In this document: one piece after another, positions 1 through 64,000 of the stretch
How positions within the stretch are numbered: the stretch's first letter is position 1
How the letters are laid out: every line of letters begins with the position of its first letter
From: Dehalococcoidia bacterium
GTDB lineage: Bacteria; Chloroflexota; Dehalococcoidia; Bin125
NCBI GenBank assembly: GCA_965247775.1
Contig: OZ252031.1
Location: forward strand, 552,125-616,124
Direction of reading: 5' to 3'
Length of the DNA: 64,000 bases
Program-made: the position numbers and the translations under genes
The notes under the pieces: model-generated
The model's input: only the letters and a program-made list of their open reading frames with translations
What the model was told of the DNA's origin: nothing
The model's database searches: none

Positions 1-606
1 CTCGTCGTCCAGGAGACGATCTTCACGCGGCGTGGCGTCGATCGCGTGATTCGCTTTGCCCTGGCACTTGCCGAGTCCCGCCCGGCCAAGCACCTGACCT
101 CAGCCACGAAGTCCAACGGCATCATTCACACGATGCCGTATTGGGACGAACGATTCGCCGTCCTCTCCGCGCAGCACCCCAATATCACCGTGGACCAGTA
201 CCACATCGATATCCTCACGGCGCACTTCGTCCTACATCCAGACTGGTTCGATGTCGTTGTGGGCAGCAACCTCTTCGGCGACATCCTCTCTGACCTCGGA
301 CCGGCGGTCGCCGGAACAATCGGCATCGCCCCCTCGGCGAATATCAACCCTGAGCGGGAGTATCCCTCCATGTTCGAGCCGGTCCATGGCTCCGCGCCCG
401 ACATCGCCGGACAGGGCATCGCCAATCCCATCGCGCAAATCTGGTCCGGCGCCATGATGCTCGACCATCTCGGCCAGGGGGAGGCGGCGCGCTGCGTGGA
501 GCGGGCGATCGAAGCCGTAATCGCGGATCCCCGCTGGCACACACCCGACATGGGCGGCGCTGCGACCACCGCCGAAGTCGGTAGGGCCGTCGCAGCGGCC
601 CTCTAG
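1..606 (+). CDS. NAD-dependent beta-decarboxylating dehydrogenase (tartrate / 3-isopropylmalate dehydrogenase family), C-terminal part; 5' end outside window
   Basis: Frame 1 is open from nt 1. The ORF-track 46..606 protein contains GSNLFGDILSDLGPAVAGTIGIAPSANINP and FEPVHGSAPDIAGQGIANP, the conserved C-terminal core of this family. Confidence 0.8.
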   Translation, partial: LVVQETIFTRRGVDRVIRFALALAESRPAKHLTSATKSNGIIHTMPYWDERFAVLSAQHPNITVDQYHIDILTAHFVLHPDWFDVVVGSNLFGDILSDLGPAVAGTIGIAPSANINPEREYPSMFEPVHGSAPDIAGQGIANPIAQIWSGAMMLDHLGQGEAARCVERAIEAVIADPRWHTPDMGGAATTAEVGRAVAAAL

Positions 607-737
607 CTCGCCCCGCCAGGAAAGCCGCTCGCCCATTGCCGGTGGGGTTCCGAACCTGGCCGATCCGGGCCTCATCGACGCACCGATCTCCCAGCACATC
701 CAACGGGACCGGACGCCGCCGGCGCTACGCGCAGACG

Positions 738-1181
738 CTACCCCAGCGCCGCCACCCCGGCCTGCGCCACCTCCATGTCTTGCGGGTAGGAGCCGCCGCT
801 CGTGCCGATCGCCCCGATCACCTGCCCGCTCTGCTGCAGCGGGTAGCCGCCGCCGATCATGATGAACCGCTCAATAAAGCCGATCCCATGGAGCAGCGCC
901 GGATCGTCCTTGATCACGTCGTACCACTGGTCGGTCGAGAGCCCGAAGCCTGCCGCGGTATAGGCCTTGTCGTTCGCCACTCCGATCGACGGCAGCGGCG
1001 CCCCGTCCATGCGCAGCAGGCCCTTGAGATGCCCGGCGTCGTCCAGCACCGAAATCACCATCGCCACACCCATCTCGGTGGCCTTGGCCTCCGCTGCCGC
1101 GATCACCTGCTTCGCCGCCTCCGCGCTGATGGTCTCTTTCGTCACGGTCGTCGCCATCTCGGTCCCTTTCTTGTCTGCCAT
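738..1181 (-). CDS. GlcG/HbpS-like (DUF336) family protein
   Basis: 147-aa ORF with GVAMVISVLDDAGHL ... GGGYPL ... GAIGTSGGS, the pattern typical of GlcG/DUF336 proteins. Confidence 0.7.
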   Translation of the reverse strand: MADKKGTEMATTVTKETISAEAAKQVIAAAEAKATEMGVAMVISVLDDAGHLKGLLRMDGAPLPSIGVANDKAYTAAGFGLSTDQWYDVIKDDPALLHGIGFIERFIMIGGGYPLQQSGQVIGAIGTSGGSYPQDMEVAQAGVAALG

Positions 1182-1214
1182 AGAGCGCCAGGCTCAGGCG
1201 CTGTGTGGGGCAGC

Positions 1215-2441
1215 CTAGTGAGACGTAGATCCCACCGTCGGTTCGAGGGCCACCCCTCTTCTCCGGCCATTCCGTCCAAGGTCAACCCGGGTCGCCTTCA
1301 CAAAGTCCGGATCAATGGTCACCCCTAGCCCCGGGCCATCAGGCACCGCGATCATCCCGTCCGTCACCGTGACGCCCTCGACTGCCAACTCTCGCAGCAT
1401 GGGATTGGCGCCAACCGGGTACTCCACGATGAACCCCGTCGAGGCCGCCGCCGTCGCGTGCAAACCCGCAGCGAAGTTCAGCGCGCCGCCCCAAAGATGA
1501 GGGGCAAAGCGGATCTGGAAGGCGCTGCAGATCGCCTCGATCCGCATCAATTCCGTGATCCCGCCCGCGATCGCTGGGTCGGGTTGGAGCACGTCCACGG
1601 CTCGCAGCTCCGCCAACTCGCGGAAGGGAAAGCGCGTCGCTTCGCGCTCGCCGGTCGCAATCGGTATATCCGTGGCGGTCCGAACATCCACCAATCCACG
1701 GAAGTCGTCGCCGCTGAGCGGCTCTTCCAGCCAATCGATGTTGGCATCCGCCACACCCCGGCAGAAGCGCTTCGCCTCCGCCACATTGAAGGTTCCGTGG
1801 GCGTCGCACATGATCGCGGTCTCGTCCCCCAGTCCGCCCCGTGCGGCGTTCACCCGGGCGATCGAGTTCGCCACGGTCCCATCAGCCGCCCCCACCCGCA
1901 TCTTGACTGCCCGGAACTGCCCCTGGTCCAGGAAGCCTTGGAGCTCCTCCGCGATGCGATCCACCGGCGCCCACCCGCCGGACGCGTAGGCGGGGAGCGC
2001 CTCCTGCCTGCGTCCACCCAGCAACTGTGAGACCGGCGCGTCAAGAGATTTCCCCAGCAAGTCCCAGAGCGCCATGTCGATACCGCTGATCGCGCCCATG
2101 CCATGCCCGCGGCTCCCGACCGTAGGGAAGCTGCGTCCACGTGCGATCGCGTAATGGGCTCGCGAGCCGTTGTACATGACGTCCCAGAGACGGCTGATCT
2201 GGCGTGCGTCCGCCCCGATGATCATGGGCGCCAGATCCTCTTCGATCAGCGCGCACGTCGCCCCGCAGTTCGCCACGCTGCCAACACTCGCCTTCGCCTC
2301 CCCGTATCCGATGAGGCCCCCTGCGTGCACTTCCACCAGCACCATGTCGAATGCGTCCACGCGCCCGTAGTCGCTCGTGTGCTGCTGCGCGGCGGGGATG
2401 TCGGCGTGCAGCCACGTCGCCGTGATAGATTCGATTTTCAT
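1215..2441 (-). CDS. Enolase-superfamily enzyme (mandelate racemase / muconate lactonizing enzyme family)
   Basis: ORF track 1215..2648. Start trimmed to ATG 2441 (MKIESITATW), preceded by GGAGGAG. Carries the family motifs KMRVG, IMCDAHG, DWLEEP and ATGE. Confidence 0.85.
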   Translation of the reverse strand: MKIESITATWLHADIPAAQQHTSDYGRVDAFDMVLVEVHAGGLIGYGEAKASVGSVANCGATCALIEEDLAPMIIGADARQISRLWDVMYNGSRAHYAIARGRSFPTVGSRGHGMGAISGIDMALWDLLGKSLDAPVSQLLGGRRQEALPAYASGGWAPVDRIAEELQGFLDQGQFRAVKMRVGAADGTVANSIARVNAARGGLGDETAIMCDAHGTFNVAEAKRFCRGVADANIDWLEEPLSGDDFRGLVDVRTATDIPIATGEREATRFPFRELAELRAVDVLQPDPAIAGGITELMRIEAICSAFQIRFAPHLWGGALNFAAGLHATAAASTGFIVEYPVGANPMLRELAVEGVTVTDGMIAVPDGPGLGVTIDPDFVKATRVDLGRNGRRRGVALEPTVGSTSH

Positions 2442-2998
2442 GGGACGCTCCTCCGGCCGCGACGCATTGCTGTGCTTGCGCGCCAGCCGGCAGGAACCTA
2501 CCGCCCGCCGCAGCGCAGATCCGTCCCCCAACGAACGGTCGCCAGAGATGGATGATCCGCCACGCGCGACGCCGGTGGGAGTCTCCCAGCCACTCGAGCG
2601 CCCCACGCTCCGCGGTCGCGCCGCCTGCACCGCCGGCCCACCCGCCACTTCCCAGCGGCGCCATCTTCACTCTCGATGACTCCAGGACGCGGCGCCTGAG
2701 GCCAGGCGCCGCCGCCCCGGATGCGTCGCGGAACAGCACAGGCAGTATGCACTCGTACTGACGAAGCCTGTGCTATACTTTGAGGTAGCTTCATCCGAGG
2801 TGGCTTCCACCCCGTCGCTGCGCGGACGGGAATGGCCCTGCGGGAGCAGCCGATGACAGCAGGCAGGGGCGGCGTGTCTCGCCTCTACGACGCACTCCAC
2901 ACCGCGGTCATGGATCGCGCGACCAGCACGCCGCCCAGAGCGCCTACTACCATCTGATCCGGGCCGAACGGCCGCTCCACGAGGTCATCAGCGAATCC

Positions 2999-4558
2999 GT
3001 GAGGATCCACGCCCCCTATACCCACGTCCCCTACCATCAGCGCCTTGACAACGGCATCGTCCGCTTCGTCAACAACGACCATTGCCTCTCCAGCGAGCGC
3101 ATCGCCTACCGCATGCCGGAGTACCTCCCCAGCGGCTATGAACACCTCCCGATGGCCCAGGCCCTGTGGTACATCCCGATCGGACTCGACCCCTGGAACC
3201 AACTCCTGGGGCGAATGCCCGGGCATTACGGCTACGCTGCCTACGAGCCGGAGAAGCACGCCACGCCCCAAGCCCCGGAGGTCCACGTGTCGGACCAGGA
3301 GCCCCTCCACATCGAAGGGACGCCGGAGGAGCAACGCAACGAGTGGCTCACCCTTGTGCAGATCGGCGACGCCACCCGCGCCTATCGCGTCTGGCTGGGG
3401 ATCTGGGAGTCGGTGCCCGAGCACCGAGACGATCTCCTCGCCCAGTACGTCTTCGCCGGCCTCATCAACGTGCAAGACCGCATCCTCAACAACCGCTCCT
3501 ACACAACGGGCCACAAGAGCCACCGTGCCCGCGCCGTCGTAGAACTCGGCGAGCGCATCGGCTGGGAGCACGCGCGCCACGTGATCTACGCCGGCGTCCC
3601 GGACATGGCGGTGGGCCCCAACTATCACCAGATTTATGAAGCGGCCTGTCAGATCGCGCTCTACACCTGGGAGGACGAGCCGCCACCTTCCTCCATGTCA
3701 CCAACACCGTTCGTCCTCAGCAAGGACCGGGAGTACTTTCGCAACGACGAGCCCCTGTCCCCTGCCGAGAGCGAGGCCCTGCTCCGCGCCATCCTGCGAG
3801 AGCGCGATCCCGCCTACACCAACGGGATCACGACGCTCTTGCGCGACGGGAAAGGCCCGCGACACATCCTGGACCTCATCCAGATCGCGGCCGCACGCAA
3901 TGTGCTGGAGTCGCGCGTTCCGGATGCCTTCAACATGTCACATCACGGCTACCAGTACACCAACAGCCTGGCCTGGTTCTACGACCGCTTCGATCACCCC
4001 CACAAGACGAAGCTGCTCTACGTCGCCGCGGACTTCATTAATCAGATCTCGCACTACGTCCAGGAACTGCCGGGCAACGCTCGCTCGATCGTGAGCCCCC
4101 CACCGGGTGCCGACGCCCTCTCGGGGCCGCAGATCCTCAACCGGCTCGACAGCGCCATGGTGCGCCTCGACATGGAAGAAAGCGTCACCTGGGCGCAGAC
4201 CTACCTCCACGGCGAGCATTCCCGCCGGGCCATGATCGAAACGCTGGCGCTCGGGGCCGCCAAATTCGGCAATGACCCCCACAATCAGGAAATCTCCACA
4301 TGCTTCCTCGAGGACTACTACCGCAACCGATCCCCCTACCGCGATGAACTCCTCCTCGCCGCCGCGCACCACGCCGCCGGCCATCGCAAGTACCTGAACT
4401 ATCTGGAGTCCTTCCAGCGCTACGCGCGGGAGTGGGGGGTCGCCTCGGCGCCTTTCCCCGACGCCCTCGGTGACGATGAGAACCCCGCCCTGGAGGACAT
4501 CGAGGAGTACAGCGGCGGTGGCGTCGGCGACGTCGCAGCCCCGCCCATCGTCAGCTGA
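2999..4558 (+). CDS. Hypothetical protein (519 aa), family not recognised
   Basis: Long ORF with a balanced amino-acid composition. The overlapping minus-strand ORFs are Arg/Gly/Ala-rich shadow frames. Confidence 0.55.
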   Translation: MRIHAPYTHVPYHQRLDNGIVRFVNNDHCLSSERIAYRMPEYLPSGYEHLPMAQALWYIPIGLDPWNQLLGRMPGHYGYAAYEPEKHATPQAPEVHVSDQEPLHIEGTPEEQRNEWLTLVQIGDATRAYRVWLGIWESVPEHRDDLLAQYVFAGLINVQDRILNNRSYTTGHKSHRARAVVELGERIGWEHARHVIYAGVPDMAVGPNYHQIYEAACQIALYTWEDEPPPSSMSPTPFVLSKDREYFRNDEPLSPAESEALLRAILRERDPAYTNGITTLLRDGKGPRHILDLIQIAAARNVLESRVPDAFNMSHHGYQYTNSLAWFYDRFDHPHKTKLLYVAADFINQISHYVQELPGNARSIVSPPPGADALSGPQILNRLDSAMVRLDMEESVTWAQTYLHGEHSRRAMIETLALGAAKFGNDPHNQEISTCFLEDYYRNRSPYRDELLLAAAHHAAGHRKYLNYLESFQRYAREWGVASAPFPDALGDDENPALEDIEEYSGGGVGDVAAPPIVS

Positions 4559-5020
4559 GGCCCCCGCCCCTTCGTCCCAACCGGTGATGGGTTTCCACGG
4601 CGACGTCGCGCCCCAGTGAAGCTGGGCTTCCGCCCCACCCGCGCACACCCGCTCCAGCTCCCCAAGCAGCGGCACGATCGGATGGGCGGTCCGCTCCAGG
4701 TCCGTCCGCACACCTGCGAGGGCGCGCGATCCGAACTCGGCGTTACTCGCGATCTCTCGCGCCGCCGGCTCGGCAATCATCTGCCTGCGCGCCCGCCAGC
4801 GCCGTCTCCACGTCGAGTCTCGCCCTGCACCACACCGCTTGCGTGAAGAGCGCCCGGATCCCCACAGGCGGTCGCTGCGAACTCGCGGATGCCGCGCTGT
4901 CCACCTTCCAGCCCGGCATCCGCCTCGCGCGCGGCCGCGCCTGCTAGCATGCCGAGGTCCGCGCCGCCGCACGTCGCTTCAATGTGCAGGTGTGAAGTTC
5001 AGGTAGAGGGGTGGTGGCGG

Positions 5021-5644
5021 ATGCTACGAGTGCACGTGCATCGGCGAATGATGACCGTCGCCCCCCTGATCGTCCTGGGAACGCTCCTCCCCGTCGCCTG
5101 CGCCGGCGATGAGGAGGCTGCCGATCCCGGCGATGCTGCGGCGGCTCCCGCTGCGGATGCCGTCGGTGAGGAAGCGGTCGGCGAGGAGCTTGTGCAGGCC
5201 CTTGGGGACGCGCTGTACTTCGAACAGCTGCGCGTGCTGCTGGCGGAATATACGGCGCTGCACAACACATTCGAGCAGAACACGTTCGGCCGCGTCAGCG
5301 CCACCACCGATCCCACGCAGGCCGCGGGCTTTCTCGCAGCCTTCTATTCAGCCTCAGCCGAGCTTGCGCAGGAGGTTCGTGAGGCCCTGGAGAGCCTCGA
5401 GCCCCCGCCCAACGCAGAGGACGCGCACCTGCGCCTCCTCGCAACCGTCGCCGATCGGCAGGAGATCAGCAGCCAGATCGCCCGGGCGATCGGGCTGAAC
5501 GACGATTCCGAGCAGGGCCGCCAGGAGGCGCGGGACTTGGTGGCACAGGAGGAAGTGATCAGGGAGAGCGAGCAGGCGGTCTGCGCCCGGCTCCAGGAAA
5601 TCGCGGCCGCAACCGGGTTCCCCGTCTCCCTGGCCTGCGCCTGA
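5021..5644 (+). CDS. Putative secreted/lipoprotein, unknown function
   Basis: ORF track 4889..5644. The internal ATG at 5021 gives MLRVHVHRRMMTVAPLIVLGTLLPVAC, a basic n-region, hydrophobic core and lipobox-like VAC. Confidence 0.5.
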   Translation: MLRVHVHRRMMTVAPLIVLGTLLPVACAGDEEAADPGDAAAAPAADAVGEEAVGEELVQALGDALYFEQLRVLLAEYTALHNTFEQNTFGRVSATTDPTQAAGFLAAFYSASAELAQEVREALESLEPPPNAEDAHLRLLATVADRQEISSQIARAIGLNDDSEQGRQEARDLVAQEEVIRESEQAVCARLQEIAAATGFPVSLACA

Positions 5645-5691
5645 GCGCACACCGCCCGCCCTGGCGCGTCCCGTTCCGGGACGACTCCGAG

Positions 5692-6408
5692 CTAGCCGGC
5701 CCCCAGATACAGCTCCCGCATGAGCCCGGTTTCCTGCATCTCGACCAGGGGCCCCTCGGCAGCGATCGCGCCGGTCTGCATCAGATAGCCCCGTGACGAC
5801 GTCCCCAGCGCAAGGCTCGCGTTCTGCTCAACCAGCAACACAGAGGCGCCAAACCGGTCGCGCAGGCCAAGGATGATCCCCGCAAGGTCACGCACCAGCA
5901 CCGGAGAGAGCCCCAGCGACGGCTCGTCCAGCAGGATCACCTTGGGATGCGCCATCACGCCCCGGGCAATCGCGAGCATCTGCTGCTGGCCGCCGCTCAA
6001 GTCGCTCCCCTGCGCATCGAGCCGGTCGCGCAGGATCGGGAAGTAGTTCAGCACTCGCTCCAGATCCTCATTCACGTCGGCCCGATTCCCCCGGGTGTAG
6101 GCCCCCAGCTCCAGATTGTCCTGCACGGTCATCCCCACGAAGATCTTGCGGCCCTCCGGGACAAGGCTGATCCCCGCCTGCGCCGCGCGATCGGCCGACC
6201 ACGATGTGATTTCACGGTCCTGGAACCGGATGCGCCCCTGAGTTGGACGGATCGACCCCGCGATCGCTCGGAGCAGGGTGGTCTTGCCCGCCCCGTTCGG
6301 TCCCAGGATCGTGACGATCTCTCCCTCGTCGAGCGTGACGTCCACGCCACGATGGACCTGCGTCCGCCCGTACGCCGTGTGGAGGTTGCTAACTTCCAGC
6401 AGTGCCAA
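5692..6408 (-). CDS. livF: Branched-chain amino acid ABC transporter ATP-binding protein LivF
   Basis: Walker A GPNGAGKTT, signature LSGGQQQMLAIARG, Walker B ILLDEPSLGL. Overlaps the upstream livG end by 20 nt. Confidence 0.85.
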   Translation of the reverse strand: MALLEVSNLHTAYGRTQVHRGVDVTLDEGEIVTILGPNGAGKTTLLRAIAGSIRPTQGRIRFQDREITSWSADRAAQAGISLVPEGRKIFVGMTVQDNLELGAYTRGNRADVNEDLERVLNYFPILRDRLDAQGSDLSGGQQQMLAIARGVMAHPKVILLDEPSLGLSPVLVRDLAGIILGLRDRFGASVLLVEQNASLALGTSSRGYLMQTGAIAAEGPLVEMQETGLMRELYLGAG

Positions 6409-7162
6409 CGTCTTCTCCCAAATAGACTTCTAACACCTTGGGATCGTTGCGAACGGTCTCCGGCAGCCCTTCCGCGATCTTGTGTCCGAAATCCAAGACC
6501 ACCAGGCGCTGGCAGAGGTCCATCATCATCTTCATGTCATGGTCAATCACGACAACAGTAATCCCTCGAGCGGCGATCGCCTGAAGCAACGCACTCAGAT
6601 CGGCCGTCTCACTGTCGTTGAGCCCAGCGGCGGGCTCATCGGCCATCAGCATGCGCGGGTGCCCCCCGAGCGCGATGCCCACCCCCAGCCGCCTAAGATT
6701 CCCGAAGCCCAGATTGGTCGCCGTTTCGGAGCCGAACCCCTGCAACCCCACGAAATCCAGGATCTCCCGCGCGGTCCCCAGCCCCGAGTAGTCGGCCTCC
6801 TCCGGGTCCAACTTCGGCCGATGCTGGCAGGCAACCTGCACGTTGTCGAGGACGGTCAGATCCACGAATGCCATCGCCTGCTGAAAGGTACGGATCAGAC
6901 CGTGCTTGGCCACCTTCGGCGGAGCCATCCCGGTGATGTCCTTGCCGAGCCAGCTCACGTGTCCCGCCGTGGGCTTGTGCACCCCCGAGATCGTGTTAAA
7001 GAGCGTCGTCTTCCCGGAGCCGTTCGGCCCGATGATCCCGAGAATCTCCCCGTCGTAAACCTCGAGATCGATGCCGTCCAGCGCCAGCACCCCGCCAAAG
7101 TGTTTCTTCAACCCGCGGATCTCGAGGATCGGCGTCCCTTCTGCCGTGGGAGCCTCTGTCAT
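6389..7162 (-). CDS. livG: Branched-chain amino acid ABC transporter ATP-binding protein LivG
   Basis: ORF track 6389..7507. Start trimmed to ATG 7162 (MTEAPTAEGTPILEIRGLKKHFGG). Walker A GPNGSGKTT, Walker B LMADEPAAGL. Confidence 0.85.
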   Translation of the reverse strand: MTEAPTAEGTPILEIRGLKKHFGGVLALDGIDLEVYDGEILGIIGPNGSGKTTLFNTISGVHKPTAGHVSWLGKDITGMAPPKVAKHGLIRTFQQAMAFVDLTVLDNVQVACQHRPKLDPEEADYSGLGTAREILDFVGLQGFGSETATNLGFGNLRRLGVGIALGGHPRMLMADEPAAGLNDSETADLSALLQAIAARGITVVVIDHDMKMMMDLCQRLVVLDFGHKIAEGLPETVRNDPKVLEVYLGEDVGTAGS

Positions 7163-7196
7163 AGGAGTCCCCTTACTATCGCCTTGCTGAGCGACC

Positions 7197-8957
7197 TCAG
7201 CGGGCCGCGTACGTGTCCTCCCCCGCTGCCGGCGCGGGCGGGCCGGGGCGTAGGTCATCGTACATCCCGTGCACGTCCGCCCCATGGACGCGCGCCACGT
7301 GGTTCGTGGGCGCCACCGGCTCCTCGTAGAAGAACGTCGGCAACTCATCGTCCGCTTCTGTGAATCCCGCCGTCCGGTTGAACTCGTGCTCAAGCACGAG
7401 CACCCCGCGGCCCAAGGCCTCAAAGAAGCTTTCATCCAGGCTGGTCCCGTGGGCCGCGTTGATCGCCTCCGCGATAAACGCGACGTTGGGGTTCGTGACG
7501 CTCCCACCGAACGAGCACAACCCCAGCGAGTCCGCTGCGGCGATCCGCGTCTGCTGCGCCAAGCTCTGGGCGACCACCTCCCCCACCGTCATCTCCCGCG
7601 TGTTCAAGCGCGCAAGGTTGCCCACCGTGTGATCGGCGCCCTGCGCTGTGGCCATCATGGAGATCCCCGTCCCCTCGATGACCCGCGGATCGTATGCGCT
7701 GATCGCCTGCCGCTTGATCACCGGCACACGCGCCACCCCGTAGTGGTCACCCACCCGCGCGGTTCCCTGCGCCCAGATCCGGCCCTTCTCCGTTCCCCGC
7801 CGGATCTCCTCCAAACATTCCGCCATGAACGCCTTGTCGCCGAATGATCCCTCGCCGGCTTCCATGAGCACGGCAAGCGTGGCGCCGGTCTCGATCGTGT
7901 CGATCCCCAAGTCGTTCGCGATGTAGTTCAACTCCGCGAGGTCGTCAGGATCCGTCAGTCCGCAGTTCGATCCCAGCAACCCGAGTGTCTCGTACTCGAC
8001 CGGCGACACCACCTCCTTGCCATCCGCGTCGTGATACAGATTGCTGCACTGGATCACACACCCCGGCATGCAGGCATGTGACTGCTCCCCACCCCGCGAT
8101 GTGTTCAATGGGCCGATGTAATCCGCGCCCATCTTGAACGTTTCGCCCGCCTCTACATCCGCCAGCCGGCCGGCGCTGAAGTTCCGCACAGGCAAGCCGC
8201 CCATGTAGTTCTGGATGTCCGCCATCCCCATCGTGCCCAGCGGTTTCAGGGAACTCTGGATGACTTCATCCTCCTGGAGCATCTTGGCGTAGCCTCGGAT
8301 TGCCTGGTTCACCTTCTTGGCGTCTTCGAAGGCCGGGAGCCGATCCAGATCCACCACGATCGCCTTGACGCGCTTCGCGCCCATCACCGCACCCACTCCA
8401 CCCCGCGCCGCCAGCCGCGACGGCCGGCCGTCCTTGTCGGTGAAGCTCACGCCCGCCAGCAAGCCCTCGTACTCGCCCACCGGCCCACAGATCGCAACGG
8501 CGATTTTCTTGCCGTACTTCGCGATCAATTCCTCGGTGGCTTCGAAGTTCCCGATCCCGAGGTACGCGTCGGCGTCATCAAAGTCGATCCCCCCGCCCCT
8601 CTTCAAGTGCAGGACCACCCAGTCCGACGACGCATCGAGCAGCGTCAGCCCAGCAACCCCCAGTTGCCCCAGGCCGTAGCCGAACGTGCCGCCCCCGTTG
8701 GCCTCCTTCACTCCCCCCGTCAGCGGACTCTTGCATCCCACGCTCGTGCGGTTCGCGTTCGAGAAACTCGTCCCCGCAAAGGGGCCAGCCGAGAAGATCA
8801 ACGGATTCTCTGGCCCTATCGGATCCACCTTCGCGACGTGACGCTCCAGCAGCGTCTTCGCGATCAGGTATCGCCCCGCGTTGACGATCTCCTCGCCGTG
8901 TAGATCCCGGGTCGCCACCGTCTTGTCGCGAAGATGGATGTCGTGGAACACGCGCAT
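7197..8957 (-). CDS. Aldehyde:ferredoxin oxidoreductase (AOR family, W/Mo-pterin enzyme)
   Basis: ORF track 7197..9083. ATG 8957 is preceded by GGAG. The N-terminus MRVFHDIHL...GGRYLIAKTL...SAGPFAGT...CKSPLTGG matches the AOR N-domain; length 587 aa. Confidence 0.85.
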   Translation of the reverse strand: MRVFHDIHLRDKTVATRDLHGEEIVNAGRYLIAKTLLERHVAKVDPIGPENPLIFSAGPFAGTSFSNANRTSVGCKSPLTGGVKEANGGGTFGYGLGQLGVAGLTLLDASSDWVVLHLKRGGGIDFDDADAYLGIGNFEATEELIAKYGKKIAVAICGPVGEYEGLLAGVSFTDKDGRPSRLAARGGVGAVMGAKRVKAIVVDLDRLPAFEDAKKVNQAIRGYAKMLQEDEVIQSSLKPLGTMGMADIQNYMGGLPVRNFSAGRLADVEAGETFKMGADYIGPLNTSRGGEQSHACMPGCVIQCSNLYHDADGKEVVSPVEYETLGLLGSNCGLTDPDDLAELNYIANDLGIDTIETGATLAVLMEAGEGSFGDKAFMAECLEEIRRGTEKGRIWAQGTARVGDHYGVARVPVIKRQAISAYDPRVIEGTGISMMATAQGADHTVGNLARLNTREMTVGEVVAQSLAQQTRIAAADSLGLCSFGGSVTNPNVAFIAEAINAAHGTSLDESFFEALGRGVLVLEHEFNRTAGFTEADDELPTFFYEEPVAPTNHVARVHGADVHGMYDDLRPGPPAPAAGEDTYAAR

Positions 8958-9171
8958 CGACAACTCCTGACCGCCTGGATAGCGAGCGGACCCATGAATG
9001 AAGCGCCCGATCAACGCTCCCCGGACGATCGATGGTCCACCGGCGAGCGCGACCACGGCGTCAGCGCGCTCGCACAGCTTCACGTCACACGATGGTCAGC
9101 GCCACTTGCACGTCGCCCGCATCAGGCCCGTGACTCGGACCTCAAGCGTATCGGCAGAGTCTTGAAGTTGC

Positions 9172-9230
9172 CCGGCACCGGGTCTGTCACCAGGCGGACA
9201 TTACTTATGTCTGGGTGGCGCCGGTGCCGG
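9172..9230. promoter_or_regulatory. Imperfect long hairpin with a central AT-rich palindrome in the divergent AOR / LLM intergenic region
   Basis: CCGGCACCGG (9172..9181) pairs with CCGGTGCCGG (9221..9230). The centre is GACATTACTTATGTC (9197..9211), a 5+5 palindrome. Confidence 0.3.
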
Positions 9231-9427
9231 ACCCGCCGGTTCGACGATCGCTCCCCCTGAAACCAGAGATCGTCGGCCAGCGAACAGTGGTCCAGGCACC
9301 TGCTGCTAGCCTCGCGCGGCAAGAATGCCCGCTACAGTTGGGGCCGCGCCCCAGCGACTCGCGCCGCAGGGGATAGCTCGCACAGCCCAGCGCGCCAGAG
9401 GCACAGCCCCACAATTCGGAGGACACC

Positions 9428-10597
9428 GTGACCGGACGACTCAAGGTCGGCATGTTCCTAGCCCCGTTCCATGCCCTTGGGGAGAGTCCCACAATGTCCA
9501 TGGCGCGCGACATGGAGCTCATCGAGTGGATGGATGAAATCGGCTACGACGCCTGTTTCGTCGGTGAGCACCACAGCGGCGGCTGGGAAACCATCGGCTC
9601 GCCGGAGATCTTCATCGCCGCCGCCGCCGAGCGCACCCGCCACATCAAGCTAGGCACCGGCGTCGTCAGCTTGCCGTACCACCATCCCCTCATGGTCGCC
9701 GACCGCTTCATCCAGCTCGATCACATGACCCGCGGCCGCGTGATCATGGGGGTCGGCCCGGGCGCCCTGGCGAACGACGCCTACATGATGGGCATCGACC
9801 CCATCGTCCAGCGCGAGCGCATGTACGAGTCCCTCAGCCTCATCATGCGCCTGTTCCGCGGCGAGACCGTCACGCACAAGTCGGACTGGTTCGAGATGCG
9901 CGACGCGCGGGTGCAGTTCCAGCCCTACAGCGATCCGCACCCCGATGTGGTCGTTGCGGCGCTGATCTCGCCCTCCGGCATGGTGCTCGCCGGCCAGGAG
10001 GGCGTCGGCGTCGTCAGCATGCCCAACCTCGTCCCCGCTCCCCCGAAGAACCTCGCCGAATGGTGGGAGATCGCGGAAAACTCGGCCGCCGAGAACAACC
10101 AGACGATCGACCGCGCCAACTGGTGGGTGGGCGCCCCAGTCTACGTCGCGGAATCGCGCGCGCAGGCCTTCGAGGACGTTCGCGAGGGCGCCAATCGCTT
10201 CTACCAGGGGTACTTCGTGGATACGATGGGCATGCCCCCGGGCGAAGGCGACCACCTGGATCAAGCTATCGCGCGCAAGGGCGCCTTCGTCGGGACGCCG
10301 GACGACGTCATTGAGGCGATCGAAGACCTCCAGGCCGAAACCGGCGGTTTTGGCGGCTTTCTGCACACCCACCACGAATGGGCCACGCGCGAGAAGATCC
10401 TGCGCAGTCATGAACTCTTCGCTCGCTACGTGCTGCCGCAACTCCAGGGACACCTGGCCTCGCTGCGGGAGTCGAACGCCTGGGTGAGACTCCGCCAGCA
10501 GGAGATCTTCGGTACCCAACCCGACGTGATGCGCAAGGCGTTTCAGGATGCCAACCAGGAGGTACCGGAGGCCTTCGCCGCGCCGGAGGGTGCTTAA
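9428..10597 (+). CDS. LLM-class flavin-dependent oxidoreductase (luciferase-like monooxygenase)
   Basis: 389-aa ORF with a GTG start. Carries FLAPFH...DACFVGEHH...RIKLGTGVVSLPYHHP...DHMTRGRVIMGVGPG, typical of LLM enzymes. Confidence 0.8.
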   Translation: MTGRLKVGMFLAPFHALGESPTMSMARDMELIEWMDEIGYDACFVGEHHSGGWETIGSPEIFIAAAAERTRHIKLGTGVVSLPYHHPLMVADRFIQLDHMTRGRVIMGVGPGALANDAYMMGIDPIVQRERMYESLSLIMRLFRGETVTHKSDWFEMRDARVQFQPYSDPHPDVVVAALISPSGMVLAGQEGVGVVSMPNLVPAPPKNLAEWWEIAENSAAENNQTIDRANWWVGAPVYVAESRAQAFEDVREGANRFYQGYFVDTMGMPPGEGDHLDQAIARKGAFVGTPDDVIEAIEDLQAETGGFGGFLHTHHEWATREKILRSHELFARYVLPQLQGHLASLRESNAWVRLRQQEIFGTQPDVMRKAFQDANQEVPEAFAAPEGA

Positions 10598-10726
10598 AGA
10601 CTCCGTCGCCACCGTCGGGCGAGCGGGAGTCGCGGCATCATCGCGGCGGGCGCCCTCTGGCCACGCCCCGGCGCGCTCGCGCCGCTCCGCCTTGCAGTCG
10701 TGTGATAGAGCCGGAGGGAGCCAGCC

Positions 10727-11449
10727 ATCGCTGCGAAGGGCCTTTCCCAGATCCGCGCGCTCACATTCGATGTCTTCGGCACCGTCGTCGACTGGCGGGG
10801 CTCCGTGCTGCGGCAGTGTCAGGCCGTCGGTCGCGAGTATGGCATCCAGACCGACTGGGACTCCTTCGTCGACTCCTGGCGCTACGACGGCTACATCGCC
10901 GGCATCGGCAAGGTCATCCGGGGCGAGCTTCCCTTCCAGACCGCGGACGAACTCCATCACCGCCATCTCCTGCTCCTCCTCGAGGAGCGCGACATTGATC
11001 TCCCCTCCGACGTCATCGGCGAACTCAATCGCGCTTGGCACCGGCTGGACCCCTGGCCGGACAGCCGCGCAGGCCTCGACCGCCTCCGCGCTCGCTACGT
11101 GGTCTCCACCCTCTCCAACGGAAACACCGCGCTCCTGGTCGCGATGGCCCGCCACGCCGGTGTCACCTGGGACTGCGTGCTCAGCGCCGAGACGACCGGC
11201 GCGTTCAAGCCGCAGCCCGACTGCTACACGCGCGCAGCGGAACTGCTCGGCTGCGAGCCGCAGCAGGTGATGATGGTCGCCTGCCACCAGAATGACCTGC
11301 AGGCCGCCCAGTCCGTCGGGCTGCGGGCGGCCTTCGTCACCCGCCCGGACGAGGCCGGCCCCCAGCACCCGGCCGACCTGACGCCGGACCCTCGCTTCGA
11401 CATCGTGGCTCAGGACTTCGGCGACCTCGCCGACCAACTCGGATGTTGA
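10727..11449 (+). CDS. Haloacid dehalogenase type II (HAD superfamily); start codon uncertain, probably non-canonical
   Basis: The ORF track starts at GTG 10805. The HAD nucleophile motif FDVFGTVVDW lies upstream in the same frame, after the stop at 10706..10708. The only candidate is ATC 10727, 6 nt after GGAGGGAG. The C-terminal part has LSNGN, KPQP and the HAD-II pattern. Confidence 0.7.
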   Translation: MAAKGLSQIRALTFDVFGTVVDWRGSVLRQCQAVGREYGIQTDWDSFVDSWRYDGYIAGIGKVIRGELPFQTADELHHRHLLLLLEERDIDLPSDVIGELNRAWHRLDPWPDSRAGLDRLRARYVVSTLSNGNTALLVAMARHAGVTWDCVLSAETTGAFKPQPDCYTRAAELLGCEPQQVMMVACHQNDLQAAQSVGLRAAFVTRPDEAGPQHPADLTPDPRFDIVAQDFGDLADQLGC

Positions 11450-11559
11450 GGGCAGCGGACGGGGAGCGTCCGCTGGTCCTCGGGCCTAGCGAGCGGACTG
11501 GCCTCGCCGCCCATCGAAGCCTCATGCGTGTCGGGGGACGAGAGGCGGCGGACGCGCAC

Positions 11560-11820
11560 ATGAGTGACGCGCGGACTGACCAGATCACCGTATACGTCTC
11601 GCTGTTCGCGGATCTGCGCCGGTTTGCCCCGTCCAACTCCCCCGGCCGACAGGAAATCCGCCTGCGACACCACGCCACGGTGGCGGACCTCCGCGCCGCC
11701 CTGGCGATCCCGCCCGGGGCGGAAATCACCGCCGGTCTGAACGGTGAGCAAGCCCAGTTCAATACAGTCCTCCGGCACGGCGATCACGTCATGCTGTTCA
11801 ACGCCCTGTCCGGAGGCTAA
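11560..11820 (+). CDS. MoaD/ThiS-family ubiquitin-like sulfur-carrier protein
   Basis: Internal ATG 11560 of ORF 11443..11820 gives 86 aa ending in the diglycine ...LFNALSGG. Confidence 0.6.
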   Translation: MSDARTDQITVYVSLFADLRRFAPSNSPGRQEIRLRHHATVADLRAALAIPPGAEITAGLNGEQAQFNTVLRHGDHVMLFNALSGG

Positions 11821-11859
11821 GGGGGAGCGCTTCCCTCCCTTGCCCTCGCGCGACCAGCC

Positions 11860-12179
11860 GCAGCGGCCGCTGGCGACTTCATCCCGGACGGTATTCAGCT
11901 TGCGCTGATCGTGCTCCTCGGAGGGCGCTGCCGCTGCTAGGACCACTCGTCGGCACCGGCGCCGTGACGTTTCTTCCTGAGCTGCCCTTCATCGACAATC
12001 CCAACCTGGTCCAGATCGTCTACGGTGTCGCCCTGATCACTATCATTCTCCTGCTGCCCGCCGGCATCGTTGGCGGTATCGCCAAGGGCTACGGAGGAGT
12101 CAAGCGCTTCCTCAAAGGCCACTGGGGCGCTACCTCCGTGCTTAAAAGGAGACATAACAAGTGTCCTCGCGCGAACTGA
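11860..12179 (+). pseudogene. C-terminal remnant of a LivM-type branched-chain amino acid ABC permease, frameshifted
   Basis: FIPDGIQLALIVLLGG in one frame continues as ALPLLGPLVGTGAVTFLPELPFIDNPNLVQIVYGVALITIILLLPAGIVG in another (ORF 11964..12179). The N-terminal approx. 250 aa of a normal LivM are absent. Confidence 0.5.
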
Positions 12180-12381
12180 CCTCCCCGCACCGAGTGGGTG
12201 AACGTCCGCCTGTGACCTGGGCGCGGCCGCGCGGAGGCGGTGCCTGCTAAACGCGCCCCCCACCCGCTCCCCCCTCGGGGTGCTCCGCGCCGCAGCGGGG
12301 GGGCGGCGAACGTCACTGGCAACATCATTTGGAGCGGATGACGGCACAGATCCGGGCCGCGCCGACGGAAAGGGATTTTTG

Positions 12382-13767
12382 ATGCTGGAGTTGGCGGTAT
12401 TCCAGAACGGGGCGGCGGACCTGCCGGGCGTCGACGTACACGGCACGCGGGCCAACGCGGGCTCGCTCGCCGAGACCAGTGAGAGCTTCCAGCGGATCCT
12501 CATCAACCAAGTCCGCCAGGGCATCCTCGCCGACGATCTGGGCTTCAACTACTACTTCATGACCGAGCACCACATGCAGCCCGAAGGCGCGGAGTTCAGT
12601 CCCAACCCCCTGCTCGCGGAGACGGCGATCGCGGCCCGCACCAAGCGCATCCGCCTGGGCCAGATGGCCAACATCCTCACCTGGCACCACCCGATCCGCC
12701 TCGCCGAGCAGGCCGCCATGCTCGACGTCATCAGCGGAGGCCGCGTCGAATTCGGCGCCGGCCGCGGCTACCAGTCCCGCGAGACCGAGGTCCTGGGTGG
12801 ACCCATGGGCGCCACGGTCCAGGACCAGGAGCGCAACCGTGCCTTCTTCCAGGACTGCTACGAGATCATCATGAAGGCCTGGACGCAGCCCTCCTTCAGC
12901 CACAACGGAGAGTTCTTCCACCTCCCGCCCAGCTATACCAAGTGGAACAACCCCTCCACTATCGCCTACTTCCAGCAGGACAACGTCGAACGCAATGTCG
13001 ACGATATCCTCGACGTCGGTCCCCCTGACATGTACTCCGCCGGCCCGCCCGTCTATGCCACCACCACCACCCTCAAAGAGATCAGCGTCTACCCACAGCC
13101 GCTCCAGAAGCCGCACCCGCCCATCTGGCAGCCCGTCACTAGCCCTCGCTCCATCCAGTGGGCCGCCGAGAACGGCGTCAATTGCTACACCATCCCCGAA
13201 CCCAACTCTCGCCTCAAGGCCAACGTCGAGCTGTACTACGAGCATCTCGAGAAGAACAACTGGCCCGATCGCCTCAACCGTCCGGGACCGTTCAAGTTCG
13301 GCTACGACGCCGGTGTCAAGCGTGGCTTTACCCCCGCCCGCTACGTCCACATCCTGCCCGCCGGCAAAGAGAAGGAAGATCTCCAGCGATACAAGGACGG
13401 CATGGAAGTCGCGTGGCCCTACCTGGGTGCCTTCGGGTTCGCCGCCATCATCTCCGAGATCGATGACCCGCCCCTGCCCCCGGATTTCGTGGTCTCCGCC
13501 GACCATGCGATCGAGAAGGGCCTGGCCATCGTCGGCACCGCCGACCACGTCGTTGAGCAGATCATGAAGATCAAAGAGTCCGTTGGCTACGAGGACTTCT
13601 TGTTCACCGGCTGGTTCGAAATGGGTGGCTACCGCGGCGAGGAGGTCGAAGAACAGATGCAGATGTTCGCCGACCAGTGCATTCCCCAGCTGGCAGACGC
13701 CTGCGGTGGCCTTGCCGAGAACCCGGATGTCGCGCCCGAGTTCGAGAGGACGGCGGTCGGTACCTAA
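12382..13767 (+). CDS. LLM-class flavin-dependent oxidoreductase
   Basis: ORF track 12280..13767. ATG 12382 (MLELAVFQ) follows GGAAAGGGA. Carries YYFMTEHH, RIRLGQMANILTWHHP and SGGRVEFGAGRGY. Confidence 0.75.
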   Translation: MLELAVFQNGAADLPGVDVHGTRANAGSLAETSESFQRILINQVRQGILADDLGFNYYFMTEHHMQPEGAEFSPNPLLAETAIAARTKRIRLGQMANILTWHHPIRLAEQAAMLDVISGGRVEFGAGRGYQSRETEVLGGPMGATVQDQERNRAFFQDCYEIIMKAWTQPSFSHNGEFFHLPPSYTKWNNPSTIAYFQQDNVERNVDDILDVGPPDMYSAGPPVYATTTTLKEISVYPQPLQKPHPPIWQPVTSPRSIQWAAENGVNCYTIPEPNSRLKANVELYYEHLEKNNWPDRLNRPGPFKFGYDAGVKRGFTPARYVHILPAGKEKEDLQRYKDGMEVAWPYLGAFGFAAIISEIDDPPLPPDFVVSADHAIEKGLAIVGTADHVVEQIMKIKESVGYEDFLFTGWFEMGGYRGEEVEEQMQMFADQCIPQLADACGGLAENPDVAPEFERTAVGT

Positions 13768-13838
13768 GCGCGGTTGGCGCCCGGAGAGAACTGAGCGTCC
13801 GTTTCGATCCACGCGCGCATGAACCGGAAGTAGGGACT

Positions 13839-14675
13839 ATGGGGATAACACTGCAGGGCCTCAACCTTGGCTACATGAGCATGGACTACGGCCTGCTTGG
13901 CTACCCCAATCCCAGCGACTTGCTCATGCCCAGCCGCCGCGAGGCAGCGCGTCGCTGGTACCGCTGCCCGTCGATGGCCTACATCATCGAGCACCCCGCC
14001 GGCCGCATCCTCTACGACACCGGTATCTCCACCAACTTCGCCGAGGACTGGCTGCCCGAATGGCAGGGGCTCATCGACCTCAGCGAGATCAACGAGGACA
14101 TCCTGCTCGAAAGCGCACTCAAGAAGCGAGGGCTCGGGCCGGACGACTTCCGCTACGTCATCTTGAGCCACTGCCACGCGGACCACGCCGGCGGCGTCCG
14201 CATCTTCCAGGATGCCGGCGCGGAGGTCATCGTCCACGAGGACGAGCATCGGGCCGTGACTAAGGTCTGGAAGGCGGACAACTTCTTCGTCCGCAACGAC
14301 TGGAACTTCCTCTCCCAAAAGAGCCTCAACCTCATGTACGGCGACCAGGAGATCCTCCCCGATCTCTGGACCGTCAGTCTGCCGGGCCACACCGCAGGAT
14401 CCATGGGCGTGCTGATCCGCCTCGACAGCACCGGCTGGGCCCTCCTCGCCGGCGATGCCGTGGCAACGCATGAGTCCTACGGACCACCCTCCCTCCCGAA
14501 CTTCGTCAACTGGAGTAATGAATCCGCCGCGGCCTCCTGCCAAAAGATCGAGGGCTTCGCAAGCGAACTCGACGCGTTCATCTTCCCGGGCCACGACGAA
14601 TCCGGCATCAAGTATGAAAATGGGAACCTCGCGATCAAGCAGATTGAGTTCCTCCCAGGGCACACCTACGAGTAG
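13839..14675 (+). CDS. MBL-fold metallo-hydrolase (lactonase-like)
   Basis: ATG 13839 within ORF 13677..14675. Metal-binding motif LSHCHADHAGG, later LPGHTAGS and FPGHD. Confidence 0.75.
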   Translation: MGITLQGLNLGYMSMDYGLLGYPNPSDLLMPSRREAARRWYRCPSMAYIIEHPAGRILYDTGISTNFAEDWLPEWQGLIDLSEINEDILLESALKKRGLGPDDFRYVILSHCHADHAGGVRIFQDAGAEVIVHEDEHRAVTKVWKADNFFVRNDWNFLSQKSLNLMYGDQEILPDLWTVSLPGHTAGSMGVLIRLDSTGWALLAGDAVATHESYGPPSLPNFVNWSNESAAASCQKIEGFASELDAFIFPGHDESGIKYENGNLAIKQIEFLPGHTYE

Positions 14676-14836
14676 CGATGCAGGACGTGCGGGCACGGCG
14701 TGGTCGCGGCGCCGAACCCCCAGCGACTGCCTGCGGGTTCGCGGAACACCGGGGTCCTGGGGGGCCGCCAAACGGGCTCGCCGCCGCGCGCGCCGCGCCG
14801 CCTAGGCACGGTCCCAGAACGGCTCGAGAGGCGCAC

Positions 14837-15631
14837 ATGCCAAGATCATTGACCGATGCGCAGGTCCAGGCCGCTACGGACTTCCTGATCACGGCCCGTC
14901 AAAAATCGGAGCCATTCGAATCCATTCCCGAGGATTGTCGGCCCGACACCATCGACGATGCCACACGCGTCTCGGAGCAGCTTGCCGAAGTGCTGAGCCG
15001 GCGTCCGGTGGGCTGGAAGGCCGGCTACTCCAGTCCCGAACAACTCCGGACCCTGCCCACGGGTGCGCCGCCCAGCAGCCCCCCCTATGCCGGCATGCTG
15101 CAGGACAGCCCGGCCCAGCTCAGCACGGCGGTTTACCGGACCTGCATGATCGAAGCCGAAGTCGCATTCCGCCTTGGGTGGGACCTCCCCCCGCGCGACA
15201 CGCCCTATGCCGTGGAGGAAGTGCGCGACGCGGTCGCGAGCGCGCACGCTGTCATCGAGGCCCCCAACGTCCGCTTCGCAGCAGGACGAGACATCGGTTT
15301 GCCCAGCATCATCGCCGATGGATACGCCGCCGAGACGCTCGTCATCGGGCCCGCGATCGAGGACTGGCGCGACCGAGACCTCACCGCGATCGAGATCGAA
15401 CTCCTCTTCGATGGCGGGATCGTCGCCGGGGGCCTGGAAGGCGACCAGCGATGCGACCCGCTGGGAGTCTTGCATGCCATGGCCAACGACACCTCCCGGC
15501 GGCCCGACGGGCTCCTGGCGGGTCAAGTCATTACCACCGGGCAAGCGGCGCCCGCGACACAGATCCAGCCCGGCCAGACTGCCGTTGCGCGCTTCGTCGG
15601 GATCGGCGATGTGAACGTGGCCCTCGTTTAA
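14837..15631 (+). CDS. 2-keto-4-pentenoate hydratase / hydratase-decarboxylase family protein
   Basis: ATG 14837 within ORF 14678..15631. VGWKAGYSSPEQ ... IEAEVAFRLGWDL resembles the MhpD/HpcG hydratase pattern. Confidence 0.6.
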   Translation: MPRSLTDAQVQAATDFLITARQKSEPFESIPEDCRPDTIDDATRVSEQLAEVLSRRPVGWKAGYSSPEQLRTLPTGAPPSSPPYAGMLQDSPAQLSTAVYRTCMIEAEVAFRLGWDLPPRDTPYAVEEVRDAVASAHAVIEAPNVRFAAGRDIGLPSIIADGYAAETLVIGPAIEDWRDRDLTAIEIELLFDGGIVAGGLEGDQRCDPLGVLHAMANDTSRRPDGLLAGQVITTGQAAPATQIQPGQTAVARFVGIGDVNVALV

Positions 15632-15747
15632 CCGGCCTGGACCCGATGGCTGGCCACCGCTCCGAGCAGTAAACAGACTGCATAGCGCGCGAATCGCCCT
15701 GGCGCCGTGACCGAGGCAGAATCTGAACCGCGAGGGAGGACCCTATC

Positions 15748-16236
15748 ATGAGCACCGAGTCACCTCTGCACCGGCTCCTCGGCGCGGTGTTCCCACGAGC
15801 ATTTCGGTTCGACGACGCGGATATCGCCGCTCTGAAAGCCACCCCCCTTTTTGAACATCTCGATGATCATGAGGGCAGCGTGGTCCGGCGGCACCTGGAC
15901 CGCGTCACCGTGGACGCCGGGACGGTCCTTGCCCATCAAGACGGTCGCTCCGCGCGCGAACTCCTCGTCATCGTCCGGGGCAGCGTCCGGATCGAGCGGG
16001 ATGGGCGCCTCCTCGCCCAGCTCGGCCCTGGCGGCATCATCGGCGATCTCTCCCTCTTGGACGGCAAACCGCGCACCGCCACCGCCACTGCGGACACCGA
16101 GACGGAGATCTTCATCCTCGAGCAGGAAGGCTTCTTGGAACTCCTGGATATCGACCCGGACTTTCAGCGCAAACTGATCCTTCGGTTGGTGGACCGGCTC
16201 CGCGCCACGGACGAGCTTGCTAACAGGGCCCTGTAG
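15748..16236 (+). CDS. Cyclic-nucleotide-binding domain protein
   Basis: 162 aa. LLVIVRGSVRIERDGRLLAQLGPGGIIGDLSLLDGKPRTATATA is a cNMP-binding beta-barrel signature. Confidence 0.75.
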   Translation: MSTESPLHRLLGAVFPRAFRFDDADIAALKATPLFEHLDDHEGSVVRRHLDRVTVDAGTVLAHQDGRSARELLVIVRGSVRIERDGRLLAQLGPGGIIGDLSLLDGKPRTATATADTETEIFILEQEGFLELLDIDPDFQRKLILRLVDRLRATDELANRAL

Positions 16237-16398
16237 TCACTCACAGACTCGCGCAACCCGGAGGGGCCGGCCGGGGGCCGTCGAGATCCAGATCCGGGGG
16301 CGAACGCCTACGCCGTGCTGGCGTGCTTCCCGGTGGTTGTGAGCACGCGAATATGGCAGCGCCGCACCGCCCAGGAACCTCAAGCCGTACGGAATCGC

Positions 16399-16572
16399 TC
16401 ATGCCGGCTGCCCCAAGAGGCGCAGATCCCGGGGTCGGGGCGCGGACCCGCGGTCGCCCGCCGCAAGCTCGATCGCGTCGCCGGGTACGAGGAATGGGGC
16501 TTCAATCTCCCACTCACGGCCATCGCGGAGTGCGGCCGCCCGGGCCGGGGCCAGCTGCTGTGAGGCTCCCAT
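16399..16572 (-). pseudogene. Short remnant resembling the actuator region of a P-type ATPase
   Basis: Unlisted 57-codon ORF: MGASQQLAPARAAALRDGREWEIEAPFLVPGDAIELAAGDR... The LVPGDxIxLxAGD motif is typical of P-type ATPases. No remainder of such a gene is present. Confidence 0.35.
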
Positions 16573-16844
16573 CGCTCTCCTGGCGGTCGTGCGATCTGCC
16601 CGCCCAGACTCCGCTCAGACAACGATCAGCATCCGGCGTCGGTGCCGATTCCTCTATCAGGCGGCGGGCGGAGATCTGACGGGCCGCGGCCCTGGCCCTC
16701 AGGCGTTCGCACCTGCGGCCCGGTCCACGCAAGACCCGGGCCTCGACAGCGATCTTCCGCCCCGACGGCTTGACCTGGAATCGCCCTCGCCGCGGCCGCG
16801 CCTGACGGGCGGCAACGCGAGGAAAACGATGCCAAACGGCGGCG

Positions 16845-17596
16845 CTAGGGCGCGAAGAGGATCCCGACCCCGCTTACATCCAGCAGGAAGCCCCGGGGAA
16901 TACGAATCGTTCCGCCAATTGAGAGCTGTCCCGGATCCGTGATGCCGTTGTACAGCGCGAGAGCCCCGGCCGTCGTGAAGAACCGTGCAGCGAGCGCCTC
17001 CAGCGTGTCGCCGGCGGTCACGACGTACTCCGTAACGCGCGGCCACGCGCCGAGCGCAGCGGCCGGGGGCACGGCTGGCAGGGCGACTGACGCACTGTAG
17101 CCGACGGGGATGACGAGCACCTCCCAGGCGAAGAGCTGCGCGGTGTCGGTGAGCTGGTTCAGCCCCTGGATAGCGGACGGCGTGGTTCCGAAGGCTGCCG
17201 CGATGACGGGCAGGGTCTCGCCGGGCGGGACGACGTGGCGGAAGCGATCGGTCCAGCCGCTGAGAAGTGGGGGGAGTCGATAGCCCAGAAACGGTTCAAC
17301 CAGTAGCCGGGTGGGTGGGTGCCGGCCGCGATTGCTGTCGGCTCCGCCGACGCGTTCGCGCCGTCGGACAGCTCGCGCCCCAACAGCGGGAATCCCGGCC
17401 CTGGACCGTCAACCAAGGACACCTCGGCGGGGACGCCCGCCAGAGTGGGGACGGTCGCGTCCGGAGCCGCGGCGATGCTCCGCGCGGGAACCTCTCCTGC
17501 TGGTTCCGGCGGCGCGATCTGCGCCACCGGGGCCGCGGTGACCGCACTCACGCCGGGAAACACGAACTGCTCCGCCCGTCCTCGCGAACGGTCCAC
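16845..17596 (-). pseudogene. Protein with two C-terminal LysM domains; reading frame apparently interrupted
   Basis: ORF 16845..17120 holds LysM-2 (YVVTAGDTLEALAARFF...GGTIRIP). The same frame continues upstream without a start through LysM-1 (HVVPPGETLPVIAAAFGTTPSAIQGLNQL). The N-terminal Pro/Ala-rich part is in the frame of ORF 17159..17827. A G6 run lies at 17269..17274. Confidence 0.45.
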
Positions 17597-17726
17597 CCGT
17601 AACCTAGCATGACGGTCACACCTCGCCACGACGGCCACGGGAACAAGGCCCCCCTGGAGCGAAGGGAACGGCGGGCGGCGGCGCCCCCGATCCGGCCGCC
17701 TCACCTCCGCCGCGCGCGCTGCCGGG

Positions 17727-18251
17727 TCACGGCGCGCCACACCCCGGCCCCGCAGCCAGCGCCGCAGCCCGACGACCCCCACCGCCCGCCAACTCGGTCC
17801 CCCCGACAGGCGCGGAGGATGCCACATCGTGGGGAGTGGGGGAGGGAAGTGCCTGCGCCGACTTCGACGACCAGATGAACCGGCTCGACAAGGTGTAGCG
17901 AATGATGAAGAGCGCGAGCAGCGTCACGAGCGTCGACGCGAGGTAATGCAGCCCGAGCCCCGACGTGAGCAGCCACAGTGTTGGCGCTCGGAGCGCATTG
18001 GACCCGTCGTTGGTGATGGCGTACAGGAAGAAGCGCCTGAGTGCCCGGCCTCGCACCCGATCCCGGAACACCCAGCGGTCAATCAGCGCGAAGTTCCAGG
18101 TCGTTGAACCCTGCGTCGCGATGATCGCCGAAACCAGATAGTGCACGCCCAGCAGTTTAGTGAACACTGCCGTCAACGCGAAATTCACGTGAAGCGGCGG
18201 AAGGAGGCGTGAGCGCCGCCGAGCGAGATCCGCGTCCGGATTGGGCTCCAT
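17727..18251 (-). CDS. GtrA-family membrane protein
   Basis: Within ORF 17727..18446. Carries WNFALIDRWVFRDR and FIIRYTLSSRFIW, the repeated GtrA motif. The start at ATG 18251 is a guess. Confidence 0.55.
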   Translation of the reverse strand: MEPNPDADLARRRSRLLPPLHVNFALTAVFTKLLGVHYLVSAIIATQGSTTWNFALIDRWVFRDRVRGRALRRFFLYAITNDGSNALRAPTLWLLTSGLGLHYLASTLVTLLALFIIRYTLSSRFIWSSKSAQALPSPTPHDVASSAPVGGTELAGGGGRRAAALAAGPGCGAP

Positions 18252-18342
18252 TCCGACGAGGCGATCTGGGAAGCGATCGATTCCCTCGGCACGGACCGGA
18301 GCGTGGCCACACGCATCGGCGTACTTCACTGCCTGGGCCGCC

Positions 18343-18394
18343 GAGCAGCGCACTCTTTTCCGAAGGTCCGTCGCGGGCGGCGTCTGACCCACCA
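18343..18394 (+). repeat. Degenerate tRNA-Lys-derived sequence (oldest att-like remnant)
   Basis: GAGCAGCGCACTCTTTTCCGAAGGTCC...CTGACCCACCA aligns with tRNA-Lys GAGCAGCGGACTTTTAATCCGAAGGTCC...CTGAGGGCCCACCA. It is followed by a degenerate copy of the spacer and an integrase remnant. Confidence 0.4.
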
Positions 18395-18507
18395 ACACAG
18401 CGCGGTCATCGCACGCATCCCGGTCGACCGACTGTTTCCTTCCCACTCTATTCCGGCGTTGATTTTCACAGGCTCAGGCGTTCATGTCCTGCCCCAAGGA
18501 GGACATC

Positions 18508-19085
18508 ATGGTGGCAGCCCGCCTACCCGAAGACCCGGAACCCGAGCCCTCGATGAGGCGATCTGGGAGTACTTGCTGGCCTGCGATATCGAAGGCAAGA
18601 GCGCAGTGCCCATCTATCAGTGCCTCAAGACTGTACAAGACACGGGCGTCTCGATCGGGACGCGGCACGGCTTTCGCGAACCCCCCGCGCTCTTTAGTTG
18701 GGTGCTGCGCATGGGCTACAGCGCCCGCCATCCCTTCGCCGGGATCCTCAACGTGCGGCTCGAGAAGATCATTCAGCCCTATACGCCGGAGGAGGTCCAG
18801 GTCCTGGTGGACGTCTGCGATTCCCCCACGGCGTTCGGCTGCCGGAACCAGGCGATCATCCTGCTCCTCATCGACACGGGGTTGCGCGTCTCAGAGCTGC
18901 TGCAACTTAGCTTGGCCGACATCCAGTGGGACGAACGACGCGTGCACATTCGCTGGGGAAAAAGGGCGCAAGCAGAGCACGGTCCCTTTAGGGGAGCGAT
19001 CCGCAGCCACCCTGCACGACTACACTGATAACTTCCCGCCGACGCCCCTGGGTGCATCTTCCTGGCGTCGCGCGGGTCGCGGGTC
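18508..19085 (+). pseudogene. Tyrosine recombinase (integrase) remnant, frameshifted, internally deleted and 3'-truncated
   Basis: LDEAIWEYLLACDIEGKS ... GVSIGTRH ... FGCRNQAIILLLIDTGLRVSELLQLSLADIQWDERRVHIRWGK parallels the integrase at 20973. It is split over two frames (ORFs 18303..19028 and 18484..19332). Confidence 0.65.
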
Positions 19086-19590
19086 CCGCTGGCGCCTTCA
19101 TCGCCGAGATCGCACGCGGCAGTATTCAAGCGCTGCCCCGCGGCCAGTCGGAGGCCGCCGTGGCTATCGGGCTCTCGGCCTATCAACGCGTGACGCTGAT
19201 CATCCTGCCACAGGCCTTGCGGATCATGATTCCGCCGCTCACCAACTAATACCTCAATCTCACCAAGAACTCGAGCCTGGCCGTGGCTATCGCTTTTCCA
19301 GAACTCGTGTTCGTCGGCACGACCATTATTAACGACATCGGCCGCGCCGTCCCCGTGTTCATCTTGATTTTGGCCACCTACCTGGTGCTCAGCCTCAGCC
19401 CTTGTCAGCCAGCTCATCTCGCTGTGGAAGGACACGACGTTTTTCTCGATTCTGAGTTTCACCGACGCCCTCGGCGGTGCTCAGGCCGCCATCGCCCAAG
19501 CTGATTTCATCGGCCGACAGAAGGAAGTGCTGCTCTTCGTCGCCTTCGGCATGTCCCGCCTCAGCCACCGATTGGAGCGGGCGCTCGGCG
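19086..19590 (+). pseudogene. Polar amino acid ABC transporter permease remnant(s)
   Basis: FIAEIARGSIQALPRGQSEAAVAIGLSAYQRVTLIILPQALRIMIPPLTN, then an in-frame TAA (19247..19249) where the family has Q. It continues YLNLTKNSSLAVAIAFPELV... A second fragment follows: [19 protein letters not shown]... Confidence 0.65.
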
Positions 19591-19611
19591 TGGGGTGCGA
19601 TAATCGACGCG

Positions 19612-20353
19612 ATGGACACCAACGACACAGCCATCATTCAGTGCGACCAAGTCGAGAAGTGGTTCGGCGATTTCCAGGCCCTCAAGGGCATCACCACCAG
19701 CGTCGCGGAAGGGGAGGGCGTCGTCATTCTGGGCCCCTCCGGCTCCGGCAAGTCCACGTTTATCCTCACCATCAATCGACTCGAGGAGCGCGACGCCAGC
19801 CACATCATTGTCGACGGCGTGGCACTCAACGACGACCTCCGCAACCTGGAGCGCATCCGCTCAGAGGTCGGCATGGTGTTTCAGTAGTTCAACCTCTTCC
19901 CGCACCTCTCCGTCCTGCGCAATGTGGCGCTCGGCCCGCAGAAGGTCCGCCACATGTCTCGACCCAAAGCGGAGGCGCTAGCCACCGAACTTCTCGACCG
20001 TGGGTATTCCCGAGCAGGCCGACAAGTTTCCCGCCCACCTCTCCGGCGGCCAGCAACAGCCGTGTCGCCATCGCCCGCGCCTTGGCCATGCGACCCAAGA
20101 TCATGCTTTTCGACGAGCCGACCAGCGCCCTGGACCCCGAGATGATCAAGGAGGTGCTGGACGTCATGCGCGAGCTGGCCGAGTCCGGCATGACGACGTT
20201 GGTCGTCACCCATGAGATGGGCTTCGCGCGCGAGGTGGTCGACCGCTTCCTCTTCTTCGACGAAGGGGAGATCGTGGAAGAGGGGCACACCCGAGCACTT
20301 TTACCAACCCACGAGAAGAGCGCACCAAGCTCTTCCTCTCGCAGATCCTCTAA
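19612..20353 (+). pseudogene. Polar amino acid ABC transporter ATP-binding protein (GlnQ-like), disrupted
   Basis: Walker [14 protein letters not shown] is followed by an in-frame TAG (19885..19887) where the consensus is Q before [24 protein letters not shown] and the C-terminal [11 protein letters not shown] lie in three different frames. Confidence 0.7.
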
Positions 20354-20758
20354 CGAGCGCGGGCCGACCCGCCCACGGCGGGACCAACTTGCACGATCGA
20401 TCGGCCTGCAAATCTCGTCCCCGCCGGTAGCCTGCCTCCGATCATCGTCCCAGGCGTCAAGTTCGGCCAAATCCCATGCCAGCGGAGCATCGCGAAGTTG
20501 CACTGGGATCAGTCTCGCTGTCGTTCCGCGCTAGAGCGAGCGCGACGCGCAGGCGGGCCGGGCGATTGTCTGCGACTCATCACTGGGAGACACGGATCCC
20601 GATGTTCGTGGAGTGATGGCCGAGCCCGCTGCTTTCGACAAGAATCCGAGCCGGACGCACGCCCGCGGACTCGATGGGACCAACCTTAGCCCCAGCCCAA
20701 TTCCGTGAGGCGTGGGCGTCGCTCGACACCGAATCTATGTCTGGGGCAAACTCACTGT

Positions 20759-20834
20759 GGGCCCTTAGCTCAGCTGGCAGAGCAGCGGACTTTTAATCCG
20801 AAGGTCCAGGGTTCGAATCCCTGAGGGCCCACCA
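20759..20834 (+). tRNA. tRNA-Lys (anticodon UUU), CCA encoded
   Basis: Hand-folded cloverleaf: acceptor stem GGGCCCT/AGGGCCC, D arm GCTC-AGCTGGCA-GAGC, anticodon loop CTTTTAA, T arm CAGGG-TTCGAAT-CCCTG, and a 3' ACCA. Confidence 0.9.
20790..20834 (+). repeat. att core copy 1 (3' 45 nt of tRNA-Lys)
   Basis: Identical over 45/45 nt to 51730..51774. Confidence 0.85.
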
Positions 20835-20972
20835 CCACGCTTCTTAATAGGACCACCGCGAATCCGGCTCGAATCCGGGCCTGGCGCTGCGGACTGCACC
20901 GGTTCGGCTCCGGCTCGCGCTTGACTTCGTCCCCCACCCGAGCGTCCATGGACGGGCGGAACGGGGGCGATC

Positions 20973-21954
20973 ATGGGCGCCGAGATGGTGCGCTATCCGG
21001 ACGACGGCATGGGCCTGGCTGAGGCCATTGCCGCCTATCTCGCGGCCTGCGAGGTGGAGGGCAAGAGCCCGCGCACGGTCGACGCCTACGCGGAGACGCT
21101 GGGCATGTTCCACGCGATCTGCCTGCAGAAGGGATTGCCGGCGCGGGTTGCCACGTTCCGCCCGGCCCACGTGTATGCCTTCCTCAAGGTGATCGCCGAC
21201 CGCGGCGTCTCCCTCGGCACGCGCCACCGCCGCTTCCGGGAAACGCGCGCGTTCTTCTCCTGGTGCACCCGGATGGGCGGCTGCGCCGCGAGCCCGTTCA
21301 CGGGGATCCCCAACGTCAAGGTCGAGCAGAAAGTGATCCAGCCGCTCTCGGAGGAGGAGATTCAGGCGTTGCTCGACGTCTGCAACCCCGCCGAGGAGTT
21401 CGGCTGCCGCAATCGGGCGATCATCCTGCTCTTCCTCGATACCGGCATGCGCTACACGGAGCTGCACCGGCTCACCCTCGCCGACGTGTCCTGGGGAGAC
21501 CCGGCGCATCCACATCCGTCACGGCAAGGGGCGCACGCAGCGGGTGGTGCCCTTCGGGGATGGCCCGGAGGCGGCACTCCGCGCCTACATCGACCGCTTC
21601 CGTGGGGAGGATGGGGGGCCGTTGTTTCTCACGATCTCGCGCTGGGGGGAGCCGCGGCGCCCGATGAACCCATACTTGCTCGGGACGCTCTTCGCCCGGC
21701 TCGGCCAGCGGGCCGGCGTGCACGCCAACCCCCACCGCTTCCGCCACACCTTCGCCACCTGGGCGATTGAGAACCACGCCCGGGAGCTGGACGTGCAGTA
21801 CCTGCTCGGCCACTCCACCTCGGCGATGGTGCGGCGCTACGCCGCCACCTACGACGCGGCGAAGGCCGCGGACGCGCACGCGGCGTTCAGTCCCGCGGCC
21901 CGTCTGCTGGGATCCCGAGGCCCCTCAGCGAGGCGCGGCGGCTCTCCCGGTTGA
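20973..21954 (+). pseudogene. Tyrosine recombinase/integrase next to tRNA-Lys; single frameshift (or sequencing error)
   Basis: ORF 20973..21770 (core-binding domain and start of the catalytic domain) and ORF 21544..21954 (HRFRHTFATW...LLGHSTSAMVRRY) are in different frames. Reading ...LADVSW / ETRRIHIRHGKGRTQRVVPFGDG requires a 1-nt change at the G4 run 21493..21496. Confidence 0.75.
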
Positions 21955-22102
21955 CCCTCCGCTTCCCAAGCAGAGGGCCCACGGCGCCTGAGGCCAGCGC
22001 ATGGCTTTCCTATCTGGGGAGGCAGACCGCACGGAATAATGAGCCCCCACAGGGTGTCTGTGGACCACTGGCTCACAACCCGGTTGTAGAACGGAGACAC
22101 CC

Positions 22103-22360
22103 ATGACCCTGACCCCGCATCCCGACGGCAGCTCTACCTATCGCAACGACTTTCTCGATGAGATTGGGGTTTCTCACGCCAGCTACCGCTTCAGGGTTTA
22201 CCCAGCCGAGGGCGCGCCCACGTGTGATCTCAGTCTGCGCGTGATCCCGGATGCGTTCGACGAACCGGTGCAGGATATCCAGGTGACGATCTCGCCCGAA
22301 CTGCTGGATCTGATCCGGCAGCAGATCGCCGTCGCCTCGGACCAGCGCGGCGACGGTTAG
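22103..22360 (+). CDS. Hypothetical protein (85 aa)
   Basis: ORF track. It is followed 51 nt downstream by a strong hairpin. Confidence 0.45.
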   Translation: MTLTPHPDGSSTYRNDFLDEIGVSHASYRFRVYPAEGAPTCDLSLRVIPDAFDEPVQDIQVTISPELLDLIRQQIAVASDQRGDG

Positions 22361-22411
22361 CGCCGGAGATACTCGACGCACGCTGCTAGGCAGCGCGATC
22401 TGATGCAAGCA

Positions 22412-22437
22412 AGAGACCCCCGTGCCCGGGGGTCTCT
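22412..22437 (+). terminator. GC-rich hairpin, 11-bp stem with 4-nt loop
   Basis: AGAGACCCCCG-TGCC-CGGGGGTCTCT. No T-tract follows. Confidence 0.45.
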
Positions 22438-22457
22438 GTGCGTAGAGAGGAGGAGCC

Positions 22458-22514
22458 ATGGATCCGATTGATTTTCCCGAACCACCGATCCAGCCGCCCA
22501 TCATCTGGGCATAG
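22458..22514 (+). CDS. Possible 18-aa proline-rich micro-ORF
   Basis: ATG 22458 follows GAGAGGAGGAG. It encodes MDPIDFPEPPIQPPIIWA and sits between two perfect hairpins. Confidence 0.2.
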   Translation: MDPIDFPEPPIQPPIIWA

Positions 22515-22517
22515 CAA

Positions 22518-22543
22518 GAATCCCCCTCGCGCGAGGGGGATTC
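22518..22543. terminator. Perfect 12-bp palindromic hairpin between convergent small ORFs
   Basis: GAATCCCCCTCG-CG-CGAGGGGGATTC. Confidence 0.5.
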
Positions 22544-22552
22544 TACACTCCC

Positions 22553-22648
22553 CTACTTCTTCGGTTTCCGCACGCCGCCACCCTTGACGATGGCGAGCGC
22601 GACCTGGTCAGGCGTCGCTTTGATGCGGAGGTCTTTCGTCTTCGGCAT
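22553..22648 (-). CDS. Possible 31-aa basic micro-protein downstream of the peptidase gene
   Basis: Unlisted ORF MPKTKDLRIKATPDQVALAIVKGGGVRKPKK. It starts 20 nt after the peptidase stop on the same strand. Confidence 0.25.
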   Translation of the reverse strand: MPKTKDLRIKATPDQVALAIVKGGGVRKPKK

Positions 22649-22668
22649 GGGCTTACCCTAGCACCCGA

Positions 22669-23724
22669 TCATCCAGGAAGCGGGAGCGGATCGAGGGTGG
22701 GGGCCTGGAGCGCCGCGTACTCGGCCGCGACCCAAGCGGCGAAGGCGTCCCAGGCCTCTTGCATCGTCAGGTCCGCCGCCGCGAGTTCGGCGGCCAATGC
22801 CGCCGTGAAGGTGTCCTCTTGATGGCGGACGAGCCGCGCATGGACGTCCTCCCCGAGCGCGACGGCGAGCCAGTAGACGATCAGGTGCCCACCGAAGTAG
22901 ATGTCCATCGTGGTGATCGTGGGCGCGACCGTGGCGCCCGTCAGGTCCTGGGATGAACGGAAGACCACCTGATCGGGGATCTCCTCGACCACATGGCGGA
23001 GGAGCCGCTGGTAGCCCGTCGTCCGGTAGAACGCGGTCGTGTGGGCGCCGCCCTCGTACTCCGCCAGGCCCTCGGTGACCCACGCCGGCAGATAGTCCCA
23101 CGGCCGGCGCTGCGCCGTCTCTCCCACCCGGATCGTGTACTGCACGGCATGGGTGTATTCGTGCATCAGGTTCTTGGCGTGGAAGTGGCCGGCTGGCGCT
23201 TGGAGGACGCCCCAGCGGTCGGCAACGGTCCAGTGAGGCGCTGAGGGAGTGAGGTAGGGGATAAAGGCATGGCGCACTTGGTCGGTGATCGTGCCGTAGA
23301 GGGCATCGGCTTCCGAAGAGCCCCAACCGTGCATGAACTGGGTAGTACCCGTACTGGCGTTCCCGTCCGGCTGTGGGAGAAGCATCACGTTGACGTGCAT
23401 CCGGGCGCCGTCGGGGCCGCCCTGGTAGGCATCCTCGCGGTTCTCGGGGGTCGCGTCGCGGACGGTGCGCAGTTCCGGGGTGCCATATTTACGTGCCAGG
23501 GTGGTGTGCGCATAGGTCACCCATTGGGCCACCCACGGCACGTCATCCGCATAGGCCGCCGTGTAGCAGATCGAGAAGTGCTGGTAGGGCGCCTCCAGCC
23601 AGGCGATCGCCGGATCGTACGCGTCGCAGCGGTCCTGCGGTGGCGGACTGTCGGCGTGCGCACCCTCGATGCTGAGGATGAGAACAAACGCAGTCGCGAA
23701 TACCCAAGCGAGAATGCGCTGCAC
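22669..23724 (-). CDS. Secreted zinc metallopeptidase, peptidase-MA-like (HExxH ... EGLAEY)
   Basis: ORF track 22669..23793. GTG 23724 after AAGGGAG gives the signal-like VQRILAWVFATAFVLILSIEGAHA. Carries HEYTH and a downstream WVTEGLAEYE. Confidence 0.6.
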   Translation of the reverse strand: MQRILAWVFATAFVLILSIEGAHADSPPPQDRCDAYDPAIAWLEAPYQHFSICYTAAYADDVPWVAQWVTYAHTTLARKYGTPELRTVRDATPENREDAYQGGPDGARMHVNVMLLPQPDGNASTGTTQFMHGWGSSEADALYGTITDQVRHAFIPYLTPSAPHWTVADRWGVLQAPAGHFHAKNLMHEYTHAVQYTIRVGETAQRRPWDYLPAWVTEGLAEYEGGAHTTAFYRTTGYQRLLRHVVEEIPDQVVFRSSQDLTGATVAPTITTMDIYFGGHLIVYWLAVALGEDVHARLVRHQEDTFTAALAAELAAADLTMQEAWDAFAAWVAAEYAALQAPTLDPLPLPG

Positions 23725-23869
23725 AGGTGCTCCCTTGCCGCGTAAGCGGATTGATTGCTGAGACCATTCCACGGCATGGCAACAAGGGAGCATGGCTCCG
23801 CTTCATCAAACATGCCGTGGGTCTCAGCAAGGAGCACGGTACTACAGAATGGTACTATTGTGTATAACT

Positions 23870-23966
23870 ACCCCTCAGCCGTGTACCGCTTGCGTGCCAT
23901 GCCGGCTCCCCTCGTCCGGCCCGGATCCTCTCACAGGATCTGGACCAGTTCTGAGGGGGCAGGTCA
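23870..23966 (-). mobile_element. Solo left end of the IS3-family element (IRL plus first 10 codons of orfA)
   Basis: The reverse complement reads TGACCTGCCCCCTCAGAACTGGTCCAGATCCTGTGAGAGGATCC...ATGGCACGCAAGCGGTACACGGCTGAGGGGTAG. Confidence 0.75.
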
Positions 23967-24292
23967 CCCCGCGCAACGCCCGGCTGAGGCGGATCGTCGC
24001 TGAGTGGCCCGCCCTGCTCCGACGGGGTGGTCACGGAGGCGCAAGACGGGCGACATGGAAGCCTGCGGTCCGCCTGCTGGCCGCCGGCTGAGCGCGGACC
24101 GGCCCCGCAGGGTGGCATACCTCCGTAGCAACCGCGCAACTGATACCAGAGGTATCGAATGGTAAGGGGTGCTATTGGATCGGAGCCGGGAAGGTAACTT
24201 ACCAGGGGGCAGCATCCGATGCTTCCTCGGGTCGGCAGCGCGCGGCGAGCGTGGCGACGAACTCGTCGGACGGCTCGGTCAGCGTGACGGGC

Positions 24293-24622
24293 GGGGTCCG
24301 CGTCCCACTCCCCGCCGATCCGGTTCAGCGCGACGTTGAGCAGCCGGGCATCCTCAGCCGAGAGGTCGAGCAGGATCACCGGCACCGTGGGGAGCCCGCA
24401 GCGCCGGCCGGCGATCACGCGCCGGTCGGCGCGCCGCGCGAGCACGGGGTCGACGACGCCGAACGTCTCGATCGAGCGGGTCAGGGCCGACAGCTCCGCC
24501 TCCTCGATGCGGCGCGGGTTGAGCGGATCGGGGTGCAGATCATCGATCGGCAGCTGTTCCACGGTGAGGGAGGCGGCGGCGGCTCCCTTGCCGCGCCGCG
24601 CGCTGGCGGTCATCGGGCCCAT
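24293..24622 (-). pseudogene. Second, truncated ParB-like N-terminal domain copy
   Basis: LTVEQLPIDDLHPDPLNPRRIEEAELSALTRSIETFGVVDPVLARRADRRVIAG--RRCGLPTVPVILLDLSAEDARLLNVALNRIGGEWDAD parallels 25400..25792 but lacks about 7 codons. Confidence 0.6.
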
Positions 24623-24858
24623 CCCTTCCCCTGCCGGTCCCGCAGACCGCGCTGGGGATGGAGGACCCGTCGCTCGCCCATTGGGACAACGGTCGCGAGG
24701 CCCTCGGCTGCCATCTGCCGGACCAGGGCGGAGATGGTGACGCCGACCGCCGTCGCGATGCGGTCCAGCCCCGGCCGCTCGGCCGGGGTGCCGAGGCGCC
24801 ACCGCTTCGGGCGGTGCCGCCGCCCGAAGGTCTCGCCGAGAGTGAGCGCAGTCTCCAT
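24610..24858 (-). CDS. Possible small helix-turn-helix (excisionase/MerR-like) protein
   Basis: Internal ATG 24858 of ORF 24610..25245. LDRIATAVGVTISALVRQMAAEGLATVVPMGERRVL resembles HTH_17-type binding domains. Confidence 0.3.
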   Translation of the reverse strand: METALTLGETFGRRHRPKRWRLGTPAERPGLDRIATAVGVTISALVRQMAAEGLATVVPMGERRVLHPQRGLRDRQGKGWAR

Positions 24859-24931
24859 GCCGCCATCTCCAGTGCGCGCGCGTGCGTCCAGTATGGCGGT
24901 GAGAACGGGTGTTCGCATCGTAGGGAAGGGC

Positions 24932-25130
24932 TGTTCTGTGAACTCGAATACGCTGATCACCAGCTCTCCGCTCGCCTTCCGCACCTGGGCGATCGCGATC
25001 TCCTTGCTCAAGACGAATCTCCAAGGCACGTCGGGCATGAGGATCCACCGCGATCTGAAGGTCACGCAAGAGACGGCCTGGTAGCTGGCCCATCGCATCC
25101 GCGCATCGTGGGACAAGCAGCAGGCGCCGT
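24932..25130 (+). mobile_element. IS1595-family transposase N-terminal fragment
   Basis: SVNSNTLITSSPLAFRTWAIAISLLKTNLQGTSGMRIHRDLKVTQETAW(TAG)LAHRIR matches the conserved N-terminal region of IS1595/ISXO2-like transposases. There is an in-frame TAG at 25082..25084 and no catalytic domain follows. Confidence 0.5.
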
Positions 25131-25134
25131 GGGT

Positions 25135-25792
25135 CACGTTGTCGGGGGGATCGGTGACGACCAGGTCCGCGGGCGTGTCGCCCAGGCACCGCGCCAGCGC
25201 CGCCGCGTCCGTGGCGTCGCCGCGGAAGAGGCGATGGGCACCCAATTGCCAGCGCGCCGGGGGCGATCCCGCTGGCCTCGCGGTCGACCGCCGCCAGCGC
25301 CTCGTCCAGGTCGAACCGCTCCGGCCGCTCGCGCCGCTCGCGTTGGTCGAAGCGGGTGAGCAGGTCGGCCAGCGCGTCGTCGGAGAAGCCGCTCAGCGTC
25401 AGGTCGCGGTCCGCCGTCGCGCGCAGGTCGATCAGCAGGCGGGCGAGCAGGTCGGCGTCCCAGTCCCCGCCGATCTGGTTCAGGGCGACGTTGAGCAGGC
25501 GGGCATCCTCCGCGGTCAGGTCGAGCAGGATCACGGGCACCGTCGTGAGGCCGGCGCGGCGGGCGGCGACGAGCCGCTGGTGGCCGGCGATCAGGCGCTG
25601 GTCGGCACACCGCGCCAGCACGGGGTCGACGACCCCGAACGTGGCGATCGAGCGGGTCAGGGCCGCCAGCTCCGCCTCCTCGATGCGGCGCGGGTTGCCC
25701 GGATCGGGGTGCAGATCTTCGATCGGCACCTGTTCCACGGTGACGGGGGAGGTGGATGCCGCCCCGTCGGGTGTCGTCTGTACACTAGACAT
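25135..25792 (-). pseudogene. ParB-domain / DNA methyltransferase fusion, frameshifted and truncated just after the DPPxN motif
   Basis: The N-terminus has VEQVPIEDLHPDPGNPRRI...IAGHQRLVAARRAGLTTVPVILLD. LGAHRLFRGDATDAAALARCLGDTPADLVVTDPPDNV follows in another frame (ORF 24610..25245). The sequence then switches to the IS1595 fragment. Confidence 0.6.
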
Positions 25793-25819
25793 TGCACATC
25801 ATCCTCAAAAAAAGAGCCT

Positions 25820-26407
25820 TCAGGCGCTGGCCGGAAGCCGCGGGTTGGGGACGGCACGGCGCAGCAAGCCGAGCTTCTCCAATCGAATGCGCATCGCGAT
25901 CGGCGAGACGTCGAAGCGTCTCGCCAACGGCCGGCAGAACCGTTCCAGGTCCTGCTCGTCCCTCGCCAGACGGTCGGCCTCGCCGCAAGACGCGGTCCCG
26001 CGTGCGACGTCGACGCAGGGATGATCGACGGGGGTGGGCGGCTGGAGGACCCGGCGTTGCTGGTCGGGAAAGCGGTCGTTCCAGGCCGCCACGATCATCG
26101 GGCGCGGTATCAGCAGGCAGGAGGCGTAATGGTTCGCCTGCCACTCCCCTCGCCGCGTGGTCTGGGTCGGCCAGCAGATGGCCTCGGCCGCAGGCGCCGC
26201 GCCGAGGAACACGGTCTGCGGCGCGTCCCGCAGGATCCGGGGCGGATGCAGCCGCCAGTGTCCACCCTCGTGCGCCAGCGTGAAGCGGTAGCGATTCTCT
26301 TGGGAGGGATGCTCCTCGGGATCCAGGCTCTCGTCGACAAAGATACTGCCGCCCCCGTAGATCGCGCCCAGGATGGCCGTCTCGCCGCTCGCCGGCCGCG
26401 GCACGGT
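25820..26407 (-). pseudogene. ImmA/IrrE-family metallopeptidase, N-terminus cut off by an IS insertion
   Basis: RFTLAHEGGHWRLH (HExxH) plus ANHYASCLLIP and FDVSPIAMRIRLEKLGLL. The first 36 codons of ORF 25820..26515 are the antisense of the IS left end. Confidence 0.6.
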
Positions 26408-27639
26408 TGACCTGCCCCCCCAGAGCCGGACCAGATCCTGTGAGAGGATTCGGGGCGGTGCGAAGGGAGTCGGCATGGCACGCAAGCGGTACGCGGCCGA
26501 GGAGATCATCGGCAAGCTGCGGGAAGCGGAGGTGGCGCTCGCGCAGGTCGCCCGCCGCCGCGGTGTGGCCGAACCGCCGTACTCCCGCTGGCGGCGCGAG
26601 TACGGCGGGCTGCGGGTCGATCAGGCCAAACGCCTGAAGGCGCTGGAGCGCGAGAACAGCCGGTTGAAGCGCCTGGTGGCCGATCAGGCGCTGGACAATG
26701 CGATGTTGCGGGACGTCGCGGCGGGAAACTTCTGCGCCCGGCCAAGCGGCGCCGGGCGACGTCCTACCTCACGGACCAGTACGCGGTGTCGGAGCGGCGA
26801 GCTTGCCAGGTCACCGGGCAGGCGCGGGCCACGCAGCGCGACGTGCCCCGGCCGTCCCCGGATGCGCCGGCGCTGATCGTGCGCATCGTCGCCCTCGCCA
26901 CGCGCTTCGGCCGCTACGGCTCCCGTCGCATCACGGCCCTGCTGCGCGCGGAGGGCTGGCGCGTGAACCACAAGCGGGTGGAGCGCCTGTGGCGCCAGGA
27001 GGGCCTGCGGGTGCCGGCGAAACAGCCGAAGCGCGGCCGCCTCTGGTTGGCCGACGGCTCGCTGGTCCGGCGGCGGGCCGAGCGCCCCCACCACGTCGGG
27101 TCCTACGACTTCGTCTTCGACCGCACCGCCGATGGGCGCCCGGTGCGGATCCTCGCCATCGTGGATGAGTACACGCGCGAGTGCCTGAGTCTCGACGTGG
27201 CCCGCCGGCTGCGTAGCGACGATGTCCTGGCGCGGCGGGCTCAGCTCTTCGTCGAGCGTGGGCCGCCGGCGTACCTGCGGTCCGACAACGGCCCGGAGTT
27301 CACGGCCACGGCGGTGCGCGACTGGCTGACGCGGGTCGGCGTGACCACCCTCTTCATCGAGCCCGGCAGTCCCTGGGAGAACGGCTCTGTGGAATCTTGC
27401 AACGGCACGCTGCGCGACGAGTGCCTCAACCGCGAACGCTTCGACACCCTGCTGGAGGCCCAGGTCCTCATCGAAGGCTGGCGGCGGGAGTACAACCAAA
27501 TCCGGCCCCACAGTGCGCTCGGCTACCGTCCACCCGCCCCGGAAACGCAGGAGATCCGATCTCCCCTCCCCACCCTCCGGGCAGCCCGGAGCGTCCCAGC
27601 CCTAACTTAACCACTGGTACAACGATCGGGGGCAGGTCA
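26408..27639 (+). mobile_element. IS3-family insertion sequence, copy A (1232 bp)
   Basis: Left end TGACCTGCCCCCCCAGAGCCGG at 26408, right end ...GGTACAACGATCGGGGGCAGGTCA at 27639. It has orfA/orfB organisation. Confidence 0.85.
26475..27610 (+). CDS. IS3-family transposase OrfAB (needs a -1 frameshift at GGGAAAC 26723..26729); the OrfA HTH region looks damaged
   Basis: OrfA reads MARKRYAAEEIIGKLREAEVALAQ...RWRREYGGLRVDQAKRLKALERENSRLKRLVADQALDN. OrfB has the DDE/rve motifs SYDFVFDRT, SDNGPEFTA, PGSPWENG and YNQIRPHSALGY. Confidence 0.75.
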
Positions 27640-27643
27640 CACG

Positions 27644-28892
27644 TGACCTGCCCCCTCAGAACTGGTCCAGATCCTGTGAGAGGATCCGGGCCGGACGAGG
27701 GGAGCCGGCATGGCACGCAAGCGGGACCCGGCGGAGGAGATCATCGGCCCCCTGAGGGAGGCGGAGGTGGCCCTGGCGCAGGGGCAGCCGGTGGGGGCGG
27801 TGGTGCGGACGCTCGGGATCAGCGAGCCGACGGATGACCGCGGGCGCCGGGAGTACGGCGGGCTGCGGGTGGATCAGGCCAAACGGCTGCAGGGGCTCGC
27901 GCGGGAGAACAGCCGGCGCAAGCGGCTGGTGGCCGACCAGGCGTTGGACAACGCGATGGTGCGGGACGTCGCAGCGGGAAACTTCTGCGCCCGGCCACGC
28001 GGCACCGGGCGACGTCCTCCCGCACCAACCCGTCCCCCGTGTCGGAGCGACGGGCCTGCCAGGTCACCGCCCAGGCGCGGGCACCGCCGCGCTCCGTGCG
28101 CCAGCCGTCGACGGATGCGCCGGCGCGGATCGCGCGCATCGTCGCCCTCGCCACGCGCTGCGGGCGCGACGGCGACCGCCGCATCACCGCCGTACTGCGC
28201 CAAGAAGGCGGGCGCGTCAATCACACGCGGGTGGAACGACGCTGGCGCCCAGCGGGGCGACGGGTGCCGGCGAAACACCCCACGCGGGGCCGTCTCTGGC
28301 GGGCGGACGGCGCGCGGATGCGGCGACGGGCGGAGCGCCCCCACCATGTCTGGTCCGACGCCGTCGTCTGCGACCGGACCGCAGACGGGCGGCCCCTCCG
28401 GTTGCTGGCCAGCGTGGACGCGTACACGCGGGAGTGCCGCAGCCGCGACGTCGTCCGGCGGCGGCGCAGCGACGACGTCCTGGCCCGCCGCGCCCCGCGC
28501 TTCGTCGCGCGGGGCCCACCGACCGACCTCCGCTCCGACAACGGCCCAGCGTGCACCGCCACCGCGGTCCGCGACTGGCTGACGCGGGTCGGCGTGACCA
28601 CGCTCGTCATTGAACCGGGCAGCCCCTGGGAGAACGGCGATGGGGAATCCTTCACCGGCACGCTGCGCGACGCGTGTCTCAATCGGGAACGCTTCGACAC
28701 CCTGCTGGAAGCCCAGGTCCTCATCGCGGGCTGGCGGCGGGAGTCCAACCAGATCCGTCCCCACAGCGCCCTCGGTTACCGCCCCCCCGCCCCGGAAACG
28801 CTGGAGATCCAACCTCCCCACCCCGCCGACTGGGCAGACCGGCGGGTCCCGGCACTCACTTAACGACTGGTACAACGATCGGGGGCAGGTCA
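27644..28892 (+). mobile_element. IS3-family insertion sequence, copy B (1249 bp), directly abutting copy A
   Basis: Left end TGACCTGCCCCCTCAGAACTGG at 27644, right end GGTACAACGATCGGGGGCAGGTCA ending at 28892. It is separated from copy A by CACG only. Confidence 0.85.
27710..28863 (+). pseudogene. Degenerate transposase OrfAB of copy B
   Basis: Same architecture, with GGGAAAC at 27976..27982. Conserved residues are replaced: YGRYG to CGRDG, WSYDFV to WSDAVV, PEFTA to PACTA. Confidence 0.6.
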
Positions 28893-29307
28893 GGCCGAGC
28901 CATCGCGCCAGACCTCATGTTCCTGCCAGCTGAGCTGTCCGGTTGGGGCCTGGCTCCGCAGCAGCGAGATCGACGTGCCGGCCGCTCACCCGACTGCGGG
29001 ATAGTGGGTGCCTCCACGGTGTCTGCATCGATGGACGGCACTGGAGGGCGTCGCTGGTGGCTCTAGAGCTGGCAGCCGGGCCCCTCCGCTCTGAGCCGGA
29101 AGAACGACCCCGGGGTTTCGTCACTAGCAAGGGCGGATTGCAGCAGGGGGGATGATCGTCGCTCCCGTGGTCTTGACCGCGGTTAGGGCCTGCGCCGTGG
29201 CGCCGCTCTCGCCGTTAGGATGCGGGACGCGGACCTGCCCGCCGGCGCAGGACATGGGGATCGGGAGATGCCGGCGACAGCGGGATGGCCCGGATCGGAG
29301 GTTCTGC

Positions 29308-30447
29308 GTGGGGGAACGGATTTACGCGAGAAGCCAAGACGGACGCCTCGAACCACTCGAGGAGCAGGCCTTCGCGACGGAGGACGATCTCCAGGCGTTG
29401 ATCGCCGATCACCCCGAGCTGCTCGACGGGAAGCAGATCCAGCCCGACAACCCCCGCCGCTGGATTCTCGTCACCCGTGAGAAGGGGATCGCCGAGTCGC
29501 CCGGAGCGAGCCACCGCTGGGCGGTGGATCACCTGGTCGTCGACCAGGACGCGGTGCCGACCTTGGTCGAGGTGAAGCGCGCCTCGAATCCCGAGATCCG
29601 CCGGACCATCGTCGGCCAGATGCTGGAGTACGCGGCGCACGCGGCAGTGACCTGGACGAAGGACGAGTTGCGCCGGGCCTTCGAGCAATCATCCCGGGAC
29701 CAGGACCGCGACCCCGATCAGGTGCTCGGGGAGCTGCTAGGGCCGGACGAAGACGTGGACACGGATCGGTTCTGGGACGAGGTTGCCCGCAACCTCGCGG
29801 CGAAGCGCCTCCGGCTGCTCTTCGTCGCGGACGGGATTCCGGAACCCCTTGAGCGTGTCGTCGCGTTCCTGAACGCGCAGATGTCCGGGATCGAGGTCCT
29901 CGCGGTGGAGGTGAAGCAGTTCCGGGGCTCGCAGACCCAGACGCTGGTGCCGCGCGTCCTCGGAAGGACGGCGGCATCCCCTGCCGCCGGCTCAGCGCCG
30001 CGATTGACGAGGGAGAAGTTTCTGGGCGACTTCGGCAGCGAAATACAACAGAAGGCGGCGGCGCAGCTGCTGGATGCGGCGAAGGGCGCCGGCGCCACGT
30101 TCGAATGGGGTCCGAGCGGCGTCAGCGTCCGCGTCCCGTGCCCGCTCTGGCCCCAACCGGTCACGGTCGCCTGGATCTATCCTCCCTCGACATCCGAGAA
30201 GGGCTGGATGAAGACCCGGGCGTTCACCTTTGGGGCGGCGATCCTCGAGAGTGACCCGGACGAGCGACTGCGGGCCATCCTGCAGCGCTGGGTGGGACAG
30301 TTCGAGGGCGATCCCTTCGCCGATGCGTCGAGCAAGGGGGTGCAGGCGCGGTCGATCGACCATGCGGAGGCCGTCGGCCAAGTCGAGCGACTGACAGCAC
30401 TCCTCGCGGGTGTCATCTCCGATATCCGATCGCTGGAAGCGAGATGA
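29308..30447 (+). CDS. PD-(D/E)xK nuclease-like protein (NucS/DUF91-like core) with a C-terminal extension
   Basis: ORF track 29152..30447. GTG 29308 lies 7 nt after GGAGG. Carries RWAVDHLVVDQDAVPTLVEVKRASNPEIRRTIVGQMLEYAA (a D...EVK nuclease motif) and LLFVADGIPEPLERVVAFLNAQM. Confidence 0.6.
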   Translation: MGERIYARSQDGRLEPLEEQAFATEDDLQALIADHPELLDGKQIQPDNPRRWILVTREKGIAESPGASHRWAVDHLVVDQDAVPTLVEVKRASNPEIRRTIVGQMLEYAAHAAVTWTKDELRRAFEQSSRDQDRDPDQVLGELLGPDEDVDTDRFWDEVARNLAAKRLRLLFVADGIPEPLERVVAFLNAQMSGIEVLAVEVKQFRGSQTQTLVPRVLGRTAASPAAGSAPRLTREKFLGDFGSEIQQKAAAQLLDAAKGAGATFEWGPSGVSVRVPCPLWPQPVTVAWIYPPSTSEKGWMKTRAFTFGAAILESDPDERLRAILQRWVGQFEGDPFADASSKGVQARSIDHAEAVGQVERLTALLAGVISDIRSLEAR

Positions 30448-30561
30448 AGCGTGCGGCGTACCTGGACGATCCCCACGTTCGCAGCTTCCTCGACTGGGCG
30501 GCGCCGCTAGCTGCCGGCAAGCGGCCTCTCTGGCATCGCTGGCGAAGAGGGCTTCGACAGA

Positions 30562-33500
30562 GTGCCCAAGCCTGTGTTCAGGCGTACGCCCACGCGGGCA
30601 GCGGTCGCGCATTATCATCCCTCACGGCGCGCGCGAGACTGCGGCGTCGGCCCTCGCCTGCGTCTCTGCACTCGTGTCTCCGTACAAACTAGGCGTGAAT
30701 CGAGTTGCGACATTCTCGACAATTTCCCTCCCGGAGTCGCTTCTGACATCCGGCACTCGAGGTACGCGAGTTGGAACGCGGCAATCTCCGGGTACTATTT
30801 CGGTGGAAAATGGTCAGGTCGGCCTGTATATCTCGACCTAGAACCTGACGCGCTTCATAAACTCTCGGTAATGGCCGGAGAGGCCGGCGATCCTGAGACG
30901 GCGTTCGCCGACGCGGTGATCGAGACACTCGAGCTTTCCGCAGCTGGGCCGAGCGTCTTCAGACGGCATCGCGAGGCGTGCTCTGCCTGGATGGTGGGGG
31001 GGCGCATTACCCCTCCTCCGTTCCTAGCCATCTTGGCCCTCTTTTCGATAGTCGCAGAACGGATGCGCTCCGACGATCAGTTTCGTGCGAACAACTACTA
31101 TGGGCGGCTCGCCCAGGCCCTGCGGGTCAGAGACACATCCGTCCGCTGTAAGCTCGAGCGTGACTTCCGACACGACAGCAGTCTTCTATGGGATGGCCTT
31201 AACTCATGGCTGCTACTCAAGGAAGGTCGCCTCGGCTTGCCGACCGCTTTCGCGTTCGACTGGCGGTCTCACATCGGAAGGCCGATGTCTCAGGCACTTG
31301 TATCTGACCAAGATCGGCGACGTTTCAAAGAGGCCTTCAGTGATTTCGGACTTGATCCAGGTCCAGTCGCGCTAACGGAGATGGAGGAGCTACTCGATGG
31401 TTGGCTGCCTCTCTCCTCTGCGTCGGCATCGCTAGAGGGGCTCTGGGGAGTTCGAGACGCTCGTGAACGCATCACTGCTGTCGCCTGCTTGGAACTCGAG
31501 GCTTGGGATGGTCTTCGTGAATCGCAATTCTCGCCGACCGCCGACCTACCGATTCGACTCGTGGGCAGTCTGATCCAGATGCCTCCACCGCGGCTTGAAC
31601 TCGGCCTTAGAGTGAGGTCTCTCGAAGGGGCTCCCGTCGGTTCCTACATGTTGGCGACCGATCATCGTGCCCCAAATGAGGCCGGCGTACTCAGGGGCCC
31701 GGAATCGCCGATAGAACTCATCGAGTCGTCCCTGGAGACATGGTACAAATTCGACGATCAAGACCGAGTCTCGATCCCCGACGCTCTAATTCAGCACGTG
31801 CGACTTGAGTCGAGCGACCAACAACGCCCTGCGGTTACAAGAGCACCGAAGCGCTTAATCACACTGCTCTTCGATCCGGAGGCTCGATGGTACCGGGAAG
31901 TCCCGCGAGCGCGGCTCGGTGAGCGGCACCTGCTGATCGGTCACAGCTCCCTCCAGAAAGCGCTGGAGGCGGTCCTCGACAAGGTTGCTCTCCCAGGCTG
32001 GCAACTACACACCGCCGGTGAACTTGCCGGTTGCCCGGTCGACTGGATCGTGGTGTCCGACGTGCGCATCGGAACTGTGGCCGACGACTGCACTTACGAC
32101 GACGACACTCAGCAGCTGTATCCACTCGGAACTGCGAGCGTGTCGCTCGATGGTGGGTTCCGCATGCCCGGTCGATCAACGTTCCACCGCGATCGGCCCC
32201 CGCGAGCAATCGTGACCCTTGTTGGCGGGCAGCGCGGCAGACTGCACCTAGTGCCCGTCCACTCCACTGACGACGCCACTGGAAGGTTCCTTGGAACCCA
32301 CGAGGCAGTCGCTGAGATTGACCTCGGCGAACTGGGAGCGGTGGAGCATGGTAAGTACCGCCTTGCCTTGGTCGCTGAGAGGGTCCGAGATCGAGATGGG
32401 GCGCTTCTCTACAGCGCTCCTGCTCGATTCGTGAGTGCGGCGGCCGCTCAAATCGAGAGTCGGCCGCGCCTCGCGCATGCTCTGGAGTCAGATCCCCTGG
32501 GTGCGCTTGGTGCCTGCGAGTCCTGGGAGGGGGCAGGCGCGACAGTAGCCGGAGCCCGAACCGACTGCTCAATGACTCCCGGATCCACTGAGGGCCCTCT
32601 CCCACCCGCCGAGTTGGGCGCCCTAGCGCAAGTGGAACCGGACGATGTGTGGTTCTCGCAGGTCGCCGTCAGGGCCTCGCGCTCCTCTGGGACGAGCTGT
32701 CTTCTGGGCTCGCACCACTGGATGCTAGAGTCCGTTCCACCCGGGTCTCGACGGCCTGTGCACGGGGAGTGCCGGAATTGCGGAGCGGAGCGGTGGCACG
32801 GCCGACGGCGTCCACGGCACGCCTCTATCCGCAAGGTGGTCCGCAAGCAGGCAGCCCGCTCGCTCCCTCGCCTTGCCACTCGGGCCGAGGAGGCAGACTT
32901 CGCCTTGCTCATCGACGCGTTGACGTGGTTGGGAGGGGGGCCTTGGGATTCCTTCGCGAGACTGGCATCACAGATAGATGACTCTCCTTGGTTCCCGATG
33001 GAGGCTGCAAGGGATCTGTCGGCACTAGGCCATCTGGACATTGAGTTGGACCCGGCGACGCTGAGGCCACGGTCCTGGTCGATCGCGCCCCCAACTCTGG
33101 CGATGACGAGCTCCGGAACGGCAGTCCTCTGTGGCGCGCGGATCCCATCGCTGACCGAGGCCATCTGCGAGGATGCAAGGAGCCTCGGAGCGGAGATCGT
33201 GGACGAGCTGTCAGCACGTGGCTTGCGGACGATTGGGATCAAGGGGCTTCCAGTGGATGATGTCCACCTGCTCGCCTCAGTGGTCTCAACTGATCAGGCC
33301 GATGTTGGTGTCTCGGTCCAGCCCGCCCTCCAGATTCTCGACAACCTCCCGCCGGTGTCTGAGATCGCAAGTGCGTTGCCAGAGACCCAGTTGCCGGCCG
33401 GCGTCGACTTCTGGAGGTGGGCGCCTGAGAGTCGAAAGTGGACCGAGGTTGGGAGAGTAGGAGAGCTGGGCGTCTTCAGGTTTAGGACGTCACCTGCGCG

Positions 33501-33783
33501 CTTTGGCTTCCGTCGTGCGTCGGGCAGCTCTGGCATGCGCACAGTCGACTCCCGACTCGGGAAGCTGCTCGCAGCTGTCGAGGCTGGAGTTTCTCCTGTT
33601 GCGTACGACCCCGGGACCGCGCGTCTGTTCGCAGCGAGAGGGGCGCAGCTTCCTGGACTCTACGAGCGTGCGATCGTCCTCTGCTCGGGGCACTTGCCAA
33701 CGGACGTAGACGGTCTGGCGGTCGCGTATCGCGAGGTCCCCGAGACTGTCGCGCGCCTACTCTGGTCCAAGCTGTCGGCGTAG
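30562..33783 (+). CDS. Large unknown protein (up to 1073 aa), positional partner of the helicase (DruH-like / DrmE-like candidate); start uncertain
   Basis: Uninterrupted ORF ending 13 nt before the helicase start. No motif recognised except a CxxC ([14 protein letters not shown]). The first approx. 40 codons are Arg-rich and look non-coding. Confidence 0.6.
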
Positions 33784-33796
33784 GGAGGACGTTTAC

Positions 33797-36700
33797 GTGG
33801 TGTTGGGCCCATTGCGTGTCTACGAGGCGATCAAGGAGGGCTACCTCAGGTACTTCGAGACGGCATTCTGGGTACGGGATTCAGCAATTCGGGCAGAGCG
33901 GGCGCAACTGCTCCAGGGCGACAGCCGGTACTTCACCGAGCCCTTGATCGAGCCGGTCCTTCCATACGAGCCACGAGACAGCATCGCTGAAGTTGCGGAC
34001 GCTCTCGACCTGCCGCATCAGATCGCTACGGAGCTCGCCCACATTGTCTTCGGCGAGGGGCCAGACTTCCCGCTGTTCGATCACCAGCGAGAGGCGCTCA
34101 CATCATCGATGGGGCCACCGACCGACGGTTCGAACCCTGTTGTCACGGCCGGGACGGGAGCGGGGAAGACGGAGTGTTTCTTACTTCCGATCTTCGCGAG
34201 GCTTCTGCTCGAGAAGCGAGTCGATGACTCAGGATCGGAGACTCGCTGGTGGGGCGCTGGATTCACTGGTTCGTGGCGCGATGTTCGGAGCGAAGCAGCA
34301 CGACCCGCCGCAGTTCGTGCGATGATCCTCTACCCAACAAACGCCCTCGTCGAGGATCAGATGACGAGGCTACGCTCCGCTGTTCGACGCGCGCGCACGA
34401 TGCGAGAGCCCCTTTCGGTCTACTTCGGGCGCTATACGGGCGCTACGGAGGGAGCGCAAGACTCGCCATCTACAGTCGGAGTGCCGCGCGCGAGGGAAGC
34501 CTCGCTGACGCTCAGAAGTCACGAGAGGGACGTTGACCAGCTACACGAGCCGGCCGACGAACTCCTCGACGAACTGCCGGACCCCCGCGAGGGTGAGTTG
34601 CTCACTCGCTGGGACATGATCGAGTCACCGCCCGACATCCTTGTCACAAACTTCTCGATGCTCAACGTGATCATGATGCGAGAGCGCGAGGAGAGCATCT
34701 TCGATAAGACTGCTCAGTGGCTTGCAGAGGATCGTCAGCGCGTCTTCACGCTGGTTGTTGATGAGCTTCATCTCTATCGAGGCACGCAGGGAAGCGAAGT
34801 TGCTCTTGTCATACGGAATCTGCTTAGGCGACTCGGGCTGAGTCCAGACTCACCACAGCTTCGGTGTATTGGGACCTCGGCATCACTCGACGCCACAGCC
34901 TTGGAGTTCCTCGAGCAGTTCTTCGGCGTCCAAAGGTCTCGGTTCAGAGTGATCGCGGGGAGCCCCGTCGAGATCATGCCCTCTGGGTCGATCCCGCTTG
35001 AGGCCGCATTGGAAGCGGTGGACTCTATCGAAGCCCGCACTCGGCTCGCCAGAGAGCTCGACCTTCCAATGGCGCTCGCCAATGCGTCCCTCAACGATGG
35101 CGGGCAAGTCACCCCCCGTCCTGTACCTGAGCTCGCCAAGTCAGCCTTCCCTGATGCGGAAGAGGAGGAGGGCATTCGAGCGCTCGAGGGTGTTCTTGCA
35201 GCGATCGAGGAGTCCCCAGGTGGCGACCTCTCGACGATTCGCTTCAGAGTGCACATGTTCCTTCGGAACGTTAGAGGGCTCTGGGCCTGCTCCAACCCGG
35301 CGTGCGATAAAATCGGGGAGTATGCGTCGGATGAGCGTCGGATCGGCAAGCTCTACGCGCGTCCGGCTGATACGTGCGCGTGCGGCGGTCGCGTGCTCGA
35401 GCTTCTCTACTGCTATCAGTGCGGAGATGTCTCGCTCGGGGGCTATTCCACCCCATCTAGCAATGCCGCGAGCGGAGCCCCTGATCACTGGTACCTGTCA
35501 CCGACACCCGGCGGCGCACAGGACCTCCCCCGCCAGGACTTCGTCTTCAAGCGAGCATGGGGCGAGTTCATGTGGTACCGGCCAGCGCGAACTCGCCCAA
35601 GCCAGAGGAATAGCTGGGAGCACACGCCCCCGGAAGAGAACTCACTGACCTTCCGGTTCGTGGACGCTGTCCTCGACCCCATCACGGGCCTCTTGCGCCC
35701 CGCGCCCATCGGGGGTGCCACGGGGACCATGCTCTCTGCACCTCCGATGTCCGAGGGCTCAGGCAGAGTACCCGCCTTGCCGCAGCGATGCCCGAACTGC
35801 CTCCAAGAGGGCTGGAATCGGGACCCGGAGACCTTCTTCCGGGGAGTGGTCCGAAGCGAGATCCGAGCTCACACGATGGGCGTAGCTGTGACGGGGCAAG
35901 TAATCGCTGACCGTCTCATCGCGTCCCTAGACCTCCCTCGGGACGAGCCCCAGACGATCGTCTTCACCGACAGTCGGAACGATGCTGCAACAACGTCCGG
36001 TGGCTTGGAACTGAACCACTTCCGCGACCTCGTCCGCCAGCTCCTAGTCGGCGCGGTGGGCGAATCCGAGTCTCCCGCGAAGCTTCTAGCACGTGCAGCG
36101 GCAGGCGACAGTCAGGACGACGACCGGACCGCGAGCCTGAAGCAGAGCTTCCCAAATGAGTGGGGTGCATACCTACTCCGCGCTCGCGGTGCGGCAACCG
36201 ATGCAGACCTTGCTCGGCTCCAGGAGTTCGAGCAAGGGTCCGCAGGTTCGGGAGCTGCCGCCTGGGGAGCGTTACTCCTCGGACTTGAACGCCGGCTGGT
36301 GTCATTGGGTGTAAATCCCTTCGGCCCAGGTCCATCGGTTCGGGCATGGGGCAATGAGGACTGGTGGAGGATCTACGAGGCCCCCGCGGGTGAGTGGATC
36401 ACACTCGACCCGGAGCTCGTGCAGCTTGCTGGCGGTGAGAAGCTCCGACGGATTGCCCGACACCTTGGCGACGCCGTATTTGACCGCGCGGGCCGTGACG
36501 CTGAGTCCATCGGCCTTGGCGTTGTGCGACCGCGCGTGGCCAAGAACGATCTCGCCATAGAGCGAGGCGAGTGGCTGTCGCTGTGCTCGAGCGCCGTGCG
36601 GATCCTCGGGCTATCCAGGAGGTACGGGGGACTCCGCGAGGGAAGGCCTAACTGCCCACGGGTCCTCGCAGGCTATCTTGAGCGAGTGGGCTCCCGGCTC

Positions 36701-39169
36701 GGGATCGATCCCAGCCAACTTGAGCAAGAGGTGAAGCGTGCGCTCGTGGATGCTGGCGCAGTGGACGACTGGTGGCTCCTGCAACTCACCCAGGTAAACG
36801 CCGGGCTCGCCTTCGAGCTGTCGGAGGAAGGGCAGGATGCGTACCGATGTCGCCGGTGCGCGCGCGTCCACCACGACAACCCCCTCGGTGTTTGCACCAC
36901 CGAGGCTTGCGCTTCGTCAGAGTTCGAGACATTCGCCCTGGACAGGACAAGCGACTACTACTCGTGGCTGGCCCTCCAGCCAGCACGCCGGCTTCGCGTC
37001 GAAGAGCTGACCGGCCAAACCGATAGAGAGGAGCAGAGGCTTCGGCAACGCCGATTCAAGCGACTGCTGCTCGAGGACGAGATCGAGCTAACGCAAGGGC
37101 TTGATGTGCTGAGCGTGACGACAACGATGGAAGTCGGGATAGACATCGGCGCGCTCTCATCGGTTCTGATGGCGAACATGCCGCCCGAGAGATTCAACTA
37201 CCAGCAGCGGGTCGGCCGCGCCGGACGTACAGGACAGCCATTCTCATACGCCGTGACCCTCTGCCGGGAGCGGACGCACGATGATTTCCACTTCCAACGA
37301 CTTCACCGGATGACCGCCGCGCCTCCACCCCAGCCGTACCTGGAAGTTAGCCGGCTGCCCCTGGTCAAACGCGTGGTGGCGGCCGAAGCACTACGCCGAG
37401 CTTTTCGGTCCATGCCGCCGGGATCACGGCCAAGACCGGGTCGAGACAGCATCCACGGCACGTTCGGAGCGACAGCCGACTGGGCCACGCTCTATAGGAC
37501 AGACGTTGAGCACTGGCTCGCGGCATCCGAGGAGCACGCCGATCTCGCTGCTGGCCTAGCGGCCTACACGGGGCTCGAGCACGACGGCCAGGCGGAGATC
37601 GTGAGTTGGCTTCGAAGTGGGCTGGTCGATGACGTCGACGAGGCCGTCCAGAGCGATGCATTCCGAAGTCGGGAGCTGAGTCAGCAGCTGGCCTCAGCCG
37701 CGGTCCTTCCGATGTTCGGATTCCCATCTACGATTCGCCCCCTGTACTACAGGGCCCCGGAGAGTCTCCGCGATGACGAGCAGGCGCAGGTGGCAGACCG
37801 ACCTTTGGACCTCGCAGTCTCGCTCTTCGCTCCAGGATCGGAGATTGTGAAAGACAAGCGCTTGCACGTGAGCGGCGGCTTCGCGGCCTGGGACTTCCGG
37901 GGTAACCAGGCCGTACCCGTGGCAGAGCCGCTCGGCGCTCCGATGCGCATCAGACGATGCACCAACTGTGGCTCGATAGAGCCCTCTACTGATGAAGACA
38001 GCCCGTGTCAGGTCTGCGACACGTTGTGCGACTCGGTGAATCTGTTCCAGCCGATCGGGTTTGCGACGACCTCGTTGCTTGGAGGGCAACCGGCGCGCGA
38101 CTTCGACGATCAGCCCGACATGGGACCACTGCTGTCGCCTCCTCAGCTCGCCTTCGGTTCCGACGCGGAGTCCGAGTCCCAGTTTGGGGTAGGTCGAGTG
38201 GAGAGCCTGCGCGGAGCCGATGTGTACTCGATCAACGACAACGACAAGAAGCAGTTCGAGTTCTACGCGAACGGGTCGAGGGTTGTGGTTCCCGATCGCT
38301 CCCTCTACCGAGAGGACCAGGCCCCCCCATTCGGGGCGACGGACCCCTCAGCGGTAGGCTCGATTGGCTCCGTCCGACGAACAGACGTCATGAGGATCTC
38401 ATTCGATGGCATCCCTACGCTAGGTCCGCCGAATCAAGTGATTGGCGTACATGACCGCATGCCGGGCGGAAAAGCAGCGCTGTGGTCATTTGCCGAGGCC
38501 GTTCGAATCGCAGCAGCCGCTGTTCTGGGGGTCGACCCGACCGAGCTTCAAGCCGGAGTTCAACCGTATCGAGTTCATGAGGAGGTGACCGGACGTGTGT
38601 TCCTCGCGGATACCCTCGAGAACGGTGCCGGCTACTCGACCCACCTGGCGACCGAAGAGGGGGCTGCGCAAGTCCTCGAACTCCTTGTCGACGATCTTGG
38701 TCAGCGCTTCCGAGACCCCGCACACGCGAGTGAGTGCGACTCGTCGTGTCAAGATTGCCTGAGAGGATGGGAGAACCGTCAACTTCACCCACGGCTGCAC
38801 TGGAGACTTGCACTCGACGTGGCCGAGGCGGTCAGCGGTCACGCCCTCAGCTTTGAGAAGTGGCGACCACTGGTTTCGAAGCGGGTTGACGCCTTCCTGA
38901 GGGGCTTCGCTGAACCACTCCCTGAGCTCGAGGCAGTCGACGCCGAGGGCCTGCCGGCAATAGTGGATCGGAAGACCGGTCGCGCAGCGATCATCGGACA
39001 CCCTCTTTGGCGGTCCGACCAGAAATTCTGGAGTGCGCCTCAGGCAGTGGCGCTCGACTTCCTCAAGCACGAGCAGAAGGTCAGGGACGTCGAAGCGCTC
39101 GACGCACTTGAGCTACTGATGCGGCCATCCGACCTATACGCGCGATTCGCAGACGCGAGGGGTGAGTGA
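33797..39169 (+). CDS. 1790-aa superfamily-2 helicase fused to a DUF1998-type zinc domain (DruE-like, or fused DrmA-DrmB-like)
   Basis: GTG 33797 after GGGAGGA. Motif [11 protein letters not shown], Ia [31 protein letters not shown]. Cys clusters CSNPACD...CACGG...CYQCG. Motifs [14 protein letters not shown]...[10 protein letters not shown]-terminal LENGAGYS...CDSSCQDCL...HPRLHW is typical of DUF1998. Confidence 0.8.
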
Positions 39170-40281
39170 CAGTCGCCCCCCAACCGCGGCCAGATGTCTC
39201 CCGCACTCAGATGCTCTCCCCCTCGACTGCCGAGATGCTCATGAGTTGCCCTTCGAGATTCGCGTTCTCGGCGGATCCGCGCTTTCAGCCCCTCGATAGA
39301 GGGGGCCTCCCGGCGGCCTTGGGCAACGTGATCCACACTGTTGCCGAGCGTGTCGATGAGCATGAGGCGCGTGACAGTGGCGACAACGCGGACTCGTTCC
39401 TGAGCGAACTGTGGGACGACGCCGTGGCCGGCGAGGTCGGCAAGCTTGAGGCCGAAGCAAGGCTAACTCCGGTGCCGGAACCTCGCCTGTGGCCCAACTA
39501 TGAGGTTGCACGAGCTCGTTTCCTCGGCCGCCTCAGGCGCCAGTCGCGGCGCGGACCGACCGCATCGGGATTAGTGCGGGCTCCTACCAGACGAGAGGTC
39601 TGGATTTCCGCCCCTGACATGCGCTTTAAGGGTCGCATCGATCGAGTTGAGTCCGGACAGGATGGTTCCGTGACCATCGTCGACCTCAAGAGTAGCCAGG
39701 AGTATGGCGATGAGATCACAGAGCGGCATAGACGCCAACTGCTCGTGTACGCGGCGCTCTGGCACTCACAGACCGGCGAATGGCCTCGGCGAGCGGCGAT
39801 CGAACTCAGCTCGGGTGAGCGACGCTGGATGGAGATCCATCCCGCGGAGGCGCAGGAGACAGTTGAGGGCTTCCTCACACTCCTAGACGAGTTCAACGAG
39901 CGTGTCGAGCACGGGGAGGACATGACCGAGCGCGCGGTACCCAGTCCCGACAACTGCGTGCACTGCCCATTCCGCGTGGCATGCAAGCCGTTCTTCGATG
40001 CGTTGTCGCCCAAGTGGGACTGGTGGCTCGTCAGTGGTCTAGGCGAGATTCTGACTGTCACACACCAGAATCTGACGTCCATCACACTCGCCATCGACGC
40101 GACGAATCTCGAGCGTCGCGAGGATTCAACTCTGGTCCGCTTCACCGGACTGCCTCAGTCGATGGACCTAGAGCCAGGAACGCGCTTCGCCTTCGCCGAT
40201 GCCGATCGTGCGCGGACCCGCAGCGACGACCTGCGCGTTATCTTCCCAACCTCTGCTCTCAGTTGGGCCGAGTCCACGTGA
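39166..40281 (+). CDS. Cas4/RecB-like PD-(D/E)xK nuclease with Fe-S cysteines and an extra C-terminal domain
   Basis: GTG 39166 overlaps the helicase TGA (GTGA). N-terminal Cys in [16 protein letters not shown]...IVDLKSS...QLLVYAA, and the C-terminal [10 protein letters not shown]. Confidence 0.7.
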
Positions 40282-40284
40282 CGG

Positions 40285-41280
40285 TCACAGGCTTGCCGAC
40301 GCTCTATGGTGCTCGAGTGCCTCACGACTCGGCCGTAGGGCAGGCGCGGCAGGCAGTGTTAGCTTGGCCCTCGTAAGCGAGGCATAGTTCGTCCCTTTCA
40401 GCCGAGCCGCCACCATGACTGCTCCGGTTGCGGAGTCGAACGCGATGAGGCCGAGATCGAAGAGCGTGTGCAAGTCGGCCCGGAGCAGGATGCCGTTACC
40501 GGGATGATCGGTCGACGGTCCGCGATAGGGAACAATGTGACACGCTTCTAGCACTTCCTGTACATCGCAGCCGGTGACGGCACACCGGCCGTCGTACGCT
40601 TCGAGGAGCTTCTGCCGGAACTCTGGTTGACCGCGTCGCCGAACAATGGAGGCAGCTACCCGCTCACGGGCATCGGGCAGACTTTCTGGGGAAAAGAAAC
40701 CCGAGTCGACAGCGTCGTCTTGCTGAGCGGCAAGCAACTCCGTCATCTGCGCCGGTGTAGGGACGCCCTCTGCCGATGGGATTCCCTCAAGCAAGAAGAA
40801 GCCCTCCTCCCATCCTGCGATAACCGCTAGACCCTCCACCTTGTATCGGGGATCTGGCGAGGGAGAAGTTTGTCGCAAGACTCCTACGGGGACCTCGTCC
40901 TCGTGACACCGCAGCAAGCCACGATTCGTATAAGCCTGACCCCGCTGCTGAGGGTCGGGTCCCTCTTGGAAGTAGCGCATGGACCAGGTCCCACGGGGGC
41001 CTGGTTGCCGCTCTCCATCGGGGTAGGGACTATCAAGGGTTGTCCGTACGCTGAGGGCGTACTCAGTCCACGCTGGCTTGTAGATCCCCTTGGCCCTCGT
41101 AGCTAGGAACGTCCCGTCGGGTAGCGGATCAGGCCACGAGACCTCAGTGCCAGCGCTTTGAGCGAACCAGAGGAGGGCTTGACGATGGTGGTCCGGAAGT
41201 CGGTTGAGGAGGTCGTCAATAGCCACTTGGCGCAGCACATCCGACGGCCATTGTGGAGGCCTTTCCATACTCACAGTCAC
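40285..41280 (-). CDS. HNH endonuclease with an N-terminal SRA/YDG-like domain (candidate modification-reading nuclease)
   Basis: C-terminus YDGRCAVTGCDVQEVLEACHIVPY...NGILLRADLHTLFDLGLI (HNH). N-terminus AKGIYKP...WSMRYFQE...TNRGLL...VPVGVLRQ...RYKVEGLAVIAGWEEGFFLLEG resembles SRA-fold readers. The stop is 3 nt from the Cas4-like stop. Confidence 0.65.
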   Translation of the reverse strand: MTVSMERPPQWPSDVLRQVAIDDLLNRLPDHHRQALLWFAQSAGTEVSWPDPLPDGTFLATRAKGIYKPAWTEYALSVRTTLDSPYPDGERQPGPRGTWSMRYFQEGPDPQQRGQAYTNRGLLRCHEDEVPVGVLRQTSPSPDPRYKVEGLAVIAGWEEGFFLLEGIPSAEGVPTPAQMTELLAAQQDDAVDSGFFSPESLPDARERVAASIVRRRGQPEFRQKLLEAYDGRCAVTGCDVQEVLEACHIVPYRGPSTDHPGNGILLRADLHTLFDLGLIAFDSATGAVMVAARLKGTNYASLTRAKLTLPAAPALRPSREALEHHRASASL

Positions 41281-41935
41281 TCACGAGCGGACACTCGGAG
41301 CAATGAGCCGTACGCGGGTGGCAGAAACGGGCAGCGATGTCGATCAGTCCAAGATTGAACTCCTTTGCTGAGCCCTCGGGCAGGAGCTCCTCCGCGGACT
41401 GCATGAGCGTCCGACTCGCGTAGGACGGTCCACTGATGTCCTGGCCGAGGACTCTTCTCAAGACCCTGCCGCTTCCCTCATCGATCATCGGCACAGCCTG
41501 GCCGTATGCCAGGCACAGGACGGCCCGCGCGCTGTATCGGCCGAGCCCCGGCAACGCCTCCAACTCCCGCAGACCTTGTGGCACCTGGCCTCCGTGCTCC
41601 TGCACCAGAATTCGTGCGCACTCCACAAGCCTGTCCGCCCGGTTCACCAGACCAAGAGTGCGGAAGTGTCGACGCACGCTAGCGACGTTCGCCTGAGCAA
41701 GCGACTCGGGGTCAGGATACTTCGCGATCAAGTCCAGATACGGAGTAACTACCCGAGGAGCTTGGGTCTGGCGGAGCAGCACCTCCGCAACGAGAAGATG
41801 GTATGGGTTCCGGATCTCCCGCCAGGGGAAAACTCGCCCATTCTCACGGTACCACCCGACCGCGGAGTCTGCCAGTTCCCGGCGAGCTTGTAGATCCCGT
41901 GCTCCTTCAGATTCTTCGACAGGCTCTCGTTCCAT
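41216..41935 (-). CDS. HhH-GPD DNA glycosylase (endonuclease III / MutY / Mig-like) with a 4Fe-4S loop
   Basis: LLVAEVLLRQTQA, LPGLGRYSARAVL (HhH) and the C-terminal CHPRTAHCSECPLVSDC. ATG 41935 lies 2 nt after the dcm TGA; the alternative TTG 41941 overlaps it. Confidence 0.75.
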   Translation of the reverse strand: MEREPVEESEGARDLQARRELADSAVGWYRENGRVFPWREIRNPYHLLVAEVLLRQTQAPRVVTPYLDLIAKYPDPESLAQANVASVRRHFRTLGLVNRADRLVECARILVQEHGGQVPQGLRELEALPGLGRYSARAVLCLAYGQAVPMIDEGSGRVLRRVLGQDISGPSYASRTLMQSAEELLPEGSAKEFNLGLIDIAARFCHPRTAHCSECPLVSDCEYGKASTMAVGCAAPSGY

Positions 41936-41937
41936 CC

Positions 41938-43296
41938 TCAACGGCCCCCGGAGGCGGTTGATGGACCGAGGTCACGGTGATCCAAGAGTCGTCTCGCGAC
42001 CTCATAGGCTACGTCAACGTGCACAGCGTTCCCCAGAGCTTTGAAGGTAGCAACTCTGGACGTCGGGACATTGAACTCATCAGGAAAACCCTGCAGGCGT
42101 AGCCCTTCCACACGGGACAAGTGGCGCCGCTCGGGTCCTAGGATGGGAATCTGCGTGCTAGTCATCGCCACCAGAGACGGGCTGCTCGCATATCGCTTGA
42201 CACGCAGGCCAGACGGCCTGAACTGGAGGATGTGTCTCCACAGGTCCCTCTCTTCTCCCTGGCAGTTCCACTCGAGCTTTCGGAGGGAGGGGGGAAAGGC
42301 CTGAAGGCCGCTAACCCAACCTAGGGGAAGTTCGTCTCGAATCGTCGAAAGCCAGGCGCGGTTTGCTCTGATGAACTGCACCTTCCACCGGGGGAACTCC
42401 GTGACTTTGGTTTTCGCATAGCTGGGCAGGAGATTGAATTCCCGCCTGAGGCCAGACGTCCCGTGGCTGGGGGGGTCAGAGCCATTCTCCCGAGCTCGCA
42501 CCTTAGCCCATGGTGTCACGCCTTCGTAGGAGTAGGTCGCGTTGAACTCATCGCCCCATATCGGAAACGACGGCAGCGATATCTGGTCCTCCGAAAGTGC
42601 CCCCAGAAAGGCGGTCCAGTGCTCTATGCAGTGCCAGTGCTGGTCCCCGATGAGTGTCTCCTCGCGATCTCGCGTAGACAGCTCAGTCCGCGCTTGGACA
42701 ACGTCATCCATCGAAGTCACGGCCCTCCTATTCCTCGGCGGGAAGGGACTGGCCAAGAGGCCCTCAAGTGAAGCTACGGCGAAGAAGCGCTCCCGGTGAT
42801 GCGGGAACCCGAGGTGATGTGGTGAGATAAGGCCCTCACCTCCACTCGTGACATGCTCGGTTCCTCGGACCTCGTAGCCGAGCTCTTCCAGGCTGCTCTT
42901 CACGATCGACCATGTGCGTCCCTGGTCGTGGCGTTCAAAGTTCCCGACATTCTCCAAGATCACGAAGCTGGGCCTGTGCCTCTCGACGATCTCTCGAATC
43001 TCGTGAAACAGTGTCCCGGTCGTCTGGTCCCTCATGCCAGCCTGAGCGCCAGACTTGGAGAAGGGTTGGCACGGGAAGCCGGCACAAAGCACGTCGTGCT
43101 GAGGAACGTCGTCCTTTGCGAGCCTGATATCGCCGTGGACGGGCGGCCCATCGAGAAAGTTCTTGCCATAGACCTCTTGGAGTTGGCCATCGATTTCGCA
43201 CGCAAAGACGCACTCGTGCCCAAGACGCTCGAGTGCGAGGCGGAAGCCACCCAGGCCAGCGAAGAGGTCGATGAACCTCATCGGTGGGACGCCCAT
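41938..43296 (-). CDS. dcm: DNA (cytosine-5)-methyltransferase
   Basis: Motif I FIDLFAGLGGF, motif IV GFPCQPFS, motif VI ENV, and C-terminal QGFPDEF...GNAV. Confidence 0.85.
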   Translation of the reverse strand: MGVPPMRFIDLFAGLGGFRLALERLGHECVFACEIDGQLQEVYGKNFLDGPPVHGDIRLAKDDVPQHDVLCAGFPCQPFSKSGAQAGMRDQTTGTLFHEIREIVERHRPSFVILENVGNFERHDQGRTWSIVKSSLEELGYEVRGTEHVTSGGEGLISPHHLGFPHHRERFFAVASLEGLLASPFPPRNRRAVTSMDDVVQARTELSTRDREETLIGDQHWHCIEHWTAFLGALSEDQISLPSFPIWGDEFNATYSYEGVTPWAKVRARENGSDPPSHGTSGLRREFNLLPSYAKTKVTEFPRWKVQFIRANRAWLSTIRDELPLGWVSGLQAFPPSLRKLEWNCQGEERDLWRHILQFRPSGLRVKRYASSPSLVAMTSTQIPILGPERRHLSRVEGLRLQGFPDEFNVPTSRVATFKALGNAVHVDVAYEVARRLLDHRDLGPSTASGGR

Positions 43297-43486
43297 GAGG
43301 GGTGTATGGTGAGCGGGCTACGCACTTCGGTGCATCCCTCCCCTCGTGTCTCCCCTAACCGATCACTGCTGACCTTAACGGCCTGCGTCTCGATACGCAC
43401 CGGGCCAGAGGCGTGCATGACGAATAAGGGGAGTCGGCCTACGCATCGCCCTATTGGTGAGATGACTCCCGGAGGCCGACGGTCGA

Positions 43487-43963
43487 CTACTGTGCGCCGG
43501 CCAAGTCGAGTGGCCTCCCTGTCTCACGCAGGAGCGTGACGGTACGGCGACGGTGGGGGATCCACGGTCGACCACTAGCCTGCCCTCCGCATCGCCTGGA
43601 TTTGCCGTCAGCCATTCGACCATCTGGCGCTGGGCCCCGAATCTCTTCGACGGGCCGGACGTGCTCCCGGAGGGTGTGGACCCGCCGATAGCCGAAGGCA
43701 TCGGCGACCACCTTTTCGTCCCATCCCCGGTCGCACAGTGAGAGCGCGAAGGGGGCGTTGAGCCGGCGGCGGTCGACACCGCCCAGCCCGGCGACACCGA
43801 GATAGCCCGCTACCACGAGGCGCAGGTGACTCGCGGTCGTGAGTTTCTCCGAGCGATTCGTCTGGAGGAAGATCGTCCCCCGCGGGGGCTCGGCGCTGGC
43901 CTGCCAGTACGCCTCGGAAGCGGTCTTCGAGCCAGTGCAAGCGATCGCTCGCGCTCTCGACAT
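43487..43963 (-). pseudogene. Possible HTH-domain remnant (IS630-like transposase N-terminus or sigma region-4-like)
   Basis: Part of ORF 43487..44329 with high third-position G+C. RRRLNAPFALSLCDRGWDEKVVADAFGYRRVHTLREHVRPVEEIRG resembles a winged-HTH. No catalytic domain follows. Confidence 0.3.
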
Positions 43964-44259
43964 TTGAACCGGAAGCGCCGGAGTCGATATCTGGCGACTC
44001 GGAGTCTGGAGCAAACCATAAGAAGACTGCGCGGGGACTGGCCCCCGGGAGTCGTCGACCACGCGCTGATCTTGGTAGACTTGATCTGGCGCCAGGCGCG
44101 GATCGCGTGACGGGTGCATCACAACCAGCCCACGGTCCGACTGGGTCGATGCCCCGCTCCCCCGCGCCGCATCGGTCTGCGACGCGACGGATTGGCAGCG
44201 TAGGGAGGGAACGAGATGGCGCAGTGCAAAGCGCGGACCGCCCGGGGCACGCGATGCTC

Positions 44260-44499
44260 CTACCCAGCGGTGCCGCCGTCCCGAAGCCTCTGCGGAAGGC
44301 ACCAGCGGGCGTTGGCACGCGGGACCCACGTGATCAACGCGGACAGCGGGCGAGCGTTCCCCAAGCCGCGCTGAGTCGCGGCGGTCCGAGCAAGCGGGCT
44401 GTCGACGCGCGAGCGATCTGCGCAGCGAACGTCAACGCGCTGTTCATCCTCGCTGGTGGTGAGGCGATCGAGAGCCCGGAATGCCGTGACCGTGTCCAT
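44260..44499 (-). CDS. Hypothetical 79-aa ORF with a strong Shine-Dalgarno sequence
   Basis: ATG 44499 is preceded by AGAGGAGACCC. The second half of the product is Arg/Trp-rich, so it may be a truncated or frameshifted remnant. Confidence 0.25.
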   Translation of the reverse strand: MDTVTAFRALDRLTTSEDEQRVDVRCADRSRVDSPLARTAATQRGLGNARPLSALITWVPRANARWCLPQRLRDGGTAG

Positions 44500-45104
44500 G
44501 GGTCTCCTCTGCGCGACGTCCGGCCATCGGTGGCCGTCCGTTCCGGACCGTTCACGTCAGGCGCAGGGCCACGGATCCCAACCCGCGAAGTCGGCACGGA
44601 ACGCACGGCCGGCGGGTGCCTCGACGGCGCCCACCAGCGATCCGGGCATATGATCCCCTGGCCCGCGCGCTCCGTGACGTGCCGAGGGGCGCGCGCGGCC
44701 GGCGCGCGGCCGCAGGCTGTTCGGGTGCGACGGGGGCACGGCGCGGACTGGCGGGGCCGCGCCGGCTCCGTCCAGCCCGATTTCGGGCCCAGCGCATCCC
44801 TCGGCGCCACGTATCCCCAGGCGGCGCGCCCCCTGCGCCACGGGCTCCCACGGCACCGGGGCGACTCATCAACGCAACTGAAGCGTCTGGCGCCTGCTGC
44901 CCTGCGGGGTACCCCCGCATCCGTGGGAAGGACGCCACGGTCTGAACACCCGAGCGAAGTGCCTGAGCCTCGTCGCCGGCTACGCGGAGGCGTAGGGCGA
45001 CGGCATCATCGCGTCGTTCCCGAGCGCGGTCTGGAGGATGATATCCTTGGGGCAAGAAAAAAGGGGGGCAGCCTCGCGGCGACCCCACCTTTGATTAGCG
45101 ATCG

Positions 45105-46724
45105 GTGGTCGCAAGGATAGGGATCACGGTTCCAAGCAGTCAAGAGGGCACAGGCACCGGAGCGTCCGCGTTCGACGACATCGTGGTGGCCAGACTCTTC
45201 GAGTTCTGGGGGGCGAACACCTCTTGGGAGCGTTCGCTTTGGGCCGTAGGTACCGTGGCGCAGCTGGACGAGCTTCTTGAGGCCTGCGTGGCGGGACTCA
45301 AGCCGGGGGCGCTGCATGCATTTCGGAGTGAGATCCAGCGCTTCGTCGGCCCGGACCCAGGAGTGGGCGATGCCAAAGCCCGACAAGTGCTCCTTGATGC
45401 CATCGGGGGAGATCTGACGGCAGAATCCGTTGGGTGGCACCGACTCAGTCTCGTCGTACCCAATATTCGCAAGGGCTACCTAGCGCGATGGACCACTGCA
45501 GTTCGAGCGAACCCACAGCCTGGTGCTGAGCTCGTAGCCCGCCACGTTGCCGCTCATCTCTTAGATCTCGGCTACTCGCCGAGCCACCTCTACCGATGGC
45601 TTGACTACAAGACAAACCACCAAACTCCACAGCCTGCTCTCGCCAACGTCCTCGACGCAGGAGATCTTGAGCTTGGCGGCGAGAACCCTCGAATGTTCCG
45701 CGTTCTCGTACCAGTTAAGGGGGCTCCCCATCTTCCGAACCCAGCACCCGCCAGCTGGAAGACTGCTCCCGAAGTGTCTCACCTAGTGCACACGTGGGGC
45801 GGCAACATATCTGGGCTGAGGCAAAATGGCGGCTTCCTGTTGGAGGTCTCCGCGATGGATCGGTTTGCCGCCGCAGCGGCGGCTCGTGATGTGATCGACC
45901 GGTGGAACTCGCGGGTCGAGTTGGCAACGAGCGACAGTCTCTCCACCATCCTCCAGGCATGGATCGAGGGTGTGCCATCGCCACTCGATTTGTCCGCACG
46001 ACGAAGAGGTGTCCGGGTCCGTGCTCTTAAGCTGGAGTTTCAACTCTATGCGACGCCAAGGCCAGATCCGTGGGAAGTACGCATTGATGACGCGTTCCAG
46101 CTGGCGCAACCGGCCGAGACCGGCCCTCGCTCAGCAGCAATCGCGGGTGCTTGGGCCTCGATTGCGTCCCTTCTGACGTCAGAACACGAAGACGACCGTT
46201 TGGGGGCACCACGGCTGGCAGCAATCGTCGCTTGTTCCTTCCCACGCGCAGAGTTAACTCGCTTGGCTCGTGTGCACGAGGCTTATGGCAACGATCAGCT
46301 GGCTCAAGACCTGTCTAGCAAGAGCAATCTGGATCGATCGGAACTCATCGCCGCCGCCCTGATGTCGGGCCAAGCTACGGCGATCCGTGATGCTGGTGAC
46401 GAGGCAGCAGCCCGAAGGATGAGGGAACTGCTCACCTATCCCCAAGCGATTCTCAAGCGGATTCGAGGGCACCTGGAAGGCAGCATTAACCGGCTCCACC
46501 GCCAGCGGAATCTCTTGCTCCACGCTGGCCTTGTCTCAGGCGATGGGCGCACAAGAACTCTGCGAAGCGCGCCTACGATCGTCGGCGCAGGGCTCGACCG
46601 GATTGCTCACGCTTGGTTTGCCGAACGCACAACCCCTCTCGAACTCGCGGCGCGAGCGGAGAATGGGATCTCACTCGTCGGGTCCTCGTCTGAGCGACCA
46701 CCTACCCGCCTGCTTGAGCCTTGA
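45105..46724 (+). CDS. 539-aa unknown protein with a C-terminal HEPN-like RNxxxH motif
   Basis: Uninterrupted ORF with lower G+C. INRLHRQRNLLLHAG (motif at about 46506..46523) fits the Rx4-6H HEPN signature. The rest is unrecognised. Confidence 0.5.
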   Translation: MVARIGITVPSSQEGTGTGASAFDDIVVARLFEFWGANTSWERSLWAVGTVAQLDELLEACVAGLKPGALHAFRSEIQRFVGPDPGVGDAKARQVLLDAIGGDLTAESVGWHRLSLVVPNIRKGYLARWTTAVRANPQPGAELVARHVAAHLLDLGYSPSHLYRWLDYKTNHQTPQPALANVLDAGDLELGGENPRMFRVLVPVKGAPHLPNPAPASWKTAPEVSHLVHTWGGNISGLRQNGGFLLEVSAMDRFAAAAAARDVIDRWNSRVELATSDSLSTILQAWIEGVPSPLDLSARRRGVRVRALKLEFQLYATPRPDPWEVRIDDAFQLAQPAETGPRSAAIAGAWASIASLLTSEHEDDRLGAPRLAAIVACSFPRAELTRLARVHEAYGNDQLAQDLSSKSNLDRSELIAAALMSGQATAIRDAGDEAAARRMRELLTYPQAILKRIRGHLEGSINRLHRQRNLLLHAGLVSGDGRTRTLRSAPTIVGAGLDRIAHAWFAERTTPLELAARAENGISLVGSSSERPPTRLLEP

Positions 46725-46802
46725 TCCTGGCTGTCAGCGCATGCGACTCCCTGCTCACGGGGCGCGGGCTGCGGCTGTTGCTCCTCGTTCGGCTCCGCGT
46801 TC

Positions 46803-47176
46803 CTAGCCTTCGCCCCGTTCCGCCTCTTCCCGCTCCCGGGGTTCAATGTCGTCCCGGATTCGCTCGCTGATGCGGTCCGTCTCCACCCGCAGCTCCTCGA
46901 TGCGCCGGAGCGCGGCAGCGCCCGGCATCGCCAACACCCCTTCCAGACCCTCACAGAGCCCGTCGAACCGCGGCCACTCCGCCGCCTCGAAGCGCTCCGG
47001 TGCAAGCTCGCCGCGCGACCCCACCCACGAGCACATGGCGAAGACGCTCTCGTCCGAGTCGAGCACCTCGCCGCAGTCGTCCTCCTCCAGGCACTCCTGC
47101 AGGTCCCCCAGGCGCGCGTCGAAGCGCCGTGCGAGCGTCTCGGAGTCGACGATCCAGTCCTCGATGTCGGGAAACA
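46803..47176 (-). CDS. Hypothetical acidic protein (about 124 aa)
   Basis: Only the C-terminal third of ORF 46803..47807 has coding-like composition (FPDIEDWIVDSETLARRFDARLGDLQECLEEDDCGEVLDSDE...). The TTG start at 47176 is a guess. Confidence 0.35.
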
Positions 47177-47214
47177 AAGGCTCGCAGCCGACCAGGACCA
47201 AGGCGTCGACCCCG

Positions 47215-47744
47215 GCAGCCGCGACTTCGACGCCTGGATCGCCTACACCGGCGCGACCGCGGCGCCGCACCCGGCCACGCGCCGCGTCGACACGCTGATC
47301 GAGGAGACGCTCTACGAGGAGCAGCTGCTCCCGGTCTGCAGCCCGGCCCTGCTCGCGGCGCGCGGGCAGCCCCGCGGCGCGGCCGAGCTGGACAGCTGGC
47401 CGCTGCTCTACGACCTGGGCTGGGACACCGACTGGGCGTACTGGTCGGCCTGCCAGAACCAGCCCGCGCCGGACCTCTCGCGGGCCTCGGGCTTCCGCCT
47501 CTACAGCATGCTGGTCGACGCTGCCGGCCAGGGGCTGGGGGCCGCCATCGGGCGCACCGCGCTGATTGCGGACGAGATCGCGAGCGGGACGCTGGTCCCC
47601 GTCCTCGAGTACCAGGCCAACGCCCCCAAGCGCTGCTGCCTCATCACCACCGCGAGCTCCCGGCGCAAGCCCGAGGTCCAGGCGTTCCGCCAGTGGATCC
47701 TCCGTCAGGCCCAATCCGCCACGCATCCGACGCGAGCACGCTGA
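47215..47744 (+). pseudogene. LysR-family regulator, C-terminal effector-domain fragment (no HTH)
   Basis: Frame of ORF 47508..47744, extended upstream without a start. EEQLLPVCSPALLA...WPLLYDLGWDTDWAYW...GLGAAIGRTALIADEIASGTLVPV...VQAFRQWIL follows the GcvA-type pattern. Confidence 0.6.
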
Positions 47745-47976
47745 CTCAGAGCCCAGCACGCCGCTGGGCACCCCCAGGTGCATCCGCCACGTGACGACAG
47801 CGCGCAAGCCTCGGTGAGCTATCGGTCACCGACCTGGAGCGGCTCCGCGTCTCCGCGGGGCTCGGCCGCCATGGCTTCAGGGCCGCGGTGATGAAGGCCG
47901 ACGCCGTCCCGCCCGAGCGCCGCGAGGCCTGGGTGGCGAAGCGGGTCGAGGAGGGCGTCGATGTCCTCGTCTGCCA

Positions 47977-48024
47977 CGCCAGGACATCGTCGCTACGCAG
48001 CCGGCGGGACACGTCGAGACTCAC
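47977..48024 (-). mobile_element. 48-nt internal fragment of the IS3-family orfB
   Basis: The reverse complement AGTCTCGACGTGTCCCGCCGGCTGCGTAGCGACGATGTCCTGG is nearly identical to the copy A region encoding SLDVARRLRSDDVLA. Confidence 0.55.
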
Positions 48025-48236
48025 GATCTGGCAATCGTGTGGGCGTGTCCCGCGGCGCTGGCTGCTGGTTGGTGGGCCTCGGAAGACTAGATATCCGCAA
48101 GCCGGAACCGAACCCCGTGCCTTATCCATCTAGCCGCCCGCCGCAGGCGCTCCAGGTGGGGGCAAGGTCAGTTGCTAAGGCGGGCTCCTGACACTAAGGT
48201 CGAGACGTTTCTATCGTTCCCCTGACCTTCGCGACC

Positions 48237-48326
48237 TTACTTGTCCCGCTTGGTCTGCCGCTTCTCCTTCAGCGTCCGGGACGCGGCCTGCTTCGTGTTC
48301 TTGCCGCCCTTGTCCTTCGTCGCCAT
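48237..48326 (-). CDS. Possible 29-aa basic micro-protein
   Basis: ATG 48326 is preceded by GAGGAGG. It encodes MATKDKGGKNTKQAASRTLKEKRQTKRDK (tail of ORF 48237..48461). Confidence 0.35.
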   Translation of the reverse strand: MATKDKGGKNTKQAASRTLKEKRQTKRDK

Positions 48327-48638
48327 CAGTGCCTCCTCGCCGACCGCCTTCGTGGCGACCATGGCCACCCCCTCTGGAGAGCCAGTGGGGCAGGAAATAC
48401 AACGCCAAATTAGAGCAGCTGTAGTTTTCGCGCCCCGTAGGCCCTCGCGCGCCCTTCCCACTCCGCCTCAAAGTCGGCTCGCGTTGCGCAGTGTACGCGC
48501 TGTGCTCGTCCCGCCGGGCCTGGATGACACGGCCCCGGTGGAGGCAGCGGGGCACGGACTCGGGGCAGGCGCGCCCCCGGCGTCGCTGGCACCTCTGCCG
48601 CCGTCTGGCCATCATGCCCGCGTGAATCGCGCGCTCGC

Positions 48639-49874
48639 GTGACCCCGGACGACGCCACCCCCCAGCGCCACCCCTGGCGGCCCCAGACCTTCGCCGCCTT
48701 CCAGGCCCCCTATTTCGCCCGCGTCCTCGTCAGCGGCGGGATCTGGAACATCACGCGCTGGATGAACCTCTTTCTCGCCGCGTTCCTGGCCGCGGATCTC
48801 ACCGACTCCCCCATCCTCTTGCAACTCGTCGGCGCCGCGCTCTTCGCCCCCTTCTTGCTCGGCGGCCTGCTCGGGGGCTTGATCTCCGACCGCTTCGACC
48901 GGCGCCTCACCGTGATCGGATACCTCCTCTTCCTCACCCCGGTCAGCCTCGGCCTCGCGGCCCTCGTCCTGAGCGACGCGATCCGTATCTGGATGCTCTA
49001 CCCCTTCGCCCTCGTCGCCGGCTTCGGCTGGGTGGTCGACCTGACGACCCGGCGCGCGCTGGTCGCCGACATCGTCGGCGATCACCTCGTCACCAACGCC
49101 TTTTCGCTCGAGACGCTCAGCAGCTCCCTGGGCGGCGTTGTCGGCGCGCTCGGCGGCGGCGCTCTCGTCGGGCTGATCGGCGTTGGCGAGGCCTACACCG
49201 CCGTCGCTGCGCTCCATCTCGCGGCCATCGCCGTCCTGCTCACCGTTCCCTCGCCCCCGCGCCGGCACCAGATCACGCGCCCGTGGCGCCGCGAGCTGCG
49301 CGCCGGCATCGCCATGCTGCCGCGTCACCGCCCGCTCGTCAGCATCCTCGGGGTCACCGTGGTCGTGAACCTCTTCTATTTCACCTTCATTGCGCTCGTC
49401 CCGGAGGTCGCCGAAAGCCTCGGCGTCGGCGCCTTCGCGACCGGCGTCCTCACCGGCGCCACCACGATCGGGGCAACGATCGCCTCCGCGGCTATCGCGT
49501 CCCTGGCGCGCCCTCCCCGGGGCCGGATCTACGTCCTCGGATCGCTGCTCGCCCTGGTGGCCCTGCCCGTCTTCGCCCTGGTCGACGTCTACGCCGTTGC
49601 GCTGCTTGCCCTCATCGTCAGCGGACTCGGCATGGGCGGATTCGCCACGATGCAGCTGACCCTCGCCGCCACCGTCGTCGAACAGGAAGCACGCGGCCGC
49701 GCGCTCGGCCTCATGAGTACGGCCATTGGCGTCCTGCCCTTCGGCACGATTCTGCTCGGTCTCGTCGCCGAGCCAATCGGTGTCGGCCCCGCGATCGCCG
49801 GTAGCGCCGGCGTCGGTGCGTTGCTGCTCGTGCTCTGGCTCCTGCGCTGGCCCGAGGCCTTGCGTCTTCCCTGA
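48639..49874 (+). CDS. MFS transporter
   Basis: 411 aa with about 12 hydrophobic segments and an LISDRFDRR loop motif after TM2. Confidence 0.8.
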   Translation: MTPDDATPQRHPWRPQTFAAFQAPYFARVLVSGGIWNITRWMNLFLAAFLAADLTDSPILLQLVGAALFAPFLLGGLLGGLISDRFDRRLTVIGYLLFLTPVSLGLAALVLSDAIRIWMLYPFALVAGFGWVVDLTTRRALVADIVGDHLVTNAFSLETLSSSLGGVVGALGGGALVGLIGVGEAYTAVAALHLAAIAVLLTVPSPPRRHQITRPWRRELRAGIAMLPRHRPLVSILGVTVVVNLFYFTFIALVPEVAESLGVGAFATGVLTGATTIGATIASAAIASLARPPRGRIYVLGSLLALVALPVFALVDVYAVALLALIVSGLGMGGFATMQLTLAATVVEQEARGRALGLMSTAIGVLPFGTILLGLVAEPIGVGPAIAGSAGVGALLLVLWLLRWPEALRLP

Positions 49875-50184
49875 CCCTGAGCCGCTCTCCAGGATCCGTG
49901 CGACTCGGGAGCGCTCCTCGTTGGCCTCATCACGGGTATGCCTTGGAGGCGACGTGACGGTGTCGTGAGACACCGCTGGTGAACGCCTCCGGCCAGGCAC
50001 GCGGGTCGCAGCCTACGTCGACGAAATCCGCGCCGTGGTCTTGCATCGGTCCGGCGCACGGGCGACTTCGCGGGCACATCCTCAGCGTCGTCGGCCCGGA
50101 CACGGTCGGCGGCTGCGCGGTCGGCGCGCGCCTCACGTTTGAGATCGACGGCCGGCCCGCCGATGAACCCGCCATCAACGACTG

Positions 50185-50311
50185 TGACCTGTCCCCCCAG
50201 AACCGGTCCAGATCCTGTGCGAGGATTCGGGCCGGTGAGGAGGGAGTCGGCATGGCGCGGAAGCGGTACACGGCGGAGCCGATCATCGGCAAGCTGCGGG
50301 AGGCGGAGGTC
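50185..50311 (+). mobile_element. IS3-family left-end fragment (IRL plus first 20 codons of orfA)
   Basis: TGACCTGTCCCCCCAGAACCGGTCCAGATCCTGTGCGAGGATTC...ATGGCGCGGAAGCGGTACACGGCGGAGCCGATCATCGGCAAGCTGCGGGAGGCGGAGGT, after which the homology stops. Confidence 0.75.
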
Positions 50312-51108
50312 GGTCCTCCTCCGGCCAACTCGGCATCGCCGGGTAGCAACGCCTTCGGGAGATCGTCGTGCCGATCGACCTCCGAGGATCCGGCGAGTTG
50401 CAGAACGAGCGGATGGTCGATGCCCTCACGCTCCGCTTGGTCCAGATCCTGGTGCATCGCGATCTTGGAGTAGGAGAGCGTCGCGAGGTAGATGTCCGGC
50501 GAGACTTCCCACCCCCTGCGGCGGCGGATCACCCGCTTGACCCGGTGTAGGTACGCGCTCGGCGGCTCGTCGGCAAACTCCGGGAGATCGAGATGCTCCA
50601 GGCTGAGCTTGTAGCGCAACGTCGCATTGTCACCGGCATCGTCGCTCTCGCGCACCAGGTAGTACGGGTCCCGCGGTGAGGCGCGTTCGAGGTCGCACGG
50701 AATCAGGATCAACGGCGCCTGGGCGCGCTCGTCGTCGGCATCGATCCAGTGCAGGACGCCGACGGCGAGGAACAGAACGTTTAGGCCTTGCTCCTCCTCG
50801 TACTGACGATCCCGGGTCCGCAGCGCGCCCAATCGTCGCTGGAGGTCCAGCAGGGGGAGGTCGCTATGCAGGTCACCGGGCCGATCGGGTCGCTCGGGCG
50901 GCTCCGCGAGCTTCCGTCGCGGTTCGACGAAATCGAAGGCGAGCCCGCCCCGCTTCGACACGAGCTCTTCGACGATCTGATCCGGATCGCGATCCACGAT
51001 CCGCACTGCTCGATTCGGCTTGAAGTAGAGCAACGTGTTGCGTCGGTCGAGTTGCAGCAGGCGCTCCTTCCAAGCCCGGAAGGACTCCTGCCAGGTCGTC
51101 ACCGCCAT
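50312..51108 (-). pseudogene. N-terminal DUF4011 region of a large Upf1/DNA2-like helicase, truncated by the IS fragment
   Basis: From ATG 51108: MAVTTWQESFRAWKERLLQLDRRNTLLYFKP...QGLNVLFLAVGVLHW...APLILIPCDLER...NATLRYKL...YLATLSYSKIAMHQDL. No helicase domains follow. Confidence 0.6.
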
Positions 51109-51175
51109 GCCCGTCCTCACCCTACGTCTCGCGGTTCGCGAGGGCGTGAGTGTAATCGAATGGCCTAGACCCCTG

Positions 51176-51588
51176 TGACCTGCCCCCCAGAACCGGTCCC
51201 GATCCTGTGCGAGGATGCGGGCCGATGCGGCGGGAGGCGGAGGTGGCCCTGACGCAGGGGAGGCCGTCGCGCAGGTGGCGCGGCGCCGGGGCGCGAGCGC
51301 GCCGACCGCTGGCGGCGCGAGTCCGGCGGCCTGCGGGTGAACCAGGCGAAGCGCCTCACGGAGCGCGAGCGCGAGACCGCGCGGCTGAAGACGCGGGGGG
51401 GGGGCGACCAGGCCGGGGACCACGCCATCCGCACAGCGGTCACGGCGGGACATGGCGGAGGAAGCCCGCGGGCCCGGCGCTTCGGGCGTGACGGCTCCCG
51501 CCGCGTCATGGCCCTGCTGCGGGCTGCGGGCATCCCGGAGGGTCGCCGCACGAACTGCGGTACTGGGACAACGATCGGGGACAGGTCA
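51176..51588 (+). mobile_element. Internally deleted (MITE-like, 413 bp) derivative of the IS3-family element
   Basis: Left end TGACCTGCCCCCCAGAACCGGTCCCGATCCTGTGCGAGGATGC and right end GGTACTGGGACAACGATCGGGGACAGGTCA. Only scraps of orfA and the orfB 5' region lie between. Confidence 0.7.
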
Positions 51589-51729
51589 CTATCTTCACCC
51601 CAGCGAGTCTCACTGGGTCTGGTGCTTCGTCTATGACCGATTGGTGTCTTGCGCGGTGAACGACAGCATCGGCAATGATGACGTCGATTGTCGGCTCGCA
51701 ACCCCCGCGCAGAACCGCTGACGTTCTTC

Positions 51730-51774
51730 CTTTTAATCCGAAGGTCCAGGGTTCGAATCCCTGAGGGCCCACCA
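51730..51774 (+). repeat. att core copy 2 (displaced 3' 45 nt of tRNA-Lys)
   Basis: Identical to 20790..20834. It is followed by the same spacer family and an integrase start. Confidence 0.85.
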
Positions 51775-51892
51775 TCACGTTTCTTAATAGGACCGCCGCG
51801 AATCCGACCCGAATCCCGGGCCGGAGCTGCGGACTGCAACGGCTCTGCTCCGGTTTTCGCTTGACTTCGTCCCCCCGCCAGAGCGTCCATGG

Positions 51893-52145
51893 TTGGGCGG
51901 GCAGACGGCCCCTATGGCGACACCCCGACCGGACGACGACCTGCGCCTCGTGGAAGCGATCCCCGCCTACTTGGCCGCCTGCACCGTCGAGGGCAAGAGC
52001 CCCGACGCCTACGCCGAGACCCTGCGCCGCTTCCAGGGCATCTGCGTCGCCGGGAACCTGCCGTCCTGGATGGGCGACTTCCGTGCCCCCCACATCTACG
52101 CTTTCCTCCAGGTCGTCGCCGACAGCGGCGTCTCCCTGGGCTCGT
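51893..52145 (+). pseudogene. Integrase N-terminal fragment (about 84 codons)
   Basis: LVEAIPAYLAACTVEGKSPDAYAETLRRFQGICVAGNLP...FRAPHIYAFLQVVADSGVSLG parallels the 20973 integrase, and homology then ends. Confidence 0.7.
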
Positions 52146-52149
52146 CGGG

Positions 52150-52907
52150 AAGAGCCAGAGCCTGGAGCCGCTCGCGCTCTTGACGTATGTGGCGGCGCTG
52201 ACCGAGCGCGTGTGGCTCGGGGTCTCGATCATCGTGTTGCCGCACCAGAATCCGGTGCACCTGGCGAAGTCGTTGGCGACGATGGATGTGCTGAGTCAAG
52301 GCCGTGTGATCGCCGGAGTGGGGTTGGGCAACGAGGTGCATCCGACCTTCGGGATCCCGGGGGAGCGACGGGTGCGTTGGTTCACGGAGGTGCTGGAGGC
52401 GATGCAGGCGCTGTGGGCCCCCGGTGAGGCGCGCTACGCGGGGGAGTTGATCCGGCTCGATGGGGTGCCGCAGGAGCCGAAGCCGGTGCAGCAACCGCAC
52501 CCGCCGCTGTGGTTTTGGATCACGGGTGACGGCGGCGCTGGAGCGGTCGGTCAAGTACGCCGATGGGTGGATGGGAGCAGGGTCATCGACGGTGGGCAGC
52601 AGATCGCCGAGCTCCGCGGGATGTTGGAGCGAGGCGATCGGGACCCGGCTACGTTCACGCTCTCGAAGCGGCTGTACGTGGCGATCGACGACGACGCCGA
52701 TCGGGCGGAGCGGCGGTTGCAGGAATGGTTCGCGCACAACTATGGCAACCCTGGGATGGGCAGCAAGGTTTCGGTGTGGGGCCGGCGGAGCGCGTGTACG
52801 AGGCGATCGATGGGTTGATCGAGGCCGGCGCGCAGCACATCTTGTTGAATCCGGTCTTCGAGTACGACGAGCACATGGAAGCGTTGGCGCACCTTCCAAC
52901 CGGTTAA
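52150..52907 (+). pseudogene. LLM-class (F420-type) oxidoreductase lacking its N-terminus and spread over three frames
   Basis: EPLALLTYVAALTERVWLGVSIIVLPHQNPVHLAKSLATMDVLSQGRVIAGVGLG is in ORF 51889..52818. ALERSVKYADGWMG is in ORF 52460..53248. The tail AERVYEAIDGLIEAGAQHILLNPVF is in ORF 52563..52907. Confidence 0.65.
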
Positions 52908-53153
52908 AGAGGGGCGGCGAGGCGCGGCCGAAATCTCGGAGTTCGCCACCGGTGATCCGCGGGGGACACCGAACCCCATGCCGATTGGGCAATCGATTCG
53001 TGCCGCGCAAGACAACCGCGGGAACGCGTCGCGGGGCGCGGTTCCTTGTCGGGCGGATCGGAGGCGGACCGATCGTTTGCCGAGCAGCCAAGATCCGCGG
53101 GAGAGTTCGTGCGTGGCTCGGACCCCACGTGGTACGCGAACCAGGGATGAGGG

Positions 53154-53990
53154 ATGACCAAGAACATCGTCGTCCTCGGCACCGGCGCCAACGGGAGTTG
53201 CATTGCCGCCGACCTCATCGAGGCGGGGTTCGATGTCTCCCTCGTTGACCAATGGCCGGCGTACGTCGAGGCGCTGCGGGCGAACGGCCTGCGGATTCAA
53301 CGGAGGACGAGGAGCTGCACGTTCCGGTGCGTGCCCACCACTTGTGCGAAGTGTGCACGTTCGAGGACGCCTTCGGCATCGTCCTGCTGGCGATGAAGGC
53401 CTATGACACGACGTAGGCGTGTCATTTCGTCGAGCCCTACCTCCAGCCCGACGGGCTGCTGGTCGGGGCGTAGAACGGAATGATGGTGGAAGCAATCGTC
53501 GGGATCGTTGGCCCGTCACGCACGCTGGGGTGCGTGGTTGAACTGGGTTCGGAGCTGTCCATCCCCGGTATCGTGCGGCGGAATACGGAGCGAGACAAAT
53601 CATGGTTCGGTTTCGGCAGCCTGGACCCCTCGACCGCCGGCCGCGAGGAAGAGGTAGCGGAGTTCTTGCGGCATGTCGCGACGGTGGACACCGTGCCCGA
53701 TATTCTCTCCACCAAGTGGATGAAGCTGGCTGTCAACGCCATGATCTTGGCCCCCATGGCGATCCTCGGGCTGCCGACCAACGAGGCGCTGGAGGTGCCG
53801 GGCATGCGGGCGCTGATGCTGCGATTGGGGGCGGAGGACGTCGTTGACCCCGACACGCTCCCCGGGGTGCTGATGGATCACCTCAAGGGGCGCAAGACCG
53901 AGGCACGGTTAATCAACAGGTTGGTCGCCGCTGAACTCGAACGACTCGGTACCGCCAGCTCGGTCAATGCCACGGTACGAAGAGCTCCGA
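53154..53990 (+). pseudogene. 2-dehydropantoate 2-reductase (PanE/ApbA family) with one frameshift and two in-frame TAG codons
   Basis: N-terminus MTKNIVVLGTGANGSCIAADLIEAGFDVSLV. After a shift near 53290 it reads ...LLAMKAYDTT(TAG 53414..53416)A...LLVGA(TAG 53471..53473)NGM, where the family has QNG. Then STKWMKLAVNAM... follows. Confidence 0.7.
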
Positions 53991-54719
53991 GCGGATCACA
54001 CAAGAGGAACTCGAGCCCACGATCACCAACCTCGATCTGCTGGTGCTGGTCGATCTGCCGCTTCCTCCCGGGTAGATGCGCGCGAGCGGTAGGCCAACGC
54101 CACCGGTGGGGGCACACTATTCCATCCGCCCAGATCAAACTCGCTTCCCGTGGTCCGTAGATCGTCGAATTGGCCCGAAACGAACGGATGAGTGTTCGTG
54201 CCCCACGAGAACTCCGGGCGTCAGACCACCCGCTTCGCCCGCGGATCGGCGATCTGCGCAGCCGCGTCCCCGAGTTCAGTGAGCACCTCGGCAGTGTGCT
54301 CGCCCAGTTCCGGCGCCCGCCGCTGATCCGGCCGGGGTGGTCGACAGAGCCACCGGGAAGTCCACGACGCGGGCCGGCTGGCTGAGCGTGGGATAGTCGA
54401 CGGCGGCCATCATGTGGTGGCATTGATGTGGGGATCGTCCAGCGCCTGCGGAGGTGAGTAGACCGGGCCGCCCGGCACCTTGGCCTCTTCCATGGCGGCC
54501 AATGCCTCGGTGTTCGTCCGAGTTCGGCGGGCACATCTCGGTCGATCATCCGCTGGACGCCCCTATCCTGTTGGGCGAGCCACTATTCCTGCCGCACAGC
54601 AGCCTTGGCGCCGGCATCTCGTGCCGGAGCAACTTGGTCTTGGGCCTGGGCGGCGCTAGCTTGCCTGCAATCCGACCGTAAGCGGGGATGGCGCGATTCG
54701 CGCGAAGGAGTGAGCGACC

Positions 54720-55598
54720 GTGGCTTCATTGAAATTCGGCTGGATTTCGCCAGTGATCGGGCCACCCGAAAGCGACCATGTACCGATCGTGCAATACCAG
54801 GTCGATCACATCCTGCCCACGGCATTCCAGCACTTCGACTCGGTCTGGATGGCGGACCACTTCTGGGGCTTCGACCGCAAGACCGATCCCTTCCTGGAAG
54901 CCTGGACGACGATGACGTGGGTGGCCGCGAAGTTTCCCAGCGTGCTGCTCAGCCATCATGTTCTGGGACACGGCTACCGCAACCCGGCCCTGACGGCCAA
55001 GATGGCCGCGACGCTCCAGACGCTGTCCGGTGGGCGCTTCATCCTCAGCATCGGCGCGGGCTGGCGGGAGGAGGAGTACGACGCCTACGGCTACGACTTC
55101 CCCTCCGTCGCCACGCGGCTGCGGCAGTTGGAGGAAGTCGTCCAGATCTGCCGGTTGATGTGGACGGAGGAATCGCCCCGCTTCGAAGGCAAGCATTTCC
55201 GAATCCGCGACGCGATGGCGCCCCCGTTGCCCGATCCCATCCCTCCCATCTGCATCGGCAGCCAGGGTGAGCAGATCGGACTCCCGCTGGTGGGGCGCCA
55301 GGCGGACATGTGGAACACTTACATGCCTGCGAACGAGGAGGATTGGATCCGCAAGCGCGACATCGTGCTGCGGTCGGCGGAGGAAGCGGGACGCGACCCC
55401 GCCTCGATCGAGATCAGCGCGACCCGCGAGGCGCCGCTGCCGACCACAGACGCCGAGGCCGAGGAGTGGCGCACGACCCTCCAGCACTGGGCGGAACTGG
55501 GGATCTCGCACTTCGTGCTGGACTTCGGCCATGTGACGTCGACCGAGTTGGTGGAGCGCTTCGCCGCGCAGGTGATCCAGCCGATGCAGTCTGGCTGA
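54720..55598 (+). CDS. LLM-class F420-dependent oxidoreductase
   Basis: 292 aa with a GTG start. Carries SVWMADHF, GHGYRNPALTAKMAATLQTLSGGRFILSIGAGW and ICIGSQGE. Confidence 0.8.
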   Translation: MASLKFGWISPVIGPPESDHVPIVQYQVDHILPTAFQHFDSVWMADHFWGFDRKTDPFLEAWTTMTWVAAKFPSVLLSHHVLGHGYRNPALTAKMAATLQTLSGGRFILSIGAGWREEEYDAYGYDFPSVATRLRQLEEVVQICRLMWTEESPRFEGKHFRIRDAMAPPLPDPIPPICIGSQGEQIGLPLVGRQADMWNTYMPANEEDWIRKRDIVLRSAEEAGRDPASIEISATREAPLPTTDAEAEEWRTTLQHWAELGISHFVLDFGHVTSTELVERFAAQVIQPMQSG

Positions 55599-55843
55599 CC
55601 GTGTGTCGATGGCCGGCGCGGGCCCCCGGCGACCGATCTGCTCGATCGCAGAATGGTGGCGCTGGCTGTGCGGCGCCAAAACCTCATCGGGTGGGTCACG
55701 CCGCGCGCTCATGGACGATGTTCGTTCAGAGTAGAACCATAATGCCATCGTTTTGCACGGTTAGATCGTCGGTTATGCTGGTGCCTATCGAGAGGCGAAG
55801 TCGCAACCTCCGCGAAAGACGCGCAGAATTTCGACCTCCTTTC

Positions 55844-55889
55844 CTTTAATCCGAAGGTACAGGGCTCGCGAATCCCAGAGGGCCCACCA
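55844..55889 (+). repeat. att core copy 3, degenerate
   Basis: CTTTAATCCGAAGGTACAGGGCTCGCGAATCCCAGAGGGCCCACCA, followed to about 56035 by the shared spacer blocks (TAATAGGAC, GCGGACTGCA, CTTGACTTCGTCCC, GAGCGTCCATGG). Confidence 0.7.
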
Positions 55890-56042
55890 CCACACTTCCT
55901 AATAGGACGCCTTGAAAACCGCCCCGATATCGGGACGGGAGCAGCGGACTGCAAGGGTTCTGCTCCGGGTCTCGCTTGACTTCGTCCCTCCGCGAGAGCG
56001 TCCATGGACGGGCCGAAGGGAACGATCACGATCGGTGACATG

Positions 56043-56079
56043 CCGGTCCAGATCCTGTGCAGGGATCCGGCCGGTGGAC
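56043..56079 (+). mobile_element. Short degenerate IS left-end fragment
   Basis: TGACATGCCGGTCCAGATCCTGTGCAGGGATCCGGCC, compared with TGACCTGCCCCC..CCGGTCCAGATCCTGTGAGAGGATCCGGGCC. Confidence 0.5.
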
Positions 56080-56081
56080 TT

Positions 56082-56680
56082 GCCCCCGATAGTTGATCCA
56101 GGAGCTACGCGACCTCCGCGGCTGCCTGAGCATGGTGGACGAACCCCTCTGGGGCCAAGGGCTCCAGGCGGGAGCGGGGCGGTCTTCGCTGTACTCCTGA
56201 CGCCAGGCGCCGAGCCGAGGCCGGGCGGCGGGCACGGAAGGGAACCACTAGGCGTTGAGGCACTCTTGCCGCGAGCGGACCTGGAGGGACTCGATGAAGG
56301 CCTTGTCCGTCGGCGTGGGGGGCCGGGAGACGTCCAGTCCCACGCGGTTGAAGTAGACCACTGGTCCAGCAGCCGTCCGGCGAACTCCGGACCGCTGTCG
56401 CAGCGGATCGTCCCGGGGGCGCTCCCGCACGTCCAGCGCGTCCACGACGTGGGGGGGCCGGAAACGGCTCCGCGGCATGATCGTGAGGCTCTCCCGCGTG
56501 TGGCAGTCCACGACGGTGAGGATGCGGAAGGCGCGGCCATCGAACAAGGTGTCGGCCATGAAGCCTATGGCCCAAACCGCGTTGGGGGTGGTCGGGGCAA
56601 CGCGGTCGCCCCGGTACTGGCCGGCGCGAGGGCGCCGCGGCGTCTTGCGTCGGATGCGTACGCTGTGCGCGGCGACGTCA
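56082..56680 (-). mobile_element. 5'-truncated, frameshifted copy of a related IS3-family element (orfB remnant plus right end)
   Basis: The end GGACTTGCCCCCGATAGTTGATCC lies on the plus strand. Minus-strand frames give PNAVWAIGFMADTLFDGRAFRILTVVDCHTRE, IRCDSGPEFAG, PTDKAFIESLQVRSRQECLNA and AWRQEY. Confidence 0.65.
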
Positions 56681-57718
56681 GACCGCCCCGAGTTCTTCGC
56701 GCACGAGAGCCGCGCCTTCCACCAGCGCACGCAGTTTGCCGCGGGCGACGTCGCGCGTAAGCGGCACCATCCCGCAATTTGTGCAGGGGATAATCCGATC
56801 GGCGGGCACATAGGCCAGGGCGTCTCGGATGGTCTCTGCGACTTCTCCGGGCGTCTCGATCTCGTTGGTGGCCACGTCGATCACGCCAAGCAGCACATCC
56901 TTGCCTTGCAGCAGCTCCAACAGCGGCATGGGGACTCTCGAGCCCGCGCACTCGACGGAAACCTGGTCAATTCGACTCTTGGCGAGGAGGGGGAAGGTTC
57001 GCTCATACTGGCGCCACTCCTGTCCGAGTGTCCCTTTCCAGGCAATGTTCGCCTTGATCCCATAGCCGTAGCAGATGTGAACCGCGGTCAGGCAGCGAAT
57101 TCCTTCGAGAGCCTGGTGCAAGGCGTCGATCCCCCAGTCCGCCACGTCATCCAAGTAGACGTTAAATGCGGGTTCATCGAGTTGAATGACGTCCACGCCG
57201 AGCACCTCCAATTCGCGCGCCTCGTCATTGATCAGGCGAGCGAACTCCATGGCGAGACGCGGCCGGTCGCGGTAATACTCGTCGGCGACAGTGTCCGTGA
57301 TGGTCATGGGCCCGGGGATGGTGAATTTCAGACTCTTGGCGGTGTGGGCACGCGTAAACCGTGCCTCGCCGGCGTGCACCGGTGATGGACGAGCAATTGG
57401 CCCGATCACCGTGGGGCACTCGGCTTCGTACCGGTTATCCCGGATGCCGATGCGCCGGCGGTTCGCGAAATCGACACCGCTGATGTACTCCAGGAAGCCG
57501 TGGACGAAGTGCTGGCGAAACTGTTCGCCGCCGCTGACGATGTCAATGCCGGCCGTCTCTTGCTCCTTGAGCGCGATCAGCGCGGCATCCCGTTTGGCTT
57601 GCTCAAGCGCCTCCTCAGAGAATCGCCATGGCGCCCAGAGCTCCTCCGGCTCCGCGAGCCAGAACGGCTTGGGAAGACTTCCCGAGATTGTGGTCGGTAG
57701 GAGGATGGTCTTCTCCAT
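56678..57718 (-). CDS. Cobalamin-independent methionine synthase family protein (MetE C-terminal-domain-like)
   Basis: 346 aa. SGSLPKP, VSGGEQ.RQHF, IQLDEPAF, HICYGY and the C-terminal IPCTNCGM zinc-ligand pattern. Confidence 0.8.
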   Translation of the reverse strand: MEKTILLPTTISGSLPKPFWLAEPEELWAPWRFSEEALEQAKRDAALIALKEQETAGIDIVSGGEQFRQHFVHGFLEYISGVDFANRRRIGIRDNRYEAECPTVIGPIARPSPVHAGEARFTRAHTAKSLKFTIPGPMTITDTVADEYYRDRPRLAMEFARLINDEARELEVLGVDVIQLDEPAFNVYLDDVADWGIDALHQALEGIRCLTAVHICYGYGIKANIAWKGTLGQEWRQYERTFPLLAKSRIDQVSVECAGSRVPMPLLELLQGKDVLLGVIDVATNEIETPGEVAETIRDALAYVPADRIIPCTNCGMVPLTRDVARGKLRALVEGAALVREELGAV

Positions 57719-58458
57719 CAGTTAGGAACTGACGGCATGCCGCGGTAGGCGAGTCGCTCCTTCCGCCAATCCGGGGGAATGGAGGCCCACAACGCGTGCA
57801 TCACGTCGACGACATCGCCGAGGCCTCGGCTGTCGCGCCCCACCTCGCGCGGAGCATCGAGCATATCGCTGTGTTTGACCAGGCCCCTCGCCTCGAACGT
57901 GGTGATGAGTCCACGACCCTCTCGATGTGGAGCTGCGTTCGGTTCGCGTTGCGAGCCGGCCTCACGCCCTACAAGCTGGCCGGCAAGATCGGGGGAGCCG
58001 CTGAGCGTGTCCTTTCGCGTCTCGACGGCGCCGGCACCCGCCCCTCCTGACTGCAGCTCCCGCCCCTCCGGCCAGAGGAGCTCTCTTCCAGCAACACGCG
58101 TGAATCAACAGCGAGCTGCGGAGACAGATCGATCTCGTCCTCGGTAGGGTGCGCGGTCCGCGCCTCCAGTGCCACCCACGCGACCTGTTGCGGGCGATCT
58201 AGGTGCGCGCCGCGTTGCACGCAGTCGGGGGGGACCCCGGATCGATCCGGGAGTGCGCCAACCCGCGCTGACATGGGTGGCCTGGGTCGCAACCTTGGTC
58301 ATGAAACCTCGCCCCCTCCTGAGCCCGAGCTTCTGGAGCGCGATGCTTTCATGTAGGGGCCGAATGGTCTGTACCGAGAGACCCTCGCGAGGTGGGGTCG
58401 GAACCTGATACGTTGCCCGGCGCAGCAGGCGCTGCGCGGGCGGACAACCGGCCGCATC
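57718..58458 (-). pseudogene. GntR/FadR-type regulator (wHTH + FCD) apparently spread over three frames
   Basis: wHTH-like LSVQTIRPLHESIALQKLGLRRGRGFMTKV is in the ORF 58105..58833 frame. ALEARTAHPTEDEIDL is in the ORF 57969..58292 frame. The tail KHSDMLDAPREVGRDSRGLGDVVDVMHAL is in a third frame, ending with a TGA that overlaps the MetE-like ATG (ATGA). A G7 run lies at 58227..58233. Confidence 0.35.
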
Positions 58459-58488
58459 GCACAATCGCGACACAGGACACCCCGCGGC

Positions 58489-59421
58489 ATGACGACACTT
58501 CCCGCCCCGGAGCCGTATGCCGGCGTGTTCCCGATCGCTCCGACGCCGTTTCGCGACGACGGCACCTTGGATCTCGACGGCCAGCGCCGGGTGCTCGACT
58601 GCATGGTCGATCAGGGGGTCAGAGGAATCTGCATTCTCGCGAACTACTCGGAGCAGTTCCTGCTCTCGGACGCGGAGCGCGATCTGCTGCTGGATCTCTG
58701 TCTCGAGCACATTGCCGACCGCGTGCCGGTGATTGTCACGACCAGTCACTTCAGCACGCACCTGGCGATCGAGCGGGCACGGCGAGCCGAGGCGGCCGGC
58801 GCGAAGATGATCATGCTGATGCCGCCGTACCACGGCGCGCTCCTAAGAGCGGACGACACCGGCGCCTTCGAGCATTTCGCCCGCATCGCCGAAGCGATCG
58901 ACATCCCCATCATGGTCCAGGATGCCCCGCTGAGCGGCGTCACGCTGTCCGTCGCGTTTCTCATCCGTCTCGCGCAGCAGGTGCCCCAGGTTCGCTATTT
59001 CAAGGTCGAGACCGCCGGTGCGGCCGCCAAGCTGAGGGCGCTGATCGAGGCCGGTGGCGACGCCGTCGTCGGTCCGTTCGACGGCGAGGAGTCGATCACG
59101 CTGATGGCCGATCTCGACGCCGGCGCGACCGGAGCGATGCCGAGCGCGCTGCTGCCGGATCTCATCAAGCATGTCGTGGACCATCACCGCGCGGGTCGCC
59201 GCGCCGATGCCGCCGCGCAGTACGCGCGGATCCTGCCGCTCATCAACTTCGAGAATCGCCAGTGCGGACTGCGCGCGACCAAAGTTGCGATGGTCGAAGG
59301 CGGCGTCATTGGCAGCGACACGGTGCGCCATCCGCTGGCGCCGCTCGGTACGGCGACCCGCGTGGGCCTGCTGGAACTCGCGCGCGAGGTGCGGCCGCTG
59401 GCGCTGGAATGGGGCCGGTAA
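58489..59421 (+). CDS. Dihydrodipicolinate synthase / N-acetylneuraminate lyase family protein
   Basis: 310 aa. GVFPIAPTPF, GICILANYSE, PVIVTTSH, YFKVE (Schiff-base Lys region). Confidence 0.8.
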   Translation: MTTLPAPEPYAGVFPIAPTPFRDDGTLDLDGQRRVLDCMVDQGVRGICILANYSEQFLLSDAERDLLLDLCLEHIADRVPVIVTTSHFSTHLAIERARRAEAAGAKMIMLMPPYHGALLRADDTGAFEHFARIAEAIDIPIMVQDAPLSGVTLSVAFLIRLAQQVPQVRYFKVETAGAAAKLRALIEAGGDAVVGPFDGEESITLMADLDAGATGAMPSALLPDLIKHVVDHHRAGRRADAAAQYARILPLINFENRQCGLRATKVAMVEGGVIGSDTVRHPLAPLGTATRVGLLELAREVRPLALEWGR

Positions 59422-59466
59422 CGGAGGCAAGGGTGTGGCCAAGGGATACGGATCGTTCACGTCGAC

Positions 59467-60060
59467 GTGACCGAACCCGACCGCTGTTCAAAGCAGCTCG
59501 ACGCGAATCTGGTGGCGTTCTCGTGGATGCTCTCGTACAAATCCGCGCGCGACGAACCTCGTGACGCTCAGAGCCCCGCCTGCGATGGTGCTCTGCGTCC
59601 CGTGGCCAAGCTGGTGATGCGGTCACCCGAGCTGGCGGCGGTCAACGTCGTGCCAATCCTGCTGGTCATGGTTTGGCTGCTCGGCTTCATGTATCTCTGC
59701 GATTACGACTTCAACGTCATCACCGCGACGATCGCCGCGATCTCGGTGGCGGTGGGCGTCGATTTCTCGATCCATTACGCAATGTGCTTCCGAGAGGAGC
59801 TGGCACGCGCGGGCGACCGCATGGCGGCGATCGGCCTTGCTTCGGAGGGCACCGGCACCGCGCTTACGCTGTCTGGCGGCACTAGTGTGATCGGCTTCGC
59901 ATCCTTGCCCCTCGCCCCGATGCTCATCCTGGCGGCTTACGGTCTCCTGACCGCCGTCATGATCCCGCTCTCGCTGCTCGCGAGCTTACGGTCCTGCCGT
60001 CGCTCCTGTTCTTCGTGAGTCGGGAGACCGCCGCCCGGACCGCCGACGCGGGCGAGCCCA
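59467..60060 (+). pseudogene. C-terminal fragment of an MMPL/RND-type transporter
   Basis: NVITATIAAISVAVGVDFSIHYAMCFREEL...GTGTALTLSGGTSVIGFASLPLAP. Only the last 2-3 TM helices are present. The end LLASL/TVLPSLLFFV needs a frameshift near 59990. Confidence 0.5.
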
Positions 60061-60750
60061 GCCCGACAGTCGCCGGCGCCGACACAGGCGGAGGAGCGAG
60101 CCGCACTCGCTCCTCCGCCCCGCCTCCAGGAACCGGCCCCCCCTCGCTTCGAAAGCCCGGCCAAAGCCCGAGCCCAACCGCAGCCACGCGCGGGCGCGAG
60201 GCGAGAGCGCAGCGCCACCGCTGGCAGCGCGTTTCGCCAGCGTGTGCCGCAGGTGGGTGCCAGGCACAGAGTCATCTGGTGTCGCGGGAGTCCGTGCGCG
60301 TGCGTCACTAGCGTGCATGGATGACGCGATCGCGATCAGCGAGCGGGCATCTGCGACGAGTGCTCGGCGAATGCGTCCGGCGCTACAACGAGATGCGGCC
60401 TAATTCGTTCGCTCGGACTTGATGCTGTGGGACATCTTCGGTCTAGAAGTCAAGCGGCGGCCCCCGGGATCAGGGGGCTGCCTCCGCGCGGAGTCACAGG
60501 GGACCCTGTCACCCAGCGTGGCGACGGGGCAGCTGAGGAGGCCGCGAGACCGCGGAGCGCCCGTTGGTGGGCGTGCCCGCGGGGGCGGAGCGGATCGGAG
60601 AAGGCCCGGCCGTGAGGATGGGAGATGACGCTCGCCCGCGCCCACTGGCGCACGGCGATGCGCAGCCGGTGATTGCCGCTCCGCCGCATCCCCCACCCGC
60701 CAGCTCTTGTCATTCCGCCGTGCAGCGCGCACGGGCGAGTCCTTCCTGGA

Positions 60751-62259
60751 TCACCCAGAAGCCCCCGCGCGCTCGAAGGCGGCGGCGGCACGGTAGATCG
60801 TCGCTTCGTCGAAATGCCGCCCCACGAGCATCAGGCCGATCGGCAGGCCCTCACGCTCGCCGCAGGGGATCGAGATCGCTGGGTGGCCCGTGACGTCGAA
60901 GGGCGCCGTGTTGGGGATCATCTCGAAGGCCCGCGCGATGATCTCCTCGCGCGACGCGTCGTCTGGCGGCAGCGGGGTCGCTTTGAGCGGCAGCGTGGGC
61001 ATGAGCAGGAGGTCGTGCTCCGCGAGGGCGGCATCGTAGGCGGCGCGTATCCGCCGGCGGACGTTCTGCGCTTTCGCATACGAGCGCCCACCGGACTGCC
61101 GGCTCATGAACTCCCCCACCAACATGGCGAGCTTGAGCGACTCCGAGAGTTCGTCGGCGCGATCACGCCAGCCGGCATGCGCCGCCATCAGACTGGTGAC
61201 GTAGAGCCCCTGCCAGTTGGTGCCGAAGCCGTTGCCCTTCATCATCAGGGCGGTCAGCCCCTCCAGGATGATCGGCGTCCAGACGGCCGACGCGAGCAGA
61301 TGTTCCGGGATCCCCACCTCCTCGACGCGAGCGCCCAGGCGGGCCAGCCCGTCGGCGCCCGCCCGCACGGCGGCGTCGACGTCGGGCTCGGAGTTATGGT
61401 GTCCGAAGCCCTGGCGCAGCACACCGATGCGCAGGCCTTCGACCCCTCGGCCGAGGGCGCGTGTGTAGCGCGCCGGGCGAACGTCCGGCTGGCGCGGGTC
61501 GAGGCCGTCGGGCCCGGCCACGACCTCCAAGAGCAGGGCGTTGTCGGCGACGGTGGCGGTCATCGGCCCTACGTGGTCCACGGTCACCTCGATCGGCATG
61601 ACGCCGCTGTAGGGCACCAGCCCGTGCGTGGGCTTCAGTCCCACGATGCCGCAGTAGGAGGCGGGAATGCGGATCGATCCGCCTTGGTCGCCGCCGATCG
61701 CCATGTCCACCTCCCCTGCCGCGACCAGCGCCGCGCTGCCCGAGGACGAGCCACCGGCGGAGTAGCCGCGGCGGCGCGGGTTGTGAACCGGCCCCGTGGA
61801 GTTCGTGTGGCTGCCGCCCGAGAGGCAGAAGTTCTCGCAGTGCGCCTTGCCCGCGATCTCGCCACCGGCGTCGAGGATGCGCGTAACGATGGTCGCGTCG
61901 ACGTCGGGCACGTAGCCCTCCAGGGTCGAGGCGCCGTTCATCATGGGCACTCCGGCGACGCAGACGTTGTCCTTGATCACGATGCGTTTGCCGGCTAGCT
62001 TGCCGCGCCGCGCACCACGAATCGCCGTCTGGACGTACCAGGCGTTGTAGGGATTCTCGTCGGCCGCGGGACGCCTGCCCGGGCTGCGGGGATAGCGCAC
62101 AGAGGGCAGCTCGTCGGGCACGGCGGCGAGCCGATCGTAGGTGCCGATCGTAGAGTCGATCAAGGCGAGGAAGGAGTCGACGTCGGCGTCGCTCAGGTGG
62201 AGGTGCAGGTCGCTCGCGACCTGACGAAGCTGGACCGGGGTGGGGCGGGGAACGGGCAT
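60751..62259 (-). CDS. Amidase (amidase-signature family)
   Basis: ATG 62259 lies 6 nt after GGAGG, within ORF 60751..62295. Carries GGSSSGSAALVAAG...GGDQGGSIRIPAS. Confidence 0.85.
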   Translation of the reverse strand: MPVPRPTPVQLRQVASDLHLHLSDADVDSFLALIDSTIGTYDRLAAVPDELPSVRYPRSPGRRPAADENPYNAWYVQTAIRGARRGKLAGKRIVIKDNVCVAGVPMMNGASTLEGYVPDVDATIVTRILDAGGEIAGKAHCENFCLSGGSHTNSTGPVHNPRRRGYSAGGSSSGSAALVAAGEVDMAIGGDQGGSIRIPASYCGIVGLKPTHGLVPYSGVMPIEVTVDHVGPMTATVADNALLLEVVAGPDGLDPRQPDVRPARYTRALGRGVEGLRIGVLRQGFGHHNSEPDVDAAVRAGADGLARLGARVEEVGIPEHLLASAVWTPIILEGLTALMMKGNGFGTNWQGLYVTSLMAAHAGWRDRADELSESLKLAMLVGEFMSRQSGGRSYAKAQNVRRRIRAAYDAALAEHDLLLMPTLPLKATPLPPDDASREEIIARAFEMIPNTAPFDVTGHPAISIPCGEREGLPIGLMLVGRHFDEATIYRAAAAFERAGASG

Positions 62260-62714
62260 GGCGACCTCCGGACCGGCCGCGCTAGGCCGCGGCACGACGC
62301 CGGCATGATACGGCGGCGTGACCGCTATGGATCAACTCGCCTGGCGCCAACGACCGTGCAGCTGTCGTGAGGTCCATGCGCGCTCGCGCGCGCGGCTCTC
62401 GGGCGCGCATTGCTGTACGAGAGGCCCAGCTCCACCTGGACTGCGCGATGCGTCGGCGGCGGGAGCACGGCCGCGGCTCCCCCAACGCCTCCTACGCCAG
62501 CTTCGGCGCGCAAGAGGACGCCTACCGTCTTGACGCGATCCTGCGGACTCCACCGGCGTGCATGCGAAAGCTCTGGCCTGCACCACGGATGTGCATGATC
62601 TGATCGAGATCGACGCCGGGGATCGCGCCCTACGCACCTTCTGACGCGCCGCTCCGCGCCATCCTCCTCGGGGTCGCGTCGGCCCTGCACTGCTGGCTGC
62701 GCCAGGCCGACAGC

Positions 62715-62935
62715 GATGAGGGCCAGCGAGAGGCCTGACCAGCGACGAGCGCGGGGAACGCCTACGCCGGGCCAGCCGCCAAGTCGAGACGGAGAACGAG
62801 ATCCTCAAGCGGGCGGCGGCGTTCTTCACGCGCGGGAACCTCCTCCCAACATGACCTTCCGCCTGGTCCAGGAACTCGCCGCCGACGGGGTCCGCGTCGC
62901 GGTGGCCTGCCCGCAAAGTTCTCCCAGGTGTGTCG
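62715..62935 (+). mobile_element. About 220-bp fragment spanning the orfA end / orfB start of another IS3-family element
   Basis: LTSDERGELRRLRRQVETENEILKRAAAFFTRGN, then MTFRLVQELAADGVRVAVAC in the next frame. Confidence 0.5.
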
Positions 62936-62941
62936 TGATGT

Positions 62942-64000
62942 CTAGCGGGGGGACCAGCTCGCGAACACACCGGGGCTGATGGCGCTTGGCGGACTGGATC
63001 CATCCACGCGCTGGATCCAGATGTTGCTGCTGCCGGCCGTGTCGCGCGCGGCGAAGACGATCTGGGTGCCGTCGGGCGACCAGGGTGTCAGCGTCTGGGC
63101 GTACTGATCGAAGAAGGGCAGGTAGTTGCGCACAAAGTCCGCTGTGGGGAGGAAAAACGCCAGCCCCTCACTCCGATTCCCGTCCCACACCCACCAGCGC
63201 AGCCCCACCTGCCCGGCCTGTTCGTCCAGCGCCAGGTACAGCAGCGATCCGCCACCGAGGCTCCAAAGGAAGGCGATCACCGGCCCGTTGGTGATCTGAT
63301 TCGATCGCCCTGAGGTCAGATCGAGAATCGCCAGTCCACTCGGACCTCCCTCTTGCGTTCCGCGCCTGGTGGCGGGAGATTGCGGGTCGTTGGCTTCGTC
63401 GCGGGGATCGATCGGGAACACCTGGTACGCGATGCGGTCGCCGGTGGCATTGAGACCGAATTCGATGAACCCAGCAAATTGGAGGAGTTCGCGCCGCCCC
63501 TCGCCGCGTTGCGCTGCGAGCACGAGACGTTGGCCGGTGGGTGCCCTGGTGGCGTACAGGATTCGGTCGCGATCGCGGTCCCATTGCGGTGCGCGGAACT
63601 CGCCGCCGCGCTCGGTCAGGGGTGCTGAGGTGCCGTCCACGGACACGTAAGTGAGCAGATCAGCGCCGACGCGGCTGGAGAGGCGCTCGCCGTCCGGGCC
63701 CCACGAAAAGTAGAAGGGTTGGCCGGCCGCCAGCGGGGTGGCGACGTCCCCTCCGATAACCCGATCGATGATCCCGAGTTCGACGCCGGCTGCCCCGGGA
63801 CCAAGATAGGCCACCCGAGACCCGGTGGGGTCCCAGTTGAGGAAGAACGCGGGGGCGCCTGTCACCGCCGATGTCCGCTCCGAGCCATCGATTGCGGCGG
63901 TGACGACGATGCTCGCTGCTACCTCAGTGGTCCCGTCAATCGCCACCCACGCGACGCGCTCCCCGTCGGGTGACCAGGTGGGTTGTCGGGCCAGCAAGAA
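62942..64000 (-). CDS. TolB-like PD40 beta-propeller protein; 5' end outside window
   Basis: The repeated WSPDG / W.P.G.R.A motifs are present (TWSPDGERVAWV, NWDPTGSRVAY, SWGPDGERL, PWSPDGTQIVF). The frame is open to the window edge. Confidence 0.7.
   Translation of the reverse strand, partial: FLLARQPTWSPDGERVAWVAIDGTTEVAASIVVTAAIDGSERTSAVTGAPAFFLNWDPTGSRVAYLGPGAAGVELGIIDRVIGGDVATPLAAGQPFYFSWGPDGERLSSRVGADLLTYVSVDGTSAPLTERGGEFRAPQWDRDRDRILYATRAPTGQRLVLAAQRGEGRRELLQFAGFIEFGLNATGDRIAYQVFPIDPRDEANDPQSPATRRGTQEGGPSGLAILDLTSGRSNQITNGPVIAFLWSLGGGSLLYLALDEQAGQVGLRWWVWDGNRSEGLAFFLPTADFVRNYLPFFDQYAQTLTPWSPDGTQIVFAARDTAGSSNIWIQRVDGSSPPSAISPGVFASWSPR

Follow-up and report, generated by a model that had tools for sequence, protein, structure and literature searches.

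The stretch of DNA analysed here (the window, 64,000 nucleotides of a contig from a Dehalococcoidia bacterium) very probably carries a type II/IV Druantia anti-phage system, composed of a DruF-DruL fusion protein, the helicase DruE and the nuclease DruK together with a convergent DruM-like C5-cytosine methyltransferase (Dcm), a glycosylase and an HNH endonuclease, all within a six-gene 12.8-kb block inside a ~31-kb island at tRNA-Lys. As judged from its profile matches, the locus belongs, as an unremarkable member, to the Druantia type II/IV family of anti-phage defence loci, which is already catalogued, and the HMM profile scores, which reach 1442 bits, are far above chance level. The original prediction of a Druantia-class module around a giant helicase with a DUF1998-type domain is sustained by the matches to DruE2 at 1442 bits and DruF2 at 1e-147. 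The PADLOC profiles, which had been proposed as a check, match all three of the core genes (DruF2/DruL4, DruE2 and DruK).

Gene organisation

The core of the locus consists of three plus-strand open reading frames. These encode the DruF-DruL fusion protein (30562-33783, 1073 aa; PADLOC DruF2 and DruL4), a DruE helicase of the type II/IV clade (33797-39169, 1790 aa; PADLOC DruE2/DruE4, Pfam and PDB matches) and the DruK nuclease (39166-40281, 371 aa; PADLOC DruK, Pfam PDDEXK_1 and Foldseek). The DruF-DruL stop is separated from the DruE start by a 13-nt spacer at 33784-33796, GGAGGACGTTTAC, which has an SD (GGAGG) inside it, and DruE and DruK are joined by a GTGA start/stop overlap at 39166-39169. 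The tight unit with its SD gap and GTGA overlap, as first described, is borne out by both coordinates and sequence. Converging on these genes from the minus strand are an HNH endonuclease (40285-41280, 331 aa; Pfam HNH_2, PADLOC HNH/type II REase), a MutY/Nth-like HhH-GPD glycosylase (41216-41941, 241 aa; Pfam HhH-GPD, PADLOC PDLC03398) and the DruM-like Dcm (41938-43296, 452 aa; Pfam DNA_methylase, PADLOC DruM2). All six genes (30562-43296) are full length and have intact catalytic motifs.

The DruE helicase

From its profiles and motifs the 1790-aa protein is assigned as DruE, a YprA-family SF2 DExH helicase that carries several zinc ribbons and belongs to the type II/IV clade, and the druE signature gene of Druantia, encoding an SF2 helicase of ~1800-2000 aa with DUF1998/MZB, is thus present. 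DruE proteins fall into four recognised clades, types I-IV (10.64898/2026.05.13.724313). The PADLOC scores are 1441.7 bits for DruE2 (residues 5-1786), 1393 for DruE4, 369 for DruE3 and just 34 for DrmA, the last being confined to the helicase-C motif. The DEAD, Helicase_C and MZB/DUF1998 domains of Pfam each score above the gathering score, and the translation contains motif I (AGTGAGKT), motif II (DELH) and motif III (TSAS), CxxC-type cysteine pairs at 498/503, 539/542, 665/668, 1018/1021, 1388/1391 and 1404/1407, and C-terminal cysteines at 1647/1651/1654. Motifs and domains agree with the giant helicase that had been foreseen, with its SF2 motifs, internal cysteine ribbons and DUF1998-type module. 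Sequence matches in the PDB are to 9wae_A (4.5e-140), 9tu7_Y (5.4e-45) and MrfA/YprA 6znp (4.7e-6).

The distant relationship of DruE to MrfA/YprA, and the resemblance of DruK to the nuclease domains of AdnAB and AddB, could be taken to indicate a helicase-nuclease for housekeeping DNA repair, like MrfA/YprA or AdnAB, rather than an immune system. This is highly improbable given that the match of DruE to the defence-clade profiles is ~50 times stronger than that to YprA, that the island carrying the module was acquired horizontally and has lower GC, and that its phyletic distribution is patchy, with related loci found beside R-M genes, conjugative-transposon genes and integrases. Island location, patchy spread and neighbouring defence genes lend an anti-phage role indirect support.

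In DruE, Pfam gives no domain in residues 1652-1790 and no PLD domain anywhere. The DruE proteins of types I and II have a Vsr-like C-terminal domain that is inactivated (PMC12458937), and, according to Bell et al. 2025, DruE of the type II/IV clade is without an active fused nuclease.

The DruK nuclease

The 371-aa protein is assigned as DruK, a PD-(D/E)xK nuclease of the Cas4/AddB/AdnAB type with a predicted 4-Cys Fe-S site, and the GTGA overlap couples its translation to that of DruE. It matches PADLOC DruK PDLC00060 at 3.5e-50 (PADLOC-DB v2, 2023, holds three DruK models) and Pfam PDDEXK_1 at 4e-26. The catalytic residues are D159, D173, K175, Q191 and Y195 (D...D-x-K, QxxxY), and the cysteines follow the Cas4/AddB pattern, C28...C264-x2-C267-x5-C273. 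Across an alignment of nine DruK sequences with 20-37% identity, none of the catalytic residues varies, nor do three of the four Fe-S cysteines; the fourth, C28, is retained wherever the N-terminus of the sequence is present. Foldseek returns the AdnAB nuclease, the Cas4-family protein ACE1, Dna2, Cas4 and AddB, with a probability of 1.00 for the first four from a model whose pLDDT is only 58.8. Domain match, cysteine pattern and overlap all concur with the earlier description of the third gene as a helicase-coupled, Cas4/RecB-like Fe-S nuclease. A CRISPR-associated Cas4 proper was considered and rejected, as the NCBIfam cas4 and addB matches fall below their cutoffs (TIGR00372 at 38 bits against an equivalog cutoff of 65) and the scanned ORFs offer no cas context; profile searches of the ORFs next to the module gave no match to Cas1, Cas2 or any other adaptation protein.

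The DruF-DruL fusion protein

The 1073-aa protein, on the basis of profile matches, is assigned as a long DruF fused to DruL and as neither DruH nor DrmE. PADLOC DruF2 (PDLC00023) matches residues 66-1071 over profile positions 7-1009 of 1011 at 1.3e-147, DruF4 also matches at 5.6e-41, and DruL4 matches residues 817-1071 at 5.6e-19; among the PADLOC profiles there is no DruH or DrmE match at E<0.01. No relative was found in Pfam, NCBIfam or the PDB. There are 74 homologues of ~1000 aa, every one annotated as hypothetical, and in all 74 DruF and DruL form a single polypeptide, with relatives giving complete DruF4 and complete DruL4 matches within one ~1000-aa protein. The conserved part of the protein (AF2 model pLDDT 79.8) has a helical N-domain, a beta-sandwich middle, a zinc knuckle and a DruL-like C-terminal domain, the knuckle being formed by the conserved residues C713, H718, C737 and C740 (C-x4-H...C-x2-C). 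An McrB/CnuB-like AAA+ fold was not seen in the model by AF2 and Foldseek, and the PDB matches from Foldseek, whose library may not include DruH structures, are Ig-like sandwiches only.

At the N-terminus, residues 1-60 are predicted to be disordered and are not conserved, the conserved DruF part begins at about residue 66 (nt 30757), and the only in-frame starts 5' of it are GTG 30562 and GTG 30574. As residues 1-60 are non-native, the upstream junction has been rearranged and expression is uncertain.

An earlier reading of the locus was a new and undescribed hybrid of type III Druantia (DruH+DruE) and DISARM class 2, with a Cas4-like nuclease in the place of DrmC. The layouts are superficially alike in that a giant helicase-DUF1998 protein stands beside a large partner and a 5mC methylase is close by, and no open-access paper was found that relevantly joins Druantia to a Cas4-like component. 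The hybrid is nevertheless hardly tenable. The partner matches DruF and DruL, its Foldseek PDB matches, from a library that may lack DruH structures, are all Ig-like sandwiches, and DruE scores 1442 bits against DruE2 compared with 369 against DruE3 and 34 against DrmA. The partner and the DruE2/DruE4 scores hence place the locus in type II/IV and not in type III or DISARM class 2. Both of the latter were rejected as assignments: type III for want of a DruH match and of a Pfam PLD domain as well as for its DruE3 score, and DISARM class 2 as helicase and DUF1998 are fused, the 34-bit DrmA match is local and the island has no PLD gene, with no DrmB, DrmE or DrmC among the listed PADLOC matches. 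Nor does the claim that the combination had never been described hold, since DruK is already modelled in PADLOC-DB and the four-component operon is common and recurrent in Bacteroidota.

Recurrence in other genomes

All 18 species-level loci, drawn from Actinomycetota, Chloroflexota, Cyanobacteria and Bacteroidota, have DruE directly 3' of DruF. DruK follows DruE in four of these DruF-anchored loci (L008, L017, L020 and L022) and is absent from the other 14, so that it cannot be a universal effector; the data are compatible with the nuclease position being an exchangeable accessory slot. All nine DruK homologues whose contigs were read are placed directly after the helicase-DUF1998 gene, in keeping with the proposed partnership, and at least seven loci show the 4-nt DruE/DruK overlap. 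A total of 367 proteins of the DruK family were found, and the four-component context was identical in 4/4 sampled. In Bacteroidota, DruF/L-DruE-DruK-Dcm is a common co-directional four-gene operon.

The convergent methylase operon

The Dcm gene begins 1657 nt past the DruK stop on the opposite strand, as anticipated at ~1.7 kb, and encodes the methylase motifs FxGxG, PCQ and ENV. It matches Pfam DNA_methylase at 5.5e-62, and its best PADLOC match is DruM2 (PDLC00034, 1.4e-84), ahead of the generic type II methyltransferases and with 282 bits versus 170 bits for DrmMII. The glycosylase has an Fe-S loop, C207-x6-C214-x2-C217-x5-C223, read from the sequence, and matches the PADLOC 'Type II nicking endonuclease' PDLC03398 (7e-42) and, below cutoff and over the catalytic domain only, NCBIfam mutY (6e-48). 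It probably accompanies the 5mC methylase as an enzyme that repairs T:G mismatches, functionally analogous to Vsr, and in related loci either Vsr or HhH-GPD adjoins the Dcm. The HNH gene, the last of the operon, has its stop 3 nt from that of DruK and matches Pfam HNH_2 at 1.6e-16, the NCBIfam match to the PT-DNA restriction endonuclease model being limited to its HNH part.

Does the methylase belong to the Druantia system, or is it simply a neighbour? The locus could represent two independent units of co-located cargo, a methylation-blind, type IV-like DruF/L-DruE-DruK system and a separate type II R-M system of Dcm, glycosylase and HNH. The latter three form their own overlapping minus-strand operon, each with generic R-M matches, type IV is defined by PADLOC without DruM, a Dcm is missing from the 10 kb around seven of the 18 DruF-DruE loci, and in related loci Dcm stands beside genes characteristic of R-M modules, of the Vsr, MTaX1, AspBHI-N or SacI-N type. 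Set against this, the presence of Dcm within 10 kb of DruF-DruE in 11 of the 18 loci far exceeds the background density, which is about one such gene in a genome. Dcm is in-operon in L010, L020, L022 and L025-L028, overlapping the stop of DruK or DruE as a single operon in L010 and likewise in Bacteroidota; the Bacteroidota Dcm and the window Dcm both match DruM2 models best; and close relatives keep Dcm while HNH and glycosylase are deleted. Two independent neighbours are thus an unlikely arrangement, albeit one that carries some weight, and the view that the 5mC methylase is part of the neighbourhood finds support in these counts and in the Bacteroidota operons.

A mobile module on a tRNA-Lys island

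The six-gene block at 30756-43554 (12.8 kb), comprising DruF/L, DruE, DruK, HNH, glycosylase and Dcm, is a mobile module, which blastn finds at 80-90% DNA identity to the window in close relatives (L003, L004, L023 and L024). It sits on a ~31-kb island with tRNA-Lys(UUU) (20759-20834, plus strand; ARAGORN) as its left attachment site. The right attachment site is a direct repeat at 51730-51810 (plus strand), consisting of the 3' half of tRNA-Lys and ~35 nt of flank, which is identical to 20790-20870 at 76 of 81 positions and includes a 25-nt exact match at 51750-51774 that occurred in none of 100 shuffles. The GC across the island drops from 0.71 to 0.62. Immediately 3' of the tRNA gene is a tyrosine integrase (20973-21954) that is frameshifted, and IS elements are present on the island.

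Such features raise the prospect that the module is decaying or silent, a remnant stranded on an island that can no longer move, and that it has ceased to work as a defence. The integrase is split in two frames, IS3 copies lie upstream, and the first 60 DruF codons are non-conserved junction sequence with GTG starts only. In close relatives there is an IS21 insertion and a deletion that spans the DruK C-terminus, HNH and part of the glycosylase, HNH being kept in L024 and deleted in L003 and L004, with Dcm retained. A remnant is nonetheless improbable, given the six full-length genes with their intact catalytic motifs, the preserved SD and GTGA coupling, and a DruK as long as that of the intact relatives P0001-P0003.

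Proposed function

For a type II/IV Druantia system, the following steps can be inferred; no description of the function of DruF, DruL or DruK was found in the open literature, and no phage or plasmid protection test of type II/IV Druantia in the published literature. DruE would act in the manner of its characterised type III relatives, loading where ssDNA meets duplex in invader DNA that is damaged or being replicated, and moving 3'-to-5' while unwinding. DruK, produced in coupled stoichiometry, would degrade the displaced single strand, as do the Fe-S RecB-type domains of AdnAB/AddAB, and would supply the nuclease because DruE belongs to a clade without an active fused one (Bell et al. 2025). 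DruF/L would be the obligatory partner that probably senses or licenses, in a role analogous, though not homologous, to that of DruH. Dcm would mark host DNA as self, and the glycosylase would repair the T:G mismatches that arise from 5mC deamination. Type I Druantia has been linked to host methylation.

More tentatively, and with rather less than even confidence, DruK-bearing loci may represent a branch of type II/IV that differs in function, one in which the dead C-terminal nuclease of DruE is replaced in trans by the DruK effector and in which self is marked by the C5-methylase. If true, this would be a methylation-gated helicase-nuclease restriction machine, mechanistically unlike type III, where the DruE nuclease is self-contained and methylation-independent.

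Comparison with known systems

In the PADLOC scheme, Druantia type IV consists of DruE, DruF and DruL, without DruM or DruG (Payne et al. 2021, PMC8565338). The locus shares with it a full-length DruE4 match (1393 bits), a DruF adjoining DruE, DruL, the lack of DruG and overlapping phyla, the PADLOC type example being a Streptomyces, but differs in having DruF and DruL in one polypeptide, DruK after DruE and an adjacent DruM-like Dcm. Type II is DruM-DruF-DruG-DruE (Doron et al. 2018), and is the 'Type IV CoCoNuT' of Bell et al. 2025. The best models here are those of type II (DruE2 1442 bits, DruF2 1e-147 and DruM2 1.4e-84), yet canonical type II requires DruG, which was absent from 17 scanned ORFs of 19.5-30.4 kb and 40.3-51.5 kb (none at E<0.01 in seven, none at E<0.001 in ten further). 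The type II methylase also heads its operon, whereas the one here is convergent in an operon of its own, and the DruF model here is without an McrB/CnuB-like AAA+ fold.

The Bacteroidota operons, for instance those of Pedobacter sp. SL55 (CP113059.1:321325-342398) and Niabella drilacis (FMZO01000001.1), have the same four components, the same F-E-K order and overlapping stops and starts, with Dcm at 7e-146 against DruM2 and DruE at 1928 bits against DruE2. Their identity to the window is just 20-30%, their Dcm is co-directional and right after DruK, and they are without HNH or HhH-GPD, Niabella having instead an AspBHI-N domain protein and Vsr. With DISARM class 2 (DrmA-DrmB-DrmE-DrmC + DrmMII) the locus shares the YprA helicase superfamily and an associated 5mC methylase.

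Type III Druantia (DruH-DruE) shares the DruE-family helicase with DUF1998, its DruE being a 3'-5' helicase-nuclease on ssDNA junctions and forks (2026 preprints). The logic of 3'-5' translocation from ssDNA junctions together with a nuclease, and of no abortive infection, is likely shared. Type III has its own active PLD nuclease in DruE, no methylase and DruH as partner, whereas here there is a separate Cas4-like nuclease and an associated Dcm. That nuclease has in common with AdnAB, AddAB and Cas4 the RecB-type PD-(D/E)xK core, the 4-Cys Fe-S staple and coupling to a helicase, but it is encoded as a protein in its own right, has an additional domain of ~90 aa at its C-terminus, and has as its partner an SF2 motor of the YprA type rather than an SF1 motor.

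Identity and classification of the module

The module consists of three plus-strand genes, which are present exactly as the original prediction described them. A gene for a 1073-aa protein (30562-33783) is separated by a 13-nt spacer, GGAGGACGTTTAC, from the gene for the 1790-aa DruE helicase (33797-39169), which in turn is joined by a GTGA start/stop overlap to the gene for the 371-aa DruK nuclease (39166-40281). The family assignment of these genes, and of the nearby Dcm methylase gene, comes from a scan against the PADLOC-DB profiles. With the 1073-aa protein the long DruF2 profile (PDLC00023) aligns almost from end to end (1.3e-147, residues 66-1071 against profile positions 7-1009 of 1011), while DruF4 also matches the N-terminal third and DruL4 matches residues 817-1071 (5.6e-19). 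Because homologues of ~940-1000 aa in other genomes match the complete DruF4 model followed by the complete DruL4 model, the protein is a DruF-DruL fusion (DruF/L). The DruH and DrmE models gave no match to it in the same scan.

The helicase carries the canonical SF2 motifs, at least six CxxC pairs and a cysteine cluster at its C-terminus, and the Pfam models for DEAD, Helicase_C and the MrfA zinc-binding domain (DUF1998) all score above their gathering thresholds, bearing out the expectation of a giant helicase-DUF1998 protein. Among the DruE profiles, DruE2 (1442 bits) and DruE4 (1393 bits) match end to end, followed by DruE1 (572 bits) and DruE3 (369 bits); DrmA reaches only 34 bits, with the match confined to the helicase-C motif. 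The nuclease matches the DruK profile PDLC00060 over its full length (3.5e-50), with the Cas4 models far weaker (~1e-10).

Type IV Druantia was defined by the PADLOC authors as DruE, DruF and DruL without DruM and DruG (PMC8565338), and DruE is now generally divided into the four clades I to IV (10.64898/2026.05.13.724313). Taken together with the profile scores, these definitions place the locus in the type II/IV branch of Druantia, and neither in type III nor in DISARM. The original prediction had seen a hybrid of type III Druantia and class 2 DISARM. The assignment to Druantia, the Cas4-like nuclease and the link to a methylase survive, and the type III or DISARM-like subtype does not: the layout is neither DruH-DruE nor DrmE-DrmA-DrmB, since the partner is DruF-DruL and the DruE3 and DrmA scores fall far below that of DruE2.

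Recurrence in other genomes

The detectable homologues of the long DruF number 74, all of ~1000 aa and every one of them named 'hypothetical'. As a 43-sequence alignment was too divergent for the design of a search pattern, an 11-sequence subset was used to scan one genome per species. The 18 DruF-anchored loci recovered come from Solirubrobacterales, other Actinomycetes, Dehalococcoidia, Oscillatoriales and Bacteroidota. DruE lies directly downstream of DruF in all 18, a DruK homologue directly downstream of DruE in four, and a Dcm-like gene within 10 kb in 11. Since DruK is missing from 14 of these loci, it is an accessory component and not the universal effector.

The DruK family was also approached directly. 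Of the 29 stretches that DruK peptide patterns picked out in genome contigs, none was confirmed, and a direct search found six relatives only; all of those whose contigs were read sit right after DruE. When nine diverse DruK sequences were combined into a profile, this retrieved 367 family members, most of them Bacteroidota proteins of 356-358 aa annotated as 'PD-(D/E)XK nuclease family' or 'Cas4 (RecB family)'. The contexts sampled from this family (Pedobacter, Niabella, a Prevotellaceae MAG and a marine contig) all hold the same co-directional operon, DruF/L (~935 aa)-DruE (~2015)-DruK (~357)-Dcm (~372), in which the genes mostly overlap by 4-8 nt; in Pedobacter, Dcm matches the DruM2 model at 7e-146 and DruE scores 1928 bits on DruE2. 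The Cas4-like Fe-S nuclease, when present, always follows DruE directly, and DruF and DruL mostly form a single protein.

Given that the same operon occurs in all four contexts sampled from the DruK family, the combination is common. The original suggestion that it was undescribed and might form a new subtype therefore has to be dropped, all the more so as each of the four parts already has a PADLOC-DB model. No discussion of DruK was found in the open-access literature searched, nor anything relevant on Druantia and Cas4 together. The locus falls short of a new class of system and opens no long-standing question.

In two cyanobacterial DruF/L-DruE loci without DruK (L019, 6831-9677, and L021, 6723-9684) DruF is closely preceded by a histidine kinase gene and, beyond it, by the gene for a conserved, nuclease-like PLD-HhH_3 protein. 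The PLD-HhH protein is not claimed as an alternative nuclease partner, as the histidine kinase lies between and the arrangement is perhaps ordinary conserved synteny.

The DruF/L partner and the DruK nuclease

For DruF/L, AF2 gave a good model (pLDDT 79.8, pTM 0.73), which comprises a disordered stretch (residues 1-60), a helical domain (59-314), a beta-rich region (329-665), a zinc knuckle whose ligands C713, H718, C737 and C740 are near-invariant, and a well-ordered alpha/beta C-terminal domain (780-1073) that corresponds to DruL. A Foldseek search with this model against PDB and BFVD returned nothing beyond Ig-like sandwich matches, PDB sequences yielded no profile match, Pfam gave no match to four sub-fragments of DruF, DruE and DruK, and DruF/L has no NCBIfam family. 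The suggestion of Bell et al. that type II includes an inactivated McrB/CnuB homologue is unsupported for DruF, as the fold, PDB-profile, Pfam and NCBIfam searches gave no such match. From its position beside DruE in 18 of 18 DruF-anchored loci we infer that DruF/L is an obligatory sensor or regulator. The only in-frame starts in the DruF start region are GTG codons at 30562 and 30574, and the left edge of the conserved block coincides with DruF codon 66, where the profile match begins, so that residues 1 to ~60 are junction sequence.

DruK matches Pfam PDDEXK_1 (4e-26) and carries the Cas4/AddB cysteine signature (C28...C264-x2-C267-x5-C273) together with an intact core (D159 / D173-x-K175 / Q191-x3-Y195), in agreement with the predicted Cas4-like Fe-S nuclease coupled to the helicase. 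Across relatives of 20-37% identity E144, G156, D159, D173, K175, Q191, Y195, C264, C267 and C273 are invariant, and C28 is kept wherever the alignment retains the N-terminus; this invariance indicates selection for what is predicted to be an active Fe-S nuclease. DruK itself gave a poor AF2 model (pLDDT 58.8, built on only six sequences). Foldseek with this model returned a coherent set, namely the AdnAB nuclease domain, ACE1 (an Argonaute-associated Cas4-family protein), Dna2, Cas4, AddB and Exo5, and the sequence search recovers the same enzymes. All of these take as their substrate single-stranded DNA supplied by a helicase.

The methylase operon and the extent of the mobile unit

The predicted Dcm gene was found 1.7 kb beyond DruK on the minus strand (41938-43296), with FxGxG, PCQ and ENV motifs, and its top match among 58 methylase models is DruM2 (PDLC00034, 1.4e-84). 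It belongs to an operon of overlapping genes that also encodes a MutY/Nth-like HhH-GPD glycosylase with an Fe-S loop and an HNH_2 endonuclease. The glycosylase matches a REBASE-derived PADLOC model for a 'type II nicking endonuclease'; Vsr adjoins Dcm in other loci, and the glycosylase is probably a functional analogue of Vsr. A C5-methylase is an almost constant neighbour of type II/IV loci, and a T:G repair enzyme often accompanies it. In the HNH protein (40285-41280, minus strand) only the HNH domain is recognisable (residues ~210-325), and it resembles that of restriction enzymes dependent on phosphorothioate and on modification (7e-12 to NCBIfam NF045808, below cutoff). The N-terminal 200-aa domain is without a match, so the enzyme may be either a conventional or a modification-dependent nuclease. 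The convergent stop codons of DruK and HNH are 3 nt apart inside a perfect 11-bp palindrome, GTGACGGTCAC (40278-40288), so that a terminator would not fit between the two operons.

The main alternative for the methylase part is that Dcm, glycosylase and HNH form an independent restriction-modification system parked beside the module. Against this, though not decisively, Dcm is a member of the operon itself in Bacteroidota and in the related locus L010, and it stays when HNH is lost. In the related loci L003 (9355-14507) and L004 a deletion corresponding to window positions 39950-41481 has removed the DruK C-terminus, HNH and about half of the glycosylase, and an IS21 element (istA/istB) has inserted in this lineage; another relative is without most of the glycosylase. 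Dcm is retained in all close relatives, deletion lineages included. As DNA identity of 80-90% to these relatives spans 30756-43554, the mobile unit comprises DruF/L, DruE, DruK, HNH, the HhH-GPD glycosylase and Dcm.

The surrounding island

The whole defence region lies in an island of ~31 kb bounded by tRNA-Lys(UUU) (20759-20834) and a direct repeat (51730-51810). This repeat of the tRNA 3' half is 81 nt long, identical at 76 of 81 positions to the tRNA side (within 20759-20870), with an exact core of 25 nt that occurred zero times in shuffles. Across the module GC falls from 0.71 to 0.62.

Beside the tRNA a tyrosine integrase (20973-21954) is split into two overlapping frames, one (20973-21770) with the N-terminal SAM-like domain and the start of the catalytic domain and the other (21544-21954) with the remainder. 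It looks like a frameshifted pseudogene, so that the island is probably immobilised. The segment 23855-26515 encodes two proteins of a kind typical of mobile elements or defence islands, a ParB_N-domain protein that matches the type II methyltransferase profile PDLC03229 (1.7e-39) and a capP-like IrrE/M78 peptidase. A short way upstream of the module are two IS3-family (rve/rve_3) transposase ORFs (26786-27610 and 28039-28863), each of 274 aa and 1.2 kb apart, and the rearrangement of the junction where DruF starts may be due to them.

A 431-aa ORF (29152-30447) has a GC3 of 0.84, against ~0.70 in the module, and a weak PDC-S11 match (4e-12). An 82-aa ORF is ATGA-coupled to it (within 29152-30692), its first ~33 residues being protein-like and the rest Arg-rich; together they may represent a gene truncated by the arrival of the Druantia block. 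The 431-aa ORF, which was included in the originally proposed 29.3-43.4 kb expression construct, is not counted as part of the module, given its high GC3, its lack of conservation upstream of DruF in L003 and the weakness of the PDC-S11 match. The segment 43487-47807, which separates Dcm from the remainder of the island, has four or five ORFs (228-539 aa) with low to intermediate GC3 and no Pfam or PADLOC match; these may be uncharacterised cargo or non-coding. At the right end a 507-aa DUF4011 protein (49930-51453) matches PDC-S37 (4e-47, on the N-terminal ~270 of 1550 model positions only) and also the Hhe model, and is probably a truncated helicase-type defence gene.

Proposed mechanism and comparison with other Druantia types

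In 2026 preprints type III DruE is described as a dimeric, autoinhibited 3'-to-5' helicase-nuclease that loads at ssDNA-duplex junctions and forks, with its partner DruH sensing or processing the substrate. According to Bell et al., the DruE proteins of types I and II bear an inactivated Vsr-like C-terminal domain (PMC12458937); Pfam gives no match for such a domain at the C-terminus of the present DruE. For type I a link to host methylation has been reported. On the strength of the type III enzyme, the reported dead Vsr domain and the type I methylation link, a scheme can be proposed in which DruE would unwind unmethylated invader DNA from ssDNA junctions and DruK, its amounts coupled to those of DruE, would break down the displaced strand as in AdnAB/AddAB. 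DruF/L would license the reaction, Dcm would mark self DNA, and the glycosylase would curb the mutagenic cost of 5mC. That the DruK-bearing loci form a methylation-gated variant combining a helicase with a nuclease acting in trans is put forward tentatively, with the balance somewhat against it.

The DruF-DruL fusion, the position of DruK and the C5-methylase neighbour do suggest a methylation-aware helicase-nuclease mechanism, and these same features should be useful for work characterising types II and IV. Of the branches of this widespread defence family, types II and IV are understood least, whereas the type III mechanism was solved in 2026. The present locus is an extra, actinobacterial-type example of Druantia type II/IV, and thus a further member of an uncharacterised branch whose combination of genes is common and already modelled in PADLOC-DB.

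Follow-up and report, generated by a model that had tools for sequence, protein, structure and literature searches.

A C5 methylase, a Mig.MthI-type glycosylase and an SRA-like HNH nuclease face a Druantia type II-like operon in a Dehalococcoidia genomic island

In E. coli, the Dcm methylase is served by Vsr in deamination repair. Horst and Fritz are said to have described in 1996 a T/U:G mismatch glycosylase, Mig.MthI, that is linked to the GGCC methylase M.MthTI, and on plasmid pFV1 the enzymes R.MthTI, M.MthTI and Mig.MthI reportedly cut, protect and repair deamination. The Druantia type II system, reportedly defined by Doron et al. in 2018, consists of DruM-DruF-DruG-DruE, and the type IV system of PADLOC consists of DruE-DruF-DruL.

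[quoted passage not shown] 2010, PMC2938202). Roughly half of the MspJI homologues adjoin a 5mC methylase, an association that the authors regarded as non-incidental and left unexplained, and for MspJI they suggested decay of the methylase (PMC2938202). The best structural matches to the nuclease of our locus are the SRA-HNH enzymes TagI, ScoA3IV/Sco5333 and TbiR51I and the EVE-HNH enzyme VcaM4I, with which it shares a two-domain build: a reader of flipped bases from the SRA/PUA superfamily at the N-terminus, and HNH at the C-terminus. DNA methylases are absent from the vicinity of the characterized members and of more than 94% of PUA-HNH open reading frames (Lutz et al. 2019), and the host of TagI is apparently without C5 methylases (PMC6212794).

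We analyzed a window of 64,000 nt from a Dehalococcoidia bacterium (GCA_965247775.1, contig OZ252031.1, positions 552,125 to 616,124 of the forward strand), where a Dcm-type methylase, a mismatch glycosylase and an SRA-like HNH nuclease are encoded beside a Druantia helicase. This combination is a new form of something already known and still unexplained, namely a methylase associated with a nuclease that depends on methylation. The first-pass annotation expected a resident Dcm and such a nuclease to be incompatible unless their sequence contexts differ or the nuclease acts on hemi- or foreign-pattern methylation; the MspJI family has the same association (PMC2938202). The two loci share the same triad in the same order by a helicase, namely a C5 methylase, a gene for deamination repair and a predicted SRA-like nuclease that flips 5mC, but two of the three parts differ. 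The repair enzyme is a Vsr endonuclease at the MspJI locus and an HhH-GPD/Fe-S glycosylase in the window, the nuclease domain is Mrr-like PD-(D/E)XK in MspJI and HNH in the window (in both cases a non-homologous analogue). The helicase of the window is demonstrably the DruE of a Druantia system. In addition, the methylase of the window is intact and under purifying selection, whereas decay was suggested for that of MspJI.

The plus-strand genes that face the triad are druF (30562-33783, 1073 aa), druE (33797-39169, 1790 aa), encoding a YprA-family helicase with an MrfA Zn-binding domain, and druK (39166-40281), encoding a Cas4-like PD-(D/E)XK nuclease. DruF matches the PADLOC model DruF2 over its full length (1.3e-147), with a C-terminus that matches DruL4 too; DruE scores 1441.7 bits against DruE2 and 1393.4 bits against DruE4 and contains DEAD, Helicase_C and MZB domains; DruK matches PDDEXK_1 (4e-26) and PADLOC DruK PDLC00060 (3.5e-50). 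These profile matches identify the DruF-DruE-DruK helicase operon as Druantia type II-like, an identity missed in the first reading of the sequence. DruE, DruF and the methylase DruM all match PADLOC type II models full length. The locus departs from type II in that no match to DruG was found among the 11 ORFs scanned with PADLOC models, that the Cas4-like DruK follows DruE, that DruM, which does not stand first in the operon, lies downstream in convergent orientation, and that a glycosylase and an SRA-HNH nuclease are added. The whole locus sits in a low-GC block inside a 31-kb island between tRNA-Lys direct repeats. The left copy (20759-20900, plus strand) includes the tRNA-Lys gene found by ARAGORN (20759-20834), and the attR-like right copy (51730-51840, plus strand), which holds the 3' half of tRNA-Lys and ends the island, is an exact match over at least 45 nt with its flank aligned. 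A direct repeat of about 110 nt at tRNA-Lys is common to 51730-51840 and 55845-55955. The island is of the phage-defence type and, by its composition and repeats, appears to be horizontally acquired.

The methylase gene (41938-43296, minus strand, 452 aa) encodes a C5 cytosine methyltransferase by its matches to Pfam PF00145 (5.5e-62) and TIGR00675 dcm (1.8e-57), and its top PADLOC model, matched full length, is DruM PDLC00034 (1.4e-84). Its catalytic motifs are intact, as the translation contains motifs I (FAGLGG), IV (FPCQPFS), VI (ENV), VIII (RERFF) and X (GNAV). Word-avoidance statistics over the 64 kb recovered no Dcm target motif. All close relatives retain orthologues of this methylase at 82-88% identity, and in the comparison of the window with one of them, L164, dN/dS is 0.14 for Dcm, 0.22 for the HNH gene and 0.53 for a glycosylase remnant, values that indicate purifying selection on both Dcm and HNH and speak for three functional genes in the window.

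The glycosylase gene (41216-41935, minus strand, 239 aa) encodes HhH-GPD (3.7e-11) and HHH domains. The first-pass annotation likened its product to the Mig.Mth glycosylase, and the likeness is borne out: Mig.MthI (1KEA) is the best match in the PDB (3.3e-42, full length), ahead of MutY (about 1e-30) and Nth (about 1e-16). Aligned to 1KEA, the protein keeps the equivalents of Mig F27, E42, A50, Y126, D144 (the catalytic Asp) and L187, and it contains the Fe-S cluster motif C-X6-C-X2-C-X5-C, with CHPRTAHCSECPLVSDC readable in its translation. Specificity is associated with A50 and L187 in Mig, as against V45 and Q182 in MutY, and with Y126 (PMC2714593); the window's glycosylase has Ala, Leu and Tyr at the equivalent positions. 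The position of Mig R47 is Gln, as in MutY, and the MutY C-terminal domain is absent. A housekeeping MutY or Nth, the alternative on which the first reading would have fallen, was rejected: the NCBIfam equivalog scores are 163.8 bits for MutY (cutoff 286.5) and 82 bits for Nth (cutoff 211.7), and the gene is part of the tRNA-Lys island and has been deleted from close relatives. The protein is thus a Mig.MthI-type enzyme with predicted T/U:G activity. Like Mig.MthI it has a C5 methylase gene as its neighbour on a mobile element and shows the Mig residues and Fe-S cluster, but it differs in the R47 position, in its bacterial, high-GC and presumably mesophilic host, and in its partner nuclease, which is of the SRA-HNH type and not a type II enzyme.

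The nuclease gene (40285-41268, minus strand, 327 aa from ATG 41268) matches HNH_2 (PF13391, 1.6e-16), and Foldseek searches with its AF2 model (pLDDT 82) returned TagI (6.9e-8), VcaM4I and ScoMcrA. Modelled alone, the N-terminal domain (about residues 15-165, 40774-41226; pLDDT 85, pTM 0.82) has as its top matches only SRA domains with methylated DNA, those of SUVH4, SUVH5 and SUVH6 (probability 1.0, TM 0.44-0.54), followed more weakly by SauUSI, AspBHI and AbaSI (probability 0.33-0.72). The modelled fold is that of an SRA domain, in agreement with the SRA/YDG-like reader proposed at first reading; the Foldseek check suggested there could instead have shown the domain to lack an SRA-like fold. 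By sequence the domain has diverged beyond the reach of Pfam SAD_SRA, which finds one of 36 members (E = 0.043), and of a search against TagI, which gave no detectable match, so that it represents an uncharacterized clade. Conservation across 64 family members reaches at least 90% at Y82, D84, W95 and Y99, and Y82, D84 and Y99 form a candidate flipped-base pocket, an equivalence assigned by eye with a spacing unlike that of TagI, whose pocket has two Tyr walls and a carboxylate (Y55, D58 and Y67). In the HNH (beta-beta-alpha-Me) domain (about residues 205-327, 40285-40656), the catalytic residues H244, N258 and H267 are invariant in the family alignment. Homology of this domain to its counterpart in VcaM4I is detectable (3e-7 with a single sequence, 1.7e-10 with a profile), which relates it by sequence to those of modification-dependent enzymes.

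The coordinates uphold the minus-strand order Dcm - glycosylase - HNH read from the sequence at the outset, with the glycosylase ATG at 41935 placed 2 nt past the dcm TGA (41940-41938). The glycosylase and HNH genes overlap by 53 nt if the latter starts at ATG 41268 and by 65 nt from GTG 41280. Among 35 aligned HNH homologues, including the 80%-identical P0002, the commonest start corresponds to GTG 41226, which gives a protein of 313 aa and an overlap of 11 nt. The homologues thus suggest a start at GTG 41226, and while the translational coupling first described stands, the overlap of 50-65 nt given with it is probably too high; the two genes are coupled whichever start holds. On the other side, the druK stop at 40281 and the HNH end at 40285 leave a convergent gap of 3 nt (40282-40284). 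As anticipated for a gap of this size, a terminator scan found nothing terminator-like within it; the one site that it did find, a weak one, falls in the Cas4-like ORF, against 2.0 expected from shuffles. The same 3-nt tail-to-tail junction occurs in L165 and in the 80%-identical relative L164, which comes from another sample, and this argues that the arrangement was inherited and is not a chance juxtaposition.

The first-pass annotation also suggested that the minus-strand module works with the helicase operon, and related loci support this link beyond the Druantia type II-like assignment and the DruM match. In L084, whose DruE is only 32% identical, DruE-DruK-Dcm-Glyc-HNH lie co-directionally on one strand, and at two of the joins, DruE/DruK and DruK/Dcm, the genes overlap stop to start by 4 nt; the same five gene families are combined again in L096 and L037. 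L096 has a natural Dcm::HhH-GPD fusion, which ties the glycosylase to the methylase, and a C5 methylase stands beside DruE-DruK in every related locus examined. The glycosylase-HNH part is less constant. Near-identical relatives always retain Dcm but have lost the glycosylase by deletion three times and HNH twice; the whole pair is deleted from L170, L171 and L166, and L164 and L165 have lost just the glycosylase. When the window is aligned with L170 by blastn, the match stops at 40272 and resumes at 41922, so that a minus-strand segment of 40273-41921 is precisely missing, and a remnant of the glycosylase start codon beside the dcm stop in L170 identifies the event as a deletion. The layout of a three-gene operon is upheld, but not its indivisibility; a core DruM with an accessory, repeatedly lost glycosylase-HNH pair describes the unit better. 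In the islands of relatives, other unrelated systems are found by Dcm, namely CBASS-like and type ISP genes.

Such dispensability of the pair, together with these changing neighbours of Dcm, would be expected if the adjacency were meaningless, that is, if independent defence and repair genes had piled up in a defence island and the pair were a hitch-hiking insertion. We consider this very improbable, as the combination recurs with a divergent DruE in another orientation with overlapping codons, the Dcm::glycosylase fusion exists, Dcm and HNH are jointly under purifying selection, and nine of the 12 loci in the window's HNH subclade carry Dcm and/or a glycosylase. In this subclade the HNH gene as a rule adjoins a methylase and/or glycosylase gene, unlike in the characterized SRA-HNH enzymes, and the absence of a nearby cognate methylase that typifies them fails in the window with its active-looking Dcm. 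It holds for the wider family, where 47 of the 59 SRA-HNH loci with usable context have neither Dcm nor glycosylase within 4 kb.

The same distribution bears on a second alternative, in which the locus is an ordinary type II-like restriction-modification-repair cassette: HNH would cut unmethylated cognate sites, Dcm would protect them, Mig would repair deamination, and the SRA-like domain would be a mere DNA-recognition module. The gene order and translational coupling are typical of such cassettes, the glycosylase matches the REBASE-derived PADLOC model 'Type II nicking endonuclease' (7.2e-42), the HNH domain weakly matches PADLOC type II HNH models, and loss of the nuclease with retention of the methylase, as in the close relatives, is the permitted direction of restriction-modification decay. 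However, a classical type II nuclease never occurs without the methylase that protects against it, and most intact HNH homologues are without a C5 methylase within 4-10 kb, including L085 and L001, members of the window's subclade that lack the linkage; for a classical restriction enzyme this would be lethal. No residue distinguishes the linked from the solitary members, whose conserved positions are identical, and by structure the nearest relatives of the nuclease are without exception modification-dependent enzymes or readers of 5mC. We therefore regard a type II-like cassette as quite unlikely.

The reading we favour, with confidence that is evenly balanced, is that the three genes serve as the methylation arm of a Druantia type II-like system acquired by horizontal transfer, and bring together Mig repair and a type IV-like SRA-HNH nuclease. 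In it, plus-strand DruF-DruE-DruK faces minus-strand DruM-Mig-SRA/HNH. Beyond the domain identities, motifs, coupling, co-inheritance with DruE/DruK and selection on Dcm and HNH documented above, we infer the enzymatic specificities and the means by which self-cleavage is avoided. DruM would be an active C5-methyltransferase that marks host DNA at a specific motif, presumably as the self-mark of the system. The glycosylase would remove T (or U) from the T:G mispairs left by 5mC deamination and so fill the role that Vsr has for E. coli Dcm. The SRA-HNH protein would act as a type IV (modification-dependent) nuclease, with the SRA domain flipping out and binding 5mC or 5hmC and a dimeric HNH domain cleaving near the bound base. 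It would tolerate the resident Dcm pattern through sequence context or a low density of host sites and cleave DNA with dense or different cytosine modification, and in this way may cover phages whose modification evades a methylation-sensitive Druantia. Cleavage by TagI is most efficient where two modified bases guide it (PMC6212794), so that a density-dependent tolerance of sparse host sites is plausible. Yet TagI and Sco5333 bind 5mC in many contexts, Dcm sites included, and the authors of the TagI study argued that conflict is avoided through the absence of C5 methylases (for TagI, PMC6212794), so that an active Dcm in the same operon is a real puzzle. The two deletions of HNH where close relatives keep Dcm could be a sign that the glycosylase-HNH pair is costly.

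An independent type IV role does not explain the tight pairing of glycosylase and HNH, which was observed intact only beside Dcm. The two genes abut or overlap in the window and likewise in L081, L083, L084, L090/091, L092, L098, L099 and L142; among contigs that are long enough, the intact pair occurs only in loci that also have a C5 methylase; it also ends an unrelated Dcm-led operon (Dcm-GmrSD_N-Z1-DUF4420-Glyc-HNH, with the pair at the 3' end); and the linked HNHs form one subclade. These observations would fit an SRA-HNH protein that reads the Dcm mark in the same pathway as the Mig glycosylase and the methylase and is not an independent restriction enzyme. It might bind the 5mC that remains at a site which deamination has left effectively hemi-methylated, and nick the damaged strand, as part of a self-contained very-short-patch repair cassette, or it might report methylation status to the Druantia machinery; hemi-methylated DNA can be read by SRA domains. 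Against this, the family is mostly solitary with identical conserved residues, housekeeping AP endonucleases already process the products of glycosylases, and we know of no SRA-HNH enzyme that acts in repair. In addition, HNH in L164 and L165 has remained under purifying selection after the glycosylase was destroyed, which indicates that it does not need the glycosylase. A shared pathway of this kind seems unlikely to us, if deserving of some weight.

A bolder reading, in which we place little confidence, is that methylase and SRA nuclease are not two neighbours that tolerate each other but an obligate writer-reader pair, with the nuclease reading the system's own 5mC mark, and that together with the MspJI triad they represent an unrecognized class of defence module. 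The nuclease could cut DNA newly or densely methylated by Druantia-recruited DruM, the mark being a kill signal, or it could sense hemi-methylated replication intermediates of invaders. If so, the mismatch-repair gene would curb the collateral mutational cost for the host. The Mig/HNH triad and its non-homologous Vsr/Mrr-like counterpart at MspJI both stand beside large helicases.

Our analysis of the minus-strand block at 40285-43296 shows that an active-looking DruM-type C5 methylase, a Mig-type HhH-GPD glycosylase and an SRA-HNH nuclease are co-inherited with the plus-strand genes DruE and DruK. Each part of this trio is of a kind already known, as is Druantia type II with DruM; one new element is the combination of the three, an arm of a Druantia II-like system that is conserved yet prone to erosion. 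Druantia type II is among the least understood of the large defence systems. The plus-strand operon here is Druantia type II-like and comprises DruF (30562-33783), DruE (33797-39169) and the Cas4-like DruK (39166-40281); DruG was not found among the window ORFs scanned with defence models. On the minus strand lie the methylase gene dcm (41938-43296, a 452-aa ORF), the glycosylase gene (41216-41935, 239 aa) and the HNH gene, whose start is ambiguous and whose stop at 40285 is separated by 3 nt from the convergent stop of DruK. These ORF positions bear out the co-oriented arrangement and the convergent gap described in the first-pass annotation. Its claim of translational coupling also stands: the glycosylase ATG at 41935 lies 2 nt past the dcm TGA, and the glycosylase and HNH genes overlap with any of the candidate HNH starts, although the proposed 50-65 nt is probably too long. 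An overlap of 53-65 nt results if HNH begins at ATG 41268 or GTG 41280. In most of the 35 homologues aligned, P0002 (80% identical) among them, the start instead corresponds to GTG 41226, which favours an overlap of 11 nt. Scans for terminators and promoters across 39.8-43.7 kb gave no signal above shuffled expectation.

The methylase matches PF00145 (5.5e-62) and TIGR00675, and its best defence model is the Druantia methylase DruM (PDLC00034, 1.4e-84, full length). Catalytic motifs I, IV (FPCQPFS), VI, VIII and X are all intact. Within the 64-kb window several words are mildly under-represented (CTAG, z = -6.3; GGCC, z = -4.3; CGCG, z = -3.5), signals too unspecific for a target motif to be named from word avoidance. 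The closest solved relative of the glycosylase is the T:G mismatch glycosylase Mig.MthI (1KEA, 3.3e-42), ahead of MutY (~1e-30) and endonuclease III (~1e-16). In the 1KEA alignment, the Mig residues A50, L187, Y126, F27 and E42 and the catalytic D144 are present, while MutY has V45 and Q182 where Mig has A50 and L187 (PMC2714593). The iron-sulfur motif C-X6-C-X2-C-X5-C is present and the MutY C-terminal domain is absent; a REBASE-derived PADLOC model for a 'Type II nicking endonuclease' also hits the protein at 7e-42. The alternative of a housekeeping Nth or MutY orthologue, raised in the first-pass annotation, is rejected, since the protein scores under the NCBIfam cutoffs for both families and the whole system sits within a 31-kb integrative island (20.8-51.8 kb), which excludes a housekeeping role. 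The proposed likeness to Mig.MthI is therefore upheld.

The HNH protein carries a C-terminal HNH_2 domain (1.6e-16) homologous to that of VcaM4I, a 5hmC/5mC-dependent enzyme. An AlphaFold model of the full protein built from 36 sequences (pLDDT 82) finds as its best fold matches the SRA-HNH enzyme TagI (6.9e-8), VcaM4I and ScoMcrA. When residues 15-171 were modelled alone (pLDDT 85, pTM 0.82), the top matches were all SRA domains complexed with methylated DNA, from SUVH4, SUVH5 and SUVH6 (probability 1.0, TM 0.44-0.54), followed by weaker matches to SauUSI and the SRA-like domains of AspBHI and AbaSI (probability 0.33-0.72). Pfam gave no match to the N-terminus even at E = 10, and across 36 aligned family members SAD_SRA appeared once, at 0.043. 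Sequence and profile searches of the PDB with the family recovered the HNH domain of VcaM4I only and not TagI, so the SRA assignment rests on fold comparison. Because Pfam SAD_SRA is blind to the domain, the predicted N-terminal domain belongs to a divergent, uncharacterised SRA-like clade, in agreement with the SRA-like reader first suspected from the sequence. Viral contigs held a single full-length family member, leaving a phage origin unsupported.

The HNH protein has many full-length homologues. Of the 59 loci, from genomes or metagenomes, whose context could be used, 47 lack both a C5 methylase and the glycosylase within 4 kb. A glycosylase is present at 12 of the 59, nearly always immediately upstream of HNH, and Dcm at 10. 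The subclade of the window protein shows the linkage at 9 of its 12 loci with context, where Dcm and/or the glycosylase adjoins, and no conserved residue tells linked from solitary members. This divergent SRA-HNH clade is new, with a C5 methylase and a Mig glycosylase as default neighbours. In one locus (L084), whose DruE shares only 32% identity with that of the window, DruE, DruK, Dcm, glycosylase and HNH follow one another on a single strand, and the genes overlap by 4 nt where DruE meets DruK and where DruK meets Dcm. Another (L037) has DruE and DruF adjoining SRA, HNH and Dcm. Simple hitch-hiking of the genes is decidedly improbable given that the combination recurs at such deep divergence. 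Druantia sampling was small, with at least six proteins from the DruK homology search. The glycosylase-HNH pair also ends an unrelated operon, Dcm-GmrSD_N-Z1-DUF4420-Glyc-HNH (L081:2739-10954), and two further loci (L090 and L091) are similar by appearance, so the pair seems to associate with C5-methylase systems generally, beyond Druantia.

These findings are consistent with a joint function in which DruM would mark host DNA, Mig would repair the T:G mispairs left by 5mC deamination, as Vsr does elsewhere, and the SRA-HNH protein, as a modification-dependent nuclease, would leave the sparse resident marks uncut and cleave DNA modified densely or differently. We consider this reading about evenly poised between right and wrong. 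The pairing of Mig with a methylase goes back to Horst and Fritz (1996), and a repair role for Mig is supported here by two observations. The glycosylase is seen only with Dcm wherever the contig is long enough, and a locus with a DruK fragment (L096) encodes a 601-aa natural Dcm/HhH-GPD fusion (ORF 1697-3502, minus; complete methylase, PF00145 at residues 15-342, HhH-GPD at 414-529) on a single metagenome contig, where a sequencing artefact is possible. The fusion gene is convergent to the SRA-HNH gene and lies downstream of the DruK fragment. The main rival holds that HNH shares a pathway with Dcm and Mig, through repair nicking or mark reading, as the tight glycosylase-HNH pairing suggests; we regard it as unlikely because the HNH family is mostly solitary and HNH is retained after glycosylase loss. 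A classical R-M-V system is improbable, as many intact HNH homologues occur without a methylase. Overall, the gene block first noted from the sequence is real, and the first-pass interpretation of it was largely right. At a distant DruE-DruK locus, a string of Vsr, C5 methylase and MTaX1 lies ~7 kb downstream (L168:12906-15600); in other variants of Druantia, the place of Mig may be taken by a repair gene of the Vsr type.

Close relatives provide a deletion series. Two loci with 80% nucleotide identity to the window (L164 and L165) keep Dcm, HNH, the 3-nt junction, DruK and DruE, and their glycosylase has an internal 392-bp deletion. A third (L170, DruE 91% identical) is without exactly 40273-41921 and still has the start codon of the glycosylase next to the dcm stop, indicating that the absence is a deletion. 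The remaining two (L171 and L166, DruE 94% identical) are without 39951-41480, comprising the DruK 3' end, the entire HNH gene and the 3' part of the glycosylase gene. In L166 an IS21-family element (rve and IstB; L166:10485-12688) interrupts the glycosylase remnant at the equivalent of ~41715, with 41715-41718 aligning on both flanks. All five keep a Dcm orthologue (82-88% identical). Compared with L164, the window shows dN/dS values of 0.14 (Dcm), 0.16 (DruK) and 0.22 (HNH), and of 0.53 in what is left of the glycosylase gene. In this lineage the trio is ancestral, with DruM as core and the glycosylase-HNH pair as an accessory lost repeatedly, and purifying selection acts on both Dcm and HNH where they coexist. 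The deletions rule out the trio as an indivisible operon and offer ready-made genetic controls in near-identical relatives. Close upstream of Dcm, L170 carries a CBASS-like pair (CD_NTase_C and Cap15; L170:14860-16490), and L171 and L166 carry a type ISP restriction enzyme (Mrr_cat_2-helicase-ISP coupler; L171:13586-16798, L166:17117-20179), differences that mark the neighbourhood as a variable defence hotspot.

The closest precedent is the MspJI locus, which encodes a helicase, MspJI (an SRA-like domain with an Mrr-like nuclease), Vsr and a C5 methylase (PMC2938202). The window locus has the same logic, with Mig in the place of Vsr and an HNH domain in that of the Mrr-like one, both substitutions being non-homologous; this convergent recurrence of the triad of methylase, repair enzyme and 5mC-reader nuclease is also new. 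About half of the MspJI family adjoins a 5mC methylase, an association its authors called intriguing and left unexplained (PMC2938202). Fewer than 6% of PUA/SRA-HNH ORFs lie near a DNA methylase according to Lutz et al. (PMC6765204), and in the TagI study the lack of C5 methylases was argued to prevent conflict (PMC6212794); the HNH subclade of the window is therefore an exception. Our literature search found no paper connecting Druantia and MspJI and, apart from the MspJI paper, none that describes Mjls0821, the helicase gene of that locus. If our reading is true, the paradox posed by MspJI in 2010, a 5mC-dependent nuclease encoded alongside a 5mC methylase, evolved twice from non-homologous parts; such a repeated origin would point to a genuine selective logic and supply another, independent system for testing it. 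Druantia type II would likewise gain a defined methylation arm with a methylase core, its mutational cost handled by a dedicated repair enzyme, and the large SRA-like-HNH clade would be a source of candidate modification-dependent enzymes and possible 5mC-mapping reagents.

The limits of the island are given by direct repeats of tRNA-Lys (20759-20834), whose 3' half and ~60 nt beyond, within 20759-20900, recur at 51730-51840. A third, diverged direct copy at 55845-55955 delimits a second segment of ~4 kb, a pattern suggestive of integrative elements arrayed in tandem at tRNA-Lys; among the ORFs scanned, none was recognised as an integrase. The block from ~29 to 43.5 kb has 62% G+C and its flanks 67-72%, and a further stretch inside the island, at 24000-29000, reaches 71%, a composition unlike that of either the Druantia block or the flanks, which suggests a mosaic island. 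Between tRNA-Lys and the Druantia block lies a 645-aa ParB_N-domain protein (23855-25792, minus). Directly upstream of DruF, a 431-aa ORF (29152-30447, plus) has a weak PADLOC match to PDC-S11 (4.4e-12) and no Pfam or NCBIfam match; it was rejected as a conserved part of the system, as nucleotide similarity to relatives begins at ~30734. Relatives carry other genes at this place, such as a ResIII/Helicase_C protein in L170. Upstream of dcm (43300-46724), similarity to relatives stops at 43554, the long ORFs at 43.5-45.1 kb (68% G+C) have no family match, and a 539-aa ORF (45105-46724) has no Pfam or PADLOC match. The right-hand tRNA-Lys repeat is adjoined by a 507-aa DUF4011 protein (49930-51453, minus), a domain often found within large helicase/nuclease defence proteins.
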